Of a DNA stretch of 64,000 nucleotides, positions 1-64,000 are shown piece by piece. The notes under the pieces were generated by a model. That model was given only the letters and a program-made list of their open reading frames with translations. It had not been told where the DNA came from and searched no databases. Within the stretch, counting starts at the first letter, position 1, and every line of letters starts with the position of its first letter. The DNA is from Ophelia neglecta (taxonomy: Eukaryota). The translations under genes were made by a program, and so were the position numbers. The stretch spans positions 67,456,001 to 67,520,000 of the forward strand of contig OZ260663.1 in assembly GCA_965285935.1 (NCBI GenBank), written 5' to 3'.

Positions 1-743
1 ATTAATATTAGAAACATTAGTTGAAATGATTTCTGGATACTGGCATGCTTAAAATAGTATTAACTTTTAACAAATACAACACTTAACACAAAATGCATGT
101 GATCAAGTTTCCAATACAATTCAACATCACCGCAAGGTTAATAATTTCATAATTTTGTATATTAACACAAGACTCTTTTTTCGAGGTTCTGCACATCATT
201 AAATTAATATAGGAAAACCTTAACAAGACGTTTAGAAACGTAAGCACCCCACCCATTCTAAGGGTTTATAAACATATTCTTCGCACAGTTGACTTTTGAC
301 AACGTTTTTGTCATTTGACCAAGATCCTGCACATATGCCAAACAAATTGTAGCCATTCTCATTTCAACAATTTCAAAATATCGATAATTCGTTATAATGA
401 TCAAGTCTTCCCAAAGCATCTTTATTCTCTCAAAACACTTCAAATTGACTGAAAGCAAAAAGAAACTGTTCAGGCCCTTTAAAAAACTAATTCCCATCCT
501 GCACCACACCTTCAAATTTTATAGTGCTCAAAATGCTTGAAAGTCTCTGAAATGGCAAGAAATATTCTTTTGGCCCATTTCCCCCCTCCCTCTCCACCTC
601 ATGCCAAAGTGTAAAATATATACACCCCCCCCCCCTTGCCAAGGCATCCAAAAATATTATAGTTGAGATATAGTGATTGACTTCCTTCACATAATTCTAA
701 TGCAAGCTGCGGCATTACAATGTTAATGGCATGTTATTTATAT

Positions 744-2014
744 CTAGCATTGAGATTCAGCGTTTGCCTTAGTGGATTTCTGGACATCACATCCGGCAGC
801 AATCAGAACATCCATGACAGATAAGTGGTCAGCTTCTACAGCGAGGTGTAATGGAGTTAACCCAGACACTCCACTGGCACTCATAGACGCATTCACAATG
901 GCGCCTGCTTCTATCAAAAGCTTGACCACCTCCACATGTCCATTTTGTGCAGCAACATGCAGAGCAGTTACATCATGGCTGTCCCCCAATGTAGCGGTCT
1001 TGTTCACATTGCACTTAGCCGTGATGAGATGCTGGACCACCTCTGTGTGTCCTTGTTGGGCCGCAAGGGCCACTGCAGTGGAGCCACCAGGCCCTTCAGC
1101 ATTCACATCAGCTTTGCACTGAACAAGTCTCTCACAAACTGCACCGTACCCATTCCAGGAGGCAATAAGCAAGCAACTCCAACCATTCTGTTTAAATACA
1201 ACAGAAAAACATAGACATCAGAGAATATATAGAGCAATATATAACAGTGAGAAATATTTTCCGAAGCCTTATATGAATACATAAACATAATTGTACCTCA
1301 TGTAAAGCCATAATTTTTTAATATGTTGGTCTACGAATGTTTTTTGACAAATAATTGTCAAGGAGGCAGGAAGAAAATAATGAACATCATGCATAAATTT
1401 ATACAAAGGGAAAACAGAGAGAAAAAAACTGGAACTTGCTAAGATGGTAGTAATAAGTGTTTTAAAACTCAATGGGAAAAAAAGTCAAAAGTACAGGTTT
1501 TAAGGATCATTTTTCCTGGACAGGGAACAATTGAATTGGCATTTTTTATTTCATTCCAATTTCCAATAAAATTGACCACAGTGGTCTTGTTAAAAAACAT
1601 ATCAAAAGATGATGGCCTAATATAAAACTGAAACAAATCTACATAGGCCATTGCAGTCAAATATATGGCAGTTCTTTACTGAATGATCTGGAATTACTGT
1701 GCAGCAATAATAAGGTTCATTTATTTGTTGACTAAGTATATATAGTATTTGCCCTCCCCCCCCCCCCCCCTCCTGTTTGCACCCAAATTTGAAAGTGAAT
1801 TATAGAGATGTAAGTGTATATAATAGCCCTGATTATACTGGAGACCTGGCCAGGGTGGGGTATATTCATATTATGATATGCCTGATAGCAGACAAATTTA
1901 ATGTGTTAAAAAGCTTACTTCATCTTTACTGTTGATGTCAAATCCTTTCCCAATGAGTTCAGAGATCAACACCAGATTCCCCTCCTTGGCAGCTTTGAAC
2001 CAATCTTCCTTCAT
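744..2014 (-). CDS. Small ankyrin-repeat protein, 179 aa; coding exons 2014-1919 and 1187-744, probable 5'UTR exon ending at 3272
   Basis: Spliced ORF MKEDWFKAAKEGNLVLISELIGKGFDINSKDE|NGWSCLLIASWNGY...TALHVAAQNGHVEVVKLLIEAGA...TPLHLAVEADH shows about 5 ankyrin repeats. The intron is GT-AG and phase 0. Confidence 0.88.
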
Positions 2015-3112
2015 CAGGGCACCAGGGTTAGCCTCCAAATTCTCATGAGCCTGCTAAAAAGTATACATTCCATCACTTACTTCATTACGCTTCTTCTGTT
2101 TTAAAGTAATTATAACCAATAATTACATATGCATATAGCAAGGTCTCTAAATGGAGTGAAAAAAGTATGGTCAAGTTTTCAGACTTTCATTTTATTTTGA
2201 ATCAATATATACTTCTAAGTTTACATGAGCCAGTAACTGGCCAGTATACAGCACGTTTGTCTAGCCTATTAAAAAATACATCTGTTCTCCTATAACTTCT
2301 GCATTTTTTATGAGTAAACTGGCAAATTGGACCTGATGCCTCTTGTCAAGTGGGTCTGGATGAGGTTTACTGATTTACTTGTTGTTTATTTATTTTAGAG
2401 CCTCTTGTCATATTCTGTACAGAAAAGGTCAATTAAAGGTTCCAATTAAAGTTATTCCTAATGCATGCCCAGGGAATTATTATGTAGTGTGTACTTTACT
2501 CATAACCCATGTGTGTATCATGTACATACCCTAAAACCGGCAAGTGAGGTGGAGTCCATAAATTTATATTATCCCTGATCTCAGGAAGGCAATAATCACC
2601 AAATAGCTCAAATGAAAAGAACCAAGCAAAAACCACTAGGATGACACTTCCCTGTAGGCTTTTATGGATGAAGGGAAGTGACAAGCCAACTGATAAGCCC
2701 GGGAACAGGAACTGAATGGCCACCACACTTCTGTAGTTATTACCATAAATCAACATCAGAGACCTGTATATTTGAGGCCTATTTTTATAGCATCTGTGCA
2801 AATGTCGCAGATAAATTTTATCAGTTTATAAAACATCTTGTCAAAGTAGGTGGTCTAAACTTGTAGATATATAGACTTGAAGGCGACTATCCTGTTACAC
2901 TTAATTGTGTTCCCATCATATATCTAAGTCGGACCCAACGAGCACAGTCCCGGGGACCCCCAAACCACCGCCACCCGGTCCGCCCCTGCGTCTCATCCCC
3001 CCCCCCCCCCCCCTTGGTACGGCGCACGGCGCGGACCTATGAGCATATTAGTAGATCCGATAGGCCCCATTGCATAGCTAGATAGTGGCTATACTTACAG
3101 TTGATTAATTAT

Positions 3113-3148
3113 ATCAGAGATGTATATATGGGTATATACATCTCTGAT
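3113..3148. repeat. Perfect 16-bp inverted repeat with a 4-nt loop
   Basis: atcagagatgtatata-tggg-tatatacatctctgat. Confidence 0.85.
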
Positions 3149-4068
3149 TATATTATCATTATCAGATTATTATAAATATCATCAATACTATGCACATTCC
3201 ACCGCAAGGCATATTATCATGCTACATACAGATGGTAGATTATCAGCCCATCTTCACTAGAAAATTCCTACCTTAACGTGTTGTCAAAGCTTAACACTGA
3301 CTCGCGAATAAAAAGTGAAACACCACATACTTTCCCACGCTCCCATGGTTCTGGGCGAGCGCACACGGACGGCTCTGACTTGACAGGTAAATTAAAGGTG
3401 AAACCATAATGAAAGCTCTTACCTCTTTCTTCCGAGAACAGTAAAATGCATTGTAGATTTTGGAAAACACTTTGACTGGGTCAAAGATTCCAATAGGCGA
3501 TGATAACGAATTGGTTCTCATGAACGCACTGAGAAGTCCACTGAGTGGTCCAAAAGTATATAATTTAGGTATAAAGTTGCCTGCTTATCAAGCATGCAGT
3601 TTGCTTTTGCCTGTTCTAGGGAAAAATGTTAGTGATATAGTTCTTTAACAGCCAAACGCAGGATGGCGGTCACATGTCAAAGTTGATTCCCATGGCCTCG
3701 CTTTCACCGTGGGAACATCCACTCGTAAACAAATACACGTGCTACACTGACACGCATCACAACACCCCTGTCTGACAACACCCCTAACCAGACCAGTGAA
3801 CCTGTAGCCGCCGGGCGAAACGTACCACCGGCCAATAAAAATAGCGCATTGGTAAAGCAAGAAGCGTTTTGAGGGAGAAGTGACGCGCAGCTAAGCATGC
3901 CGGGGTGTCTAATAACTTAATTTCTAATTAGACTATTAATAACTAAATTATAACAGCTTTAGATCTAAGAACTGAGAAAGATCTAGTAGCTAGGCCTCCT
4001 TAATTAATACATGTGTAAAGCTTGCATTCGAGCTAGCGAGTCTCAATTATAAGTAGACCTTAGTTATA

Positions 4069-4225
4069 CGGTGAAACTTGTTAATTGAGACCATCTAAGG
4101 GACTGGAAAATACTGGTCTGATTATAGAGGTGGTCTGTTTAGACAGGCTTAGGTTAAAGAACGAATGCAATTTGGTCTTTATATTAGTGTTCTGAATATA
4201 GAGGTCTTTAAGGCAGGTTTCACTG
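4069..4225. mobile_element. Tc1/mariner(pogo)-type MITE
   Basis: TA|cggtgaaacttg ... caggtttcactg|TA; TA TSD and short TIRs. A related copy lies at 62099-62248. Confidence 0.7.
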
Positions 4226-4567
4226 TAGTTCCATAGCTGTATGAATGCCTAAATTGAGAGTTGTCTACTGGGATTCGCGATACCACGGCATTGGGTGTAG
4301 GTGCGGGTCTGTATTGATACAGAGGCGATTTATCTGGTATTTATTTCTGGATAACTTTCTTCTTCCTGCATATGACAGGCAACTCTTTCTGCCCATGAAA
4401 TATGGATCAATTACGTCAAACATTGAGGAAACGCTGCGGCAAAGTTCCTTTTCTACACATGGAAGTGGAAAAAGGGTGGCTTCTAATATAACTTTGCCCA
4501 TGTGGTTCTACCGTAATAAAAAAGTACATGAACCATTCAATCATAATTTTTATTATGTGCCTGGTTT

Positions 4568-5588
4568 TGTAACCGACCTGATTAGAATTATGCGTGTCTG
4601 AGTTCAGGAGATATCCTAAGTCGTAAAGCTATTTTTTAGAGCCAGAAGCGGCCTGTACGAGACACCAGCTAAAGCATAAAGTTAGGCTATACATATTTGT
4701 ACAAGTGTTGTTTATTAATCTTCTGCATGCTTGCCCACTATATTATCACCTGGCCATGGCTTATTTCACCTCAAACAAAGTAGATATCAATGCTAGTGAT
4801 ATATAATTTATATCATGCTCCCATGATTCGCGCTGGTCTCCGTGGCTTTAATAGGTAGAGGTGTCTAGGAGACAGTTATAGAATAGAAAAAAAGCGTGGA
4901 TACCTGACAGACAAAGCAGAATCATTATCAAGAATATTCCATTTAATCGGTCCGAATTATCAGGAACCAGCAGCCACAGGCTCACACACACAAAACATCA
5001 GAAGAAGGAAGAAGAGGATCATGAGGCGGCTCCATTTTTCAATTACCCCCTTCCAAGCAAGAGAGCCTGTCCGATAACTTATACCAGAAATGGCTCATCT
5101 TAAAATTATAAACCAATGGTGTAAAACTAGGGGACCAAGGGGGGACCGCAGAGCTTTCGTCTCCTGTAGTACGGACAACGTGCTGCTCATTGGCCGTACC
5201 ACAGCCGCCGACTTGGTGGTCTGCATCCGGCGGATACATTTTCTTGTAACCTCATCGTCGGACAAGCACCACGTACCACGCCTGTTGGAAACCTACTTAG
5301 TACTCCTAAACTTTTAGAAAACATGCTCTGCCTGTTGGTAGCACAATGTTCGCTGATTTGCGCGAGACTGTGTTATTGAAAGTCGGTTTAATATAACGAA
5401 CTTATACATCACAGATGGCTTCTGTGTTTGGTATAATAAATTAGTCCGATTCCTGTCTTAAGATCATATACGGGCATATATATATATATAATCTTTATTT
5501 CCTCCAGTATACAGGAGAGTATGGTAATAAATTTTGGTTAGTTACATTTCATGATTAGTTGTGTAAATAATAAAGGGTACATTACATT

Positions 5589-5625
<37 letters not shown>

Positions 5626-6480
5626 AACAATATCTTACATGTTTACAACTAAGTGCTGCGTAAACGTAAGTATTTTCCGATTACGATCATATATAGGAGC
5701 ATTACGGGAAGCAGTTCTTAAAAGGCAAAAGCCCTCGGATGTAAGCCTATAAAGAGCTGAATGTTACAATTTTCACAAGAGTTGGTTGTAAAGGATATGG
5801 GAACAAGATTTACATGCCTTAAATATATGGTCGGCTAAATTTGTCCAGACTGAGGCGCAAAGCGTTATATATTGCGTATGGTGACACATGAATTGTTCTG
5901 ACAAAACACCACCGAGGTGTGTAACCGTTAAGCTATTAGCACTTAGATTGTGCAGATACTGGAGAAAGTCATCTGGAAATTTATTGGCTACGAGGACCCA
6001 AAATGTCTGTCTTTCACCCAGGAACCGATCGCAAGTTGTCATCAGGTGCTGCAAGAGGAAATTCCGGTTGTCCTCCTGTGTATTGGTATTGCAGGCCTTA
6101 TTTTGCCCCGTTTTGTGGTTCGGATTACTGTTTCCTTGATCTAGGCCGGTGTTTTCCTCCCTCTGCACGCGAAGCATGTATGTATGTTGGATCCTACTAT
6201 CATGACTCGTATTCGAGACATATTTGTATGGTCTCGTCGATGGTTTGGGGCCAACTCTGATAGATTGCCCAGGTGAGATTGTGGTATTTCACGGAGTCTA
6301 TTAATGCCCCTTGCTTAAATTTGTTTCAAGCAGCTAGAGTTGGCCATTGGGTATGCCTTCATTTGATCTCCTGTCCAAGTTCAGTCATCATAATCTCGCA
6401 TCTCGCCACTGATATGTCAATATGCTGAACACTTTCTGGGGTCGTTTCTGGAGACATCCTGCTTAAACCAAAACTCTGCC
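4568..6480 (-). mobile_element. Degraded Ty3/gypsy-like LTR retrotransposon relic (gag fragment, PPT, 3' LTR)
   Basis: Minus strand ~6480-6200 reads, with stops, ..ALIDSVKYHNLTWAIYQSWPQTIDETIQICLEYES, which is gag-like. The purine tract ggaagggggtaa at ~5055-5043 is followed directly by TG at 5041. The putative LTR contains AATAAA (~4716) and ends ..ggttaCA at 4568. Confidence 0.55.
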
Positions 6481-6789
6481 ATCATCCGCAAGACCAAGAG
6501 ACATGAGAGATATAGCTTACATGGAAAAGCGAGTAACCCCCACAGGCTTTTTTTTGCACTTATGAGTGTTAGCATAGATATAGAGAATACATATCTATGG
6601 ATTATACATATCTGTGGTGTTAGACAAATTAATTCACTTTCTATCTATAGAGTGCATGATTACTAGGCCTGTATAGGGCTCGCTGCATTATATAAATATT
6701 TTTTTTTTATTAACATGGTTTCACGTCCACTAGGGGGGCAGTACACGAACTTACAACAATACAACAAAAAATCCATCTTGTCTTTAACC

Positions 6790-7110
6790 TTCAGATTGTA
6801 TTTTATCCTTAAATCTTTAAAACTTGGGCATATAAATTAGTGAAGCTCATCATCAATATAATTACCATATCGCATCTTTTACATATGCGATCTTTAAGTG
6901 GTACCTTTGTATATCTCCCTCTTTCAATAAGCAGGGTATGAGCACTCATTCTAAACTTAACATGTTGAGCACTACATTGTTCAGAGTCCACAATTCCTTT
7001 CATGTTATTGAGGTAACTTCCCCATACAAAGTTTCTTTTAAACTCCCTATATGTTCTTAACTTATTTCCTCCTTTGATCATCCCATAATTTGGATCTCCA
7101 ATATTCTGTA
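6790..7110 (-). mobile_element. Non-LTR retrotransposon (LINE) ORF2 C-terminal fragment
   Basis: NKLRTYREFK...KFRMSAHTLLIERGRYTKVPLKDRICKRC matches the typical post-RT Zn-binding tail of invertebrate LINEs. Confidence 0.8.
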
Positions 7111-7599
7111 CAACTTAATTCTAATTACATTTGTAATCTTTAAGTAATTTAGAGTCAAAACGTTGCGGTTGCTTCATACAGTCATGCTTATTACACTCAC
7201 ATGGACCAGTGTCATCATGTGGTATGCTATAGTGCAATGATAATGATAATGATCGAAGCGTCCTGTGTTTACACTTCGCTATAATAAAATCTGTGGGCCT
7301 AGGCCTATTCCTCTCAGCCAACCCGCACCGGGTGCACCCCTTGTATCACATATTCTAACTTATACGACTCCGAAGAAATCTACTATATGCTGCTAAACTC
7401 TTCTCCCTCTCACACGCAACATACCGAACTGCACATACTTGTTTTCCCCTTTATCACTGATTATGTCTTCTGCCGAACAAGATAACGTAGACCCCAGTCA
7501 CTCGCCACACGTGCTTCTGTTTTCTTAAGTTGGTTCCCGTCTCCATCTGACTACGCCATACAGGCTATGTTGCAGATTACATTTTTATTACAGGACGGG

Positions 7600-7793
7600 G
7601 AACCAGTGCTGTTGTTTCCTCCAACTTTAAACCACGTGACTTCACGTAGGTTGCGACCAATGAGTGTGGCGTATGATGTCACATGACCAGCAACCAGACA
7701 TAGTTATAATAATGGCGGATATGTGACTGTGTAGGCAGTGACAACTGACATAAATTGGGTAGATTTGGCTGTTGACAACCGCGTAATGTACAA
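7600..7793 (+). promoter_or_regulatory. Probable AGBL5 promoter and non-coding exon 1
   Basis: CpG-enriched patch with E-box CACGTGAC (~7633), CCAAT (~7657), GTCACATGAC (~7678) and YY1-like AATGGCGG (7711). Donor caa|gtaagg at 7793; next acceptor at 8200. Confidence 0.5.
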
Positions 7794-8354
7794 GTAAGGA
7801 TGTCAGTTCCTTTAAAAATTTACCTAGATATGTAATGTATTGGTTTGAGGAGCAAAATTAAAGGACGTCAATATCAAACGACAAAATTACCCACTCAAAT
7901 CATAACATTTGTAGCTGAAACCTGGATATCCTTTATACAAGTTAAGAAATAGTTGTATGAATGTATCCAGGCATGTCTCTCTATTATGTTTATCAGTTTA
8001 TACCGGTAGCTTAAATATAGAAGCTACATGTGGATCAGCGATACAAGCAATAAAAAGTGTCGCTGCATCGTATCCATGGTTGTTAAAGGCAAGATTGAAC
8101 TATACTTACCCCCCTCCCCCCTCGCCATTCCGCATGTATGTCAATGCTCTACTATCACACACCCCTCTCTTTTCTATGATTTTGCACATTTATCTGTAGG
8201 TTGCAGTTAAGGTTGATTGTAAAGAGTCAATGCTCCCTGACATGCAGCAGAAAGATTAAATCGGTACATTGATAATTTGCAGCTGGTTAAGTGACAAAAA
8301 CAATGTAGGAACTGAAGTATACCATAAAGAACAAACTCTCTGAAATTCAAGAAA

Positions 8355-11300
8355 ATGGAGACACGATGTGGTGGCCTACTTTTCAGCTCAAAGTTTGACT
8401 CAGGAAATTTGGCTAGAGTAGAAAAGGTTTCAAAGGAAGATGATGAAGAAGCAGGTATGTAAAGCATATTATGAGCATGGATCAACAGTGTCTATTTTGC
8501 TACCCCCTTTTAGCTAGGAATACATTTGTGAAGGAAGAAGGCATAGGCAAATTCCTGGGTAGTTGAAGATTTGGGCCATTAGCCCATATTCAATTTTTTA
8601 TGGGACATTGGAAAATTGAGTATAGGCACCTCCCTTTTGCAAGTAGTGAACAACAGAGGTTATGGTTTAAATATTAATTAAAATCAAAATGCATTTTTAT
8701 CTTAGAAGGAAGGTAGGAAGATTTAAATCATGTGTCTTAAGATATTGTTGTTGTACACAGTAATAATAACAGTAAATTTTTCATATATCTTCACTGTACA
8801 TTTATATATACATTCACTGGGAATTTCTAGATTTAAAAATTAAGCAATAATGTATGTTTATATATATAACTTTACTTTATTTTGTTCACTTTTCAGCAAA
8901 CTATTTCATGGGCTCTGATCCTTGTGCTGATTATGAATTTAATGTTTGGACAACCCCTGATGCCGCTGGGACCCCTTTTGAGAATGGAAATAGGTAGGCA
9001 GTTGTTTTATTATTAGATGAATGTTAATAGGTCAATTAAAAAACAAAATATCTTCACTATAAAGCATTGTATGAAAATTTAACATTTGTCATTTCCATGC
9101 AAAATTGTCCAGGACTCTTCCATTAAAAAAAGGAGAATGGAATGAATTTTTATTAATTTTTAGTTGTGCCACATCTGACAACTCCAACTAATTATATCTT
9201 GCAAGAAATGTTTTTTCATGGATATGTAAAAGAAACTAAGATTAAGAAGAAAATCTTGACTTTATAGCTGTTAACACAACATTCTATTTTGCTAGGTCAT
9301 GGTTTTACTTTGGAGTTAAAGGTGGAAGTCCCAATAGGTTGCTCAAAATCAACATCATGAACCTTAACAGGCAAGGAAAGTTGTATAGTCAAGGTCACTC
9401 TCCACTGGTGAAAACAGTGCCTGGTAAGCCTCGCTGGGAGAGAATCAGGGACAAACCTACATGGGAGGTAAAATCTTAGTTTGGAATCATCACCTTTCAC
9501 AAGTATATAAAATTCTCGCAGCTGTGCTTTGATTAGATTAATAGTAGAATCAATGACTGATTGTGTACCTTTTTCCACAACTTACCTTTCACCTTTTTCT
9601 TTGGGGGAGGGGCGAGGGGGAGGGAGGATATGTATGGAGGTCTGTCTGTTATAAGCAGCATTTGTTTTGCGGCTCTGTTAAAATCATATCCTGTTAGCTG
9701 CCTTCATATCTAGGTCAAGCAGTTGAATAAGCATGTCTCTTGTTTTTGTTATGATTCAGTTTAGTTTTTATGGTTGATTGGCAGCATACTGAAAACCCAC
9801 AGTAACCCAGGATTAGACAAGACCCTGCAAAATGTTAACAATTTTTGCCAGTTTTTCTGACAGACATGTTAATTATCCTTTATAGTAAAATGTATGTACC
9901 GGCATGCATTTCTAAGAACATTGTTACACGTTACATTAAATAGTGTGTTAATGTTATATGCAAGTTAAACCCCATACCGGTATTCAATGGTGCCTAGTGT
10001 GCTTGTAGAAAATTGCAAGCTTTACTCATACCAGTAGTTAGAAGTTGGTTATAGCTAGCAACACATATTGTTTTGACACCTCACCTGAGGGACCTCACAA
10101 ATAGTATATTGATTATATGTATCTGTACCATAGGAGTTGAATATTTCAAGAAAAAGAAGCAAGGCAAGTTATACAACACTATATGAAACTTTTGCATGAT
10201 CTTCCCTGTTTCTTATTTGGATAAACTGATCAGCCTGTAGATTTACATATATTAACCTATTTACTCATACTGTTTGTTAATTTTTTTTTTGTTATCTTGA
10301 ATTGGCTAATTGCCAAGGCTCTCCAGTCCTCTTGAAGTTGTTGTTGTGAGTTAAGGCTAGGATGTGCTATATTTTAAGTTATTTTCGTTTCTTGCAAAGT
10401 TACAAAAGGGGAACATAAACCCTGTTAAACAGGAAAGGAAAGTGTACCTATGTCTACGACCTTTCCTCAGGTTTTAATTGTCCAGAATCCTGTTCCTTAC
10501 AACCCTGCTGATATTGGAAAACATTGTGGTAAATAGAAATTGCTACAGACGGTGGCTACACTGTAAGGTTAATAGGCTAATATAGAAGCTGATACACTCA
10601 ATTTATCAGAGCTACTGCATCCTTTTTACACCTGTTCGAAAAAAATTTGGGCTATTGAAATAGGTACTATAACCTAAGTAACTGAAGGAACAACTTCATA
10701 GAGATTTTTGAAATTTATAGGGTATGAAAACAGGGTTGGCAGTTTCTTCCGCTAGGCGGTTTCTTCCATGGAAAAAAACGGTTTTTTCCGTCCCGGAAGA
10801 AATAGGTTTCTTCCGCTTCTTTGGAAGAAATGGAAGAAACCCCCCTTTATTTTAATTATTTTTGGTCTACTGCAAACAAAACACTGAAGATTAATCTGGT
10901 TTATGTAAAAGTTCTATAATAACACTTTACGAAAGCATGAAACTTTAAAGCAGAAGAATGTGAAACAATTAGGAGAGTACTATCTACAAATTAATTCTAT
11001 TCTCTTTCATATCTTGTTACCAATATTCTTCCCTTCAATATTTCATACCTGTAATAGTCCAAAATAATGTTGAAGGAATTAACATAGCAAAATCTTTATA
11101 CTCTACAAAAGTTGTGTGTAACCCTTTCACACAGAGGGACACCACTGTCTGAGACCTGTACTATTAGTTATAACACCTGGCTAAGGCTGGCTAATAAGCA
11201 TGTTATGACAATAAATAAGTGAGCTAATTCATTCCCATATTGATGTTTACTTAGCAATACTTGTTTGACTAGATGAACCATTGCAAAATTCAGGGAGATC

Positions 11301-14300
11301 AGGGAGACTGACTTTCCCAATCATGGTGTTTACCAGACTGTTTATTCAAGAACATGCCATTCACAATGCAATCCTGTGAGCCTTGATATGTTTGTTTTGT
11401 TGACTAGGAGTCTGTTACCCAATCCATATAGAAGACTTCACAATTGCATTAATCAATGAGACCCCACTTCCACACCTTATGCCCCCCCCCCCCTTTTCCC
11501 CTGATTCGTAATGAAAGAATGTAATTATGATGAGGTTAAATGAAAAAGTCAAGAATGATGGGGATTTGAATGATGGTGATTAAAATCATGATTTAAATCA
11601 CTTGATTAAAATCATGCCAACCCTGAATTGTAAAACATTGATCAATTGATGTCAAATATATATATTCCATACTGGAATAATTTCTTCCAGTTTTGTCCGG
11701 AAAAAAACTGAAGAAACTGGAAGAAACTAGGTTTCTTCCAGTTTCTTCCATTGTCCCGGAAGAAACCTATTTCTTCCGGAAGAAACCCAACCCTGTATGA
11801 AAACTGGGCACATTTGCTACAACAGGACCAGGAATTTAAAAATATCAACATCAGCTTCCATAAAGTAAATGTGCATGTTCAAAAAACTTTCTGGTAATGG
11901 GAACCAAAACTGGCCAATGAATTAGAACTAGTATTTGACTAACCTCCATTTCAAAGTTCTTTTAATATTATTCTTTGTATGCAATATTTCTTATGGATTC
12001 AATAAATATAAAATGCATGTGTACTACACAGGACACAAATTTGTTTCTGTGTAAATGCCAGTGGTAGAATTGGTCACAAAATCAAGTTCAGTGATTTGTG
12101 GGAAACAACTGAATGATGTTAGACTACAATCATTTATAATCGGTTAAACCTATCAGTGAAGATCAACCTTCTCAGTAATTGTTGTGATTGTTGCTCAATT
12201 GTTTATCTGATATCTTCATCTCAGGCTGAAACAAATAATTTTCCTCAATATGCAATTTATAATATATTCACCATTTCACAAAATCGATCATTGTTTTTGT
12301 ATTACAAGCATTGATTGCTTGTTTTGGAGTACATTGCCGATCTTCAACAAGTGTCAAACATTTGTTAACTTCCAGTAAATGACCTCTGTTTTTGATGTAC
12401 GGTGCATTAACTTACTATTATATATCCACGTTTAAAAACTATACATGTGGGAAAGGCTTTGCTATACACTCTGTCCATTTATCTTTGGAATGAGACTAAA
12501 TGAAAATAATATAATTGAATAATAATGAATCTTATCACTATTAAATGGGTATCACCTGGCAAATGGCCAGAAACAATAATTAATATTTAACCAGGTAGGC
12601 TAACTTTCTATGGTCTCACTGGCACTGGCACTATTATGTCCTAGATAAAGGAGTAGAAGCTTTAAGACTTAATCCATTAAATATGGTGACCGGAGTCATT
12701 AAATATGGTGACCGGAGTCATTAAATATGGTGACCGGAGTCATTAAATGTGGGGACCTGAGTCACTGTCTTTTGGTTTGTATCTATATTTTACTGTGTTA
12801 GCTCTCTATTGTCCTCTTTAACAAGGTTTTGTCTTTCAAAGACACTAACTTTAAACTAAAGTATTTTTGTGGTTAGATTAATGTATTTTTTGTGTATTCA
12901 CTGGTAATATGTTTGGGTTACCGATTTCCTGTTGGTATAACATAATGTCATATGTTTTAATCTCTTATATTCAGAGTGTGGATAATAATTTCATCCTGAG
13001 CTTCACACACAGATTTGCTGAGAATAAAGGAGCAACTACTTACTTTGCATTCTGTTATCCCTGGTCATATGAAGAATCCCAACATCAAATGACAACACTG
13101 GATGACAAATTTCAGCATTGTAAAGATCTAACCTCAAAAAGGTAAGACTCAAGTTGCCAAGAAGAAATAATTTTGGTAGTAACATACTGATGCAAGCCTG
13201 AGACCAGTACCTGTCAAAACTGCCATTGTACATAAAAATATTCAAGGCCCATAACTTCATAAATGCACTGCTTATTGGGCTTCTTGTTGTAAATTATGGA
13301 ATAGTAAATGTCAGTGATATTTCATGGCTTATCATCCCCCAGGTAACAACCTTATGATGTCACTATATTGAATTCTATAGAGTACTGCAGAGTGGTTCAA
13401 TGTGAAAAAAAGAAATTGAGAAACATGTGTCACATGATTTGATTAATGCATGAATGTCTTTTAATAATGATTTCAGTGCCCCAGATCAGATTTATTACCA
13501 TAGAGAATTAATATGCCATTCACTGGACAAGCTGAGAATTGATCTGGTGACCATCAGTAGCTGCTCTGGGATGGTGGATGAAGAAGAACCAAGGTTTGAT
13601 GACAAGCTCTTCCCAGACCAAGAAACACCTAGGTGTAAAAAGTTTAAAAATAAAAAGGTAACTTCCAGAGATGAGCATAATGTATTGTCAACATAGATAC
13701 TTATCATACTAAAAAAAAACAGTTGCATTAAAAAGAATGAGTAAAAGTTCATATGTTACAGGTATTTAATTGTTTTGCATGTTGGTAAGTTATTTTACTA
13801 TCGATTTTATGAATACAAGTTGCTGAGAGGTGGATACCATCTAATTTATTGTTGCTTAGTTTCTGTGTACTTGTGACAGTGGGCTCAATGCCCTCTTTAG
13901 AGTGCTGCTTCACTGGAGCACCTGCCGTAGACACCAGACAGGGAGCCCGACCCAGTCACATTATACTGACACCGGGTTGACCAGTCCTGATACTACCCCA
14001 GAAATACTGGGCGCCTGGCAGGGAAGCTATCAGTACCTATGTTTACGTTTATTATGTTTTATTGTAGGTATATCTGGTGAGCAGCCGGGTTCACCCTGGA
14101 GAGACTCCAGCCAGCTTTGTCTACAATGGCTTCCTGGACTTTATTCTCAGGGAAGATGACCCCAGGGCCAGACAACTGAGAAGACAATACGTTTTCAAAT
14201 TGATTCCAATGTTAAATCCTGATGGAGTCAAGCGAGGACATTACCGAACAGACTCAAGAGGCGTGAACTTAAACAGAATGTACTTAGACCCTCGTTTTGA

Positions 14301-17300
14301 TATATATCCTTCTATTTATGCTTCAAAGGCATTACTTTCTTTTCACCATGTGAACAATAGAATTTGCTCCAAGACTGAAAGTGTATCTCATGGCTTAGGT
14401 GCTTCAAGTATGTCTGAGAAGACAGTGCTAGGTGAACGTGGAGATGGGTGCGAAACTAGCAAAATCATTGCAAAACCAATTAAAGACATAGCACCAAAGA
14501 CTTCTTCTTCTGACAGTAATACTCATGTGGTGCCAGCTAGGAGTAAAACTTATAATGTTGTATACAATAATGGATCAAGCAAAATCACTGTCGCAGAGTC
14601 CAACACAGTAAGCACAAAAAGTGATGGGGCTTTGCAAAAATCTGCCGAAGGCTGCAGTGAATTCTACTCAAGTGCCAAAAACCTGGATGCAGACATAGGC
14701 TTACAGCATGAAAGAGAGTCAGCAATACATAGCATGGACCAGTTATCATTACATAGTGAGCATTCACAGTTAGGTGCTATGGAGGTGAGTGACTGTGATG
14801 TGAAGTACGACAGCTTATCTGCTTCCAATGAATTAGCCTCAGGAGGGGAGTGTGAAGACATTGATGACGGCCCAGGGCCACACATTGGCAACGAAGGCTC
14901 TGATGATGAGGATGTCGCTTGTGCCCCAATCACCGACGGTGTTTACGCTCCCCATCTAAGTGATCCTCACTTGCTAGAAATTCCTCCACATGAGAGTGGA
15001 ATTGCTTTTTATGTTGACCTTCATGCCCATGCTTCTAAACGAGGATGTTTTATATATGGAAATTATTTTGAGAATGAAGATGCACATGTTGAGAACCTAT
15101 TGTTTCCTAAGCTTGTTGCTCTCAACACTGCCCACTTTGACTTTACTGGCTGTAATTTCACTGAAAGAAATATGTATCTGAAGGACAAGAGAGAAGGCCT
15201 TTCAAAGGAAGGAGCCGGGAGGGTGGCCATAATGAAAGCACTGGGAATAATACATAGGTAAGTCTAACAATGACCAGTCATCAGCCTTGAATTAGTTTTC
15301 ATCATAATACATAACATATCTCTGGAGAGTAGTTTTAAAACATTTTTATCATATCTTGGTGGTCTTCTGATATCAAGTGATGCTGAATGGAGTTACTGTT
15401 TTAAATGTGTGACTAATCATTTTCTTTTTAATAGCAATACTCTGGAGTGTAATAACTAATCATTGCCTATTCAATAGCTATACTCTGGAGTGTAACTACA
15501 ACACAGGAAGGATGGTGAATTCTGTGCCCCCAGCATACGGAGACAATGGAAGGGCTAGTCCTCCACCATTAGCAGGATTTCCTCCCAAATACACTGCTGC
15601 ACACTTTGAAGATGTAAATACAACATAAATCTTTAAAAGGCATTATTTATATTTATGTAAATAATATGCAATCTTCATATAGTTTACACAATTATGTCAC
15701 ATTTCAGTAAGCTATATTGCAAAGTCATGATGGTCATTATTGTGTGAAATTGGTCTAACATTGCCCTAACATTAACATACATGCTGTAACACACAGGTTG
15801 GCCGAGCTCTTGCTGTGGCAGCTCTAGATTACACAGAGACTAACCCCTGGTCCCGACTCACACTGTCAGAATACTGCAGTCTACCAGGAATAAAGGACTG
15901 GGTAAGACGGTATATCAAAGGACAGAGGGGGTTACCCCGGGGACCTCCAAATAGACCACAGAGAGCAGCTGGAATCAGAGGACAAGGGTATTACTTCTAA
16001 ACCTTGATCATTTCAGCATAAAAACTCCTCTATGTGAATGCTCTCCACTTTATGATTATTTACATTATTATATAATAGCAAAATACCAAAAAAGGGTGTT
16101 TTTACTTCAATTGTAGGGGTGCTGCCCAAAACCCCCTTATCCCACGTGTAGCACTGCTTGCCCAGCAGAGACAGAATGCTAATAACAGCAACCAAAGTGA
16201 GCAAAATCCACCTGCTCGGCCAGGTTACATGAGGAAACCACCCTTACAAAGTAGACAGCAACAAAGCGGTGGTGCTTCAAGGACTCCCGGAGGCAGCATG
16301 GGTGGTCCCCCCAGACGGGAGTATGGAGCAGGGTCTTCTCTCTTACGCAGGGATAGCGGGAACAATCTCAGCAATGGAGGCATGCAGAGAAGGGAGATGG
16401 GAGGACCCCCAGGCACCAAAAAGGAGCTCGGACCTATCAGAGATGGTCAGTATCCCATGTATGTGGCTTATGTGATGGGATTTATTTTAAATAATGACCT
16501 TATTTTAGAATGTGGTTACACCCATAGTAGATTTGCTAAGAGGCTAAAAAATTCAAGGCTGAAGCATCTTTGCCTTTGTATTAACTAATTACTTTTTGGT
16601 TGAGTTCAATAATATTTGGTTTCTATAGTAATTTTCTTTGTTTTAACAGATTAATATGTATTGGCTTAAATATGTATTGCCAACCTGTAATAAATCATGT
16701 TCTCTGTAACAGTCATATTGTCAAATTTGAACTTGACCTATGTTTTCAAGGTAAAATGAAAAATTATTGGCAAAGAAACGAACCTACATATTTTAGTTTA
16801 TTCACATTTGAAGTTATTTACAGTGTTTTAGAACACAAAAATGTACTGTATGTTCTGTCAACACTATAAAAACTTCAGTTTGTTCGTAACATCCTTTCAC
16901 TTCATTAAAAAATAGGCTTTCAAAATGTATAGGCAGTCTACAGGAAACCATGCACTGGCATTCCGAGGCTGTCATCTAATTTGTCCCTTTGTTGTTTCAG
17001 TGCCCAGGGCTACTGCTGACAGAAGCAGACGACGTTTGTCTAACTCATCCACTGCATCCAGTTCAACAAGTATTACTTTGTCTGCCAGTACATCTATGAT
17101 CCCTGTCCCTGCTACAGAACTGCACCACTCACAATCTGCTCCAGTCACACTTTGTATGACTACAGCTCAGTCCACTGACATCAAGGTTGGTGTGTGCATT
17201 CAACAAATAAACAGAATTTGGTGCTATTATTATGCATTTGGAGCAACATTTTGGCTGAATGAAGGGTTTAATTTAATAATGTAAATGTAAAATTTTATGA

Positions 17301-20300
17301 ATCCATGTATGGTTTTGGGTTGGAGTGTCATGGAAATTTTTTTCTGATTTTTTCGATTTTGTCAATATTTTGACAAAGTAGATTTAACACCCTTTCTTGG
17401 TACAACATTTACAAGAAAACCATTAGTTTGCCAGAATCAGCCAGAAATCTTTTCATGTATGTATGTGTAAGACGAGTATTCTATAAATGTTTGTGTGCAG
17501 CATGCTTGCAAATATAAATTTCTTCATTTTAGGACATTTATGACATATGAATTGTTGTTTTGTTATATTGATATTCAGCCATGTATATTGATACTCATAG
17601 GGATAAATCGGAATAGTGATATATATTGATATGTATGGTATCAATGACGCTCCTAGTTTGGTATGAGGAACCTATAATTGAATATGGTTTTTAAATCATT
17701 TGAAGTTTTGTCACTTTATAACACCATATTGTGTCTGAATGTTCACAGACACTTGGGAAGGGCTTGCCGCCTGATTGTCCCAGGCCATTCTTGCAGTCTC
17801 ACCCTCCCAAGAAGCATGTCAGCTCCCCAGGCCTTCCAGAGCAGCAGACTGCAGTGCTCGCCACCTGGCCTGGGTTCTGTCCATCACCGCGTGATGTCCC
17901 CACATCTCGTGCAGCCATCGGGTTTGGTACACGAACTGTGAACACAACTGGTATGACCAGTATATGCCTGATAGCCAGCCCACCTGGCAGCTCAACAGCA
18001 CTCGTGGACTACCCAGGTGGATTTGGTGCACCCACCGCTAGTGCAATCAACATTGAAACAGAGTCCATACAGAGCATTGAAGAGGAGAAAGTTCAACAAC
18101 TGAAAAATGTATATTTTGGCTTTTTACTTATATAAAAATCAATCACCATGTCTCCTAAGCTTGGGCATGATTCAGTTTGATACACTTGGTGTTTTTTTGT
18201 ATGTGTGTGTGTGTATAAATATGCCTTATTACTGTATGTATCACACCTGGTTTAAGTTTCTTTCTGTAAAAACCATTATTGTGATGTAATAGGCCAGATT
18301 TTATGTGTTCCAAGCTGTGATTGTTTTTGAGAAACAATGTATAGTCTGTGACGTATATTACCATTATTACTGTGTATCTCTTTTCTTCAAATCTAAGGAA
18401 GCTAATCTTTCATAAGAAATGGATTTCCTATTACAGATTCCACATCACATCTCTGGTGTACACCGTCACCAGGTTGCCAGAAATGCTAAACCATTGGAAG
18501 CACCAAAGTAAGCTTAACGAGTTAATATAATTGACTATAATTGGATGGAAAATACCCATTTTTGTCCAAGACAATATGAATTTAAAACCTAATTTTAAAA
18601 TACTTTAGTATAATGTGTTTATATCTTTTTACCCAGGAAAATTCATATCCATATGACCATTTGCCTCGGGGCTAACTGGAATAAATGGCATAAGGGGTTT
18701 CACTTATGTAGTTTTTAAATTTTGTAGAATATGAGGCATACAAAAAAAGTTTGATAGAGATTGTTTCTCGGTCCTGCATTCGACAGTTGACCATGAATCT
18801 GAGATGTATTATGTTAAAAATTGTCTAGCAGGTCAGACCCGGTGAGGCGTAAAAACAAGAAGAGCATGGTCGGTAAAAGGCGTAGTGCTTCCTACAGTCC
18901 AAATAGTATAAAAGGTATTAAAAAGGCAGCAGCTGGCAGTGGGACTGACTCTGACGCAGAAAAGAGACCAAAGGGGCACCGGAGAAGGTCCTGGGCCAAG
19001 GGGCCCCGAGTTAAAAGCAAGGAAGAGGAGGAGGAGGAAGAATTGGAAGGTTAGATTGACAGCCATATGGCAACTTGTCAGAGGGGTTATTTATCATGTT
19101 TTACAACTCTGGATATATCAGACTAAAAACCCATTTCTTATGCAAGTTCAATGCCACAAGGTAATTTGGATGTACTTTTGTGTTGCTGGGTTGTGATTCA
19201 TCGTGAGTTGACTTTGCCATGAACAAGTCTTTCCACAAGCAGAAAAGGGGTTTAACCAAATAAAAATTGCTATATACTGTAATGCAGGATAAGTTTATTG
19301 CAGGGAAAATTTGCAATTTACAATTTGACCTTATTTAGTCCATTAAAAGGTTCAAGTATTAGCAGTATGAATGAACTTAAGTAGATGATCTTCCAAATTG
19401 TTTATATTCACACAGGAATAGAGTCTGGGCAGCCTGAAAAATACAAAAGTTCTCCTGGATAATATTTTCTAGGCATGGTTAACTTTTTAGAGCAAGTAAA
19501 CATCAATTTATAGATTATTAAAGCCTATCCTAGGGGCTTGCCCACAGTACATGTTGTATCAGGAGATCAATGTCAAAATATTGGAAACTTGTCACATATT
19601 ACAATCACAATGACATAAAAGAACAATAATAGATGTATTCTTAAGCATGTTTTCTGAAAACTGATTGCTCTGTTTTTTTCTCAACAAATCTATGCTACAA
19701 CCCAGCTATATTACGAATAATTGCTTATTAAATTCAACCTTGGCTTAATAATATTTTGAATTAACTGTTTGATAAATATAGCTTTACTTTGTTATCTTTC
19801 AGATATTTTTGAGAGTGCCTATGTGCATGATGGCTCTGTGATAACAAACCGTGAAAAATTAACTCCTAGGTAAGCATGTGTGCTCACTAAATATGCTTTA
19901 CTGCTTGTACAATATGCTTTTGTGTGAAGTAATTTCATTATTTAAAGTTAATGCATCAAATGAATGTTCAAAGTGTAAAATGCTGCTCTGTTTTCCCTCA
20001 CTGTTTGATGTACATTTCAGCATGCACATATAAATAGACTGGTAAATAGATAATTGTACCAACACAGATATTATATGTTATAAATAAGTGTGTTCTATTT
20101 ACAACTTAAGGCATTTTTCCAATAAGCTATTTTTTTGCTATTAATTAATACAGCATTTCCATATTTCATATTTTTCATGATTTTTAATGAGTGATTTATC
20201 ATATATATATTTATGGCTAGTTTGATGGTAACCAACGGTTTGTTGGCAAACCAAACACTTCTAAGGTTTTCGACAGGTATACTCTCTGTACTGAGAGAAG

Positions 20301-23300
20301 CTTGGTTATTAATTTCGTGCCAGATTTTTAGCCCCCATATCTTATAAGATTACCTATGCATGTTTAATATAACCAAGGTTTTATTCCTTGTGATTTCTAT
20401 CCATCAACAACACTTTTATCTTCTGCTCAAAAATGATAAAAGTCATATGCAAGAAGTAACCTGTTGTCCTTTTGAATTTGACCTGAGACCTACATAAAAT
20501 GCTATTCCCAGAATTGACTTAAACCTCTTTTTCCAAGTCATATTCGGAAAACTGAATTTACAGTTCCTGCTGACATCTTTGTGGTGCCTGAAATGCATTC
20601 CAAATGATTTGGCTGCTTATAGAAAGTATAGAAAGGAGAATACTGGCGACCTTGAATTCAACCTAGAACTCATTTCTAGGGTCAGTTTTTATAAATTAAT
20701 ATACAATGCGGTCTATTCGGCTGAATGGTACAAGATAAGGACATCAAATAGATTGACCACTTACAGGAAGTGGTATTCAAGAAACCTGAAAATGGCTTGA
20801 AATTAAACTTGGGTGATTGTTTTAAACTTGTAATGCTGATCACCATGTTCAGGACATCAGTGACAAATTTGATACATTTATAAATACTTAAACATAGACA
20901 AGGGCTTAATCCTGCCAGTACACTTCTTTTGACCGAGTACAAGAACTTACACTTCATTCCACCACCTATTGTTAAGTCATTTCATCCAAGAATTAGTTGA
21001 AGAAGAAAAAAAGATCACTCTCAAATAATTTATGAATAGAAAGACTTGACCAAGCAATTATCAGCCAGAGCCATTCTATTTATATTGGGTGGGAAGTCCT
21101 GGTGTAAATCAAACACATTCTTGCAGATGGATATTTAACATAGTAGATATACTGTTCTAGCCTTGAATTCTGTGCATTCATCAATAGATGTGAGTACATA
21201 CTGTTATTAAGCAGAAAGGATGTTAAGCTTGTTCACTGTCACCAATTCGCACCTAATTTCTGCCGGGTTCACACGCAAAAAAAAGCAGGGGTGGCCAAAT
21301 AATGAGATAACGCACCACAGTACCTGTACTAGGTCCTGGCAGTCACTCCACTCTGTCTGTTACCTGTATCTATACCTCCCTCGGGAAGGGCTAGTCAAGG
21401 AATAGGATGTGGCTATGGTGATTGTGCAGAACCATATTTCTATCTGGAATTCTTACTTCAAATTTGTATGTAAAAAGTGTAATGTTGCTTCTGAGAATGC
21501 TATACTGTTTCATGTGCATTGGTTGTTAATTATTTATTTTGCTGCTCACTGTCTCATATTTTCTTTTTGCATGCCTTTTAGGAGAATTACACTTTGCATG
21601 ATGGTAAGTTGGCTTTCAGAGGGCATGTGACGGTTTGTGGATGGTGTTGGGTCAATATTTACACTAATGTTGGGCTGCAATTCTTTACAAAGACTGGCCA
21701 AAAGTGGAATGCACTCTCAGACAAACTCTAAATGTGCTTTGTTTTTTCTTCAGTTCAACATGGAGAAAATAAGTGTTCAAATAGCCATGCATGTAAAAAA
21801 AAAATTCAAACATAAAAATACATTTCAAACTGACATAATTGCCAGTATATTTTCATATACCATGCACATTTGGTATCTATTTGAACAGTGGTTTGAAGAG
21901 TGAAAACCTATGAATTCAGGGTTTTACATAGCTTGGTGATGATGACGCTGCCACCCGTCTATCATTAATTGTATCGCATGAACCAGTAAAAGGTTACCCT
22001 TGCTACCACAGAAATGGATACTATGAAATTTATTGTATTGAACTGGGTCAATTGAGTTTGTACCACAGTTGATGTTATATAGGTACCACCTTATGGCAAA
22101 ACATATGTCCTCTTGGTTTCTTACAACAGCATGCCAACTTTGTGCAGTATTCTGGGTGACCTGCTCCTGGTTCATGTCCAGATGTAGTAGTAGAGGAGTA
22201 CACGTAGGTGATAGTTGAGAATAGATTCAAAAATAAAGCAGGACTTTTCTGTTGGTTTTTCAACAGAAACAGTATACAGTCCTCATTCAATTTTACCTGC
22301 TGTGGTTTGCTGTGCCTGTTATGTTCTTTGTTTCGGTATTGTATGCAACATATCATTCCATGGGGGGGGGGGGTGGATGGGGAGGGGGGTAATTTAATTT
22401 ATTCAAAATTCAGCCACTAGTGGGCACTTTTAGCGGGTTTATCTTACAGCAGGACAGCTGGTGGTCTTGACAGTGGGTTCACAGCAGAGTTTATAGTTCC
22501 TAATTTATCCATTAAAACTTGGTCATTGTATGAATAATATTAAAATTTATATATGCTACTATGATATCTACGCATCTCTGCTTGAAAAGAAAGAATTGTG
22601 ATATATGTATAGTGAGTACCATTGGTTCAGGCTACATCCATTGTCTTGAGGTCACATGCTTCTGTGGTACACACTGAAGAATTCTTTTGCCGAATTCACA
22701 GGGCTGTCATACACTCTCACACAAGGTTTTGATAGCACAATACTACTAGTTCTGGTTTACAATTTTGTTTATAAATCTAAACTGCAAACCCTTATTTATT
22801 TACATGTATCACTCAGCCTGGGCATCAAATGAAAATTACAATATTAAGTGTCTTTCTAAAAGGTTAAATCCAAAAAACAGCAGAAAAGGGCAAAATGATA
22901 TAGTTTTAAAGTGGTCATTTTTAACCGCTTTGTGTGGCTAGATCCATCCAAATTTTGTACTATCTCGAAGTTGGAAATGCATTTCAATATTTAAAATGAT
23001 CACATCCATGTCATTATGACCATTCTTTCCAGGTAAAGTTGTGTTCTGCTTTATTCATATGCTTTCTGTTTTGACTAGATATTTACTGGCAAATCGGTGG
23101 TTTAAGGTTTTTTTATGTACCCCAAATCTTGCTGATGTCAGTAGAACATTTAATGTTGTGTGGAAATGTCTAGAATATTCTTTTAGTTCACTTGGTAAAT
23201 GTTTGTCCATCTGGTAAAATGATTCAATGATCTCAAAGTGTAGACCCTGACACTATCTTAACTTTCATGTGTTTTTTTTTGTGCCAGTCAAATAATTTTT

Positions 23301-24086
23301 TTGGCCACCACAATACATGGGAGTAACAGTTAGTACATGCAGAGCTTGATAGCAGGATTGATTTCACATCTATACTCATTAAACTATTGTTGTCTCCATG
23401 TTCATCATTCAGTATCATTTAGTTTATGTAGGAACTGCTTTATAATTAGTTTGCCATCAATAATTGTCTTTTCAGCCAAATCCTGCCCCATCCACCCTCA
23501 GGACCAGCACCACCCCATCACGAGCGGCCACCCCAGGTGGCAGCCGCACTCTGCGCCACTCAGTATCAACCCCCACCTTCAGCACCCACCTCTGGCCCCC
23601 ACACTAAGAAGAGCAAGAAGAAAAAGAAGTGGCTTGCAGAAAAATCTACAAAGGTAGATCTAATATATTAGTAAAAATTATGATAATAATAATAGCATTT
23701 ATATGGCAATAGTATCCTTGGCATCCTAGTTTCCAAGGCACTTTACAGTAAGATGATACTACAAGGTTATAAATACTAATAAAAGGATAGCTTAACTAGT
23801 AAATTAAAACCACAAAGTCCACTGGTCAGCACAGTGGATCATACAAAAATTTCAAATTTTTTGGAAAATACTTTCTCTTCAGCCTAAATACTGCTATGAT
23901 TATGTTGAATATTTATTTAGTTTATCCCGCTCATTGGGTTCTCCATCTAATTAGAATTGTAATTTTTGTCTCTAGCATAAACTCGTGCCCACTCTCGAGT
24001 TTACTAGCGATGAACACATTCATAGCAAGGAGGTGGAAACTGACCTAGATGAGTCGAAAGCTTCTGCCTTCTGGATAAATATGTAA
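8355..24086 (+). CDS. AGBL5: Cytosolic carboxypeptidase 5 (tubulin deglutamylase, M14D), ~1250 aa
   Basis: Exons 8355-8454, 8897-8993, 9296-9467, 12975-13141, 13477-13657, 14068-15257, 15478-15613, 15797-15987, 16117-16445, 17001-17185, 17749-18108, 18437-18507, 18832-19049, 19803-19869, 23476-23653, 23976-24086 join in frame (3753 nt). Motifs: N-terminal [34 protein letters not shown] (Zn HxxE), [28 protein letters not shown]. The last 3 exons are less certain. Confidence 0.93.
10731..11795. mobile_element. Non-autonomous hAT DNA transposon in an AGBL5 intron
   Basis: TIRs cagggttgg...ccaaccctg; perfect 8-bp TSD tatgaaaa (10723-10730 and 11796-11803); subterminal ttcttcc/ggaagaa repeats at both ends. 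Confidence 0.92.
12675..12762 (+). repeat. Minisatellite, 22-bp unit x4
   Basis: cattaaatatggtgaccggagt three times exactly, plus one diverged copy. Confidence 0.92.
13868..14036 (-). mobile_element. SINE body fragment (same family as 48470-48722)
   Basis: Reverse complement matches 48498-48660 (gatagct..ctgccag..cagtataatgt..ctctaaagagggcattgagcccac..gtcacaagta). Confidence 0.8.
23683..23750 (-). mobile_element. L2-type LINE/SINE 3' tail remnant
   Basis: ataataataatagcatttatat...caaggcactttacag resembles the reverse complement of the L2 3' end. Confidence 0.45.
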
Positions 24087-26389
24087 AAAATATATTTAAT
24101 ATGGTTTGTGTTTGGCAGATCAAGCTAAAATATGTTTGCCAACGGAAAGGTATAAGCCTGGTTGATATTATGCCAAAGCATTTATCTCTCAACAAATGAC
24201 AATACCATATTTATGAATGGAAATATTTTGCAAACTGGTTTTAATGAGCCAAAATGGATATTGTACTTGACCATATATCTGCTTGTTTAAATATATTGTT
24301 TGTTCTTTGGGTACCTAGTTAAAAACAACCCATTGAATAATGCAAGTCCCTTTTCAAAACATTTTAATAGTCTAATGTTACAAAAAATCATTTATCTTCG
24401 CATTTTGTTTTGATAGTTTAAAGGTAGAAATTGAAGAAATCATCATTGATGTTTACATTTTAAATTAACCAGTTTTATTTTTCTTTCTTGAAACATGCAG
24501 TATTTGATCTTCAAAAATCACTGCTGTTATATTTATTCTTTATTTTATTCAACAAAAAGTCTAATTGGACCTGTTGTGTGTATGAAAGTAGAATGGTTCC
24601 TTTAGCTCTGACTTCAAGTCATACTTTAAGTAGATTGAAATATGTGTTAATGAATGTACACCAAACAGTAATTTGGAATGAACCAAGAGGTTCAAATCTG
24701 TTTTCGAGCCAATAACAATTATACCTGATAAAAGAGAGAAATATTGCTACCAGGTAGTCTGTTGTTTGCAAGCATTTCCACGCTGATGAATACCAAGTTT
24801 TATTTTAGTTGTAATACTGGGTACATGCTAAATCCTTTTTAATTTTTTTTTTTATTTAAACCTTTCAACCATTGTTTTAAGCATACAATTATTGAAGCTT
24901 AAGAATATTCATGAATGATAATTTATTTCACTTTAAAGTATGCCACTAAGAGTGTGAAAACTGTGTATACCTTAAATTTTTTTGTATTGTCCATTCACAT
25001 TGATTACTGGGTGCCTAGTACACCAAGGTGTGGTTTTTCAATAATTGGAGTAAAAAATTATATGAGTATAGCCAAGCAAATATGATGTGCCAAAATCGAT
25101 TGTATTTATCTTTTTAATACATTTTAATACATTTGTTTTGTTTTTACTTATACTTCGCGTATCAGTCAGTATGAATTTAATCTAACTTACTGTTGTTTGT
25201 GAGCCACTAATATTATATTCTTGAGAGTTAGACATCTGTGATAGTCAAACATATATAAAGATTTTGAGATTCAATATTTATACCTAAAATGTCCATTGTA
25301 CATAATTTAACAATACAATTTATATAATCATATAGGACTAGAGTATTGTGGTTTTTGAATTTTAATTTTTTTATGTATAGTTCAGTTTATAGAGACAACA
25401 AATGTTTAATCAGCTTTTAATCATAGACTGCTGATTCTTTACTATTGTTCATATTGACATATAGATGGGAAACAAAAGGTTGAAAATTCTCCTAAGGTTT
25501 TAGATTAATTGGGCTAACTGATGTACTGGTCGATTCACCACTTGACCATGAACCCTTTCCCTCCCTATATTAATCTGGTAGTATTAAATGACAAGCAAAT
25601 ACAGAATTCTCTGGAGGGAAGTTAATTCATGTTTTAGCACAAAAGCATTTGTTTTTTAAATTATTGCACATACTTATTTCTGTTTAATAAGAAACATTAA
25701 GGGAGGATGTATATCTTGTATTGAGTGTGTGGTAGGTTTGCTTTCCTGTGGTTTTCCACCTAAGAAACAGTTATTAAGTTTTAATTTGTATATTTAATTT
25801 ATTATTTTTGTGTGACTAGAACTGGGATATGGAGAATGAGCTTTTTAATTTACTATTCATTGCATGCTGGGCAACTTGTTTTTTGCAGGTCAGTCTTCAT
25901 CGACAAGTCATAATGATATGTATATTTATTCATGTAAATGAGTGTACATGTACGATACAATAAACACATTTTTGATAAATTGTTTTTATTTCTTTATTGG
26001 CTACTCTATTTGTGCTTGACATGAGGCAAATCAATTGCTTCAGATTTGAATCAAAGTGTATTATTTTTGCACTTTATTTTTGGATTTGGGGCTTTCACCA
26101 CACATAAACACCATGTGGGCCATTTAGTGTTTTTAAGTTGGGTATAGATCTATTTCATATACTATTATCAGAATTGTGTAGATTTATTTTGTATGCTGTA
26201 ATAGTACCAATAATATGTGATTAAGCTTTATTGCATAAAAACTTTCTAGGTGTATGGATCAGAAATCTTTGATCTGAGTAAACAGCAAGAGTAGAGGTTG
26301 ATCACAAGTAAATGGGTCAATAAATAGGTCTAAAGGGTTTTTAAAGCCTCAAATGTTTAAAATTGCTTCCACTTTTGAGAATCTCTCAA

Positions 26390-27480
26390 TCTATATTTTG
26401 TAGAGGTTTGTAGATCTTAAGCATATGAGGATCTGCTAAGGGCAGACCTTCTCAAATAGTGATCTTAGGTGGTCAACATAATAAAAATGGTTTTAAGCTT
26501 TGATGAAATTCCTACACTCCAACATAATATGGCACTAGCAGGCCTCACAAAATGGGGGTTCCTCTCTCTCACCCTCTCTCTTTAGTTAGAATTTGAAAAA
26601 AAAAAGAGTGGCCAATGGGCAGAAGAGACATGATCAAATCGTCTCTCTGATAGGTGAAAGGCTGTCGGAACATTTTGGTATGATAGAGCAGATAGTATGT
26701 AATTCTGTGGCCTGATCCCAGGCGTTCTGACAAAGGTTCTATTAACCACACTCCTTGATGGGGCTCTTATAATCAGAAAACAAAATTTGACAGGGAAGAT
26801 TGCATCTTCCCAAGCTTCCTTCTTGCATTTGTTGGCAGGCTCTTTGCTTTTGGTGCCTGTGCCTATACATGGCTCAGTACAAATAGAAGGAAAATGGCTT
26901 ATCTCGGTTGAAGATTATGTTTACAATTTCTAGCCTGGAGAGAACCATTGGATTTTTTTGCCAGTTATACCCTTTAAGAGCCTTGGGTGAAAACAAGAAA
27001 TCAGACACAATTACAAATTGTCTGTCACAACTCACAAGATTGTATAGCATAGTCCATAACAAGATTGATGGCTGTTAGTTCTGCTGTAAATGAAAAAACT
27101 GTGGTCAGGAAGCTGAAACCTGGAGCTGAAGGTTAGGGTGACAGCTGCTGCCGGCACTTTCTCTACAAATAAAACAAAAACCCCAATTGAGTATTGAATT
27201 TATATGGCTCTGGTACAGACATAACAGGGCCCTGCGACGAGCTCCCCAGTCCTAAATATTTAAATGTTTCAACTACTGGAAGTGGAAAAAGGGTTAATTC
27301 TGGGTTTGGATGGAGTACCCACCCCACTGCAGAAAAAGACAAGACAGTCTTTGAGGGGCAAAACCAAAAACCATTCTTGGTCTAGCATTTATGTAATCCA
27401 CTGAGGATTGCAATTGTCATTCTATTGTCTGCATGCACTGGTAGCCTGACTGGAAATTATCTACGCACCAAAAAAGGCCA
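26390..27480 (-). mobile_element. Degraded I-group (I/Nimb-like) LINE ORF2: RT C-terminus, RNase H and Zn knuckle
   Basis: Frameshifted minus-strand peptides CVDNF..MQTIE*QLQ..KNGF..SKTV..HPNPELTL..PVVETFKYLGL (RT), FTAELTAINL..FVIVSD..KNPMV (RNase H) and IGHS..EEPPFCEAC*CHIMLEC..LRSLFEKV (Zn knuckle/end). Confidence 0.82.
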
Positions 27481-29794
27481 GCATTATAATTTTTTTGGAT
27501 TCGTACTTGAGCCAAAATCTTTAGTTTAGAGAATCTATTTTTCTTTTTATTGTTATTTGCCTTGAACCTACTAGTCTATATTAAAGATGGGAGTTTAAAT
27601 AAACTCAAAATAACTTTAATTTATTATAGTAAAAAAGGTAAGTTGACTTATGAATTCATTATATTTTATTCACTTTACTAGACTACATTCTTTAAGAATA
27701 TATGAGGACATTACTTAATACGTATTCACGTGCAGACGTTTCATTTAAATCAAACAAACAATTCCCAAGATTGTCAAATGCACACTTTACCTTAGCACAT
27801 TAAATATAGCTATTAAAACAAACATCTGTTCAAGTGAAAATGATGATATTAATAATATCCTCACTTTTGTTCTCTTTTGCTCATATTTGTTGAAATATGT
27901 AATGGAGAGAAAAACACATAGGTAGGCCATTCCAGCAGCAAATTACAATGTCAATCAATAAAAAAAATCATATTTTATACCTGATGCTTAACTCAGTGCT
28001 GTCATATAACATTATTAATACCATAATTTCATTTCTATGTAAAAAAAAGTGTCTACTTTTACCTACCAATAAATATTAAATCTACATAATTATGACTGTC
28101 CACACAACGCCAGCACATCACATTACTATCAAAGGCCAGCCATGTTTATTCAAATCTAGAATGAGCATGTATGTCAGTCATAGAAATTTACAGTCAACCC
28201 ACAAAGTTAATAGATTGCATCATCAACAAACAAGACTTAGATGCACTACAATCAAAAACAAAGGAGACAAGTTGGTCAAACTGTTCATGCCTTAAGAAAT
28301 CAAAGTAAGGATAATCATGAAATAAATTAAAAATATATTTTAATTTAGAAATAAAAAAACATATAGTTTGTGATTCAGCACTTGCACCATAAAATATGTG
28401 CTAATCTCAAACTCTCAATATCATGAAGTTTGCCTCGATTATAGTTTTTTTTTATGTGGGTCATGGGTTCTATGGAGAGTGAGAATATTATCAAAATCCC
28501 CCAAAACATTTATTAATTCACACCTGTGCATACATTCATATCTGTCCATTTCAAGCCATAGGTATACTTAAGCAACACCAGTTAACAAGTTAAAGCATCA
28601 ACATTTTCATAACTCTGGTAGTCCAAACAGCAGGGTCTTAAAACTTATTTATAGAAAATCCCCTAGCCTGAACACATTGTGTGTTCAATATGGTTATGTG
28701 TCGACTGATGGGTGTCAAGGCATTACTTATGTTTCGGTCTATTGATAGTACAGAATGATTTTAATACTTGCTTTCTCTTGGCTTAATGTCTTGTATACAA
28801 TCCGGACCATCTTCACTCTTAAAATGTTTTGAATCTGACCAGTATTTTTATTTCCTATATCTCAGTTGTACATAGTGAAGGCATTTGGATTTTTGGGGTT
28901 TAATACATGGTTTAGGGCAATAACCCGCCTTAAAGAGCCACAGTGCTCTTAATTGATGCATAATCCAAAGGCTTTTATATCTGCCCGCAGCTCCCCCCCC
29001 CCCCCATTACCTGGGATGGACTAGTCCCCCAGTCCCACAACTAGGGGACCCCAATCCTGTTTCTTCATACACATTTGGGACCAACATGTACAGAGAATCA
29101 TTTGTGGGAGCGCCCAACTCTCATATCCTGCATCTTAATTTGCTAATGAGTCTTATTTTTGTATGAAATGAAAGGGGTTTTAATGTGAAATTTCTTAACA
29201 GTTTGTCCCATTATTATGCACTTGCTTGAGTAGAGCAGACTTAGGTGAATTCCATTAGATAATTGTAAGCTTGCTACTATTTACAAACTTCTATCAGTAA
29301 ATATATAACATTCTGTTTTGGTTTTAATCAGAAAAAAAAAGAATAATTTAAAAAAATACAATTATAAATAATAACCTACCCTGACCAACTTAGAATTTTG
29401 TTATCCTTTTAAACTAAAAATGTGGAATCATTATTTATTTTTATGGCTAAAATTTCCTACTATATTATGCTGGCTTCAGCATAAATATATAATTTATAGG
29501 CATAATATGATTGAATATTATACCAATATTATAGTATCATTAATATATTAGATTATAGCGTATAATTAAGTCGTTGTCTCACCAAAAATTATATTGGTTA
29601 TTATGTCACAGACAAAATATAAAAAAATCACACAATAATCACTTATAACATACAACTGTGCACCATTCCATTCTCTCATGGCATTCAAAACTTTCTCCAA
29701 ACACTGTAAACCATCAAGTCTGGTTTGTAAAAGTGTAGTTGGTAAGTGACTAAACAAACCAGTGTATATCCAACCGTGTATTGGCTTTCCTTCA

Positions 29795-32700
29795 CTAGGC
29801 TAAGCGTATCTTCTTGGTCGCACTTTCCGTCTGATGGTTTATGGCACTGGTTCCATTCAACATGGTTTCAGGGCCTATGGCCTGAAGGAGAGAGGAGTTG
29901 GTTGATTCCCCAAATAGTGTAGCTAATAGGGCAACTCCATAACCTGTTGACCGTTCACCCTGAAAAACAATTACTTTAGGTCAAAATCCAAAATTAGAAC
30001 ACACTATTAATAAGGACAAAATCTTGGGAATAATGATTGATCAAAAACAAAATTGTTTTAGCAATTGGCAGGAGGTTGGTTACTTGTTAGTGTCGTACAA
30101 AAATAGTATACTGAAATGCAAAGAATTTATAGGCGGTAACATCCAGGGGTGGGGGGGGGGGGGGGTTGTCATTTTGAAATTTTGGAAAATAGATTGCTAC
30201 TCCAAGTGAACATTGGTTAAAATCTGTAAAGCTTACTGAATAAACTGGATAGGCCATATCTATGTGAATCCAAGTTCCTGGGTATTCAAATCCTATGTGA
30301 GCTCCTATGAATAATGCAGCACATGACACCTCTCCATTACTACGATCCTGATACAAGAAATACGATAAATTAATGAAACAAGTAACTGAGAAATGATTCT
30401 TGTCTGATTTCCCCCTATGCTCAGAGAAGCTTTTACCCTAATAACATTACCATACACCTGCAACACCCACCTTGAAATACCATTATTACAATAAAATAAC
30501 TTTTTTGGAAATAATAAACACTGACTGCACTGGAATTCTTCATATCAGCCATGGCGCTGGCAAACTCGCTGAAGTGTAGTTCAGGGCAGTAGAGCAGCGG
30601 ATGGATCAGGTCTCCTGATGTTCTGCCTGCAGCCACACAGGTGGGCTCCCACTCCTCTCGGTTGGTCACCATAGCACCATGATAACGTCCTGGTCAATGA
30701 ACATAGAACTTTAGAACATGAATTATTTATACAGGAAATTGAAAATTCCCTCCTCTCTCATCAAGTTGCAAATGTTCTACCACCAGTTACTTGACTTCTT
30801 AAAGAAATTCAAAGGGATATTACCAGGCTATAACAATACCAGACAGCATAAAGAGCAGAACAAAGAAATCATATGCAGTGAGCTTTCATCCTACAGCAGA
30901 ATAAGAATAGGACCTTGGATGTAGATTACACAATGAGAAAACAGTTAAAAGACCATGTACCTGTAGCCAATCCCTGAGCGCCAGTCAGAGTAGCCATGTC
31001 TACAATAACATCAGCTTTCAGATCTTTACTGGCATATGCTACCTGAAACATCATGAATAATTAGGCTTTCTATTCTTCAAAGCAAAAAAAAGCATCCAGA
31101 AATGCATGCTTTGGCCAGGGAAAATGGAAAGGTGATGTGTGCCTGAATGTTAATCAGGGGGTGGGGGAGGGGGGCAGGGATTATTAATTTTGTCCTCATT
31201 TTCAAATGACATTTAATTGTTTCCCATTCATCATAGATCAAAAGAAAAATCATTATGCCTCTTAAGAGCAACTATTACTGGTACTTTAAAATTGGCTTCT
31301 AAAAATGTCGTTTGTCAGTATGTAACTATTTGTTTACAGTCTCAAAGTTTGAGCAACTGAAGGTGAAGACTGAAGTTTTGGCAGAAGTGAAAGGAAGGGG
31401 GGGGGGCAGTAATTAGCAGAAGGGGGGGGGATTGGATTGATGGAGGGAGGAGTGGGAGTGAGGGATGCTTGAGTGAGATGATGGTGAGGAGGCACCCATG
31501 GGGGGGGGAGGTGGGGGGCAGAAGGGGAGGGAGGGGGTGAGAGGAAGGGAGATAGGCAGAAGTGTTTGGTTTTATATATAACCAATGTCACCACAGCTTT
31601 CCAGCTATTACAGTTATCAGTATTTGTAAAGGACAGTGCCCAATAGAAAGGGTCCCTCTTTGACTTTGATACAGATTGGGGAGGGTGGGGTTGGGGCAAT
31701 TTTACCCCAAGTAGTATAGACATATACATGTAACTGCAAAATATTGTCAATTACCACTCAAATAATCAAAGACTAAAATATCACAGATCTTACCCCATCT
31801 CCTAACACTAGTCTTCCTTCAGCATCAGTGTTATTAATTTCAACAGTTCTGAAATCAAATTTGGTATCAGAAACATGAACAAGTCAATCCTTTTAACTTA
31901 TCAATTGACTGATTGATAAGATTATGTCTTTTGGGTCTCCTATATATATATTAAAGGATAAATTGTTAATGCGAGTTTCAGTGCATAAAAAAACACTCAG
32001 GGATGGGGGGGCCTAAATACTACTGCTACTCAGGGGATTGTGTCAAAATTTCATACTAATTATTTTTGCCAATGGACTTAGAAATGTTGTTTGGACAGTT
32101 CAACTATTCAGGGCCCATCATTTAAATATCTTCTTTTTTATTGACTAGACACTACACATACAAAAACAGAGAGAAAATAAATTAAATTTGGTTACTCACC
32201 TTCCTGAATACAATGTTATTATGTCATCAGGTCTCAAGGAATTAGGACCAACAGCATTTTCAGCAAGACAAAATAAAGCATGAAGATTATCCCTAAAACC
32301 CTGAAAATGTGCAAATGAATGCCTATCTCTATAGAGTAATTTTAATGTGACATTAACACTTTTATTGAAAATCACATTGAACTCCATTTCATTAGTTTTA
32401 GGTGCATACGTTTTAATTGGGGCCAATTGCCTAGAATAATAGAATTCTTTACCTGTTTTACAGCAAGGTAAAAAGCTCCTAATACAGCCGCAGCCCCACC
32501 ACAATCTCGCTTCATTCCTGGCATGGTTGTCTGAAAAAATCATAGATCAGGATAGTACAGTGGTACATCTGCTTTACATAATTCATTTGTACCTTTGTTT
32601 TCCATGTTGCATTGCTTATAAACACAAATAAAACCTTTTCATTGTAACATGCACTTTTAGGCAACCAGTATGACGGGAATAATGGGGAATGGTATTATAA

Positions 32701-35443
32701 AACACAAAATGAAAACATGTATTTAAATGTTTATGTCCCCTTACACCTAAGTGTCTAATAATATATTAAACCTCAAATTTCTAAATACAGACATACAAAA
32801 ATGTACCAGGTATATCCTTGTAGTTGAAGCTAGTAGTTGTATATGGTTCATTATATACCGCACTAACCTTTCCTTTTATACTGAGGCCACCTGTATCATA
32901 AACAATTCCTTTGCCAACCCAAGCAATGTTTTTTGTAGCTCCCTCTGGAGTGTGACTTAGAACGACAAAGGCTGGAGGGTGGACAGCGGCTTTGCCCACT
33001 CCATAAATACCTAAATGTACAGCAAAAATAATATTTCACTACAAAAGCATTAGGTGTTAATAGGTTAAAATATGCATGTTGCATTTTGTTTAAAAAGTTT
33101 CAGGAGGCATGACAGGTACTCACCCCCAAATCCTCTTGCCTTGAGATCCGCCCCTTGAACTATATATGGAAAGATACTCAATTCTTTTCCCACTCTATGG
33201 ATTTCCTATTTCAACAGAAAAAAGTGACCGCATTTCAACCATTAATATGTAAAGTGCCTTAAGGTGCCTTTTTTTTTATAAAAACAAACACATTTCATCT
33301 ATTATTGAATTCAACTAATAAGCTCTGCCATAAACTATATAGTACGATATCTTTACACAGAGCTCTGTGGATACATTGGAGATAAAACTTAATATGAATA
33401 TTGAATCACAGCGATAAAGCAAATTGAATGGTTAAGCCCACCTTCACAAAGGCATCAGTGTGCATTTCCGCACACGGTGTGTCAGTTATCCTGGCCGCCA
33501 GCCTTATTGCGTAGGCAGCATCTATAAGACACTGAATATCTTCATCAGGCAAGACGTCACTGCCAGTTCCTACTAGTAGAAATTCTATTGTGACATTTCT
33601 TTTGGTTTGATTTGTGGCTTGCTTTCTTGTGAAAAGAGGGAAAGCCCGAGCAGCTGCACATGCTGAGGCAAAGACATCACTTCTTTCACAGACAATCTAA
33701 AATTCATAGAAAAATTGAAGTTAGATTGTTTGATGGACAACCATCAATGGAATTGATACAATTCTAAAGAAAACTGTCTGCACCAAAAACTAACCAAGCT
33801 ATTAGTCAATTCAGGTTAGTGATGTTGGACTATTACCACCCAAATGGCTGGCATTGGCCTTAATATCTACTACGAACTGGCAATGAAGGGCATGGTTTAT
33901 GTATAACTGCCATTGCTATTGACTAGCTTTAGATACATAGTGTCACCTATTAGTTTATCATAGTTTAGGGAGTTTCATAAATTCTAACTGATATTTAGAA
34001 TGTTTTATGCAATAAATACCAATGAAAAACCAGCTTTAGACTGGTTTGTTACTTTATAAAATAACAAAAAAAATCCAAAAGATTATCAACACAGATTTAC
34101 GCACCACAACATACTCCTCACCGCCACTCATATAACTACGAATGATTTTGGTCAGAAAGTGTGCTCTGGATGGGGTGTTGTGTCGGCTGCATTTTGTTGG
34201 AAGTACGGCAATAGTAGCCTGAGTCAGCCACAAAGAACAGGAGTCCGTAGGAGAGGGATGAAGACTGTTCACAGCAGCATTGTAAGTCTATAAACATAAT
34301 AGTAAATTTAACAGAAAACATATAATTTCTTATTTTTACAAAAGTCTGAATGTTTCTAATGAATTTTCCCCAAATTGTGTCGGCTGCATTTTGTTGGAAG
34401 TACGGCAATAGTAGCCTGAGTCAGCCACAAAGAACAGGAGTCCGTAGGAGAGGGATGAAGACTGTTCACAGCAGCATTGTAAGTCTATAAACATAATAGT
34501 AAATTTAACATAAAACATATAATTTCTTATTATTACAAAAGTCTGAATGTTTCTACTGAATTTTCCCCAAATTTGTTTATTTCGGTTATTACAATCTTAG
34601 ATAGGACAGTTTATACTGGAAAAACATGTATGTCCCCTAACAGAGAAGGTAGCAGAACGAATTAAATCTGCTCATAGGTGTGTTACATTTTTGGAAAAAG
34701 CTGGCAATCAAACCCTTTACCAAATATTTGTTGCCCTCCACATGACACCAGTGGACAAAATAAATAATAACCCCTCTTACGAACCCCCCCCCCCCTTTTC
34801 ATTTCATTCCCCTCCAAACTAAGGCATTTACAAACTTTGGTAAATGTTTACACTGTAGGCTTTAAAGGTAACAGTTCTAGTTTTGCCAGGGGTTGATGTA
34901 GCAATATGAGTTTTAAATGACATTATTTGATCTTTGAATGTCAATCTGCTCTTTCTTAATGATAATATTTTAGGAGACATAATATGATATCAATGCTTAA
35001 CATACAACCAGTGTTAACCAGAAATAGAGCAGGTGGCCTTAATCCGAATGCTCCCTCTTCCCGCACCATTATTTTCCTAAACCCAGCCCTCTCCCACCTT
35101 TGGCAGCATTAAATAATCCCCCCTTACAATATTTGTGTAAACCCCACATCCCCCCCTGGTAATAATTGTGACAATTCATTATTCCACAGTGTTTTTCTAA
35201 ATCAGCATCCTTCTATTTGAAATGTTCTCATACTTTCCCCGTCTGGTTTCATTAAATAATATCAGCTGCAGTCTGAAATGTAAGAAAACATACCTCCTCA
35301 GAAACTCTTGGTTCAAGTTTTTTCCTGATGGTTTCCCAAGTTACTTTGTTCAGATTTTTCAACTGTCCTATGATGAGCACTGGGTTTTTACTGGGGTCAG
35401 AGCTGGTGAGAGTGCCAGAATAATGAAGATTTACATTTGTCAT
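29795..35443 (-). CDS. NPEPL1: Probable aminopeptidase NPEPL1 (M17), 522 aa from the conserved Met
   Basis: Exons 35443-35294, 34287-34105, 33696-33442, 33205-33124, 33010-32868, 32530-32453, 32300-32200, 31848-31794, 31042-30961, 30689-30526, 30347-30237, 29959-29795 (1569 nt, in frame). Motifs VGKGIVYDTGG, MKRDCGG, NTDAEGRL, DMATLTGAQ, WIHIDMA. Probable first exon ends at 37644. Confidence 0.95.
34178..34571. repeat. 197-bp tandem duplication across an NPEPL1 intron/exon boundary
   Basis: 34178-34374 vs 34375-34571: only 3 substitutions seen, all in the intronic part. Confidence 0.95.
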
Positions 35444-36276
35444 TGCAATTGATGTGTTCAACCGGCCCTGAAATTAAAAATAAACAACTGCAATTTTTAA
35501 TAATGGTTTGGACCAATTAACCGGACAGCAACAGGGTGCTCTCAGTATTCAAACACCAGATTAAATGACCTAGGGTGCCTGTAATATGGTCGGTGTATTA
35601 TGTTTATCTGCTAAGCTAAGTTTCATAGCTCTGGGTCCATTTCTAATGTCATATTGGTTGGTTATATATTAACTTTGGACCACAGAGCTATGCAGCAAGA
35701 TCCCTGGTCCCTGTGGTAAAGCTGAACTTTTTCCACTTACCAATAAGGCACTATTTTTCTGGTGCAATAGAGTGGTTACGGGCTAACTTGAACAAATAAA
35801 CACTTGTTTCCTGATGGTCAATTCAGTGCACAAGAATCATGTTCCTATGAATAAAGAAGTTTAGCAGTGACTTTGAAATACTGTATGCCATGACATACAT
35901 CAGTGGTACAGACTTAGCGCAGCTGACCACGCCACTGTTCATATTCGTTTGTATACTGCCGTTATATTCATGTGGTTTCACAGTCATTTACATTGTTTAG
36001 AGAGCATATTGATCAGACCAACTATAGTAAAGGCAGCGACAACATTTCAAAGTGGGTCAAAAATATCACTATTTGTAGATGTATCTAAATGTTAAAACCG
36101 AATTGACTAAGCTAAATAATTGTTTATTTGTACGTGTATATATACACCTACCAACAAGATAACGCCAGAAAAATAGTGTTGTATTGATACTTGTAGAAAT
36201 AGGTTCACCACTGGGACTAGATGTCTCAACCTTAGCTAAGTTAAATAGAAGCCAACTAATATGACATTTTAATTGA

Positions 36277-37248
36277 GGTATCAGGACGTTCCGTTCCCAA
36301 ACCAGTCCGGCCCCTAGTCGATCCGGCCCCATAACCTTAGTCGATCTGGCCCCACTCCCTTAGTCGACCCGGCCCCTGACGTTTTACATATTAATTGCAT
36401 TTAGCAGTATTAACGCCTAGAAAAGATGTGCTCGCTGCCATGTTTGACACTTGTCATGTCTTACCTGCTCATCAACCTAGGTAAGTGCAATCTACTGATG
36501 GTCCCAAAATGACCCCAAAGTGATACATGTAATTAATCTTTAGAATAGTAAACACCAAAACCGACCGAAACCGAGAAGAAACACCGAAACCCTCTGAAAC
36601 CGGGGCCAATCTGGTAGTTACTTGGTTGAATTGCTTATGGACGTGGGTAATATTTGTAGACGAACAATTTCCCAGGCGCTTGGCATGCCTGTTTTCATTT
36701 TAGTATACCAAAAAACAAATTTACTGTGTAATGTGCGGACATCGGCTGATTGGTGGCCATGACACTTGTAGCCCCCTGGTGGGGCCCTCTGGTGGCGGTG
36801 TCGTGGAAATTGTCGTGGAGTCTCTGGCCAGTAGTGTTCAGCGAGGTTAATCAAACAGAGCTAGTTCACTTGCACGGAGCTGTCAAACTATATCTGTCAA
36901 AATGTAAAAAGGGCACCAGAGGGCGGGACTCGCTGAACACTATTGGCCAGAGACTCCACAACAATTTCCACGACACCGACACCGCCACCAGATGGCCCCA
37001 CCAGGGGGCTAGAAGTGTCATGGCCACCGATCTGTTGGTGTCCGCACATTACATCGTAAATTTGTTTTTTGGCAAACTAAAATGAAAACAGGCTATATAG
37101 ATCTACAGTAATATACACTATACACTGAAGTGTTAGTGGGCTGATAGTGGGGCCGGATCGACTAAGGGAGCGGGTACGAATCAACCAAGGAAGTGGGGAC
37201 GGACCGACTAGGGGCCGAAGAGGTTTGGGGACGGAACATCTAGAAAGC
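36277..37248. mobile_element. Non-autonomous Mutator-like (MULE/foldback) element in NPEPL1 intron 1
   Basis: Exact 9-bp TSD tttaattga (36268-36276 and 37249-37257); ~100-bp imperfect TIRs built of tandem tagtcgatccggcccc units. Confidence 0.85.
36687..37093. mobile_element. Nested palindromic MITE-like element (~160-bp arms, ~83-bp spacer)
   Basis: 36687-36845 is a near-exact reverse complement of 36929-37093 (gcctgttttcattttag...cagcgag / ctcgctg...aaatgaaaacaggc). Confidence 0.88.
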
Positions 37249-37644
37249 TTTAATTGACCCACAGCTAGAAATTATCTGCTATGCTTTGCTTGACACTGCA
37301 CTAAGTCTAGATTGGCTTTTTTACCTGTGTACACAGGTTTCTTTCCTTTCCCCATCTGTGAGAAGAAGTTTACTCTATATGCCACTTTCAACTGTGAGAA
37401 CTGAACTTATACCAAATAACATGAAGACAAGCTCCTATATAGGATCTATAGGATGATCTGAACATAGGGAGAAGAAGAAGGGATCAAAGGATTCTACATT
37501 CAACAGAAGCCGCACACAAAGAATGAACGGGAAACAAGGAGTTCTGGTTAAAAGTCTCACTGTATGGCACACTGTCTTTGGACGAATCTGTTGAACATTA
37601 ATACAGTTTCAATAGATTTGTTGTTTTTTTCGTTTAGAATTACC

Positions 37645-37927
37645 TGTAAAAGCGTTTTTGTAGCCGGTGAACAACCTTGTTTATGTATGGATCGACGATC
37701 TCGCAGTCTATTCACGCTCAAGTCTCGCGATGATTTTCCTGTTCTGGATTTTATCATAACCATTATGACATTATTTCAAAATGTTCTCATATAATTAAAT
37801 TAATTCCTTTCTACACACAAGCTCATTTGATAACACCTTTATGATTTTGGTTAAAAGTACACTTTAATAAATAGTGTAACATCATGTAAACATTCAGGTC
37901 ACATGATCCGCTTGTCAAATCTGCAAG
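37645..37927. promoter_or_regulatory. Bidirectional promoter region NPEPL1/GAN
   Basis: Divergent first exons <300 bp apart; CpG-rich; TCTCGCGA palindrome (~37723) and GGTCACATGA E-box (~37897). Confidence 0.6.
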
Positions 37928-40900
37928 ATGGCTTCCACTAGTTGGGTCCAGAAAAACTTTACCGAGGAAAATCTAATGAAAATGTCACATCCTTTACATG
38001 CCAATAGCCTCCTTACTGCGCTGAATGAAACAAGAAAGAATCCTCGACTGTGTGACGGCACTCTTCTTATTGCGGATTCGGAGATTCCAGTGCAAAGAAA
38101 CGTTCTAGCTGCTGCCAGTCCTTACTTCAGGTATATCAGAACTGTCAAACAATGGCCATGAACAGACCTTGTTTTAAATTTATGGCTTACATCAAAATGT
38201 ATAATTCATGCTTTCAAGGAAATAGTTGTCTCAAATTTAAATAAGGCAAGAAATTGATAAAATCATAAATTGTTACTGTTGATGGTAACAAACTAAGAAC
38301 GTATTGTAAAATAAAAAATCGGCTAGATATAAATAGATTTAAAGGGGGAGGGGAAGGGGGGTGGGGGTGGGGGTTGGAAAAGGTAAGCTGTCGGGCACAT
38401 TTCCTGCATAATTCCCATCATCATATCCAAGCCTTCAAGGCAGCAGTAAATTTGCAGTATTTCCCTAGCTACTCAATTGGAAACAATTTACCTTAAATTA
38501 GAGCTAAATGTTCAGGAAAATCCTGGTATTTCACATATAGTACAGGGGTTGTGTTATTGGGGACAACAAATGACTAGTGCATAATCCTTTACTAGTCTGA
38601 CTGACTACAAGAACTCATGAATACACTGCCTTAGGGTTCATGCATCAAAGCCATGTTCTATCCCCTACCACATACCTCCCCCCTCCCCCCAACCCTCCCA
38701 GCATTGCAGGTTCTTGGCACTCACCAATTCTGCCTCCCCTAGCCTGCCCTGCACTAGATGATAAAAGTAGAGCTGCTGTATTGAGTTCAGGATTGTTGTA
38801 TTAATTTCAGGATGACTTACTACATCAACCCTCCTCCTCCTCCTCCCCCCCCCCCCCACCCCATGTCCACTTACCATACACCACTACTCCATGACACAGC
38901 TTAGCCTTAGTCTGCTCCTAATATTATTATTATCATTATTAGGTGTTTATTATCCCGAACTTAATCTGAGCGGCTTGAGAGCCAATACAAACATATATAC
39001 AGGGATTACAAAAGGATATAATCACATATAGGAATACATATACAATGACAACGTTTAAAAATGCATAGGTTTAAGTGAACATAACTTTTGCGAAAGGACC
39101 AAATGTTGTTACTATCAGTTTCAATATTGTTAGATGCTATCACACAGTTGCAAAGCTTGATTTTTCTATACAATAACAAAGAGAAGGCTTTGTTATTTTA
39201 ATTGTTGTAGATATCTAGGACTGAAAAATGACAATTTTTTTTGGTAGAAAGGTTCAGAAACAGTATTAAATCATTAGCTTAGAGAAGAAACAGGACATGC
39301 TGGGGCCACAGGAATAAAAAAGGGTCGCCAAGTTTCCTTGGGCAGGTAAAAATGACATAGGCCTATACAGCTTCCATCCCATTCAATGCACATATCAGGG
39401 TTGCTTAGATTTGTCCCTTACATTGCTCTTGGGCATCTGATGGTCAATATGAAAGGTTTGCATTGGGAGCATATGGATAAGAAGCTACAGCCCACTATAA
39501 TTCCATCAAATAGGGTAGAAAATGCCCCTGAAATGATGTATATATAATCAGTACTTGCTGAAAATGTGAGGGATTTTATCATGTTGCAGGAGAATGAGGG
39601 AAATAGGTAAATTGCAGGATTCCCAAGAAATATATCTATGTTTTATATCTATAAATACTTTGCTTAACTCATTTGATCACAATTGGTGTTTTGATTTATA
39701 TTGTTAATGTTGAGATGAACTTTACTGTTACTATATGTGTGCACACTAATCCTGTGACTGTTTTACTTTATTCCAGGGCTCTATACAGCTATGAATTGCC
39801 AGCAAATATGTCAGATTCCAGGAGAACACCCCTCAATATTGATAATTTGACCAGTGCAATATTTGAACAAATACTGGATTACATTTACACATCTGTGATA
39901 GTTCTAAGTGAAGAAAACATACAAGATATTCTTCAGGCAGCAGACATATTGCTCATGACAGATTTGAAGGAGCTGTGTTGTGAATACTTAGAGCAATGCA
40001 TTACTGTATCTAATTGCTTAGGAATCAAGGAATTCACTGAGAGATTTTCCTGTCCAAGAGTGTGTCACAAGGCCACAAACTTCATGGATGAAAACTTCCT
40101 GTATGTTGTATTCCATCTATTCTTGATTTTAAGTGCATGTCCCTGTAATTATGTCCCTGGTGGGTTCTATATACTTAGGGATATCATTTTTTGTGCTGCA
40201 ACTCTGGGATAGTTGATGGTGTTGGTTGTAATGCCTTAGGTTATTTTAAACATCACAAAAGCCAAACATCTTTACTTTGGTGTATAACATCTTGGGTGTA
40301 GATGAACATGGTAACATCCATATTTGGCACATTTATAAATGTTATCCAACAGAACAAAATGGGCACCAAACTTATGGCAAAAACATATGGCACCTAATTA
40401 GATCCTGAGACATCGGGGGTGGTATTGTGGGTATTTATATCCTGCTGAATATTAAAATATTCAAAGTATACTCTCTTGAAACTATGGACAAATATATATT
40501 TCAAAGTGTCAGCCTATTCAGCCATATTATGCTAAAGATACTAAGGTAATATGCATGAAGTGTGACAAGTTTCCTTACATTTCAGTGAAATTAGCTACAC
40601 GGAAGAATTTTTATCAATGCCAGCAGACAAGGTTAAGGATATCTTAAAAAGAAGTAGCCTTCTCATTCAGACTGAAGATGCAGTTTTTGACTGCATCATG
40701 CGATGGATCCATCATGATAGCAACACTAGGAGAGATCAACTACAGGTAAGTACAAACAGGATGTTCTTTTTATTTCTATGGTGGTATCTCCTGTAATGCA
40801 CAAAAAGTAATGACCTGTGAACTCTTGAGCTACTCATTAACCATGCTTCACAAGTCCCCTGCATTCACTGGGGACCCCACATGCCACAGCCATTTTTATT

Positions 40901-43261
40901 TTAAATAGTCTTGTTGTGCAGGCAAAACAAATAAAGACAATAAGCTCATGAAAAAAAAAATTTCCTAAATGGAAATCAAGTAAAATGACCCGAATATATT
41001 GTATTGTAAGACAGACAAACATATTTTGATGGTAGTTTTACCAGTTCAAATGTTCATGGTTTTATTCTGTTTTTTTTAAGGACATTCTTACCACTTGTGT
41101 CCACATGGGTTTGCTTGATGAGAGATATGTCCAAGAACATGTAATTGCAGATGAGCTTATAAGAAGTCTCCATCTGGAGAATTTTGTTCTGCGTATGAGA
41201 CAAGAAGATAGTATGAAAAAACAAAGAGGATATACAAACATGATTGTAGTAACAGGAGGAGAGGGGAGCTCTAAACGGTAATAACATTCTGTTCAACATG
41301 CATGTAATGTCTCCTAAATGCATTCTTCCCCAGCATGGTAGGCACTAGCTGCTTTGAACTAATGTAATATCTCTCTCTCTACTCATTTGTTTGACTGAAG
41401 ATCAATTTTGCACAAGTGCCTTGTAACTGATTTTAATTATTTTCCTGGGTGCTCTGGCTGCAGTGTATATCAATGTGTACACTACATGCTAGGGTATGAT
41501 GGTGTCACAGCTAGGGCTCAGTTTACAGAGTCCTTGAAAAAAAGCCTGAGGAAGTAATTAAAACCATATTTATGTCTGCATTTATTGTTATAGAATTCAC
41601 TAAATTGATAATAATGATGTTCTAATCTTGCAAATATCTTAATCTTTCAGTGACCCAGAGATTGTGGAGATCAAGAATTATGTCCGTTGCACTGCATATC
41701 ACGGCTATGAGGAAGGTAGAACGTGTGCCTGGATCAACCTTGCTCCAATGCTTTCTCCCAGAATAGGACATGGCATGGTAGAAGCTGGTATGCATTTTTA
41801 AGTTTTCTGACAATGGATTTTAAAGTTTAAAGGATTTGTTTTATTGTTCAAGGCTCCTACTTTTAATAATGCGAGACTCGTGGCATAACATGCCGAATCA
41901 CAGTACACTTTTTTCCAAGCATGCACTCTCAAAAATGGCAATTATGCACATATGTTATCAATGCCCCAGTCTTAAAGGATGTTTATATAGCTTTATCTAG
42001 GCTAAATCTTTGGCCCTGCACTAAATGCTGACTTGGTACATGACAATATGTGGCATGGATTGGATGAAGTTGACATTGGCTCTATGGCTGACAATATTTA
42101 CAAACAATTTTCAGAGAAGGAATTATCATAAGTGCTATACAGCAAATTTAAATTAGCTAGTCTATATATGTGTAGCATTTTTGGTTGGACTTTCCAAAGT
42201 ATTGTGGTGTTGGAAAAAATACCCCATGGAGGAGATGGGATCACCTCAATTTTCTTTAATGCAGTATTACAGTATTATAGTTTCTTATAGTATAACTTAT
42301 ATGACACCTTTTTATAAATCTAAAAGATGTGTATGTTTTTTTTTAATCTTTTATTATATTATGTTTTTCAGGTGGATATCTCTATGTAATTGGTGGCCGT
42401 GATGACAGTGGGCGCATTTTAAATACTGGAGAGCGATATGATCCTTGCAACAATGTATGGGCTGCTACTCCTCCTATGAACCATGCACGGGTAGGCTTTG
42501 GACTTGTGGCTGTCGATGACAAGATATACGCCCTGGGAGGCAGTAATGACATGTCTGACCCACTAACTAGTGTGGAGGAGTTCAATATTTATACAAACAA
42601 ATGGAGGCGTTTACCGGATATGAATCTGAAAAGGGCTTGGTCAGCCCATGCTGTGTGTAATAAAAAGATATATGTTATCGCTGGAGGCATCATGGGAAAG
42701 CTTTATGAAGCTGTCGAGTGCTTTGACCCTAAATCAGAAGCTTGGGTTTCTGTGGCACCAATGAAAGAAAGAAGATTTGATGCAAGGGCCATAGGAATGG
42801 GGGAAGATATATTTGTGTTTGGTGGCTTCAGGAGGTTTGAATGCCCTAGTGCTATGCAAAGTGGATCTGGAATGAAATTCTGTGGCACAGAAGTATATTC
42901 AACTGAGCAGAAACATTGGATGATGATGAATAGAGACATGGCCATGTGCACTATGACAGACAGTAGCCATATAGACGCAGTCACTAAATGTAAAGATGAA
43001 ATAATCTTAATTGGTGATTTGGATGTTGGAGGTATGAGGCACTGTGTGCGTGCATATCGACCTAGTACCAACAATTGGAGAGGAGTGGTCCAGAATCACC
43101 CCACCGAACAGCGAGCAATGCAGTCGTGTATTCTTAAGATTCCTAGTTCTCTGGTGTATGATCTCACTTGGCAACAAGACAAGCTAACATGGAGTAGTGT
43201 AAGGCAAACTTACGGTCCCCAGCATATGTGCAATGCAGGCCAACATAGTCAGTTTATGTAG
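37928..43261 (+). CDS. GAN: Gigaxonin (BTB-BACK-Kelch Cul3 adaptor), 636 aa
   Basis: Exons 37928-38130, 39777-40100, 40586-40745, 41081-41277, 41651-41787, 42372-43261 (1911 nt). Gigaxonin-like segments EIPVQRNVLAAASPY, IQDILQAADILLMTDLKELCCEYLE, RGYTNMIVVTGGE, WINLAPMLSPRIGHG, GERYDP; Kelch GG repeats. AATAAA at ~43508. Confidence 0.88.
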
Positions 43262-46008
43262 GCCATGATGTATTTTATAGGTGATTTAGTTTTGCTCCGT
43301 AGTCCCACTGCTATTACAGTCTATATACTGCTATTTATCTTGTCAGTATATGAGTTTATGACATTTTACTCAGAGACAGACCAAATCAGGTTTTTGGGTA
43401 TATGAATAGTAAAGTAATTTCAGCGGCCATCATGACGTCACAACCAATTTACATCATTTTCTCTGTGTGACAACATAAAAATCACCCATAGATAGCGGAA
43501 ATGAGACAATAAAAAGCATCTCTTTCGTGCAAGAATTCTGACCACTTTTGAAGATTTGGTCCATCTGAGACTGGGAGTTGTTGAAGTCTGACTCAGTTAG
43601 ATATTAATTTCATGCCCTTGTTCAATCTTTCCCTTCATAGTAGAGCCAATGGTATATTTACACAGTGGCTTCACATAACTGCGTTAGCATAGAGTACGTG
43701 ATATGTGCAAAAGAGCTGGTTGCTCAGCGGAGGAGAAAAGCCCATTCTGTGGGTTAGCATTTATTGGCAGACATGCTGTTAATACACATAAACTGTTAGA
43801 GTGTGAAGTTTTGCAATCAAGTTTGAAGTCAACATTTGGTCTTTTAGCAATGAATGTCCATTTTGATGTACTTCACAGTCTTGTTTGAGTGTATGCATTT
43901 ATTGTTGTAGCATGAAGATATAATAACAAAGGTGGTTATTAAAAAGTATTTAGTAAAACCTACCATATTTATGGCCAACAACAATTAGTTAGTTAGGATT
44001 GGTATGGACCTGTATATTTATAATTTTATGAGTTTGTAAGATTTGAAAAATACAGATATGAAGAATTGTTATCGTCCATTAGTTGTTGTTTTGTACCAAA
44101 ACATGCTCTAAATGTAAAAGAAATTAACCTATTTTTGTATTTGTGTAATGGATATGATTTCTACTTAATAGACTAATTAAATACAAAACAGCAGGAAACA
44201 TGATAATTGTTGCAAAATTTTAATTAAGTTTTTGACTTAAAGGAATACATTTTGATGTTTGAGACCTACTGTTCTATAATAAGGACATAGTATGCTTGTC
44301 TCACAAACTGGTGTAATCTACTATTGTTGGTGATAAACATGCAAGAACAAATATATATAAATGAAGATCAAACCTTCTAACTAGGGCTTTCTGTCTAAAA
44401 TATTATGAAAATCTGTGTTGGAATGCCCTCTAAATTTTCTTCTTTTTGTAAACTGTTGGTTGTTGCTCCCAACCTTTGAAAACTTGAGATTTGGCAGAAG
44501 TAGGTGTGGGCCCCATTTCAAATAACGCCATTCATAGCGATGGATAAGGCCCTTGTCTTCGAAAAATGGATACATTATGTAATACAAGGAAACAAGTACT
44601 GTCTGGGTACAACTAGGCCCACACAAGGCCATTTTGTGCAATTAAATTCACCCACTGCATATTTAATATATTACAGAAATGTCAATATTTCATAGAGGTG
44701 GGCAAGAAGCGATTACAGTCTAAAATCAGCTGTTTAGTCTTAGAAAAACAGGGGTCTTTCTGTAAGGATCTGTCCCTTTCAGCAATCAAGGATATTGCAG
44801 AGTCTACCACTAAATTCCTCCAATAACTGTCACCTAAAATCAAGCTGATAAACGTCTTTCAACCAAAACCCATCAACTTGAATGTTCATTAGCACAAAAT
44901 GATATAGTGAGTTATTTTTGTAAGCTATAGGTAAATATCTGCCTAAGAAACAACAAATCATATTTAAAAAAATTCTGTAGATGGAAATATTAAGATTGAA
45001 AAAGGAATACCAAGTTGAGGAAATTTGAAGTAAGAGATTCTGCAAATTGCCACAGCATCAAAGCAAGATTTGTACGAGGTCAATTTGTATGATGGTAACA
45101 CCAATCACCTACAGCCAATGAAGAACTGTGATTGCACTTGCAAAATTATACCGATTGCTGCATTGACAGCTGCACAACAGTGGGATTACCAAATTGGACT
45201 GTTTGTTGACAGATTTAACGAGTAGTTTCTTTGCAAGAACTTACAAACAAACCAACTTTGCACCTGAGATTGATACCCAATCACTGATGTCTCCAAAAGG
45301 CAATGTAAATGTGAAGATAACATTTAGCCTGATTGTCAATGCCACTCTTGCAAAAAAGGCAGATCTAATGGATTAATGATTGAGACACATTACTGAATGC
45401 TATGTTAAAATATTGATTTTCAAGAAAATTTTCTACTTAACAGACCTTTCTCTCTTTGAAAGACTGTTCTTGTTTTATTGATAATATTCATTTGCTGAAA
45501 TAATATGGTATTAATACTCAAGCCCACAGTGGCCTTTTTATCTAGATAGAGGGGTTTATGCGGCAACCATTGGCTTAATAAAAGCAGTGCTCTGATTTAG
45601 CCGTAACAGGAGTACTTTGCTAAATTTTGTAAAAGAAGGAGCTATGGTTATAGTGTTCATTCACACCTGGCTTTGGCCTGAAATGTCTCTTCACACTTAC
45701 AAGTTTTGTTTAGGTAAAAAGCATGAAAGCTTTGACCAATGTTTTATTGGATATCTTATTGATTAATTCCAAGATTGTGAAATGTGTACTGTTTTTATTT
45801 GTGACTGACTTTAAATTGGCATATTATTTTTCCTTTATCTCTTTTTAAGCCATAAAATAATTCTCCCTTATATGAAAGGTCTGTTTGTGGATGTGTTAAC
45901 TTTTCTTCATCTTTCCTAGCTTTTTGAAACTTTTGGGATGCTAACCTAAGTTCTTACTTTTCTTGACCTGGTAGCACTACACTACAGCTAATGGTACTTT
46001 AATTATAG

Positions 46009-49000
46009 GGATCAACTTTTGGGAGCCAAATCCAACAATACATCGATAGCAGTACTAAGCTGAACAATATATTTCTTCCATGGAGTTTAACAGAAGAAGG
46101 AAAGCAGGTAGAAATAAATGAAATTTGATTAATTCAAATTATACAATATTAATCAACATAACAGTATTATGGTGTAAATTTAACAGACTTTATATAAAGG
46201 ATCTAAGCAGACTTGTAATTTTATTCCTGAGCAGGTGAAGAAACATGCAATAGGGATGGCTGCTTCTCCATATACTTCTTGTACCTTTTTACAGGTTATT
46301 AGTACTTTTTTGACCTCAACAAAGAAAGCTACCCCCCAGTATGTGTCCGAGCTGGAAGGAATTTCACAGGGATCAAATGTCTCTTTTATCAAAGTGAGTG
46401 CTGTATCACTGTTATACATATAGCGTCTCATACTATAATTTACCCAGTTCAATCATTATTCAGTCATAAGGGCAAATTTTAAAAAATACTTCCAGATTCA
46501 TGATTTTGTTGGATATACCTTATGTGATAAATCTATTATTCTATTCTCTTTCTAACTGGAGGCATTTGGAGGCATTTCGGTTACCACCTTAATCTAATTC
46601 TAACATTGTTAAAGTATAAGCAGAATGAGGTGGGGAGTTTGTATGGGCACAACCATGCATGCATATACTGCCTTTAAAACCAATGTGACTGTCAGATTGA
46701 GTATTCTAAAAATTAAGGCTACTAAAAATTAGCCTGATCAGCCTTCATAATCTAATTGTTAGTTTCATATACAGGTATAAATAGCAGTGTAATGCTGTTA
46801 TACCCAGCGGGCTAAGTCTCCTGGCTGATGTTTGTTTATTCAACTGTTAATTATGACCAGTTTTCTTTCCAGTTATTCATCGAAAACCTCAACACCGAGT
46901 TGTCTGCACTACTGCTGAATGGTACTGATACAGCCGATGCATGTAGCGACATCCTTGTCAATAGACCTGAGGATGGCTGTGTAAGGAGTCTCATAAGAAA
47001 CACGATATGACCTGAATTTATTGTTTAATGTAATCCTTGTGTGAAGAATATCACAAATTTTTGGTTTTGTTTTGGCAAACATTTCAGATTGCCATTGGTC
47101 ACAATGAAGATAATGTTCCAATGCTGAAGAAACTGGGTTATATTGTTCAGGCAAAGATATATAACAGCACTAATTCTCAGCACAGGACTATTCAGGAAGA
47201 TTTCACAGCATATTCTTATCCTGGTAATCATTTTCAGCAATATAAATAGTAACTGAAAATCTGCAATTTTGCTCAATAGGAAAATTAACAAATACTGTAT
47301 TTCTAAATTTTCAAGTTTCCGAAAGGAATAAAGAGTTAATCAGCAATTATGTTGAGAATTCATAATATTAATATTACTACTAATTTGCACAGAAAAAAGG
47401 TTTCCACCAGAAAGAGCCAGTTCGTCTGCTTTTGACAATTTGCAGGAAATGCCCGGAAAAAGTGTCGAAGTCTTATTATATTTGCAAAGTTTAATGCAAA
47501 GGGAATATTACACAACAATGTGCACATTATACCTTGATGAATTTGAGCTTCTGCATTCTTGTCTTACTTATTCCATTTTCCTAACAGGAGGACTTGCTGG
47601 AAATGCTTTTGGCTTTAACAGTCATGGAGTGATGCTTGCAGTCAATGCTCTATATCCCAAACTTGTACAGCCTGACAAGCTCCGTGAGTAATACAGTTGT
47701 TTGTTTTCCTCAAGCCTATATGATGCCTTCCTTGTAAATTGAGACCAATTTTATTCCAGTTTATTTTACCCTATTACTTTACATAATCACTCATTAAGTC
47801 AAATTTTGTGTAATAATAGTAATATTATGGTCTTTATTTGGAAGAGAAATATTTATTTTTTAAGATACTGGAATTTTATCAGTTTATAGGACAAAAATAA
47901 CTTATTAAGTCTGATTTTTGGTAATTTACAAATTCTATTTTGATGAGCAATATTCATTTTATAAGATACTGGGTCATATTTAACAAAAATATATATTTTA
48001 ACTGTTTTCTTTTAAATAATTTTTTGGGTGAGTCCAGCATTTAATTGTTGCCTCCTATGTTTAAATTTCATTTGAAGCCACATTATGCATGCAATACATG
48101 TATTGTCTGCAGCATATGCTAAATAAGACGTTTATTAATACAACAATGTTTTTGATTGTATGCTGATATATTTTTTATGGTAAATTTTGAGTTGTGGAAA
48201 GTGACCATGTACTTAAAATATGCAAAATTCAACCTAAGAATATTATGAGACATAAAATGAAAAGTTCTATTACTTTTCTATAATTATTCATCCAATTAAA
48301 TTGTTCATTTTTTCTTAACTGAAAACAACTACGATTTTGTCCTTAAATCACCTAATGAGATCCACAATTTAAAAATGCCTTCATACCGCTGAATGCCATC
48401 AGGTGCACATGAAGCTTGTTAGAACAAAAGACAGTATGTGCCTCATAAGATAAGCCGACCACCAAATCATAGCCGAGTGGTTAGGCGGTCTGCTGAGATA
48501 GCTCCCCTGCCAGACGCCCTGGTATTTTGGGGGTAGTATCAACCTGGTCAACCTGGTGACAGTATAATGTAACTATGGGGGGATCCCTGTTTGGCGTCTA
48601 AGACAGGTACTCCAGCAAGGCTGCACTCTAAAGAGGGCATTGAGCCCACGGTCACAAGTAGCCATTGTGGCGATATGACTATATAAGTGTTGAAAGCCAT
48701 GTAAAACCCAAAACAACCAACCTAAGGTTAACCAACGTAATACCAGGAGGCTTGCAAAGATGAAGGTGCCAAGGTACTTTGGTATGCCAGTATAAGCTGT
48801 TTTAATCTTAATGGTATTTATAATAATCTAAACATACTTTCCATTGTTTTTGGCTAGTTCACTGCCATGGAATATTACAGAAATAAGTGTGTATCACAAT
48901 TTTTTGGGTCAGCTAGATTATCATGTTAGGGATATGCATGGACACATTGTTCCACTTGAATTTGAAAATCAGTTATTACAACATATTACTTTTCGAGACA

Positions 49001-51913
49001 TTATCATGAGAATTACGTAATATGTTGTAATAACTTGTTTTCAAGTTCTTTACCCCAGAAAGTGAAACATATGGTTGTTTTCCTGTGCAAATTATTTTTA
49101 TCTCAATAACTCTTGCAGTCTTTCTACTGATTTAATTAAAATGGATTTCACTCAATTCAATTATTAGAAAGCTTTCATAATATCTTAAAATATTATTTAA
49201 TATACTGAGTTATAAAAGGAACTATTTTAGATGGTCATAAGGTTTGTGATAGGTCTTAGGGAGAAAAACTAGAGATATGCTGTCTTGCTTCTTATATAAG
49301 TTAATGAAGGTAAGAATCTTATCTGAATTTGATCAACATTAATTGGTGAGAGTTTCACCCATAAATTCTACCATACCAGTTGGATTGCAATGCCAAGGTG
49401 GTTGCAATACTGGCCAGCTAATACACTAATAAAAAGGGGGACTTATGATAGTTCCCATCTTTGAAAAAGTACCCCCTTTTCCACTGATTTATGGTAAAAA
49501 AATTCACCCCTTTTTTTGGGAAAATACTGATGATTACATCTTCAAAATAACTCTTCTAAAAAAGACTGGCTTATTCAAAAGTAATTTATTTTAGGTAAGG
49601 AAAGGGCACGCTTAAATATTAATCATGACCTGTTGATTCGACCAGAGGAAAGCATTAAGATTGTGAAAACAACCATGGACAGACACCATCTGGCCAACCA
49701 TTGCCTATTGGAATCAGATGGAAAAAAACTCTTTGTTTATTTCTGCTAAATTTGTTTCAAAAGGACCTTTTTTTCAAGTATTTTGAACATGGGAATTGGA
49801 GAAAAAATCTCTCTTTTTCATGAAATTGGAAATAATAACATGTATCAATTTGCTCTGGAAGGGCAAGCCCCAGGGCATATACATTGTTGCCTCTGTTTGC
49901 AAACAATAGAAGGCATGCAGATTAATATACTGCAAGATTTTTTCTGTACCTTTACCTGTATATATGCATGAATCTTTCTGGCTGGTTTTACAGGCCTACA
50001 TATTTTACAAGTGAGCTATGTCCCCATGCAAATAAAATCAAGGTGCTGTAGTCTGGTGTTATCTCTCAGTAATGTAGTTAATATGCATATTAACTCAAAC
50101 AGTGTTCCAAAAAGGAAATTTCCAACTTATAAATGATTCCTTTCACAGGCATTTCAGGAATTTCAAGCTTCTTTTTCATTACTTCTTTATTTTCATCCTG
50201 TTTTGTACATTTAATTATTTTTCTGTTTTATTTCTTAAATTGAATAATTAAGTGAATTATTGATGAACATTTTTCTGTTGTTTAATTGTTGTAGGGTAAT
50301 TTCATTGTTTTTAAAGGCAGAATAAAATTACCAATGGTATGCCTAATGAGCAAGAAGTCTTAAATACAAGGGCCTTTGAATTTTTCAGCCAGAAACTTCA
50401 TTACCAGGTCATTGCTGGTGAGTAAGTCGATTGATGAAATGAAGAAAATATTAACAAGAGAGCCAGGGGCAGCATATGGATTTAGGTTTGACAAAAACAT
50501 ATTTTTATAAACATTTTCCTGGAGTATCTGTCATATAGTCAATATTTCTTTACATGTACAGCAATTTAATTACCAATGTGTACTCAATAATTTTTAAAAT
50601 AATAGAACAACTTAATCAATTGCAGTGCAAATGCAGGTTTTAAAGGCAAGCAAACTTCAATATGGAATATTGAGGTTGCACCATCGAAAACACTTACCAC
50701 CAATCTGGACATTGTAGAAGTCAAAGCTCACACAGGTTATAAATCTAATGCCTCAGCGAATGGAAACTATTTTCATGTAAATATGTAAGTAAATAACAAA
50801 GCCATTTTCATCAGTCCCTACTTTAAAAATGTGCTATTCATGTGAACATGTGACTACATCGTAATTTACCCTGCTGAATGTTGTGGCATTTTCATGCAAT
50901 AAGCTTGTTTTCTGAAATCCAGGTATAGAAGACTGGAAGTTCCACAACTTACAAAACATATAAAGAGTTCTCAACATAGAACTACTCGGATAGAAGCATT
51001 GCCTACTCCCAGAAATATAAGTGGGATAAATCTCATATTGGGAGACAAGGCTGACAAATTGTATCCAATATACAGAAGTCCAAGTAAGACGGATAATGAA
51101 GCAACTGCTGCAACAGGTACATGTACATTTGGCTAGTGGCTATTAAATAAACTGTCATTGAATTTGTAAAGTGAGAAATATTAACGTCAAAGTTTAAAAT
51201 ATGGAATGGCCTCAGTCCCATGATGCTTTTTTTGGTTTAGCTAACTGGTCAAACCAAGCCCTACGGCAACCATTTTCACACAAAAATATTTGCCCTTGGG
51301 AGTTTTTTTGTACCTTATGTTCTAAATCCAAATGCCTAAATTATTCCAGTTGCTGAAAGTGTGAACATCAGCAAAAAGAATCTATCAAACTGAGCATCAA
51401 TATTACTGACCAATCACTGCTAATGAAAAACCTCTGTAACTAAAATTCGTCAAACAGTAATAAAATTGGCTATTGAAAACACAGGTTTGAATTACACGAG
51501 GTTGTCTCCGCATACAACACCCTGATAAACAGTCTGCCCACCCGTATCCACCAATCACTGCCTCCCTGGCAGTGTTTTTCCTGTCATTGAAAAAGGACCA
51601 ATAATAAACCTGTCCATGTCCATTTTTATCTTTTACTAACTTTTGGATACATGATATTTTGAACAACCAGGGTCCATCCAAACAGGCAACTGTCTAGATT
51701 ATTAATTACCATGACACTGCCTGTTAGTTGATAGCTAGCCAAAAGGCCTCAAGACAAAGTTTTTTCATCATACATATACACACAAATCTTAAATCTAACC
51801 TTTTACTTACAGGTATCTTTGATCTAAAGGACTGTAAATTGATGGTTTTCAAGGATAATCCCAAATCAGCAGAGGGGCCATTACATACCTTTTCTCTACC
51901 CAGCTGTCTCTAG
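46009..51913 (+). CDS. Peptidase C45 Ntn-hydrolase, tan-like (beta-alanyl-amine hydrolase / acyl-CoA:6-APA acyltransferase family); 5'-incomplete, 362 aa recovered
   Basis: Exons 46009-46107, 46295-46393, 46873-46980, 47088-47223, 47588-47683, 50389-50485, 50626-50784, 50923-51116, 51813-51913 in frame. Motifs PQYVSELEGISQG, A-CSD (nucleophile Cys), IGHNED, YPGGLAGNAFGFNSHG, HVNMY, SSQHR. Confidence 0.85.
48470..48722 (+). mobile_element. tRNA-derived SINE (B-box region apparently deleted)
   Basis: A-box tagccgagtggttagg; body shared with 13868-14036; tail gatatgac..tgttgaaagc..gtaaaacccaa(aacc)n. Confidence 0.8.
48958..49048. repeat. ~90-nt hairpin / inverted repeat
   Basis: ttgaaaatcagttattacaacatattac ... 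gtaatatgttgtaataacttgttttcaa, with a 19-bp perfect core. Confidence 0.85.
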
Positions 51914-52813
51914 TATGAAAGAGGAAAGACACATAAAGGAGAATAAGTCATATGTATATTGTGCTAGAAAGGTGTCCTGGTAACAGTATAAACATAGCAT
52001 CAAATAATTCAATCAGGGTTTTCCTTTTTAATGAAGTGTTAAGAAAATGGTTTTTAAAGAAGGGGAAAAAATAGATGCCAAAGGCATGCAGCTGAGAGCA
52101 AGGCTTCAGTTCATCGCTGCATACTTCGTGACAGACGGTTAACTCACTGGTCACCAGCTGAAAAGGAACACCCTGTACAAAAAATTGGACTACTGAAAAT
52201 GCTAAGGAGTTGTATGTGCATGCTTTTAGATTTATATAATCTAACCAATTAGATTTAAATGAGAGGCCTAGTAAGGACAGGGTTTTGGGCCAGTTAGGAT
52301 GTGACATCATAATGGCATCACTGGGAAAGGGTTTCTAAGGCATTTTAAATGATAATTACATTTCATTTTGAATAAAGTCTTCTTCAAGGCAGGCTTGCCT
52401 GCCGAAAATTTGATATATACCCAGTGTTTTGTATTGTTTTGATATTATATTGCTACAGTTGTTTCAAATTATATTTTAATATTACCAGAGAAAAATAGTA
52501 GCACTATAAGTTTCTGATATTACAGGTATCTATCAAAAACAAAACTATTGGCAATATGGGCAAACTTTTATTTAATAATTAACGGATTGCAAATAATATA
52601 TAATTTAACCTTTTTTTAAAGTTTTACTTGTGTTTAATAATTTGTGCAATTTGACAATCGAAAAGGTTTCACCTCCTAAAATAATTAATTTCACCTTGAA
52701 TGTGCTAAGATTACTCTATTAAAATAGCAGCCAAACATATAAACAGCAACACTTATTTTTTATTATACTTTTCCTGTTCATTTAATCATTATTTACACAT
52801 ACTGTCTTTCTAG

Positions 52814-55800
52814 TTAAGGCAATAAAACATCTTTGGTATTCTTTTTTACAATCAAATATGCATGTTTTAATACTGGACGATGGTGGGGAAAGTTCTGGCA
52901 GTGAACACGATTTTCTTTCAGCAAATCGGCTTCTTTCTGTAGAAGTTCCTGTAAACACAAAAAAAAGCTCTCAAAATTTTATTGACAATGAGTATAACTG
53001 TAAATATTTTATTCTCTAGCCACATTTGTTCTATATAGCAATTTGGATACTGTCTCAGCTCAATCCTTGTGACATCTGGATTTGATATGGATTTGGAGCT
53101 GTAACTGATAATACTACATCTTAAGAGGTGACATTGGAACTAGGGATATGACTTCTATTAGCTCTCTGCTACTCTTCGTGGGAGAGAAATGCCATCCAGA
53201 TTACTGCTGCAAAAAGGCATTTCTTACTGTAGATCTATACACATTCCATTCTTTCTTTGTTTGAAAGGATAAATGATTGAGCTAATGTTAGTAAAAATCG
53301 GTTAATTTTGGCTGTCCATTAATTCAATATGACCCATATAGAGGTTCATTGAACAAATCTGAAAATGGCACTACTAAACTTGGCATGTTTAAGTTATGTG
53401 TTCCCGTTACCATGGCAACACTGACCAAATCCAATCAAGTAATATTAAGCGCCTATTTAAGGTTCAGCCTATGGCATTTTAAATTGTGTTCATTTCTAAA
53501 TGCTGTAGTGCAGGGGGGGACTCAACGGTTTTCTGGAAATGGAAAATATTGTTTGTGTGTTTAACATGTTAATGGACACCTGGGAACGTTGGTAACAAGT
53601 GAGTTCAAGAAGTTCAGGTCAATAGCTGTTGAACACTTATCCAATAACCTTTGTCCCCATTTCCCCAACCTTTGTTGACATTTTCAACACAATAAAATGA
53701 CTGCCCTTGGCTGCCATTTTGTTTTCCGATCAGGCTCAAAACCTTTTCAGCTCCTTGCAAGTGTCATTTGAAGTCTCACATGAAGTTATGAATTTATTCC
53801 CACAACAGTTTAAAACACTGAAGTTAAATAATCAATTTTCCCCCTCAGTGCTAAAACATAATTAATTCTTTGTTAATAAGACAAATATGCCCTACTGTAA
53901 CATGCACAAACAAGGCATTTAGAAAGCAAGCCCCCCACCAATTAAAAGGGATAGTAGATCTCCTAGTCACAAAATCACTCCTGGCAAAGTCCAAGTATGA
54001 GTGGGACTCAAACCAACCCCCCACCACCCCCCCTCACAATATATTATTTGATCAAAACACTGGGTTCGAATGAAATAATGATAAAAGCAAAAAAAAAAAA
54101 ATGACATAATTTTGCCAATTGCATTTCTTATTGCTATGGGAACTTATTATATTAAGGTTTCCGCTAAAAATTAATTAGTTCATGTTAAGCTCATAATGCT
54201 TCCTCAATTTCAGCCATGTACATGTACCTCTAAAAATTTGCGCAATCTTGTAAACAAGCTTTGGTCACAATAGTGTTTCGGAGAAAGTAGTACAGGCACT
54301 AAGGAACATGTGGAATACAGTAACTGTGTGCCTAACAGTTGCGGAGTTATAACCAAAACAAATGGTGGCATTGCAAAACATATCCCCCTACTTTTTTTTT
54401 CAAAAAACGGTTTTAAGGAAAGTTTTTAAATACCTCTATCCTCAGTAAATAGTCACAAATAAGAGATGAATATGAATCCTGAGAAGAGGCACACTGGGCT
54501 GCTGGTTGTTGTGGCTGATGAGATAGTAAAGAGTTCTTTGGCGTGGGCAATGACAGTTTGTCTCCACTTGACCGAGGGGAAGTGGATTCATGCCCTGATT
54601 GCCTTTCCTTCGTATGATGCTCATTTGAAGATTCGTTTGTGCTTTTTTCTCCTGTGGCACAACTACTTGTTGTTAAAGAGTCTTTACAAATGAAATTGCC
54701 TTTACCTACGGTTCCTCTCATCATTCGCAAAGGAGGTTTTTTCACAAAAAACCTGTGAGGTTTCAGAGTGTGTTTCTTTGCAACACAGTGAGTCTCATTG
54801 TTCAAGTCCATCATTTCTCCCATTTGATCACAACCATATTCTTTTGCTGAATGTTCATTTTGATCATGAAGAGTATTTTGATCAGTAACGCGTGGATTGT
54901 TTGTCATTATATCCCCATTTTTACTATTGTCTGTTCCCTTTCCCTTGTTCCCAGTTAGAGATTCAGTAGAAGGAACAGGAACATCTATACTGGTAAGTTC
55001 AATCACATCTTGATCAACTTCTTGTACAGCTGGTGCTGCACCTGCTAAACTTTTTTGACTTTTGTCACAAACATGCACTGAGCCTGCTGTAGAGCTCCCA
55101 ATTTTATGACTTGATTCCAAAACGTTGGCAGAATCTGCTGGCGATACAATTTCCTCAATATGTTCACCTTCTTCAACACAAGACACTAAAGCAGATGTTT
55201 CCAGAGCAGTATCTGTATATAGTTTATGTTTCCCTTTCCTCGTAGGTTTGTTTATTGCTGGCTTCTTGTACATTACTTTAGGGTCATATCTGGTTTTCTT
55301 TTTTGGACCTGTACTTTCATTCAAAGAAGTCCTTTTACTAGCCCTTACAGCTTGTTTAGTTGGTGATACTGGGCACTGTAAAGTTTTTCTTGTTCTTAAA
55401 CACATTCTTGTTTTTTCCTCATTAGCCTCAGTATCCACAGTTTCTTCTTTGCCCTTCCTAGACTTTCTTCTTTTGACCGGTGTACTTTCAATATCTGACA
55501 CTGGAAGAATAAGGCCATCTTCTTGTATAATATTCTGTGTGGTCACTGCATCTGCTGATGTTTTAGACACATTATGACTTTTCTCGGAACATTGTTTGCT
55601 TCCTGCTTCTAACAGATCAACACCAGTCCGGGTCAAACTGATTTCTTTTCTAGCAACACTTTTTTTCATTTCAGGAACAGTATTGCAGGCAGGGGGGCAC
55701 ATGGGCTGTGTGGTGGCCTGTTTTCCTGTAACACAGTTCCAGTTATCCATTAGTGAGAAGCTAACATCTTTAGCCATGTTGTCTGTAGTGTTAGTAGATG

Positions 55801-58800
55801 GTTTAAGTGTACACTTTTCACCAGTATCTCCATCATAAGCCACACTTACAGAGGAGGGCAGTACATTGCCACTGTCCATTGTAGATATGTGACTTAGTCT
55901 TCTCAGTCTTTCAGTCTCATTTCTTTCTGATACATTAATTGCATCAGATAAATCATGTGATAATGACACTCTCAGTTCCTCTAGCCTCTGCTTCTCTTTT
56001 GCCTCTTGGACAGCAATATTAGACGCCTTCAGCAAGGGTCTTGCGATACATTCTGCTGTGGTATTTTGTTTTTGCTTAATCTGAGATTCATGCTCATCAG
56101 CAACCACAGATTTGTTGTGGCTATCAAATTGTATGTTACCTCCCTTCTCCAACATTTCTGATACAGTTTTATCTTCATTAGGAGACTCTGTTTCCAGTAT
56201 GGGTTTCAGTGGAGACATTGGAAAGTCGGGTACAGAGATTTGGGAGTTGGTGATATGATCTAGCTGTGTGGACTGTCTATGCTCGCATGAGCTGTCAACT
56301 GGTGTGTCTGTTTCACTGCATCTTGGCTGCTGGAAGATAGGATTACTGATTACTAACTCCGACTGAATGCCTGCACTCGTCACCCCAAGCTGAAAAAGAC
56401 AAGAAAAAATTCACTTTTAACTAACATTTACATATTTATTGGAAGGTTCTTCAGGAGAATAAAAAACAAGGTTTAAGAGTCATTTCCTTCAATGAATTAT
56501 GGAAGTGCACGGACACACTTTTTCATAAAAATGCAAGCCTAATTTTAATATACTGGTAAATCAACTTGATTAAATAAATCTACCTTTTAATGTAATGAAA
56601 AAATGAATATTGAGTAAATTTATTTGTAACACAACTTATTTTCCTTGTCTTTACCTCTTGGTCATTGGAGTCAGAGGAGTCAATTCTCTGGCCATCTTCA
56701 TCATCAGCATTCTCTCTAGGAGCCATTCTAGGAACCCTGATCAGTTTATCAGTATTTTGTAGACAAGGTGAATGTACATGAGGTGTTTCCAACTGATGCT
56801 GGGTGCTTTCCCTCTCTGTGTCATTCACAGCATCAGGCTGTGTTTCAGAGCCCATAGCCAGCGAATCACCAACCTGGCAGGAGACACTGAGACATTGGCG
56901 CTTGCCAGCCTGGACTTGGCTCTCCAAACATAGCATGTCTAAAGAATCCCCAACTTGGACATCTACATTGTGTGTTTTCACATTTTCATCATCAGAATTT
57001 TTTGGTAATTCAATGGGTGACTGCTCTGATTGTGGAACCGTCTTAGATGATTTACTTCCATAATTTAAAGAAGACTTTCCTTTGTTACTCTCAGTGGCAC
57101 AATCTTCCTCCTGAGTAATTATGTTTTGATATACATCTGCCACATTTGCATTTGGTGGTTTTTGTCTTTTCTCTTGATGATTTGTTGTATTCCATTCTGC
57201 AATTAATATATTGAATGTAACTTTATTCTTATGAAAATAATAAACTATTCATTTATAAATCAGAGAAAGCCTACATTTGCCATGGAATCTGGGAGGAGCA
57301 CAGCAGTTCAGCAAAGAGGAAATGCTTAAAGGTCAATATTTTCAGCAATGATCGCATGATGCATATGCAAAGCCCATCATTGAAACTGGTGTGAAGCAGC
57401 TTTACTATTAAACGATATTCAATAAAAGCCTTAACATTTGCGAGTCCATTATTTTGCGAATTTCGCAAGCATGGTGAAAACCGCAAAATTAAAAGGCTCA
57501 TGAAAATTTAAGGGCCTGCAAAAAAACTCTTGTTTGAAACTTTAAAATGGAGAATTAAAGGCCGGCAAAATAAGTTGTGTATTACAACTGCAAACATTAA
57601 GAGCCAATATAAGAGTTTGACTTTAAGAGTGGCAGCATCCTTGGATTAACAAAGTAAGACTGAAAAAGATCTCTTTGTGTCTGCCTATAGAGAAAAACAT
57701 ATGTCCAAATGACTATTCACAGACCTGGTATTGCATTAGTAAGTTCTTTTTCAAGGGTCGATGTAATGAAACTTGACAGGATCAGTTTTGTAGAGGGAAT
57801 GTGCGTGCCTGCTTCCCATGAGAGTGTTCTTATGCCATCTTCTGTATGAACATTGGATCTGTCTGTAAATACATAAAGCACACACTATTTTAATTTGTGA
57901 GCCAGTTGTTAGTAATACTGGAATGCTGGTAATGTTTGCACATTATTCATCGTGCAGTTTCTTTGGGTTTCTTCAGTTCCCTTGGGTGCTGTTTTGTGTT
58001 GAACAAGTGTATATCTAATGGTACATCATAACATGCGGGCAAACCTCTAAGGGATAGTCTATATTTCTGCCCATTGGGTAGAAAGAATTAATTAACTTAT
58101 ATTATATATGATATTGAAAATGGCGCTAAATTAGCAGACAATGCCACTGATAAAGCTACAAAAATTTGTTCTAAATGGCGGGGATGAGTGTTACTGGCGA
58201 GAGCCCCCCTCCCCCCATATTCCATTACTTGTTAACAAGTGTAATTTTAAAATGAATGGACAGAAATTCCAACACCAAATTCCATGAAATGTCCAAACAT
58301 TTTTGTCTGAACCCACCACCCCACTTACTACTTACACCCTGAAATACAATTCACTTTTTTAAATTTTTTCTTCAGAACTGCCCTTGATTAATATGATAAA
58401 GTTCAAATTTGACAAACACCATTAGAACCACATTGCATAACTTGGTTAGCAGAAAATCTTAGTTTTTTATTGCATTGCTAGAATAACCAAAAAGATGCAT
58501 AATGATTACCGCATTATAGCTAATTCACGTTTAAGGCAGCCATGCTTCAGCCTTGACATATGCAGCCTTCAAGCTATAATGCTTTAGGCAGAAACTTGTA
58601 ACACCAAGGGCTCTAGGATACTGATTTGGCCCTGGCTGGTGTGCCAACACAACTTCCCGGGTTTCAACTGTTAAACTTTTTTTAGTGTTTTGCAGAATAC
58701 CTCAGAAATGGGGAAATGGAACAGGGGCCACTCCATTTCACCAAATGTGTTTCTTCAAAAAAAAAAGGGGGGGGGGTGCAAAAATCTATTCCACAAACCT

Positions 58801-61800
58801 TGTATTGAATCCTGATGCTCATTTTCAAGTTCTGGGGTAATAAAATTGGAAAGGGCCAATCTAGTGGAAGGAATAGAAAGGATGGGCTTCCAGCCACATG
58901 TCCTTAAGCCTTCATCAACTTCGGATTCTGCAGGAGAACTCGGTCTTCCTGCAAGTACATCTGCAAATGTCAATAGTAAAATAACTATAAATATTCTTTT
59001 AATTAAAAAAAAAAACTTGAGTGTGAAAATTTCATACTTAGGATTTGTATTCTCATCAACAAACCTTTTTGAAGATTGCTAGTACTAGCTCTCTTATCAT
59101 AGTTGTTTTTGTCCTTTTTTTGAGACATTTTGCGGCCTTGAAATGTCTGACTTTCTTTTAGCTGTAAATCCTCTGGTGTATTGGGATGATCTGATGTCAG
59201 CTCAATGGATTGCTCTAAATCCTTTAGCTGGGACAAATTGTAGCTTTGTGATGACTGATCCCCTGAAAGTGCTAACTTCTCTAATATTGATAAATTGTGG
59301 CTTTCAGATGTCTGTTCAATTGTATTGTGGCTTTCTCCTGTTTCAAGGTGATCAGAATCTACAGCGTCATAGGTGTCCTGATTCTGAATAGATGCAATCT
59401 CACCGATTCTGTCTCTGAAAGCAGAAGCAATGCGAACCTTAAATGATGGCTATCAGATTCAGATTCAGATTCAGATGTATTTATTGGACCATAGCAAAAT
59501 GAAAATGTCAAATGATTAATGGTAAGTTGAAATTATAATTATGGTCATGGAGACCCTCACTAAGATGAATATGAATCAATTTTGAGGTAATCACTAGCAT
59601 GGGAGCCACCTTAATATAACACTGAATGTATATATGGGTACTGGAAATAACAAAATACATACAAAATATTTGTTTAATAATGAGTTGTGGATAATAATTT
59701 AAATAAATTCGCATGCACACATCACACCAACCTATTAAATCAAAATTTATAATAATATACCACACAAGTAGACATAAGATTATCTGTGTTACAAGTCATC
59801 CTCCCCTTCGCCGGAGGAAGGATAAGCCGGAGACACAAGGCAAAAGAAACAAAATATATATATATAAAACACATCAAACAAGAAATGCAAATAATTGCTA
59901 GATGCATGGTTGCAGAAGTGATTAATGTACCACAGTAACATTAGCAATCCACATCAGAAGTGATAAATACAGTACAATACAATATAGTAACATTGGTAAT
60001 CCGTAGCCCATATCTCTCCGATCACCCTCAGCCTAAGGTTTAGAATGACCGGAGAAACACAAACCACAGCCCACTTTGCCAGATTTCTGACAAAGAATAC
60101 ACCAGAGGAAGGACAAGCCAGAGATACAAGGCAATAGGAAAAAAAATATACATATAACACATCAAACAAGAAATGCAAATAATTGCTAGACGCACGGATG
60201 CAGAAGTGATTAATGTACCACAATAACATTAGCAATCCACATCAGAAGTTATAAATACAATGTAATATAATATAGTAACATTGGTAATCCGTAGCCCATA
60301 TCACTCTGATCACCCCCAGCCTAAGGTTGAGAATGACTGGAGAAACACAAACCACAGACCACTTCGCACATTTTTGCACAAATTTTTATGAAAGATAATA
60401 ATTTTGCAGCAAGATTTAAAATTATTTGATCTCCGCTGTAAATAATGTTTTACAATCATAATGAAATTCAGGGAAAGTAATCCTTTTTATAAAACATTTC
60501 TAACTAAACTGCAAGCAATTCGTGAACCAGTATAAAAGATAGTTACGGTTTTATCAGTTTCAAATTAGCAGCAGATAATTCTTGTACCTTGGGATGGTCC
60601 ATTCTGTAAAATAAAACAATTGAAGCCATTACCAGTATAAACATACATTATTTGAATATTCATGGCTTAAGCTGAAAAGGTTTGAAACAATCACTACCTC
60701 TACTAAATAAGAGGACATAATGTCCAAGGGAATATGAAATTATTATTGATAAAATATAAACTGTATAAATATGTGCCTTCTAACAAAATGTTCACATGTC
60801 ATTTGTGTAAATGTTGGCCATGAATCCTAAATAAGTCTATCAATCCACACAGCATTGAAACTTACAGGCCTAAACAATATATGTTATGCATGCTAAACAG
60901 CTTCTGTGGGTCAAGGGTTTTCAAAATTATAGTCATTTAAAAGGAGCTAGCATACATGTAGATGCAGGCCCAAGCCCAAATATATATCTCTCCCCATGAT
61001 TTATTTTCTTCCAATACTGTGGGGGCAAACAATATCACTTGCTAAGTATAGAGAATTATTTTTGCATGCAATTTGACTTTTATGTAAGGTGGAACAGGAG
61101 CTTCTGGCCTATCATTTATGAAATAATCTAAACTACATGTATACTCACATAAATTCAATATCATTTTTGTGGTGAAATCCATGCTCAAGAAAAACAAGTT
61201 CAAATTCCTCAATGATTAGTTGAAACTCACACCAATGCTGCATTGAAAAAACATTTAGTAATTTTATTGGACTGAACATTAGATATTGCATAAACTTATA
61301 TAACTGGTAATACTACATCAATGCAAACCCCAAATTTTTGTCTAAAAAAGTGATCAATTATACCAAACATTCTTGATAATATAATGAAACAAAGTCTTAC
61401 AATCAGTTCAATGTTTATAGCATGGAATGAAGGATACTACCATATCATTACACCAGTATATATATTATTGTAATCTTACCAAATCTGGAAAATGCACAAA
61501 GTGTGAAAAGTATTTGTTTAAAAGCAATCTGGAACGGTTCCAATCAGGAAGACTGCACTCTGCAAACCTATAAAAATGATCAATTTGGATTTGAATGAAA
61601 ACACAAAATAGAAGTTCAATATACTGTAATTCCTCTTATATTTAACAACTAATATAATTATAATTCCAGCACTATGAATAATTAGAGACAAACCAAAATT
61701 ATTACTACTTGGATTGGTACTATTTTTTCAAAGTCTCCATGAGAGGTTACCATGTTGAAGTACTTGTAATGGGAGGATTTAATTTTTTTTAAATTATGAG

Positions 61801-62953
61801 AAACTGGAGTGTATCAATTACTTAAGTGTGTATGTATAAGTAGAGGAATTATGATATACATGTTTTGGGATATGTGCCTTATGTGGCTGTTTCTGTTCAT
61901 GGGAAGGAGTATCCCCTGGTCAGATAAGCAGGTGAATTGACTGAGCAGAAGGGTGGATCCTCTGGTCAAATAAACAGGTTCATTGGATTGGTAGAAGGGT
62001 GGATCCTCAGATAAACAAATTTTGATGAATGTAAGGATATTAACAAATCTGGATGAATGCGACATCAGATTTTTTTATTGGTATCTATTAGACTAGTACA
62101 GTGAAACCTGTCTAATCAAAAAAACGGACCATATTATGGTTAATATGCAGGTCATTTAAAAGACGTAAAGAGGATTTGGCTCTCATTTAGTGGCCTTAGT
62201 GGGCAAGTGACCTTATTACACAGGTGACCACAAGAATAGATGTCACTGTGGTACTTTTATCACTGCTCTGGTGAAGGCTGACCAGACTGACTTAAAAATA
62301 GGTGTTGGGGTACTATCTTTTGCATTCTCCCTTTAATTGGAACTACTTTCATTAGTGTGCATGATTCCTGAGGTTATCATATTTTAGTTTAAAATATGTA
62401 TGATGGTATGTGTTTGCACCGATCAACCTTATTAACTTTCTGTATCTATAATTACATATTTGTGAATTTTAGCAGAGCATTTGGAGTGAACACCCCTCGA
62501 ATCCATGTCTTTCCATCTGTCACTTGCTTTATAACATTCCCATCCTTGACATCCATATGCTGCAATGAAATTAAAATTGTTGAAATGTTGATTTTTCATT
62601 TCATCTATGAGTTGGACTATATTTAGACACGGAATCTAAACTTATTTATAGCTAGTATTCACAGGAAAAAAAACTAACATCTTGGGCACTTGGGGACAAA
62701 AAATATTGTAGGGTAGAGTTCAAAAGAGCAGGCCTATAAAAATTAAAGCATAAACATAAATTATCCCACTAACCTTTAGCACATTAACAGCTCGGGGCAG
62801 ACTCTTCAAACTTTGGGGATTCTCCTGACAATGTTGCTGTTTTCCTTTCTCTTTTCCACCATCACTTTTATCATTACTGATATGTTGAAAAGTGACAAGG
62901 TAGTCAACCAACCAATGTTTTGGGCCAAAAACATTACATGTCTTCTTTGACAT
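52814..62953 (-). CDS. ACD: Putative TPP1/ACD-like shelterin protein: N-terminal OB fold plus very long low-complexity region, ~1266 aa
   Basis: Exons 62953-62774, 62559-62456, 61567-61480, 61237-61149, 60603-60547, 59414-59065, 58960-58799, 57862-57725, 57196-56655, 56389-54434, 52948-52814 join in frame (3801 nt). The N-terminal series KHWLVDYL / VTDGKTWIRGVFTPNAL / RLLLNKY / EFQLIIEEFEL / DHPKVQEL follows the order of TPP1 OB motifs (RPWIRELIL / VSDGTHSVRCLVTREAL / RLLLLQD / EFYLQVDRFSL / DVQKKL, recalled). The gene structure is more certain than the symbol. Confidence 0.7.
59455..60380 (-). repeat. Retroelement 3' remnant with (TCTGAA)n tail and a ~290-bp internal tandem duplication
   Basis: Reverse complement aataaatacatctgaatctgaatctgaatctga at 59455-59486; 59811-60100 is repeated at 60101-60380. 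Confidence 0.75.
62099..62248. mobile_element. Tc1/mariner(pogo)-type MITE
   Basis: TA|cagtgaaacctg ... atgtcactg; same terminal type as 4069-4225. Confidence 0.6.
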
Positions 62954-63825
62954 GGTCACTTGAACTGTTTTGAAGTAGTATGTTAACCTGAAAAAAGCAA
63001 TAATGTTCTGGTCATTACACAAGCCATTGAATCTAGAACATAGTATATAAGAGTTCATACTGGCAAATTGTTAGTAAACACAGAATTTTCTAGTGCACCT
63101 ATGCTAAGCATTTGGAGACCAACCAGGTGTTGTTGCACACAAATTGCAGAATTTTAAACTAAACGAAGTTTTAAATGCAACGATAAATTACTGACAAGGC
63201 CTCGCTTCCTCATGCAGAAACTTATTGCGATGTTTTTTTTCCGTAGTTTTGTTCATACAGTGAAGGCCCGAATCCATAATAATGCACTTTACCAGTCACT
63301 AACATTTTCTCATTACAGTATATAAATTATGTAAGTACTAACACTACCAGAACCTATTTTTTTATCCTCTCCTCTTATATCCACCTTCCAATGGTCACCA
63401 TCTGCATATCGTGACCCCCCCCCCCCCTCCCCCCTTCCCCCAATCTACCCTATCTCATTTCCTCACCAACCGCCAGCCCTCATTATCCAATGTATCTATC
63501 ATTACAGGTCTATCTAATAAAATACTATATCCTCAATGTAATTGAAGGTTAGAAGAAGGGTACTGTGAAACCCTTTAGCGTTCATTGTTTTGGCATTAAT
63601 TGCCTGCCCTTAACTTTTGCATTCTACAGGCCTTTAGTTGGCCTTAATTCTTGCGAGCACTTTGATTTCATGGGTCTTGACCCTACTCGGTCACACAAGT
63701 TTTACAGTAGATTTCTATCAAGAACAAAATACTAATTGGCCATTGTGCATAGAAAAGCAATGTTTAAAATGCTCTCTTTCAAACTATGGAGGAGTGCTCT
63801 CTGTTGTAAACTGGAAATGTTTGTG

Positions 63826-64000
63826 TTTTAACGTCCCTTTCAACACTTGAGAGGTCATATCGGGACAGGGAGTCTCTTGGAAAGATGAGGCGAAGGTCTG
63901 ATGAATCACTCCCCCGACACAAGGTTAGGTTGAAAACAGCCCTCTCAAGCTGGGTTCGAACTCAGACCTTGGAGGTCGGAGGTCCAGCACGCTACCACTG
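63826..64000 (-). mobile_element. tRNA-derived SINE, running off the window end
   Basis: Minus strand: cagtggta (A-box), gagttcgaaccc (B-box), then body and tail gatatgacc..tgttgaaagggacgttaaaac. Confidence 0.8.

What the first reader, a model, noticed from the sequence alone, without database searches (positions are those of the whole stretch)
57725..58960. Exon-duplicated motif resembling a doubled POT1-binding motif
Seen: two consecutive phase-1/phase-1 exons encode parallel peptides DEGLRTCGWKPILSIPSTRLALSNFITPELENEHQDSIQ and EDGIRTLSWEAGTHIPSTKLILSSFITSTLEKELTNAIP, consistent with an old exon duplication with retained residues (G-RT--W-----IPST-L-LS-FIT--LE-E). Recalled: the human TPP1 POT1-binding region after the OB fold contains W...YTVPSSMLCIS. 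Inference: this protein may bind two POT1 molecules or two POT1 paralogues, an unusual shelterin architecture. Symmetric phases would let either exon be skipped.
Basis: partly seen in the sequence, partly recalled or inferred. Interest (0 to 1): 0.75.

Follow-up and report, generated by a model that had tools for sequence, protein, structure and literature searches.

The report
Duplicated motif exon in probable TPP1
Two neighbouring exons of what is probably this invertebrate's telomere protein TPP1 are an old, still-conserved duplicate of one short peptide motif, but whether that motif binds POT1, and whether both copies sit in one protein, could not be tested.

Summary
On the minus strand, exon A (58960-58799) and exon B (57862-57725) encode parallel peptides: 18 of 39 residues identical, BLOSUM62 score 89 against 20.9 +/- 4.2 for shuffles, reached by 0 of 5000. 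Both exons have AG/GT sites, phase 1 at each end and lengths divisible by three. The motif occurs only twice in the 762-Mb genome. Synonymous sites are near saturation while dN is 0.45, so the duplication is old and both copies are constrained.

The exons chain in frame with five small upstream exons and about 830 residues of disordered sequence downstream. Only one upstream exon hits Pfam TPP1, weakly (E 0.013, 15.7 bits, below the cut-off). I rate TPP1 identity at about 0.75. An earlier scan note (s1-732039) reached the same gene identity.

The POT1-binding reading rests only on position and a pattern resemblance to the human motif. No search gave a significant match, no orthologue was found, no RNA run exists and no complex could be modelled. 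POT1 is single-copy, so the idea of two POT1 paralogues is not supported. Alternative use of the two exons is a serious rival. Interest is moderate.

The parts
58799..58960 (-). Exon A, repeat copy 1 (162 nt, phase 1/1). An alternative in-frame acceptor would start it at 58948. The motif core is 58800-58916.
   Evidence: Profile match E 6.5e-33 in the own-genome search.
57725..57862 (-). Exon B, repeat copy 2 (138 nt, phase 1/1). The motif core is 57726-57842.
   Evidence: Profile match E 5.8e-26.
59065..59414 (-). Exon U: about 116 acidic, Ser-rich residues between the OB-fold exons and repeat copy 1 (phase 2 in, 1 out). A 104-nt intron separates it from exon A.
   Evidence: No Pfam family.
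60547..62953 (-). Five small exons: E1 62953-62774 (starts at an ATG), E2 62559-62456, E3 61567-61480, E4 61237-61149 and E5 60603-60547. This is the probable TPP1 OB fold, about 173 residues.
Evidence: The phases chain with canonical splice sites. E2 hits Pfam PF10341 TPP1 at E 0.013/0.02 and 15.7/15.1 bits, profile positions 49-82 of 158, below the 26.5-bit cut-off. E1 and E2 are single-copy in the genome.
56655..57196 (-). Exon C: 180 residues, disordered and acidic (net charge -15), the first part of the linker. It contains a small internal repeat, QVGDSL, at residues 80 and 107.
   Evidence: No Pfam family.
54434..56389 (-). Exon D: 652 residues of polar, low-hydrophobicity linker. Its donor at 54434 is only a candidate; read-through would reach a stop at 54413-54415.
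   Evidence: No homologue among 8000 scored candidates. No credible Pfam family.

Best explanation
The two exons are an ancient tandem duplication of one short exon inside a single-copy gene that is most likely this invertebrate's TPP1/ACD.

Each copy encodes one roughly 39-residue short linear motif. It has an acidic lead-in, G-x-R-T, an invariant Trp, an extended I-P-S-T-[RK]-L-x-L-S stretch and an acidic amphipathic helix, F-I-T-x-x-L-E-x-E. The motif sits between the OB fold and a disordered linker of more than 830 residues. Both copies have been kept by purifying selection.

By inference only, from position and pattern, the unit corresponds to the part of the TPP1 recruitment domain that contacts POT1's third OB fold. 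In human TPP1 that part is the Trp-pocket module plus the groove-binding segment. It does not correspond to the H1 helix, which binds the vertebrate-only HJRL insert.

Because POT1 is a single gene, the two copies would do one of two things. If both are in the protein, they give two docking sites. If only one is included at a time, they give alternative isoforms. My confidence is about 0.95 that this is a real, selected exon duplication, about 0.75 that the gene is TPP1, and about 0.4 that the motif is a POT1-docking element. The overall figure reflects the combined statement.
For: Shown:
- The duplication is statistically real and unique to this gene.
- Splice sites and phases are clean and all ten exons chain in frame, giving 1,222 codons with no stop.
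- pS is 0.645 (dS about 1.5) against dN 0.449, 10 of 18 identical residues use different codons, and the flanking introns keep no similarity. The duplication is therefore old and both copies are constrained.
- Exon E2 hits only the Pfam TPP1 family, at profile positions 49-82, which fits its place as the second of five exons of a roughly 173-residue domain.
- The layout of OB fold, then motif, then long disordered linker fits the TPP1 layout in Myler et al. 2021, section 10.
- The AlphaFold model of exon A is coil followed by a broken helix at residues 36-39 and 42-51. This is compatible with a motif that folds on binding and with the 'split helix' that paper mentions, but mean pLDDT is only 58.8.
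- A single POT1 locus carries C-terminal exons with two CxxC motifs, so an OB3-like partner domain appears to exist.

Inferred: I29/L34/S37 of the repeat repeat the spacing of Val308/Leu313/Ser316, and an invariant Trp lies upstream, as Trp293 does in human TPP1 (Chen et al. 2017, section 9).
Against: - The TPP1 hit is below Pfam's cut-off (15.7 against 26.5 bits). A clearly spurious hit of similar strength (DUF7438, E 0.022) came from another frame of the same DNA. E1, E3, E4 and the ORF holding E5 gave no Pfam hit.
- PDB searches with the repeat profile, E1, E2 and E4 found no TPP1 chain.
- The whole-genome Pfam TPP1 scan was silent, but so were all its controls, so it is uninformative.
- About 130 residues separate the OB fold from copy 1, whereas the paper calls the recruitment domain 'adjacent' to the OB fold.
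- The Trp-to-groove spacing is 6 residues, not 15. The position matching Tyr306 is Leu in copy A and Thr in copy B. No H1-like helix was identified.
- No orthologue was found, so conservation is unknown.
- There is no transcript evidence that E1-E5 and U-D are one gene, or that both repeat exons are included.
Confidence: 0.4

Rival explanations
1. The two exons are used alternatively, either mutually exclusive or as independent cassettes. Each protein molecule would then carry one version of the motif. The duplication would give two isoforms with different partner affinity or regulation, not a doubled site.
For: Adjacent, homologous exons with the same phase and similar length are the classic signature of alternatively used tandem duplicates (general knowledge, recalled). 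Every skipping scenario keeps the frame and places an acidic residue at the junction. Both exons have donors with a pyrimidine at position +3 (GTTTGT and GTCTGT), a weak form.
Against: Including both exons also keeps the frame, so nothing enforces exclusivity. The intron between them is 936 nt, which rules out steric exclusion. Both exons use ordinary GT-AG sites. Only short 12-16 nt inverted repeats are present, with no evident docking/selector pairing. Exon U, which has no duplicate, has the same weak donor form. No RNA data are available to decide either way.
Confidence: 0.3
2. The motif is a real, duplicated short linear motif, but it binds something other than POT1. Candidates are another shelterin or telomerase-associated factor, or a partner unrelated to telomeres if the gene is not TPP1.
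For: There is no significant sequence similarity to any solved TPP1-POT1 interface. The motif lies about 130 residues from the OB fold, and its spacing differs from the human motif. The gene identity rests on one sub-threshold hit.
Against: The motif is the only constrained island detected between the OB-fold exons and the long linker, which is where Myler et al. place the POT1-recruitment domain. The Trp and the hydrophobic/Leu/Ser spacing resemble the OB3-directed modules of the human motif.
Confidence: 0.25
3. The similarity is chance or lies in non-coding sequence, and the exons are not real.
For: There is no transcript evidence and no homologue in any protein collection.
Against: The similarity is 16 standard deviations above shuffles. 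Third codon positions are the least conserved (18 of 39, against 24 and 27 of 39 at positions 1 and 2). Both frames are open with canonical splice sites, and the exons fit in phase into a ten-exon chain of 1,222 codons.
Confidence: 0.03

Closest known systems
POT1-binding motif / recruitment domain of vertebrate TPP1 (human residues 266-320; POT1C-TPP1 complex of Chen et al. 2017, PMC5394241; PDB 5UN7 as cited by Myler et al. 2021)
   Same: It lies after the OB fold and before the disordered linker. It has an invariant Trp followed by an extended segment with hydrophobic, Leu and Ser residues at the spacing of Val308/Leu313/Ser316, and a helix-breaking region afterwards.
   Different: It is present twice, on separate exons. 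No H1 helix equivalent was found, and in human TPP1 that is the essential module, which binds the HJRL insert that invertebrate POT1 lacks. The Trp is 6 residues, not 15, before the groove segment, and the Tyr306 position is not conserved. It is about 130 residues from the OB fold. Sequence similarity is not statistically detectable.
Invertebrate TPP1 orthologues described by Myler et al. 2021 (PMC8653790, section 10 read)
   Same: An OB fold, a recruitment domain that is poorly conserved but predicted helical, and a variable disordered linker. That paper also predicts a split helix in invertebrate recruitment domains.
   Different: The text I read mentions no duplication of the recruitment domain. 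The linker here (at least 832 residues in exons C and D) exceeds the 50-700 range given. The figures and supplements of that paper could not be seen, so a doubled motif in one of their aligned species cannot be excluded.
Tandem exon duplications used as mutually exclusive or cassette exons (general phenomenon; recalled, no paper read here)
   Same: Adjacent homologous exons of the same phase and similar length.
   Different: No known exclusion mechanism is visible: the intron is long, the sites are ordinary GT-AG, there is no selector pairing, and double inclusion stays in frame. Actual usage is unknown.
Rodent POT1a/POT1b (Myler et al. 2021, passage read)
   Same: A lineage in which the POT1-TPP1 pairing became one-to-two.
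   Different: There the POT1 gene was duplicated. Here POT1 is single-copy, and it is a motif in the probable TPP1 that is doubled.

Membership tests
TPP1/ACD (Pfam PF10341, shelterin subunit) | An N-terminal OB fold that matches the family model above its cut-off. | tested here: inconclusive
   Exons were scanned one at a time and never joined. E2 scores 15.7 and 15.1 bits (E 0.013 and 0.02) at profile positions 49-82 of 158, against a cut-off of 26.5 bits. E1, E3, E4 and the ORF holding E5 gave no hit. The whole-genome scan with the family was silent, but so were its controls.
TPP1/ACD (Pfam PF10341, shelterin subunit) | A POT1-recruitment domain following the OB fold. | tested here: inconclusive
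   The repeat is a candidate by position and pattern only. No PDB TPP1 chain was found at E <= 10. The comparison with the residues named in Chen et al. 2017 is partial.
TPP1/ACD (Pfam PF10341, shelterin subunit) | A long, poorly conserved, disordered linker after the recruitment domain. | tested here: met
   Exons C and D total 832 residues, are 67-71% polar or disorder-promoting, and have no Pfam family and no homologue. This fits Myler et al..
TPP1/ACD (Pfam PF10341, shelterin subunit) | A C-terminal TIN2-binding motif. | not tested
   The 3' end of the gene is unresolved. Exon D may end at the 54434 donor or read through to a stop at 54413-54415, and one candidate terminal exon starts at 52948. 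No reference motif for invertebrates was available.
POT1-binding motif of TPP1 | Physical binding to the C-terminal OB3 of POT1. | not testable with these tools
   No multimer prediction is offered. The single-chain model of exon A has mean pLDDT 58.8.
POT1-binding motif of TPP1 | Conservation across orthologues. | not testable with these tools
   No orthologue was found: 1 spurious hit in 1.84 billion representatives, 0 of 8000 candidates for exon D, no word-sharing candidate for the profile, and 0 of 144 metagenome pattern matches confirmed. In the control search, the nearest relative of the neighbouring kelch exon is only 73% identical.
Mutually exclusive tandem exons | Adjacent exons with sequence similarity, the same phase and similar length. 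| tested here: met
Mutually exclusive tandem exons | Transcripts that contain one exon or the other but not both. | not testable with these tools
   No RNA run holds the locus. The 3 holders carry 0.87-0.92 of the sampled words across introns and exons alike, so they are DNA-like.

The most novel reading that the evidence does not exclude
Both exons are included, so this invertebrate's TPP1 carries two functional OB3-docking modules. One TPP1 would then either hold two POT1 molecules, or clamp one four-OB-fold POT1 at two OB grooves. This could replace the H1-HJRL contact that is essential in vertebrates and absent from invertebrate POT1. It would be a shelterin stoichiometry or geometry that none of the papers I searched describes.
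Probability: 0.15. Interest if true: 0.65.

Novelty: new variant of a known kind. Interest (0 to 1): 0.4.

Why it matters
How TPP1 holds POT1 in animals whose POT1 lacks the vertebrate HJRL insert is open. Myler et al. 2021 note only that invertebrate recruitment domains are poorly conserved. A motif kept in two copies over a long time marks the residues under constraint (W, IPST, L-LS-FIT, LE-E) without needing orthologues, and it gives two natural peptide variants for binding tests. If both copies bind POT1 in one protein, the one-to-one POT1-TPP1 pairing assumed from mammals would not be general. If the exons are alternative, it would be a case of isoform-level tuning of a shelterin interface. 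If neither holds, this is an ordinary exon duplication in a disordered region.

Tried and rejected
**Orthologue searches: all empty**
- Profile of A+B against 1.84 billion representatives: 1 hit, a tandem-repeat artefact protein with 20 short stretches.
- Exon D against the 5.8-billion-protein set: 0 of 8000 scored candidates.
- A+B profile, word search: no candidate.
- Metagenome contigs: 144 pattern matches, 0 confirmed.
- ESM Atlas with exon A and with E1: best scores 0.77, within the range shuffled sequences reach.

**Control**
- The kelch exon of a neighbouring gene finds 40 proteins. The best is only 73% identical and there is no self-hit. The collections therefore lack this species and its close kin, and the empty results say little about conservation.

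**Solved structures**
- The A+B profile gave two chance matches, E 0.44 and 1.2.
- E2 gave 28 matches, all fucose-lectin repeats and taken as chance.
- E1 and E4 gave nothing.

**Other checks**
- The Pfam TPP1 scan of the whole genome was silent, controls included, so it is uninformative.
- Inverted repeats gave 15 short pairs and nothing persuasive.
- A third, degenerate motif copy in exon U, C or D is rejected.
- Assembly artefact is rejected, because the copies are only 59% identical in DNA.
- Transposon origin is rejected, because the motif occurs only twice in the genome.
- RNA evidence: none is available. I did not use read laying, because the three holders are DNA-like and contigs cannot show splicing. 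This choice was not made to avoid a check.
- Supplementary files of the papers were not opened. The alignment figures and supplements of Myler et al. could bear on whether a doubled motif was already seen.
- Papers: Myler 2021, passages and section 10 read. Chen 2017, passages and section 9 read. All other papers were seen only as search listings.
- The claim that a doubled motif is not in print rests on (0 papers; listing only).
Full report
**What is there**

The window is animal DNA with long introns, about 36% G+C. The feature lies on the minus strand.

Reading the flanks gives two exons:
- Exon A is 58960-58799 (162 nt). A second AG 12 nt downstream would give an in-frame start at 58948.
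- Exon B is 57862-57725 (138 nt).

Both have a pyrimidine-rich tract and AG at the acceptor and GT at the donor. Both are phase 1 at each end and a multiple of three in length.

**Is it more than chance?**

The cores align without a gap, with 18 of 39 residues and 69 of 117 nucleotides identical. The BLOSUM62 local score is 89 against 20.9 +/- 4.2 for shuffles (maximum 52), and 0 of 5000 shuffles reached it. Among all 45 pairs of the ten exons I modelled, A-B is the only similar pair (z 16.2).

A profile of the two exons finds them at E 6.5e-33 and 5.8e-26 in the 762-Mb genome. The next matches are at E 1.9 and 2.1. The motif is therefore specific to this gene and not a dispersed repeat.

**Age and selection**

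By Nei-Gojobori counting over the 39 codons, pS is 0.645 (dS about 1.5, near saturation) and dN is 0.449. Identity is 24, 27 and 18 of 39 at codon positions 1, 2 and 3. Of the 18 identical residues, 10 use different codons. The introns beside the two exons keep no similarity above shuffles. The duplication is old, and both copies have been held by purifying selection on the pattern G-RT--W-----IPST-L-LS-FIT--LE-E.

**The gene**

Ten exons chain with canonical splice sites and compatible phases from an ATG at 62953 to a donor at 54434. They give 1,222 codons with no stop:

| Exon | Coordinates |
|---|---|
| E1 | 62953-62774 |
| E2 | 62559-62456 |
| E3 | 61567-61480 |
| E4 | 61237-61149 |
| E5 | 60603-60547 |
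| U | 59414-59065 |
| A | 58960-58799 |
| B | 57862-57725 |
| C | 57196-56655 |
| D | 56389-54434 |

The introns U-A, A-B and B-C are 104, 936 and 528 nt.

- Exons U, C and D are polar and acidic (67-72% disorder-promoting residues). They match no credible Pfam family and no homologue.
- Of the upstream exons, only E2 hits a Pfam family, and that family is TPP1/ACD: E 0.013 and 15.7 bits with ORF flanks, E 0.02 and 15.1 bits for the exact exon. The match covers profile positions 49-82 of 158 and is below the 26.5-bit cut-off. Those positions fit E2's place as the second exon of a domain of about 173 residues.
- Against this, a hit of similar strength to an unrelated family (DUF7438, E 0.022) came from another frame of the same DNA. 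E1, E3 and E4 gave nothing.
- PDB searches with E1, E2 and E4 found no TPP1 chain.
- E1 and E2 are single-copy in the genome.

I reproduced its exon span but treat it as a lead, not as support. The layout fits Myler et al. 2021, section 10: OB fold, a recruitment domain that binds POT1, a disordered linker of 50-700 residues, then a TIN2-binding motif. I put TPP1 identity at about 0.75.

**Is the repeat the POT1-binding motif?**

Chen et al. 2017, section 9, describe three modules in human TPP1:
- Helix H1 (Leu271, Ala275, Leu279, Leu281) binds the HJRL insert of POT1 and is the essential contact.
- Helix H2 starts with the conserved Trp293, which sits in a pocket of OB3.
- The segment Val305-Ser316 runs in the OB3 groove, with Tyr306, Val308 and Leu313 contributing most.

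Myler et al. state that invertebrate POT1 lacks HJRL, and that invertebrate recruitment domains are less conserved but are predicted to keep the second helix and a split third helix.

In the repeat unit, I29, L34 and S37 have the same +5 and +8 spacing as Val308, Leu313 and Ser316, and an invariant Trp lies upstream. The AlphaFold model of exon A is coil followed by a broken helix at 36-39 and 42-51, but at a mean pLDDT of only 58.8. This is a resemblance and not a test, and several points weigh against it:
- The profile found no TPP1 chain in the PDB at E <= 10.
- The Trp is 6 residues, not 15, before the groove-like segment.
- The Tyr306 position is Leu in one copy and Thr in the other.
- No H1-like helix was identified.
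- About 130 residues separate the OB fold from copy 1.

If the unit is homologous to anything in the human motif, it is the OB3-directed half.

**The partner**

The Pfam POT1 and POT1PC families each hit one locus only, on contig C1 near 115.315-115.318 Mb. This animal's own POT1 exon finds only itself. These scans give lower bounds, but there is no sign of a second POT1.

The locus has further open exons downstream with two CxxC motifs. Myler et al. describe four Zn-coordinating cysteines in OB3. Two POT1 molecules, or two grooves of one POT1, remain possible but untested.

**Both copies in one protein, or one at a time?**

Including both also keeps the frame. The intron between them is 936 nt, the splice sites are ordinary GT-AG, and the only inverted repeats are 12-16 nt. 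No known mechanism would enforce exclusivity. The donors of A and B are weak (a pyrimidine at +3), but so is that of exon U.

No RNA run holds the locus. The three holders carry 0.87-0.92 of the sampled words across introns and exons alike, so they are DNA-like and from one study. I did not lay them, since contigs of genomic DNA cannot show splicing.

**Conservation**

Conservation could not be tested. The profile search of 1.84 billion representatives gave one spurious hit. Exon D, the word-based profile search, the metagenome scan and the two atlas look-ups all gave nothing. As a control, a conserved kelch exon of a neighbouring gene finds 40 proteins, but the best is only 73% identical and there is no self-hit. 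The collections therefore hold neither this species nor close kin, and a 39-residue motif at that distance would fall below threshold. The empty results are not evidence of lineage restriction.

**Literature**

No paper in the library holds TPP1, POT1 and 'exon duplication' together. The listing for 'two POT1' and 'POT1-binding' shows nothing on a doubled motif in TPP1 (listing only). I could not see the figures and supplements of Myler et al.

**Verdict**

In detail: a real, old tandem exon duplication with both copies under selection, in a single-copy gene that is probably TPP1. The POT1-binding reading is plausible by position and pattern but unproven. The two-paralogue version is not supported. 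Alternative exon use is a serious rival. The case is a new variant of a known kind, of moderate interest, and it could be settled with cDNA reads and a peptide-POT1 binding or co-folding test.

Noticed in passing
window 59811-60382 (intron between E5 and exon U): A direct repeat of about 290 bp in two adjacent copies: 244 nt at 89% identity (59851-60094 and 60139-60382), plus a 44-nt piece at 84%. Tandem Repeats Finder reported nothing here. A third, weaker block seemed visible in the ORF translations around 59790-59950.
   Followed up: partly
window 56655-57196, exon C, residues 80 and 107: A small internal repeat, QVGDSL, occurs twice 27 residues apart inside the disordered linker exon.
   Followed up: no
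window 58948 and 58960: Exon A has two in-frame AG acceptors 12 nt apart. The alternative would remove four residues (V-L-A and the junction residue) upstream of the motif.
   Followed up: no
window 747-1217 (-), about 9200-18100 (+), about 30000-35500 (-), 37907-43258 (+): Neighbouring genes, judged by eye from open frames only: an ankyrin-repeat exon, a cytosolic carboxypeptidase (AGBL5-like), an NPEPL1-like leucyl aminopeptidase, and a BTB/kelch gene. The last exon of the kelch gene finds kelch-repeat proteins at up to 73% identity. These could serve as synteny anchors.
   Followed up: partly
G000:C1:115315230-115321300 (L009, L010): The single POT1 locus. It has OB1/OB2 exons, a long acidic open exon at the start of L010, and then exons with two CxxC motifs. 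Whether the stretch between the CxxC motifs holds an insert in place of the vertebrate HJRL domain was not examined.
   Followed up: partly
window 52817-52948 (-): A candidate terminal exon of 44 residues, with a good acceptor and phase 0 after exon D's candidate donor. Alternatively, exon D reads through to a stop at 54413-54415. The 3' end of the gene is unresolved.
   Followed up: no

What the first reader, a model, noticed from the sequence alone, without database searches (positions are those of the whole stretch)
60547..62953. Candidate invertebrate TPP1/ACD telomere OB-fold gene hidden across small exons
Seen: five short exons, four of them absent from the ORF track, splice into MSKK..KHWLVDYL..PRAVNVLKH..VTDGKTWIRGVFTPNALLKF..RLLLNKY..CEFQLIIEEFEL..MDHPKVQELSAANL. 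Known: TPP1/Est3 OB folds begin with a PW(I/L) helix and carry S/T-D-G-x3-(I/V)R and EFxL(x)VxxF; they recruit telomerase via the TEL patch, which includes the Glu of EFYL. Inference: this is a fast-evolving shelterin TPP1 orthologue likely to be labelled 'uncharacterised'. At ~1266 aa it is more than twice the length of human TPP1. The EFxL Glu is kept, but the acidic TEL-patch loop looks altered. Human ACD and GAN are both on 16q, and GAN lies ~10 kb away here, which is weak support.
Basis: partly seen in the sequence, partly recalled or inferred. Interest (0 to 1): 0.82.

Follow-up and report, generated by a model that had tools for sequence, protein, structure and literature searches.

The report
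Likely TPP1/ACD telomere gene, small exons
The five small exons are real-looking and most likely form the front end of this animal's copy of the telomere protein TPP1 (ACD), a family already described across invertebrates, so it is a routine gene-annotation result and not a discovery.

Summary
On the minus strand, five short exons (62953-60547) have canonical GT-AG sites, matching phases and an ACCATG start, and they give the quoted peptides. They continue in frame through three more exons to a stop at 54413, giving an eight-exon model of 1128 aa, not ~1266.

Exon 2 alone (34 aa) hits one Pfam family out of 24,736: PF10341, TPP1/ACD (E 0.015-0.02, 15 bits, profile positions 53-82 of 158). That is below the 26.5-bit cut-off. 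The rest of the profile fits the sizes of exons 1 and 3-5.

No other exon matches anything in Pfam or the PDB. The 656-aa ORF inside exon 8 has no relative among 1.84 billion representative proteins.

Myler et al. 2021 already report TPP1 OB folds throughout metazoans, variable linkers and non-conserved TEL patches. Verdict: probably a TPP1 orthologue (about 0.78), a new member of a known kind, modest interest.

The parts
62774..62953 (-). Exon 1 (180 nt, 60 aa). Start codon in an ACCATG context.
   Evidence: no Pfam, PDB or word-search match on its own
62456..62559 (-). Exon 2 (104 nt). Carries the TDG...IR motif. This is the only piece with a family match.
   Evidence: PF10341 TPP1, E 0.02 / 15.1 bits and E 0.015 / 15.5 bits, profile positions 53-82 of 158; translation
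61480..61567 (-). Exon 3 (88 nt), contains PDWN...RLLLNKY. Together with exon 2 it completes an ATG codon at the junction.
   Evidence: no match of its own
61149..61237 (-). Exon 4 (89 nt), contains CEFQLIIEEFEL.
   Evidence: no match of its own
60547..60603 (-). Exon 5 (57 nt). By the profile arithmetic this is the end of the presumed OB domain.
59065..59414 (-). Exon 6 (350 nt, 116 full codons). Acidic and hydrophilic. It sits where TPP1 carries its POT1-binding region.
   Evidence: its phase fits exon 5; single-sequence AlphaFold gives pLDDT 54 with helices at 36-49, 60-69 and 80-83; no Pfam, PDB or word-search match
56655..57196 (-). Exon 7 (542 nt). Hydrophilic linker.
   Evidence: acceptor ttgcag|AA accepts the 1 nt left over from exon 6; no Pfam match
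54413..56389 (-). Exon 8 (1977 nt including the stop; 658 aa). Long hydrophilic linker and C-terminus.
   Evidence: acceptor tctttttcag|; no Pfam domain for the 656-aa ORF inside it, only a chance-level E 0.37 match to DUF3482; that ORF has 0 relatives among 1.84 billion representatives; composition

Best explanation
This is the 5' part of a protein-coding gene on the minus strand. My model has eight exons and 1128 aa. It most likely encodes this animal's orthologue of the shelterin subunit TPP1 (ACD). Exons 1-5 (about 173 residues) would form the N-terminal TPP1-type OB fold. Exon 6 would hold the helical POT1-binding region. Exons 7-8 (about 840 residues) would be the fast-evolving, probably disordered linker and tail. 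By analogy with mammalian TPP1, the protein would bind POT1, tether it to the rest of shelterin, and use the OB surface to engage telomerase. What is shown: the exon structure and the exon 2 match to the family profile. What is inferred: the fold, the partners and the telomere function.
For: (1) The exon chain has canonical GT-AG sites, consistent phases, a Kozak-like start and one open frame of 3387 nt. (2) Exon 2 alone hits PF10341 TPP1/ACD as the only one of 24,736 Pfam families, at E 0.02 and 0.015. The per-family probability is about 6-8e-7. That gives roughly 0.003 such hits expected by chance in the six-frame translation of the whole 64-kb window (my arithmetic). (3) Ten non-exon ORF peptides from the same 2.4 kb give no hit below E 0.15 and none to TPP1. 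(4) Colinearity: the hit covers profile positions 53-82. The 52 positions before it face 65 model residues (exon 1 plus 5). The 76 positions after it face 78 residues (the codon spanning the exon 2/3 junction plus exons 3-5). So the domain would end at the end of exon 5. (5) The architecture matches published TPP1 (PMC8653790): an N-terminal domain, then about 950 hydrophilic residues. Disorder-promoting residues make up 67-72% of this part and GRAVY is -0.8 to -1.2. It has no Pfam domain, and its largest ORF has no relatives. (6) Exon 6 is predicted to hold two or three helices, at low confidence.
Against: The Pfam score (15 bits) is below the 26.5-bit gathering cut-off and rests on 30 residues. 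Exons 1, 3, 4 and 6 match nothing on their own in Pfam or the PDB. No orthologue could be fetched. Related contigs show no TPP1-like exons within 19 kb of their gigaxonin-like gene. The OB fold was not modelled. There is no transcript evidence for any junction.
Confidence: 0.78

Rival explanations
1. The gene is real, but its N-terminal domain is not TPP1. The exon 2 match would be a chance or motif-level resemblance in a lineage-specific, largely disordered nuclear protein of unknown family.
For: Only one 30-residue stretch matches, at E 0.015-0.02 and below the cut-off. About 19 peptides were scanned in all, so one hit to some family at this level is not rare. Nothing else in the 1128 aa matches anything.
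Against: The single hit is to exactly the family that was proposed beforehand. It lies at the right place in a domain of the right size. The architecture also fits TPP1. Controls give nothing comparable.
Confidence: 0.15
2. Some or all of exons 1-5 are not used. The transcript that holds the large exons 7-8 would start elsewhere, and the small exons would be chance open segments or remnants of a decayed gene.
For: Codon-usage scores of the short exons are not individually significant. There is no transcript or orthologue support. My crude chain-finder preferred some other small segments.
Against: Seven consecutive canonical GT-AG introns keep one frame open for 3387 nt. The ATG is in an ACCATG context. 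Exon GC is above intron GC. The Pfam hit lies inside one of these exons.
Confidence: 0.07

Closest known systems
Metazoan TPP1/ACD (shelterin subunit; Pfam PF10341), as surveyed by Myler et al. 2021 (PMC8653790)
   Same: An N-terminal domain of about 160-170 residues whose central part matches the TPP1 profile. It is followed by a short helical region and then a long, non-conserved hydrophilic linker. The published survey also reports that invertebrate linkers are unalignable and that the residues known to contact telomerase are not conserved outside mammals.
   Different: The part after exon 6 is about 840 residues, longer than the 50-700 aa linker range reported. No C-terminal TIN2-binding motif could be recognised; the survey found none in most invertebrates either. 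Family membership at Pfam's own threshold was not shown, because only single exons were scanned.
Budding-yeast Est3, fission-yeast Tpz1 and ciliate TEBP-beta/p50 (the wider TPP1-like OB group)
   Same: A telomerase-facing OB fold of the same structural class. This rests on established knowledge and was not tested here.
   Different: Est3 is a small protein made of the OB fold alone, whereas this model has 1128 aa. No sequence match to any solved member was found with single exons.
Gigaxonin (GAN), the neighbouring gene
   Same: BTB, BACK and kelch exons on the + strand at 39.7-43.3 kb. The best solved-structure match is human gigaxonin at 9.5e-24, against 4e-17 for KLHL3.
   Different: It is not part of the finding.

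Membership tests
TPP1/ACD (PF10341) | Sequence match to the TPP1 OB-fold profile at Pfam's gathering score (26.5 bits) | tested here: inconclusive
   Scanned exon by exon only. Exon 2 scores 15.1-15.5 bits (E 0.02 / 0.015) and TPP1 is the only family hit. Exons 1, 3 and 4 give nothing. The joined domain was not scanned.
TPP1/ACD (PF10341) | Domain of the right size and order at the N-terminus | tested here: met
   The hit covers profile positions 53-82 of 158. There are 65 residues before it and 78 after it within exons 1-5, facing 52 and 76 profile positions.
TPP1/ACD (PF10341) | Three-dimensional OB fold resembling the human TPP1 OB domain | not tested
No natural orthologue could be fetched to stand in for it.
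TPP1/ACD (PF10341) | Helical POT1-binding region directly after the OB fold | tested here: inconclusive
   Exon 6 gives a single-sequence AlphaFold model with pLDDT 54 and helices at 36-49, 60-69 and 80-83. It has no PDB or Pfam match.
TPP1/ACD (PF10341) | Long, poorly conserved, disordered linker | tested here: met
   In exons 6-8, disorder-promoting residues are 67-72% and GRAVY is -0.8 to -1.2. There is no Pfam domain. The 656-aa ORF inside exon 8 has 0 relatives among 1.84 billion representatives.
TPP1/ACD (PF10341) | C-terminal TIN2-binding helix | not testable with these tools
   No profile or orthologue is available. It is reported absent from most invertebrate TPP1s (PMC8653790). The 3' end of the model is itself uncertain: either the stop at 54413 or a donor at 54434.
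TPP1/ACD (PF10341) | TEL-patch residues on the OB surface (human E169, E215 and others) | not tested
   This needs a residue-level alignment to human TPP1, which I did not make. The literature says these residues are not conserved outside mammals. E169 and E215 are documented in PMC4359370.
TPP1/ACD (PF10341) | Binds POT1 and telomerase, and localises to telomeres | not testable with these tools
   Needs experiments.
Est3 (yeast) | Small protein consisting of the OB fold alone | tested here: not met
   The model has 1128 aa, of which about 950 follow the presumed OB domain.

The most novel reading that the evidence does not exclude
This would be a TPP1 whose tail of about 840 residues is longer than any linker in the published survey and has no detectable relative anywhere. 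Its telomerase-facing loop would lack the mammalian acidic residues. In that case this lineage would tether TPP1 and recruit telomerase through surfaces unlike the mammalian TIN2-binding motif and TEL patch.
Probability: 0.12. Interest if true: 0.5.

Novelty: new member of a known kind. Interest (0 to 1): 0.27.

Why it matters
If confirmed, this adds one more invertebrate TPP1 with an unusually long tail. It also shows that a gene split into 57-180-nt exons can be recognised from a single 34-residue exon. How TPP1 recruits telomerase outside mammals is still an open question (PMC8653790). One more sequence does not by itself make that question testable. For annotation, the practical value is a corrected gene model for a locus that ORF-based callers would miss.

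Tried and rejected
**Searches that found nothing**
- Exhaustive profile search with the 656-aa ORF: 0 hits.
- Word searches with exon 1 and exon 6: nothing.
- Exon 2 was too short for the word search and for the search for related loci.
- An alignment of two overlapping references to exon 2 was accepted, but found no relative in the metagenome contigs.
- A degenerate DNA pattern for TDGKTWIRGVF found 0 matches in the metagenome contigs.
- phmmer of exons 1, 2, 3, 4 and 6 against the PDB found no TPP1, Est3 or Tpz1. The exon 2 hits to fucose-binding lectins at E about 0.1 are repeat-motif noise.

**Synteny walk from the gigaxonin-like exon into related contigs**
- The two closest relatives (73-74% identity) had no DNA on hand.
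- L001 and L007 end about 5 kb downstream.
- L002 and L006 (64% identity) show no TPP1-like exon within 19 kb by tblastn, tblastx or motif scan.

**Other attempts**
- The codon-usage test is too weak for exons this short.
- My ab initio chain-finder inserted doubtful small exons. I set it aside in favour of the hand-checked E6-E7-E8 chain.
- The organism could not be named. Accession look-ups in the paper library found nothing.

**Rejected readings**
- Est3-type small protein: the model is far too long.
- The large ORFs belonging to a separate gene: the phases join cleanly to exons 1-6.

Full report
**What is there**

The window has 36.6% GC and no N. The finding lies on the minus strand.

| Exon | Coordinates | Length | Notes |
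|---|---|---|---|
| E1 | 62953-62774 | 180 nt | ATG in an ACCATG context |
| E2 | 62559-62456 | 104 nt | |
| E3 | 61567-61480 | 88 nt | |
| E4 | 61237-61149 | 89 nt | |
| E5 | 60603-60547 | 57 nt | |

- Every intron is GT-AG. Acceptors are preceded by pyrimidine-rich tracts and donors resemble GTRAGT.
- The phases fit. Split codons read ATG at E2/E3 and ATA at E4/E5.
- Only the E1 ORF exceeds 60 aa; the ORFs around the other four exons are 20-48 aa.

**The rest of the gene**

- E5 leaves two bases over. An acceptor at 59414 (gctttcag|) takes them into a 350-nt exon, E6 (59414-59065).
- E6 leaves one base over. An acceptor at 57196 (ttgcag|AA) takes it into E7 (57196-56655).
- E7 ends in phase 0. 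E8 starts at 56389 (tctttttcag|) and runs to a stop at 54413.
- The eight exons add up to 3387 nt, or 1128 aa.
- A weaker donor at 54434 leaves room for further 3' exons.
- My crude dynamic-programming chain-finder proposed some extra small exons inside intronic repeats. I do not trust them.
- A codon-usage score trained on the neighbouring genes is positive for E1, E2, E5 and E6 and strongly positive for E7 and E8. It is not significant for any single short exon.

**What it is**

I never joined the exons for any search, fold or script. The joined steps (Pfam or HHpred on the whole domain, AlphaFold plus Foldseek on residues 1-175) are therefore left out.

- Exon 2 alone (34 aa) hits one Pfam family out of 24,736: PF10341, 'Shelterin complex subunit, TPP1/ACD'. 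The hit is E 0.02 and 15.1 bits, at profile positions 54-82 of 158.
- The 37-aa ORF around exon 2 gives E 0.015 and 15.5 bits, at positions 53-82.
- This is below the 26.5-bit cut-off, but that cut-off is meant for the whole 158-position domain.
- Dividing by the number of families gives a per-family probability of about 6-8e-7. Over the whole six-frame translation of the window, that is about 0.003 such hits expected by chance (my arithmetic).
- Ten non-exon ORF peptides from the same 2.4 kb give nothing below E 0.15 and nothing to TPP1.
- The geometry fits. The 52 profile positions before the hit face 65 residues (exon 1 plus 5). The 76 positions after it face 78 residues (the codon spanning the exon 2/3 junction plus exons 3-5). 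The domain would end where exon 5 ends.
- Exons 1, 3, 4 and 6 have no Pfam match on their own. Exons 1-4 and 6 have no TPP1-type match among solved structures. Pieces of 29-60 residues from a fast-evolving fold are not expected to match on their own.

**The tail**

- Exons 6-8 are hydrophilic. Disorder-promoting residues make up 67-72% and GRAVY is -0.8 to -1.2.
- They carry no Pfam domain.
- The 656-aa ORF inside exon 8 has no relative at E <= 0.001 among 1.84 billion representative proteins. So the species' own proteome is not in that library either.
- A single-sequence AlphaFold model of exon 6 has low confidence (pLDDT 54). It shows helices at 36-49, 60-69 and 80-83. This is compatible with a helical POT1-binding region but does not prove one.

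**Attempts to bring in relatives**

- The kelch exon of the neighbouring gene finds ORF-type relatives at up to 74% identity.
- The two closest relatives had no DNA on hand.
- Two related contigs end about 5 kb beyond the kelch exon.
- One 981-kb contig, walked to +19 kb, shows no TPP1-like exon by tblastn, tblastx or motif scan.
- Word searches with exons 1 and 6 found nothing.
- Two scans of the metagenome contigs found nothing.
- No contig was taken for human, and no human sequence was used.
- The organism could not be named. Its only support is that no public ORF comes closer than 74% identity to the conserved kelch exon.

**Neighbours**

The BTB-BACK exon at 39673-40209 (+) matches human gigaxonin best among solved structures: 9.5e-24, against 4e-17 for KLHL3. 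It carries BTB and BACK domains, and a kelch exon ends at 43261. So a gigaxonin-like gene does lie about 11 kb from the 3' end of the candidate, tail to tail. That ACD and GAN share 16q in human comes from my own knowledge. It is only loose same-arm linkage, so I give it little weight.

**What is already known**

Myler et al. 2021 (PMC8653790) surveyed shelterin across metazoans, including molluscs, echinoderms, cnidarians and cephalochordates. They report the following:
- The TPP1 OB fold (pfam10341) is conserved in all metazoans.
- The TIN2-binding helix is absent from most invertebrates.
- The residues known to contact telomerase are not conserved outside mammals.
- How non-mammalian TPP1 recruits telomerase is an open question.

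The human TEL-patch residues E169 and E215 are documented in PMC4359370. I did not test the loop or the EFxL Glu, because that needs an alignment to human TPP1.

**Verdict**

This is probably the TPP1/ACD orthologue (about 0.78). It is shown only through one exon's sub-threshold but specific profile match, plus colinearity and architecture. The OB fold, the partners and the function are inferred.
- It is a new member of a known kind.
- The only mildly unusual features are the tail of about 840 residues, longer than the published linker range, and its complete lack of detectable relatives.
- Interest is modest.

Noticed in passing
window 59851-60382 (intron 5): A 244-nt direct repeat in two copies 288 nt apart, 89% identical. 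Similar ORF-like translations recur a third time just downstream (59789-59947).
   Followed up: partly
window 61911-62008 (intron 2): A 46-bp tandem repeat, 2.1 copies, 83% matches.
   Followed up: no
window 57725-57862 and 58799-58927 (minus strand, intron 6): Two open segments with similar translations and flanking AG/GT. My exon enumerator picked them up as false exons. They are probably copies of a dispersed repeat.
   Followed up: no
window 39673-43261 (+): A gigaxonin-like gene with BTB, BACK and kelch exons. Its best solved-structure match is human gigaxonin. The closest public ORF-type relatives of the kelch exon reach only 74% identity.
   Followed up: yes
window 14077-15258 (+), 747-1172 (-), 32199-32543 (-): Exons of other genes: an M14 zinc carboxypeptidase (cytosolic carboxypeptidase-like, with a long insert), an ankyrin-repeat protein, and a piece matching the M17 aminopeptidase catalytic domain.
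   Followed up: partly
window 63417-63440 and 63925-64000: A C-rich tract about 470 bp upstream of the start codon. A stretch that looked tRNA-like by eye (a possible SINE) lies at the window's end, but ARAGORN calls no tRNA there.
   Followed up: partly
L007 3037-7190 (related contig, inside its gigaxonin-like gene): An LTR-type retroelement. Its called ORFs hit reverse transcriptase, RNase H, integrase and, at one end, the SCAN domain.
   Followed up: no
loci of P0008 (no DNA held): In the closest relatives, short minus-strand ORFs follow the gigaxonin-like exon. Three of them (106/107, 41 and 56 aa) keep nearly the same spacing on two contigs of one sample. They might be that species' compact TPP1 gene, but the sequences could not be read.
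   Followed up: no
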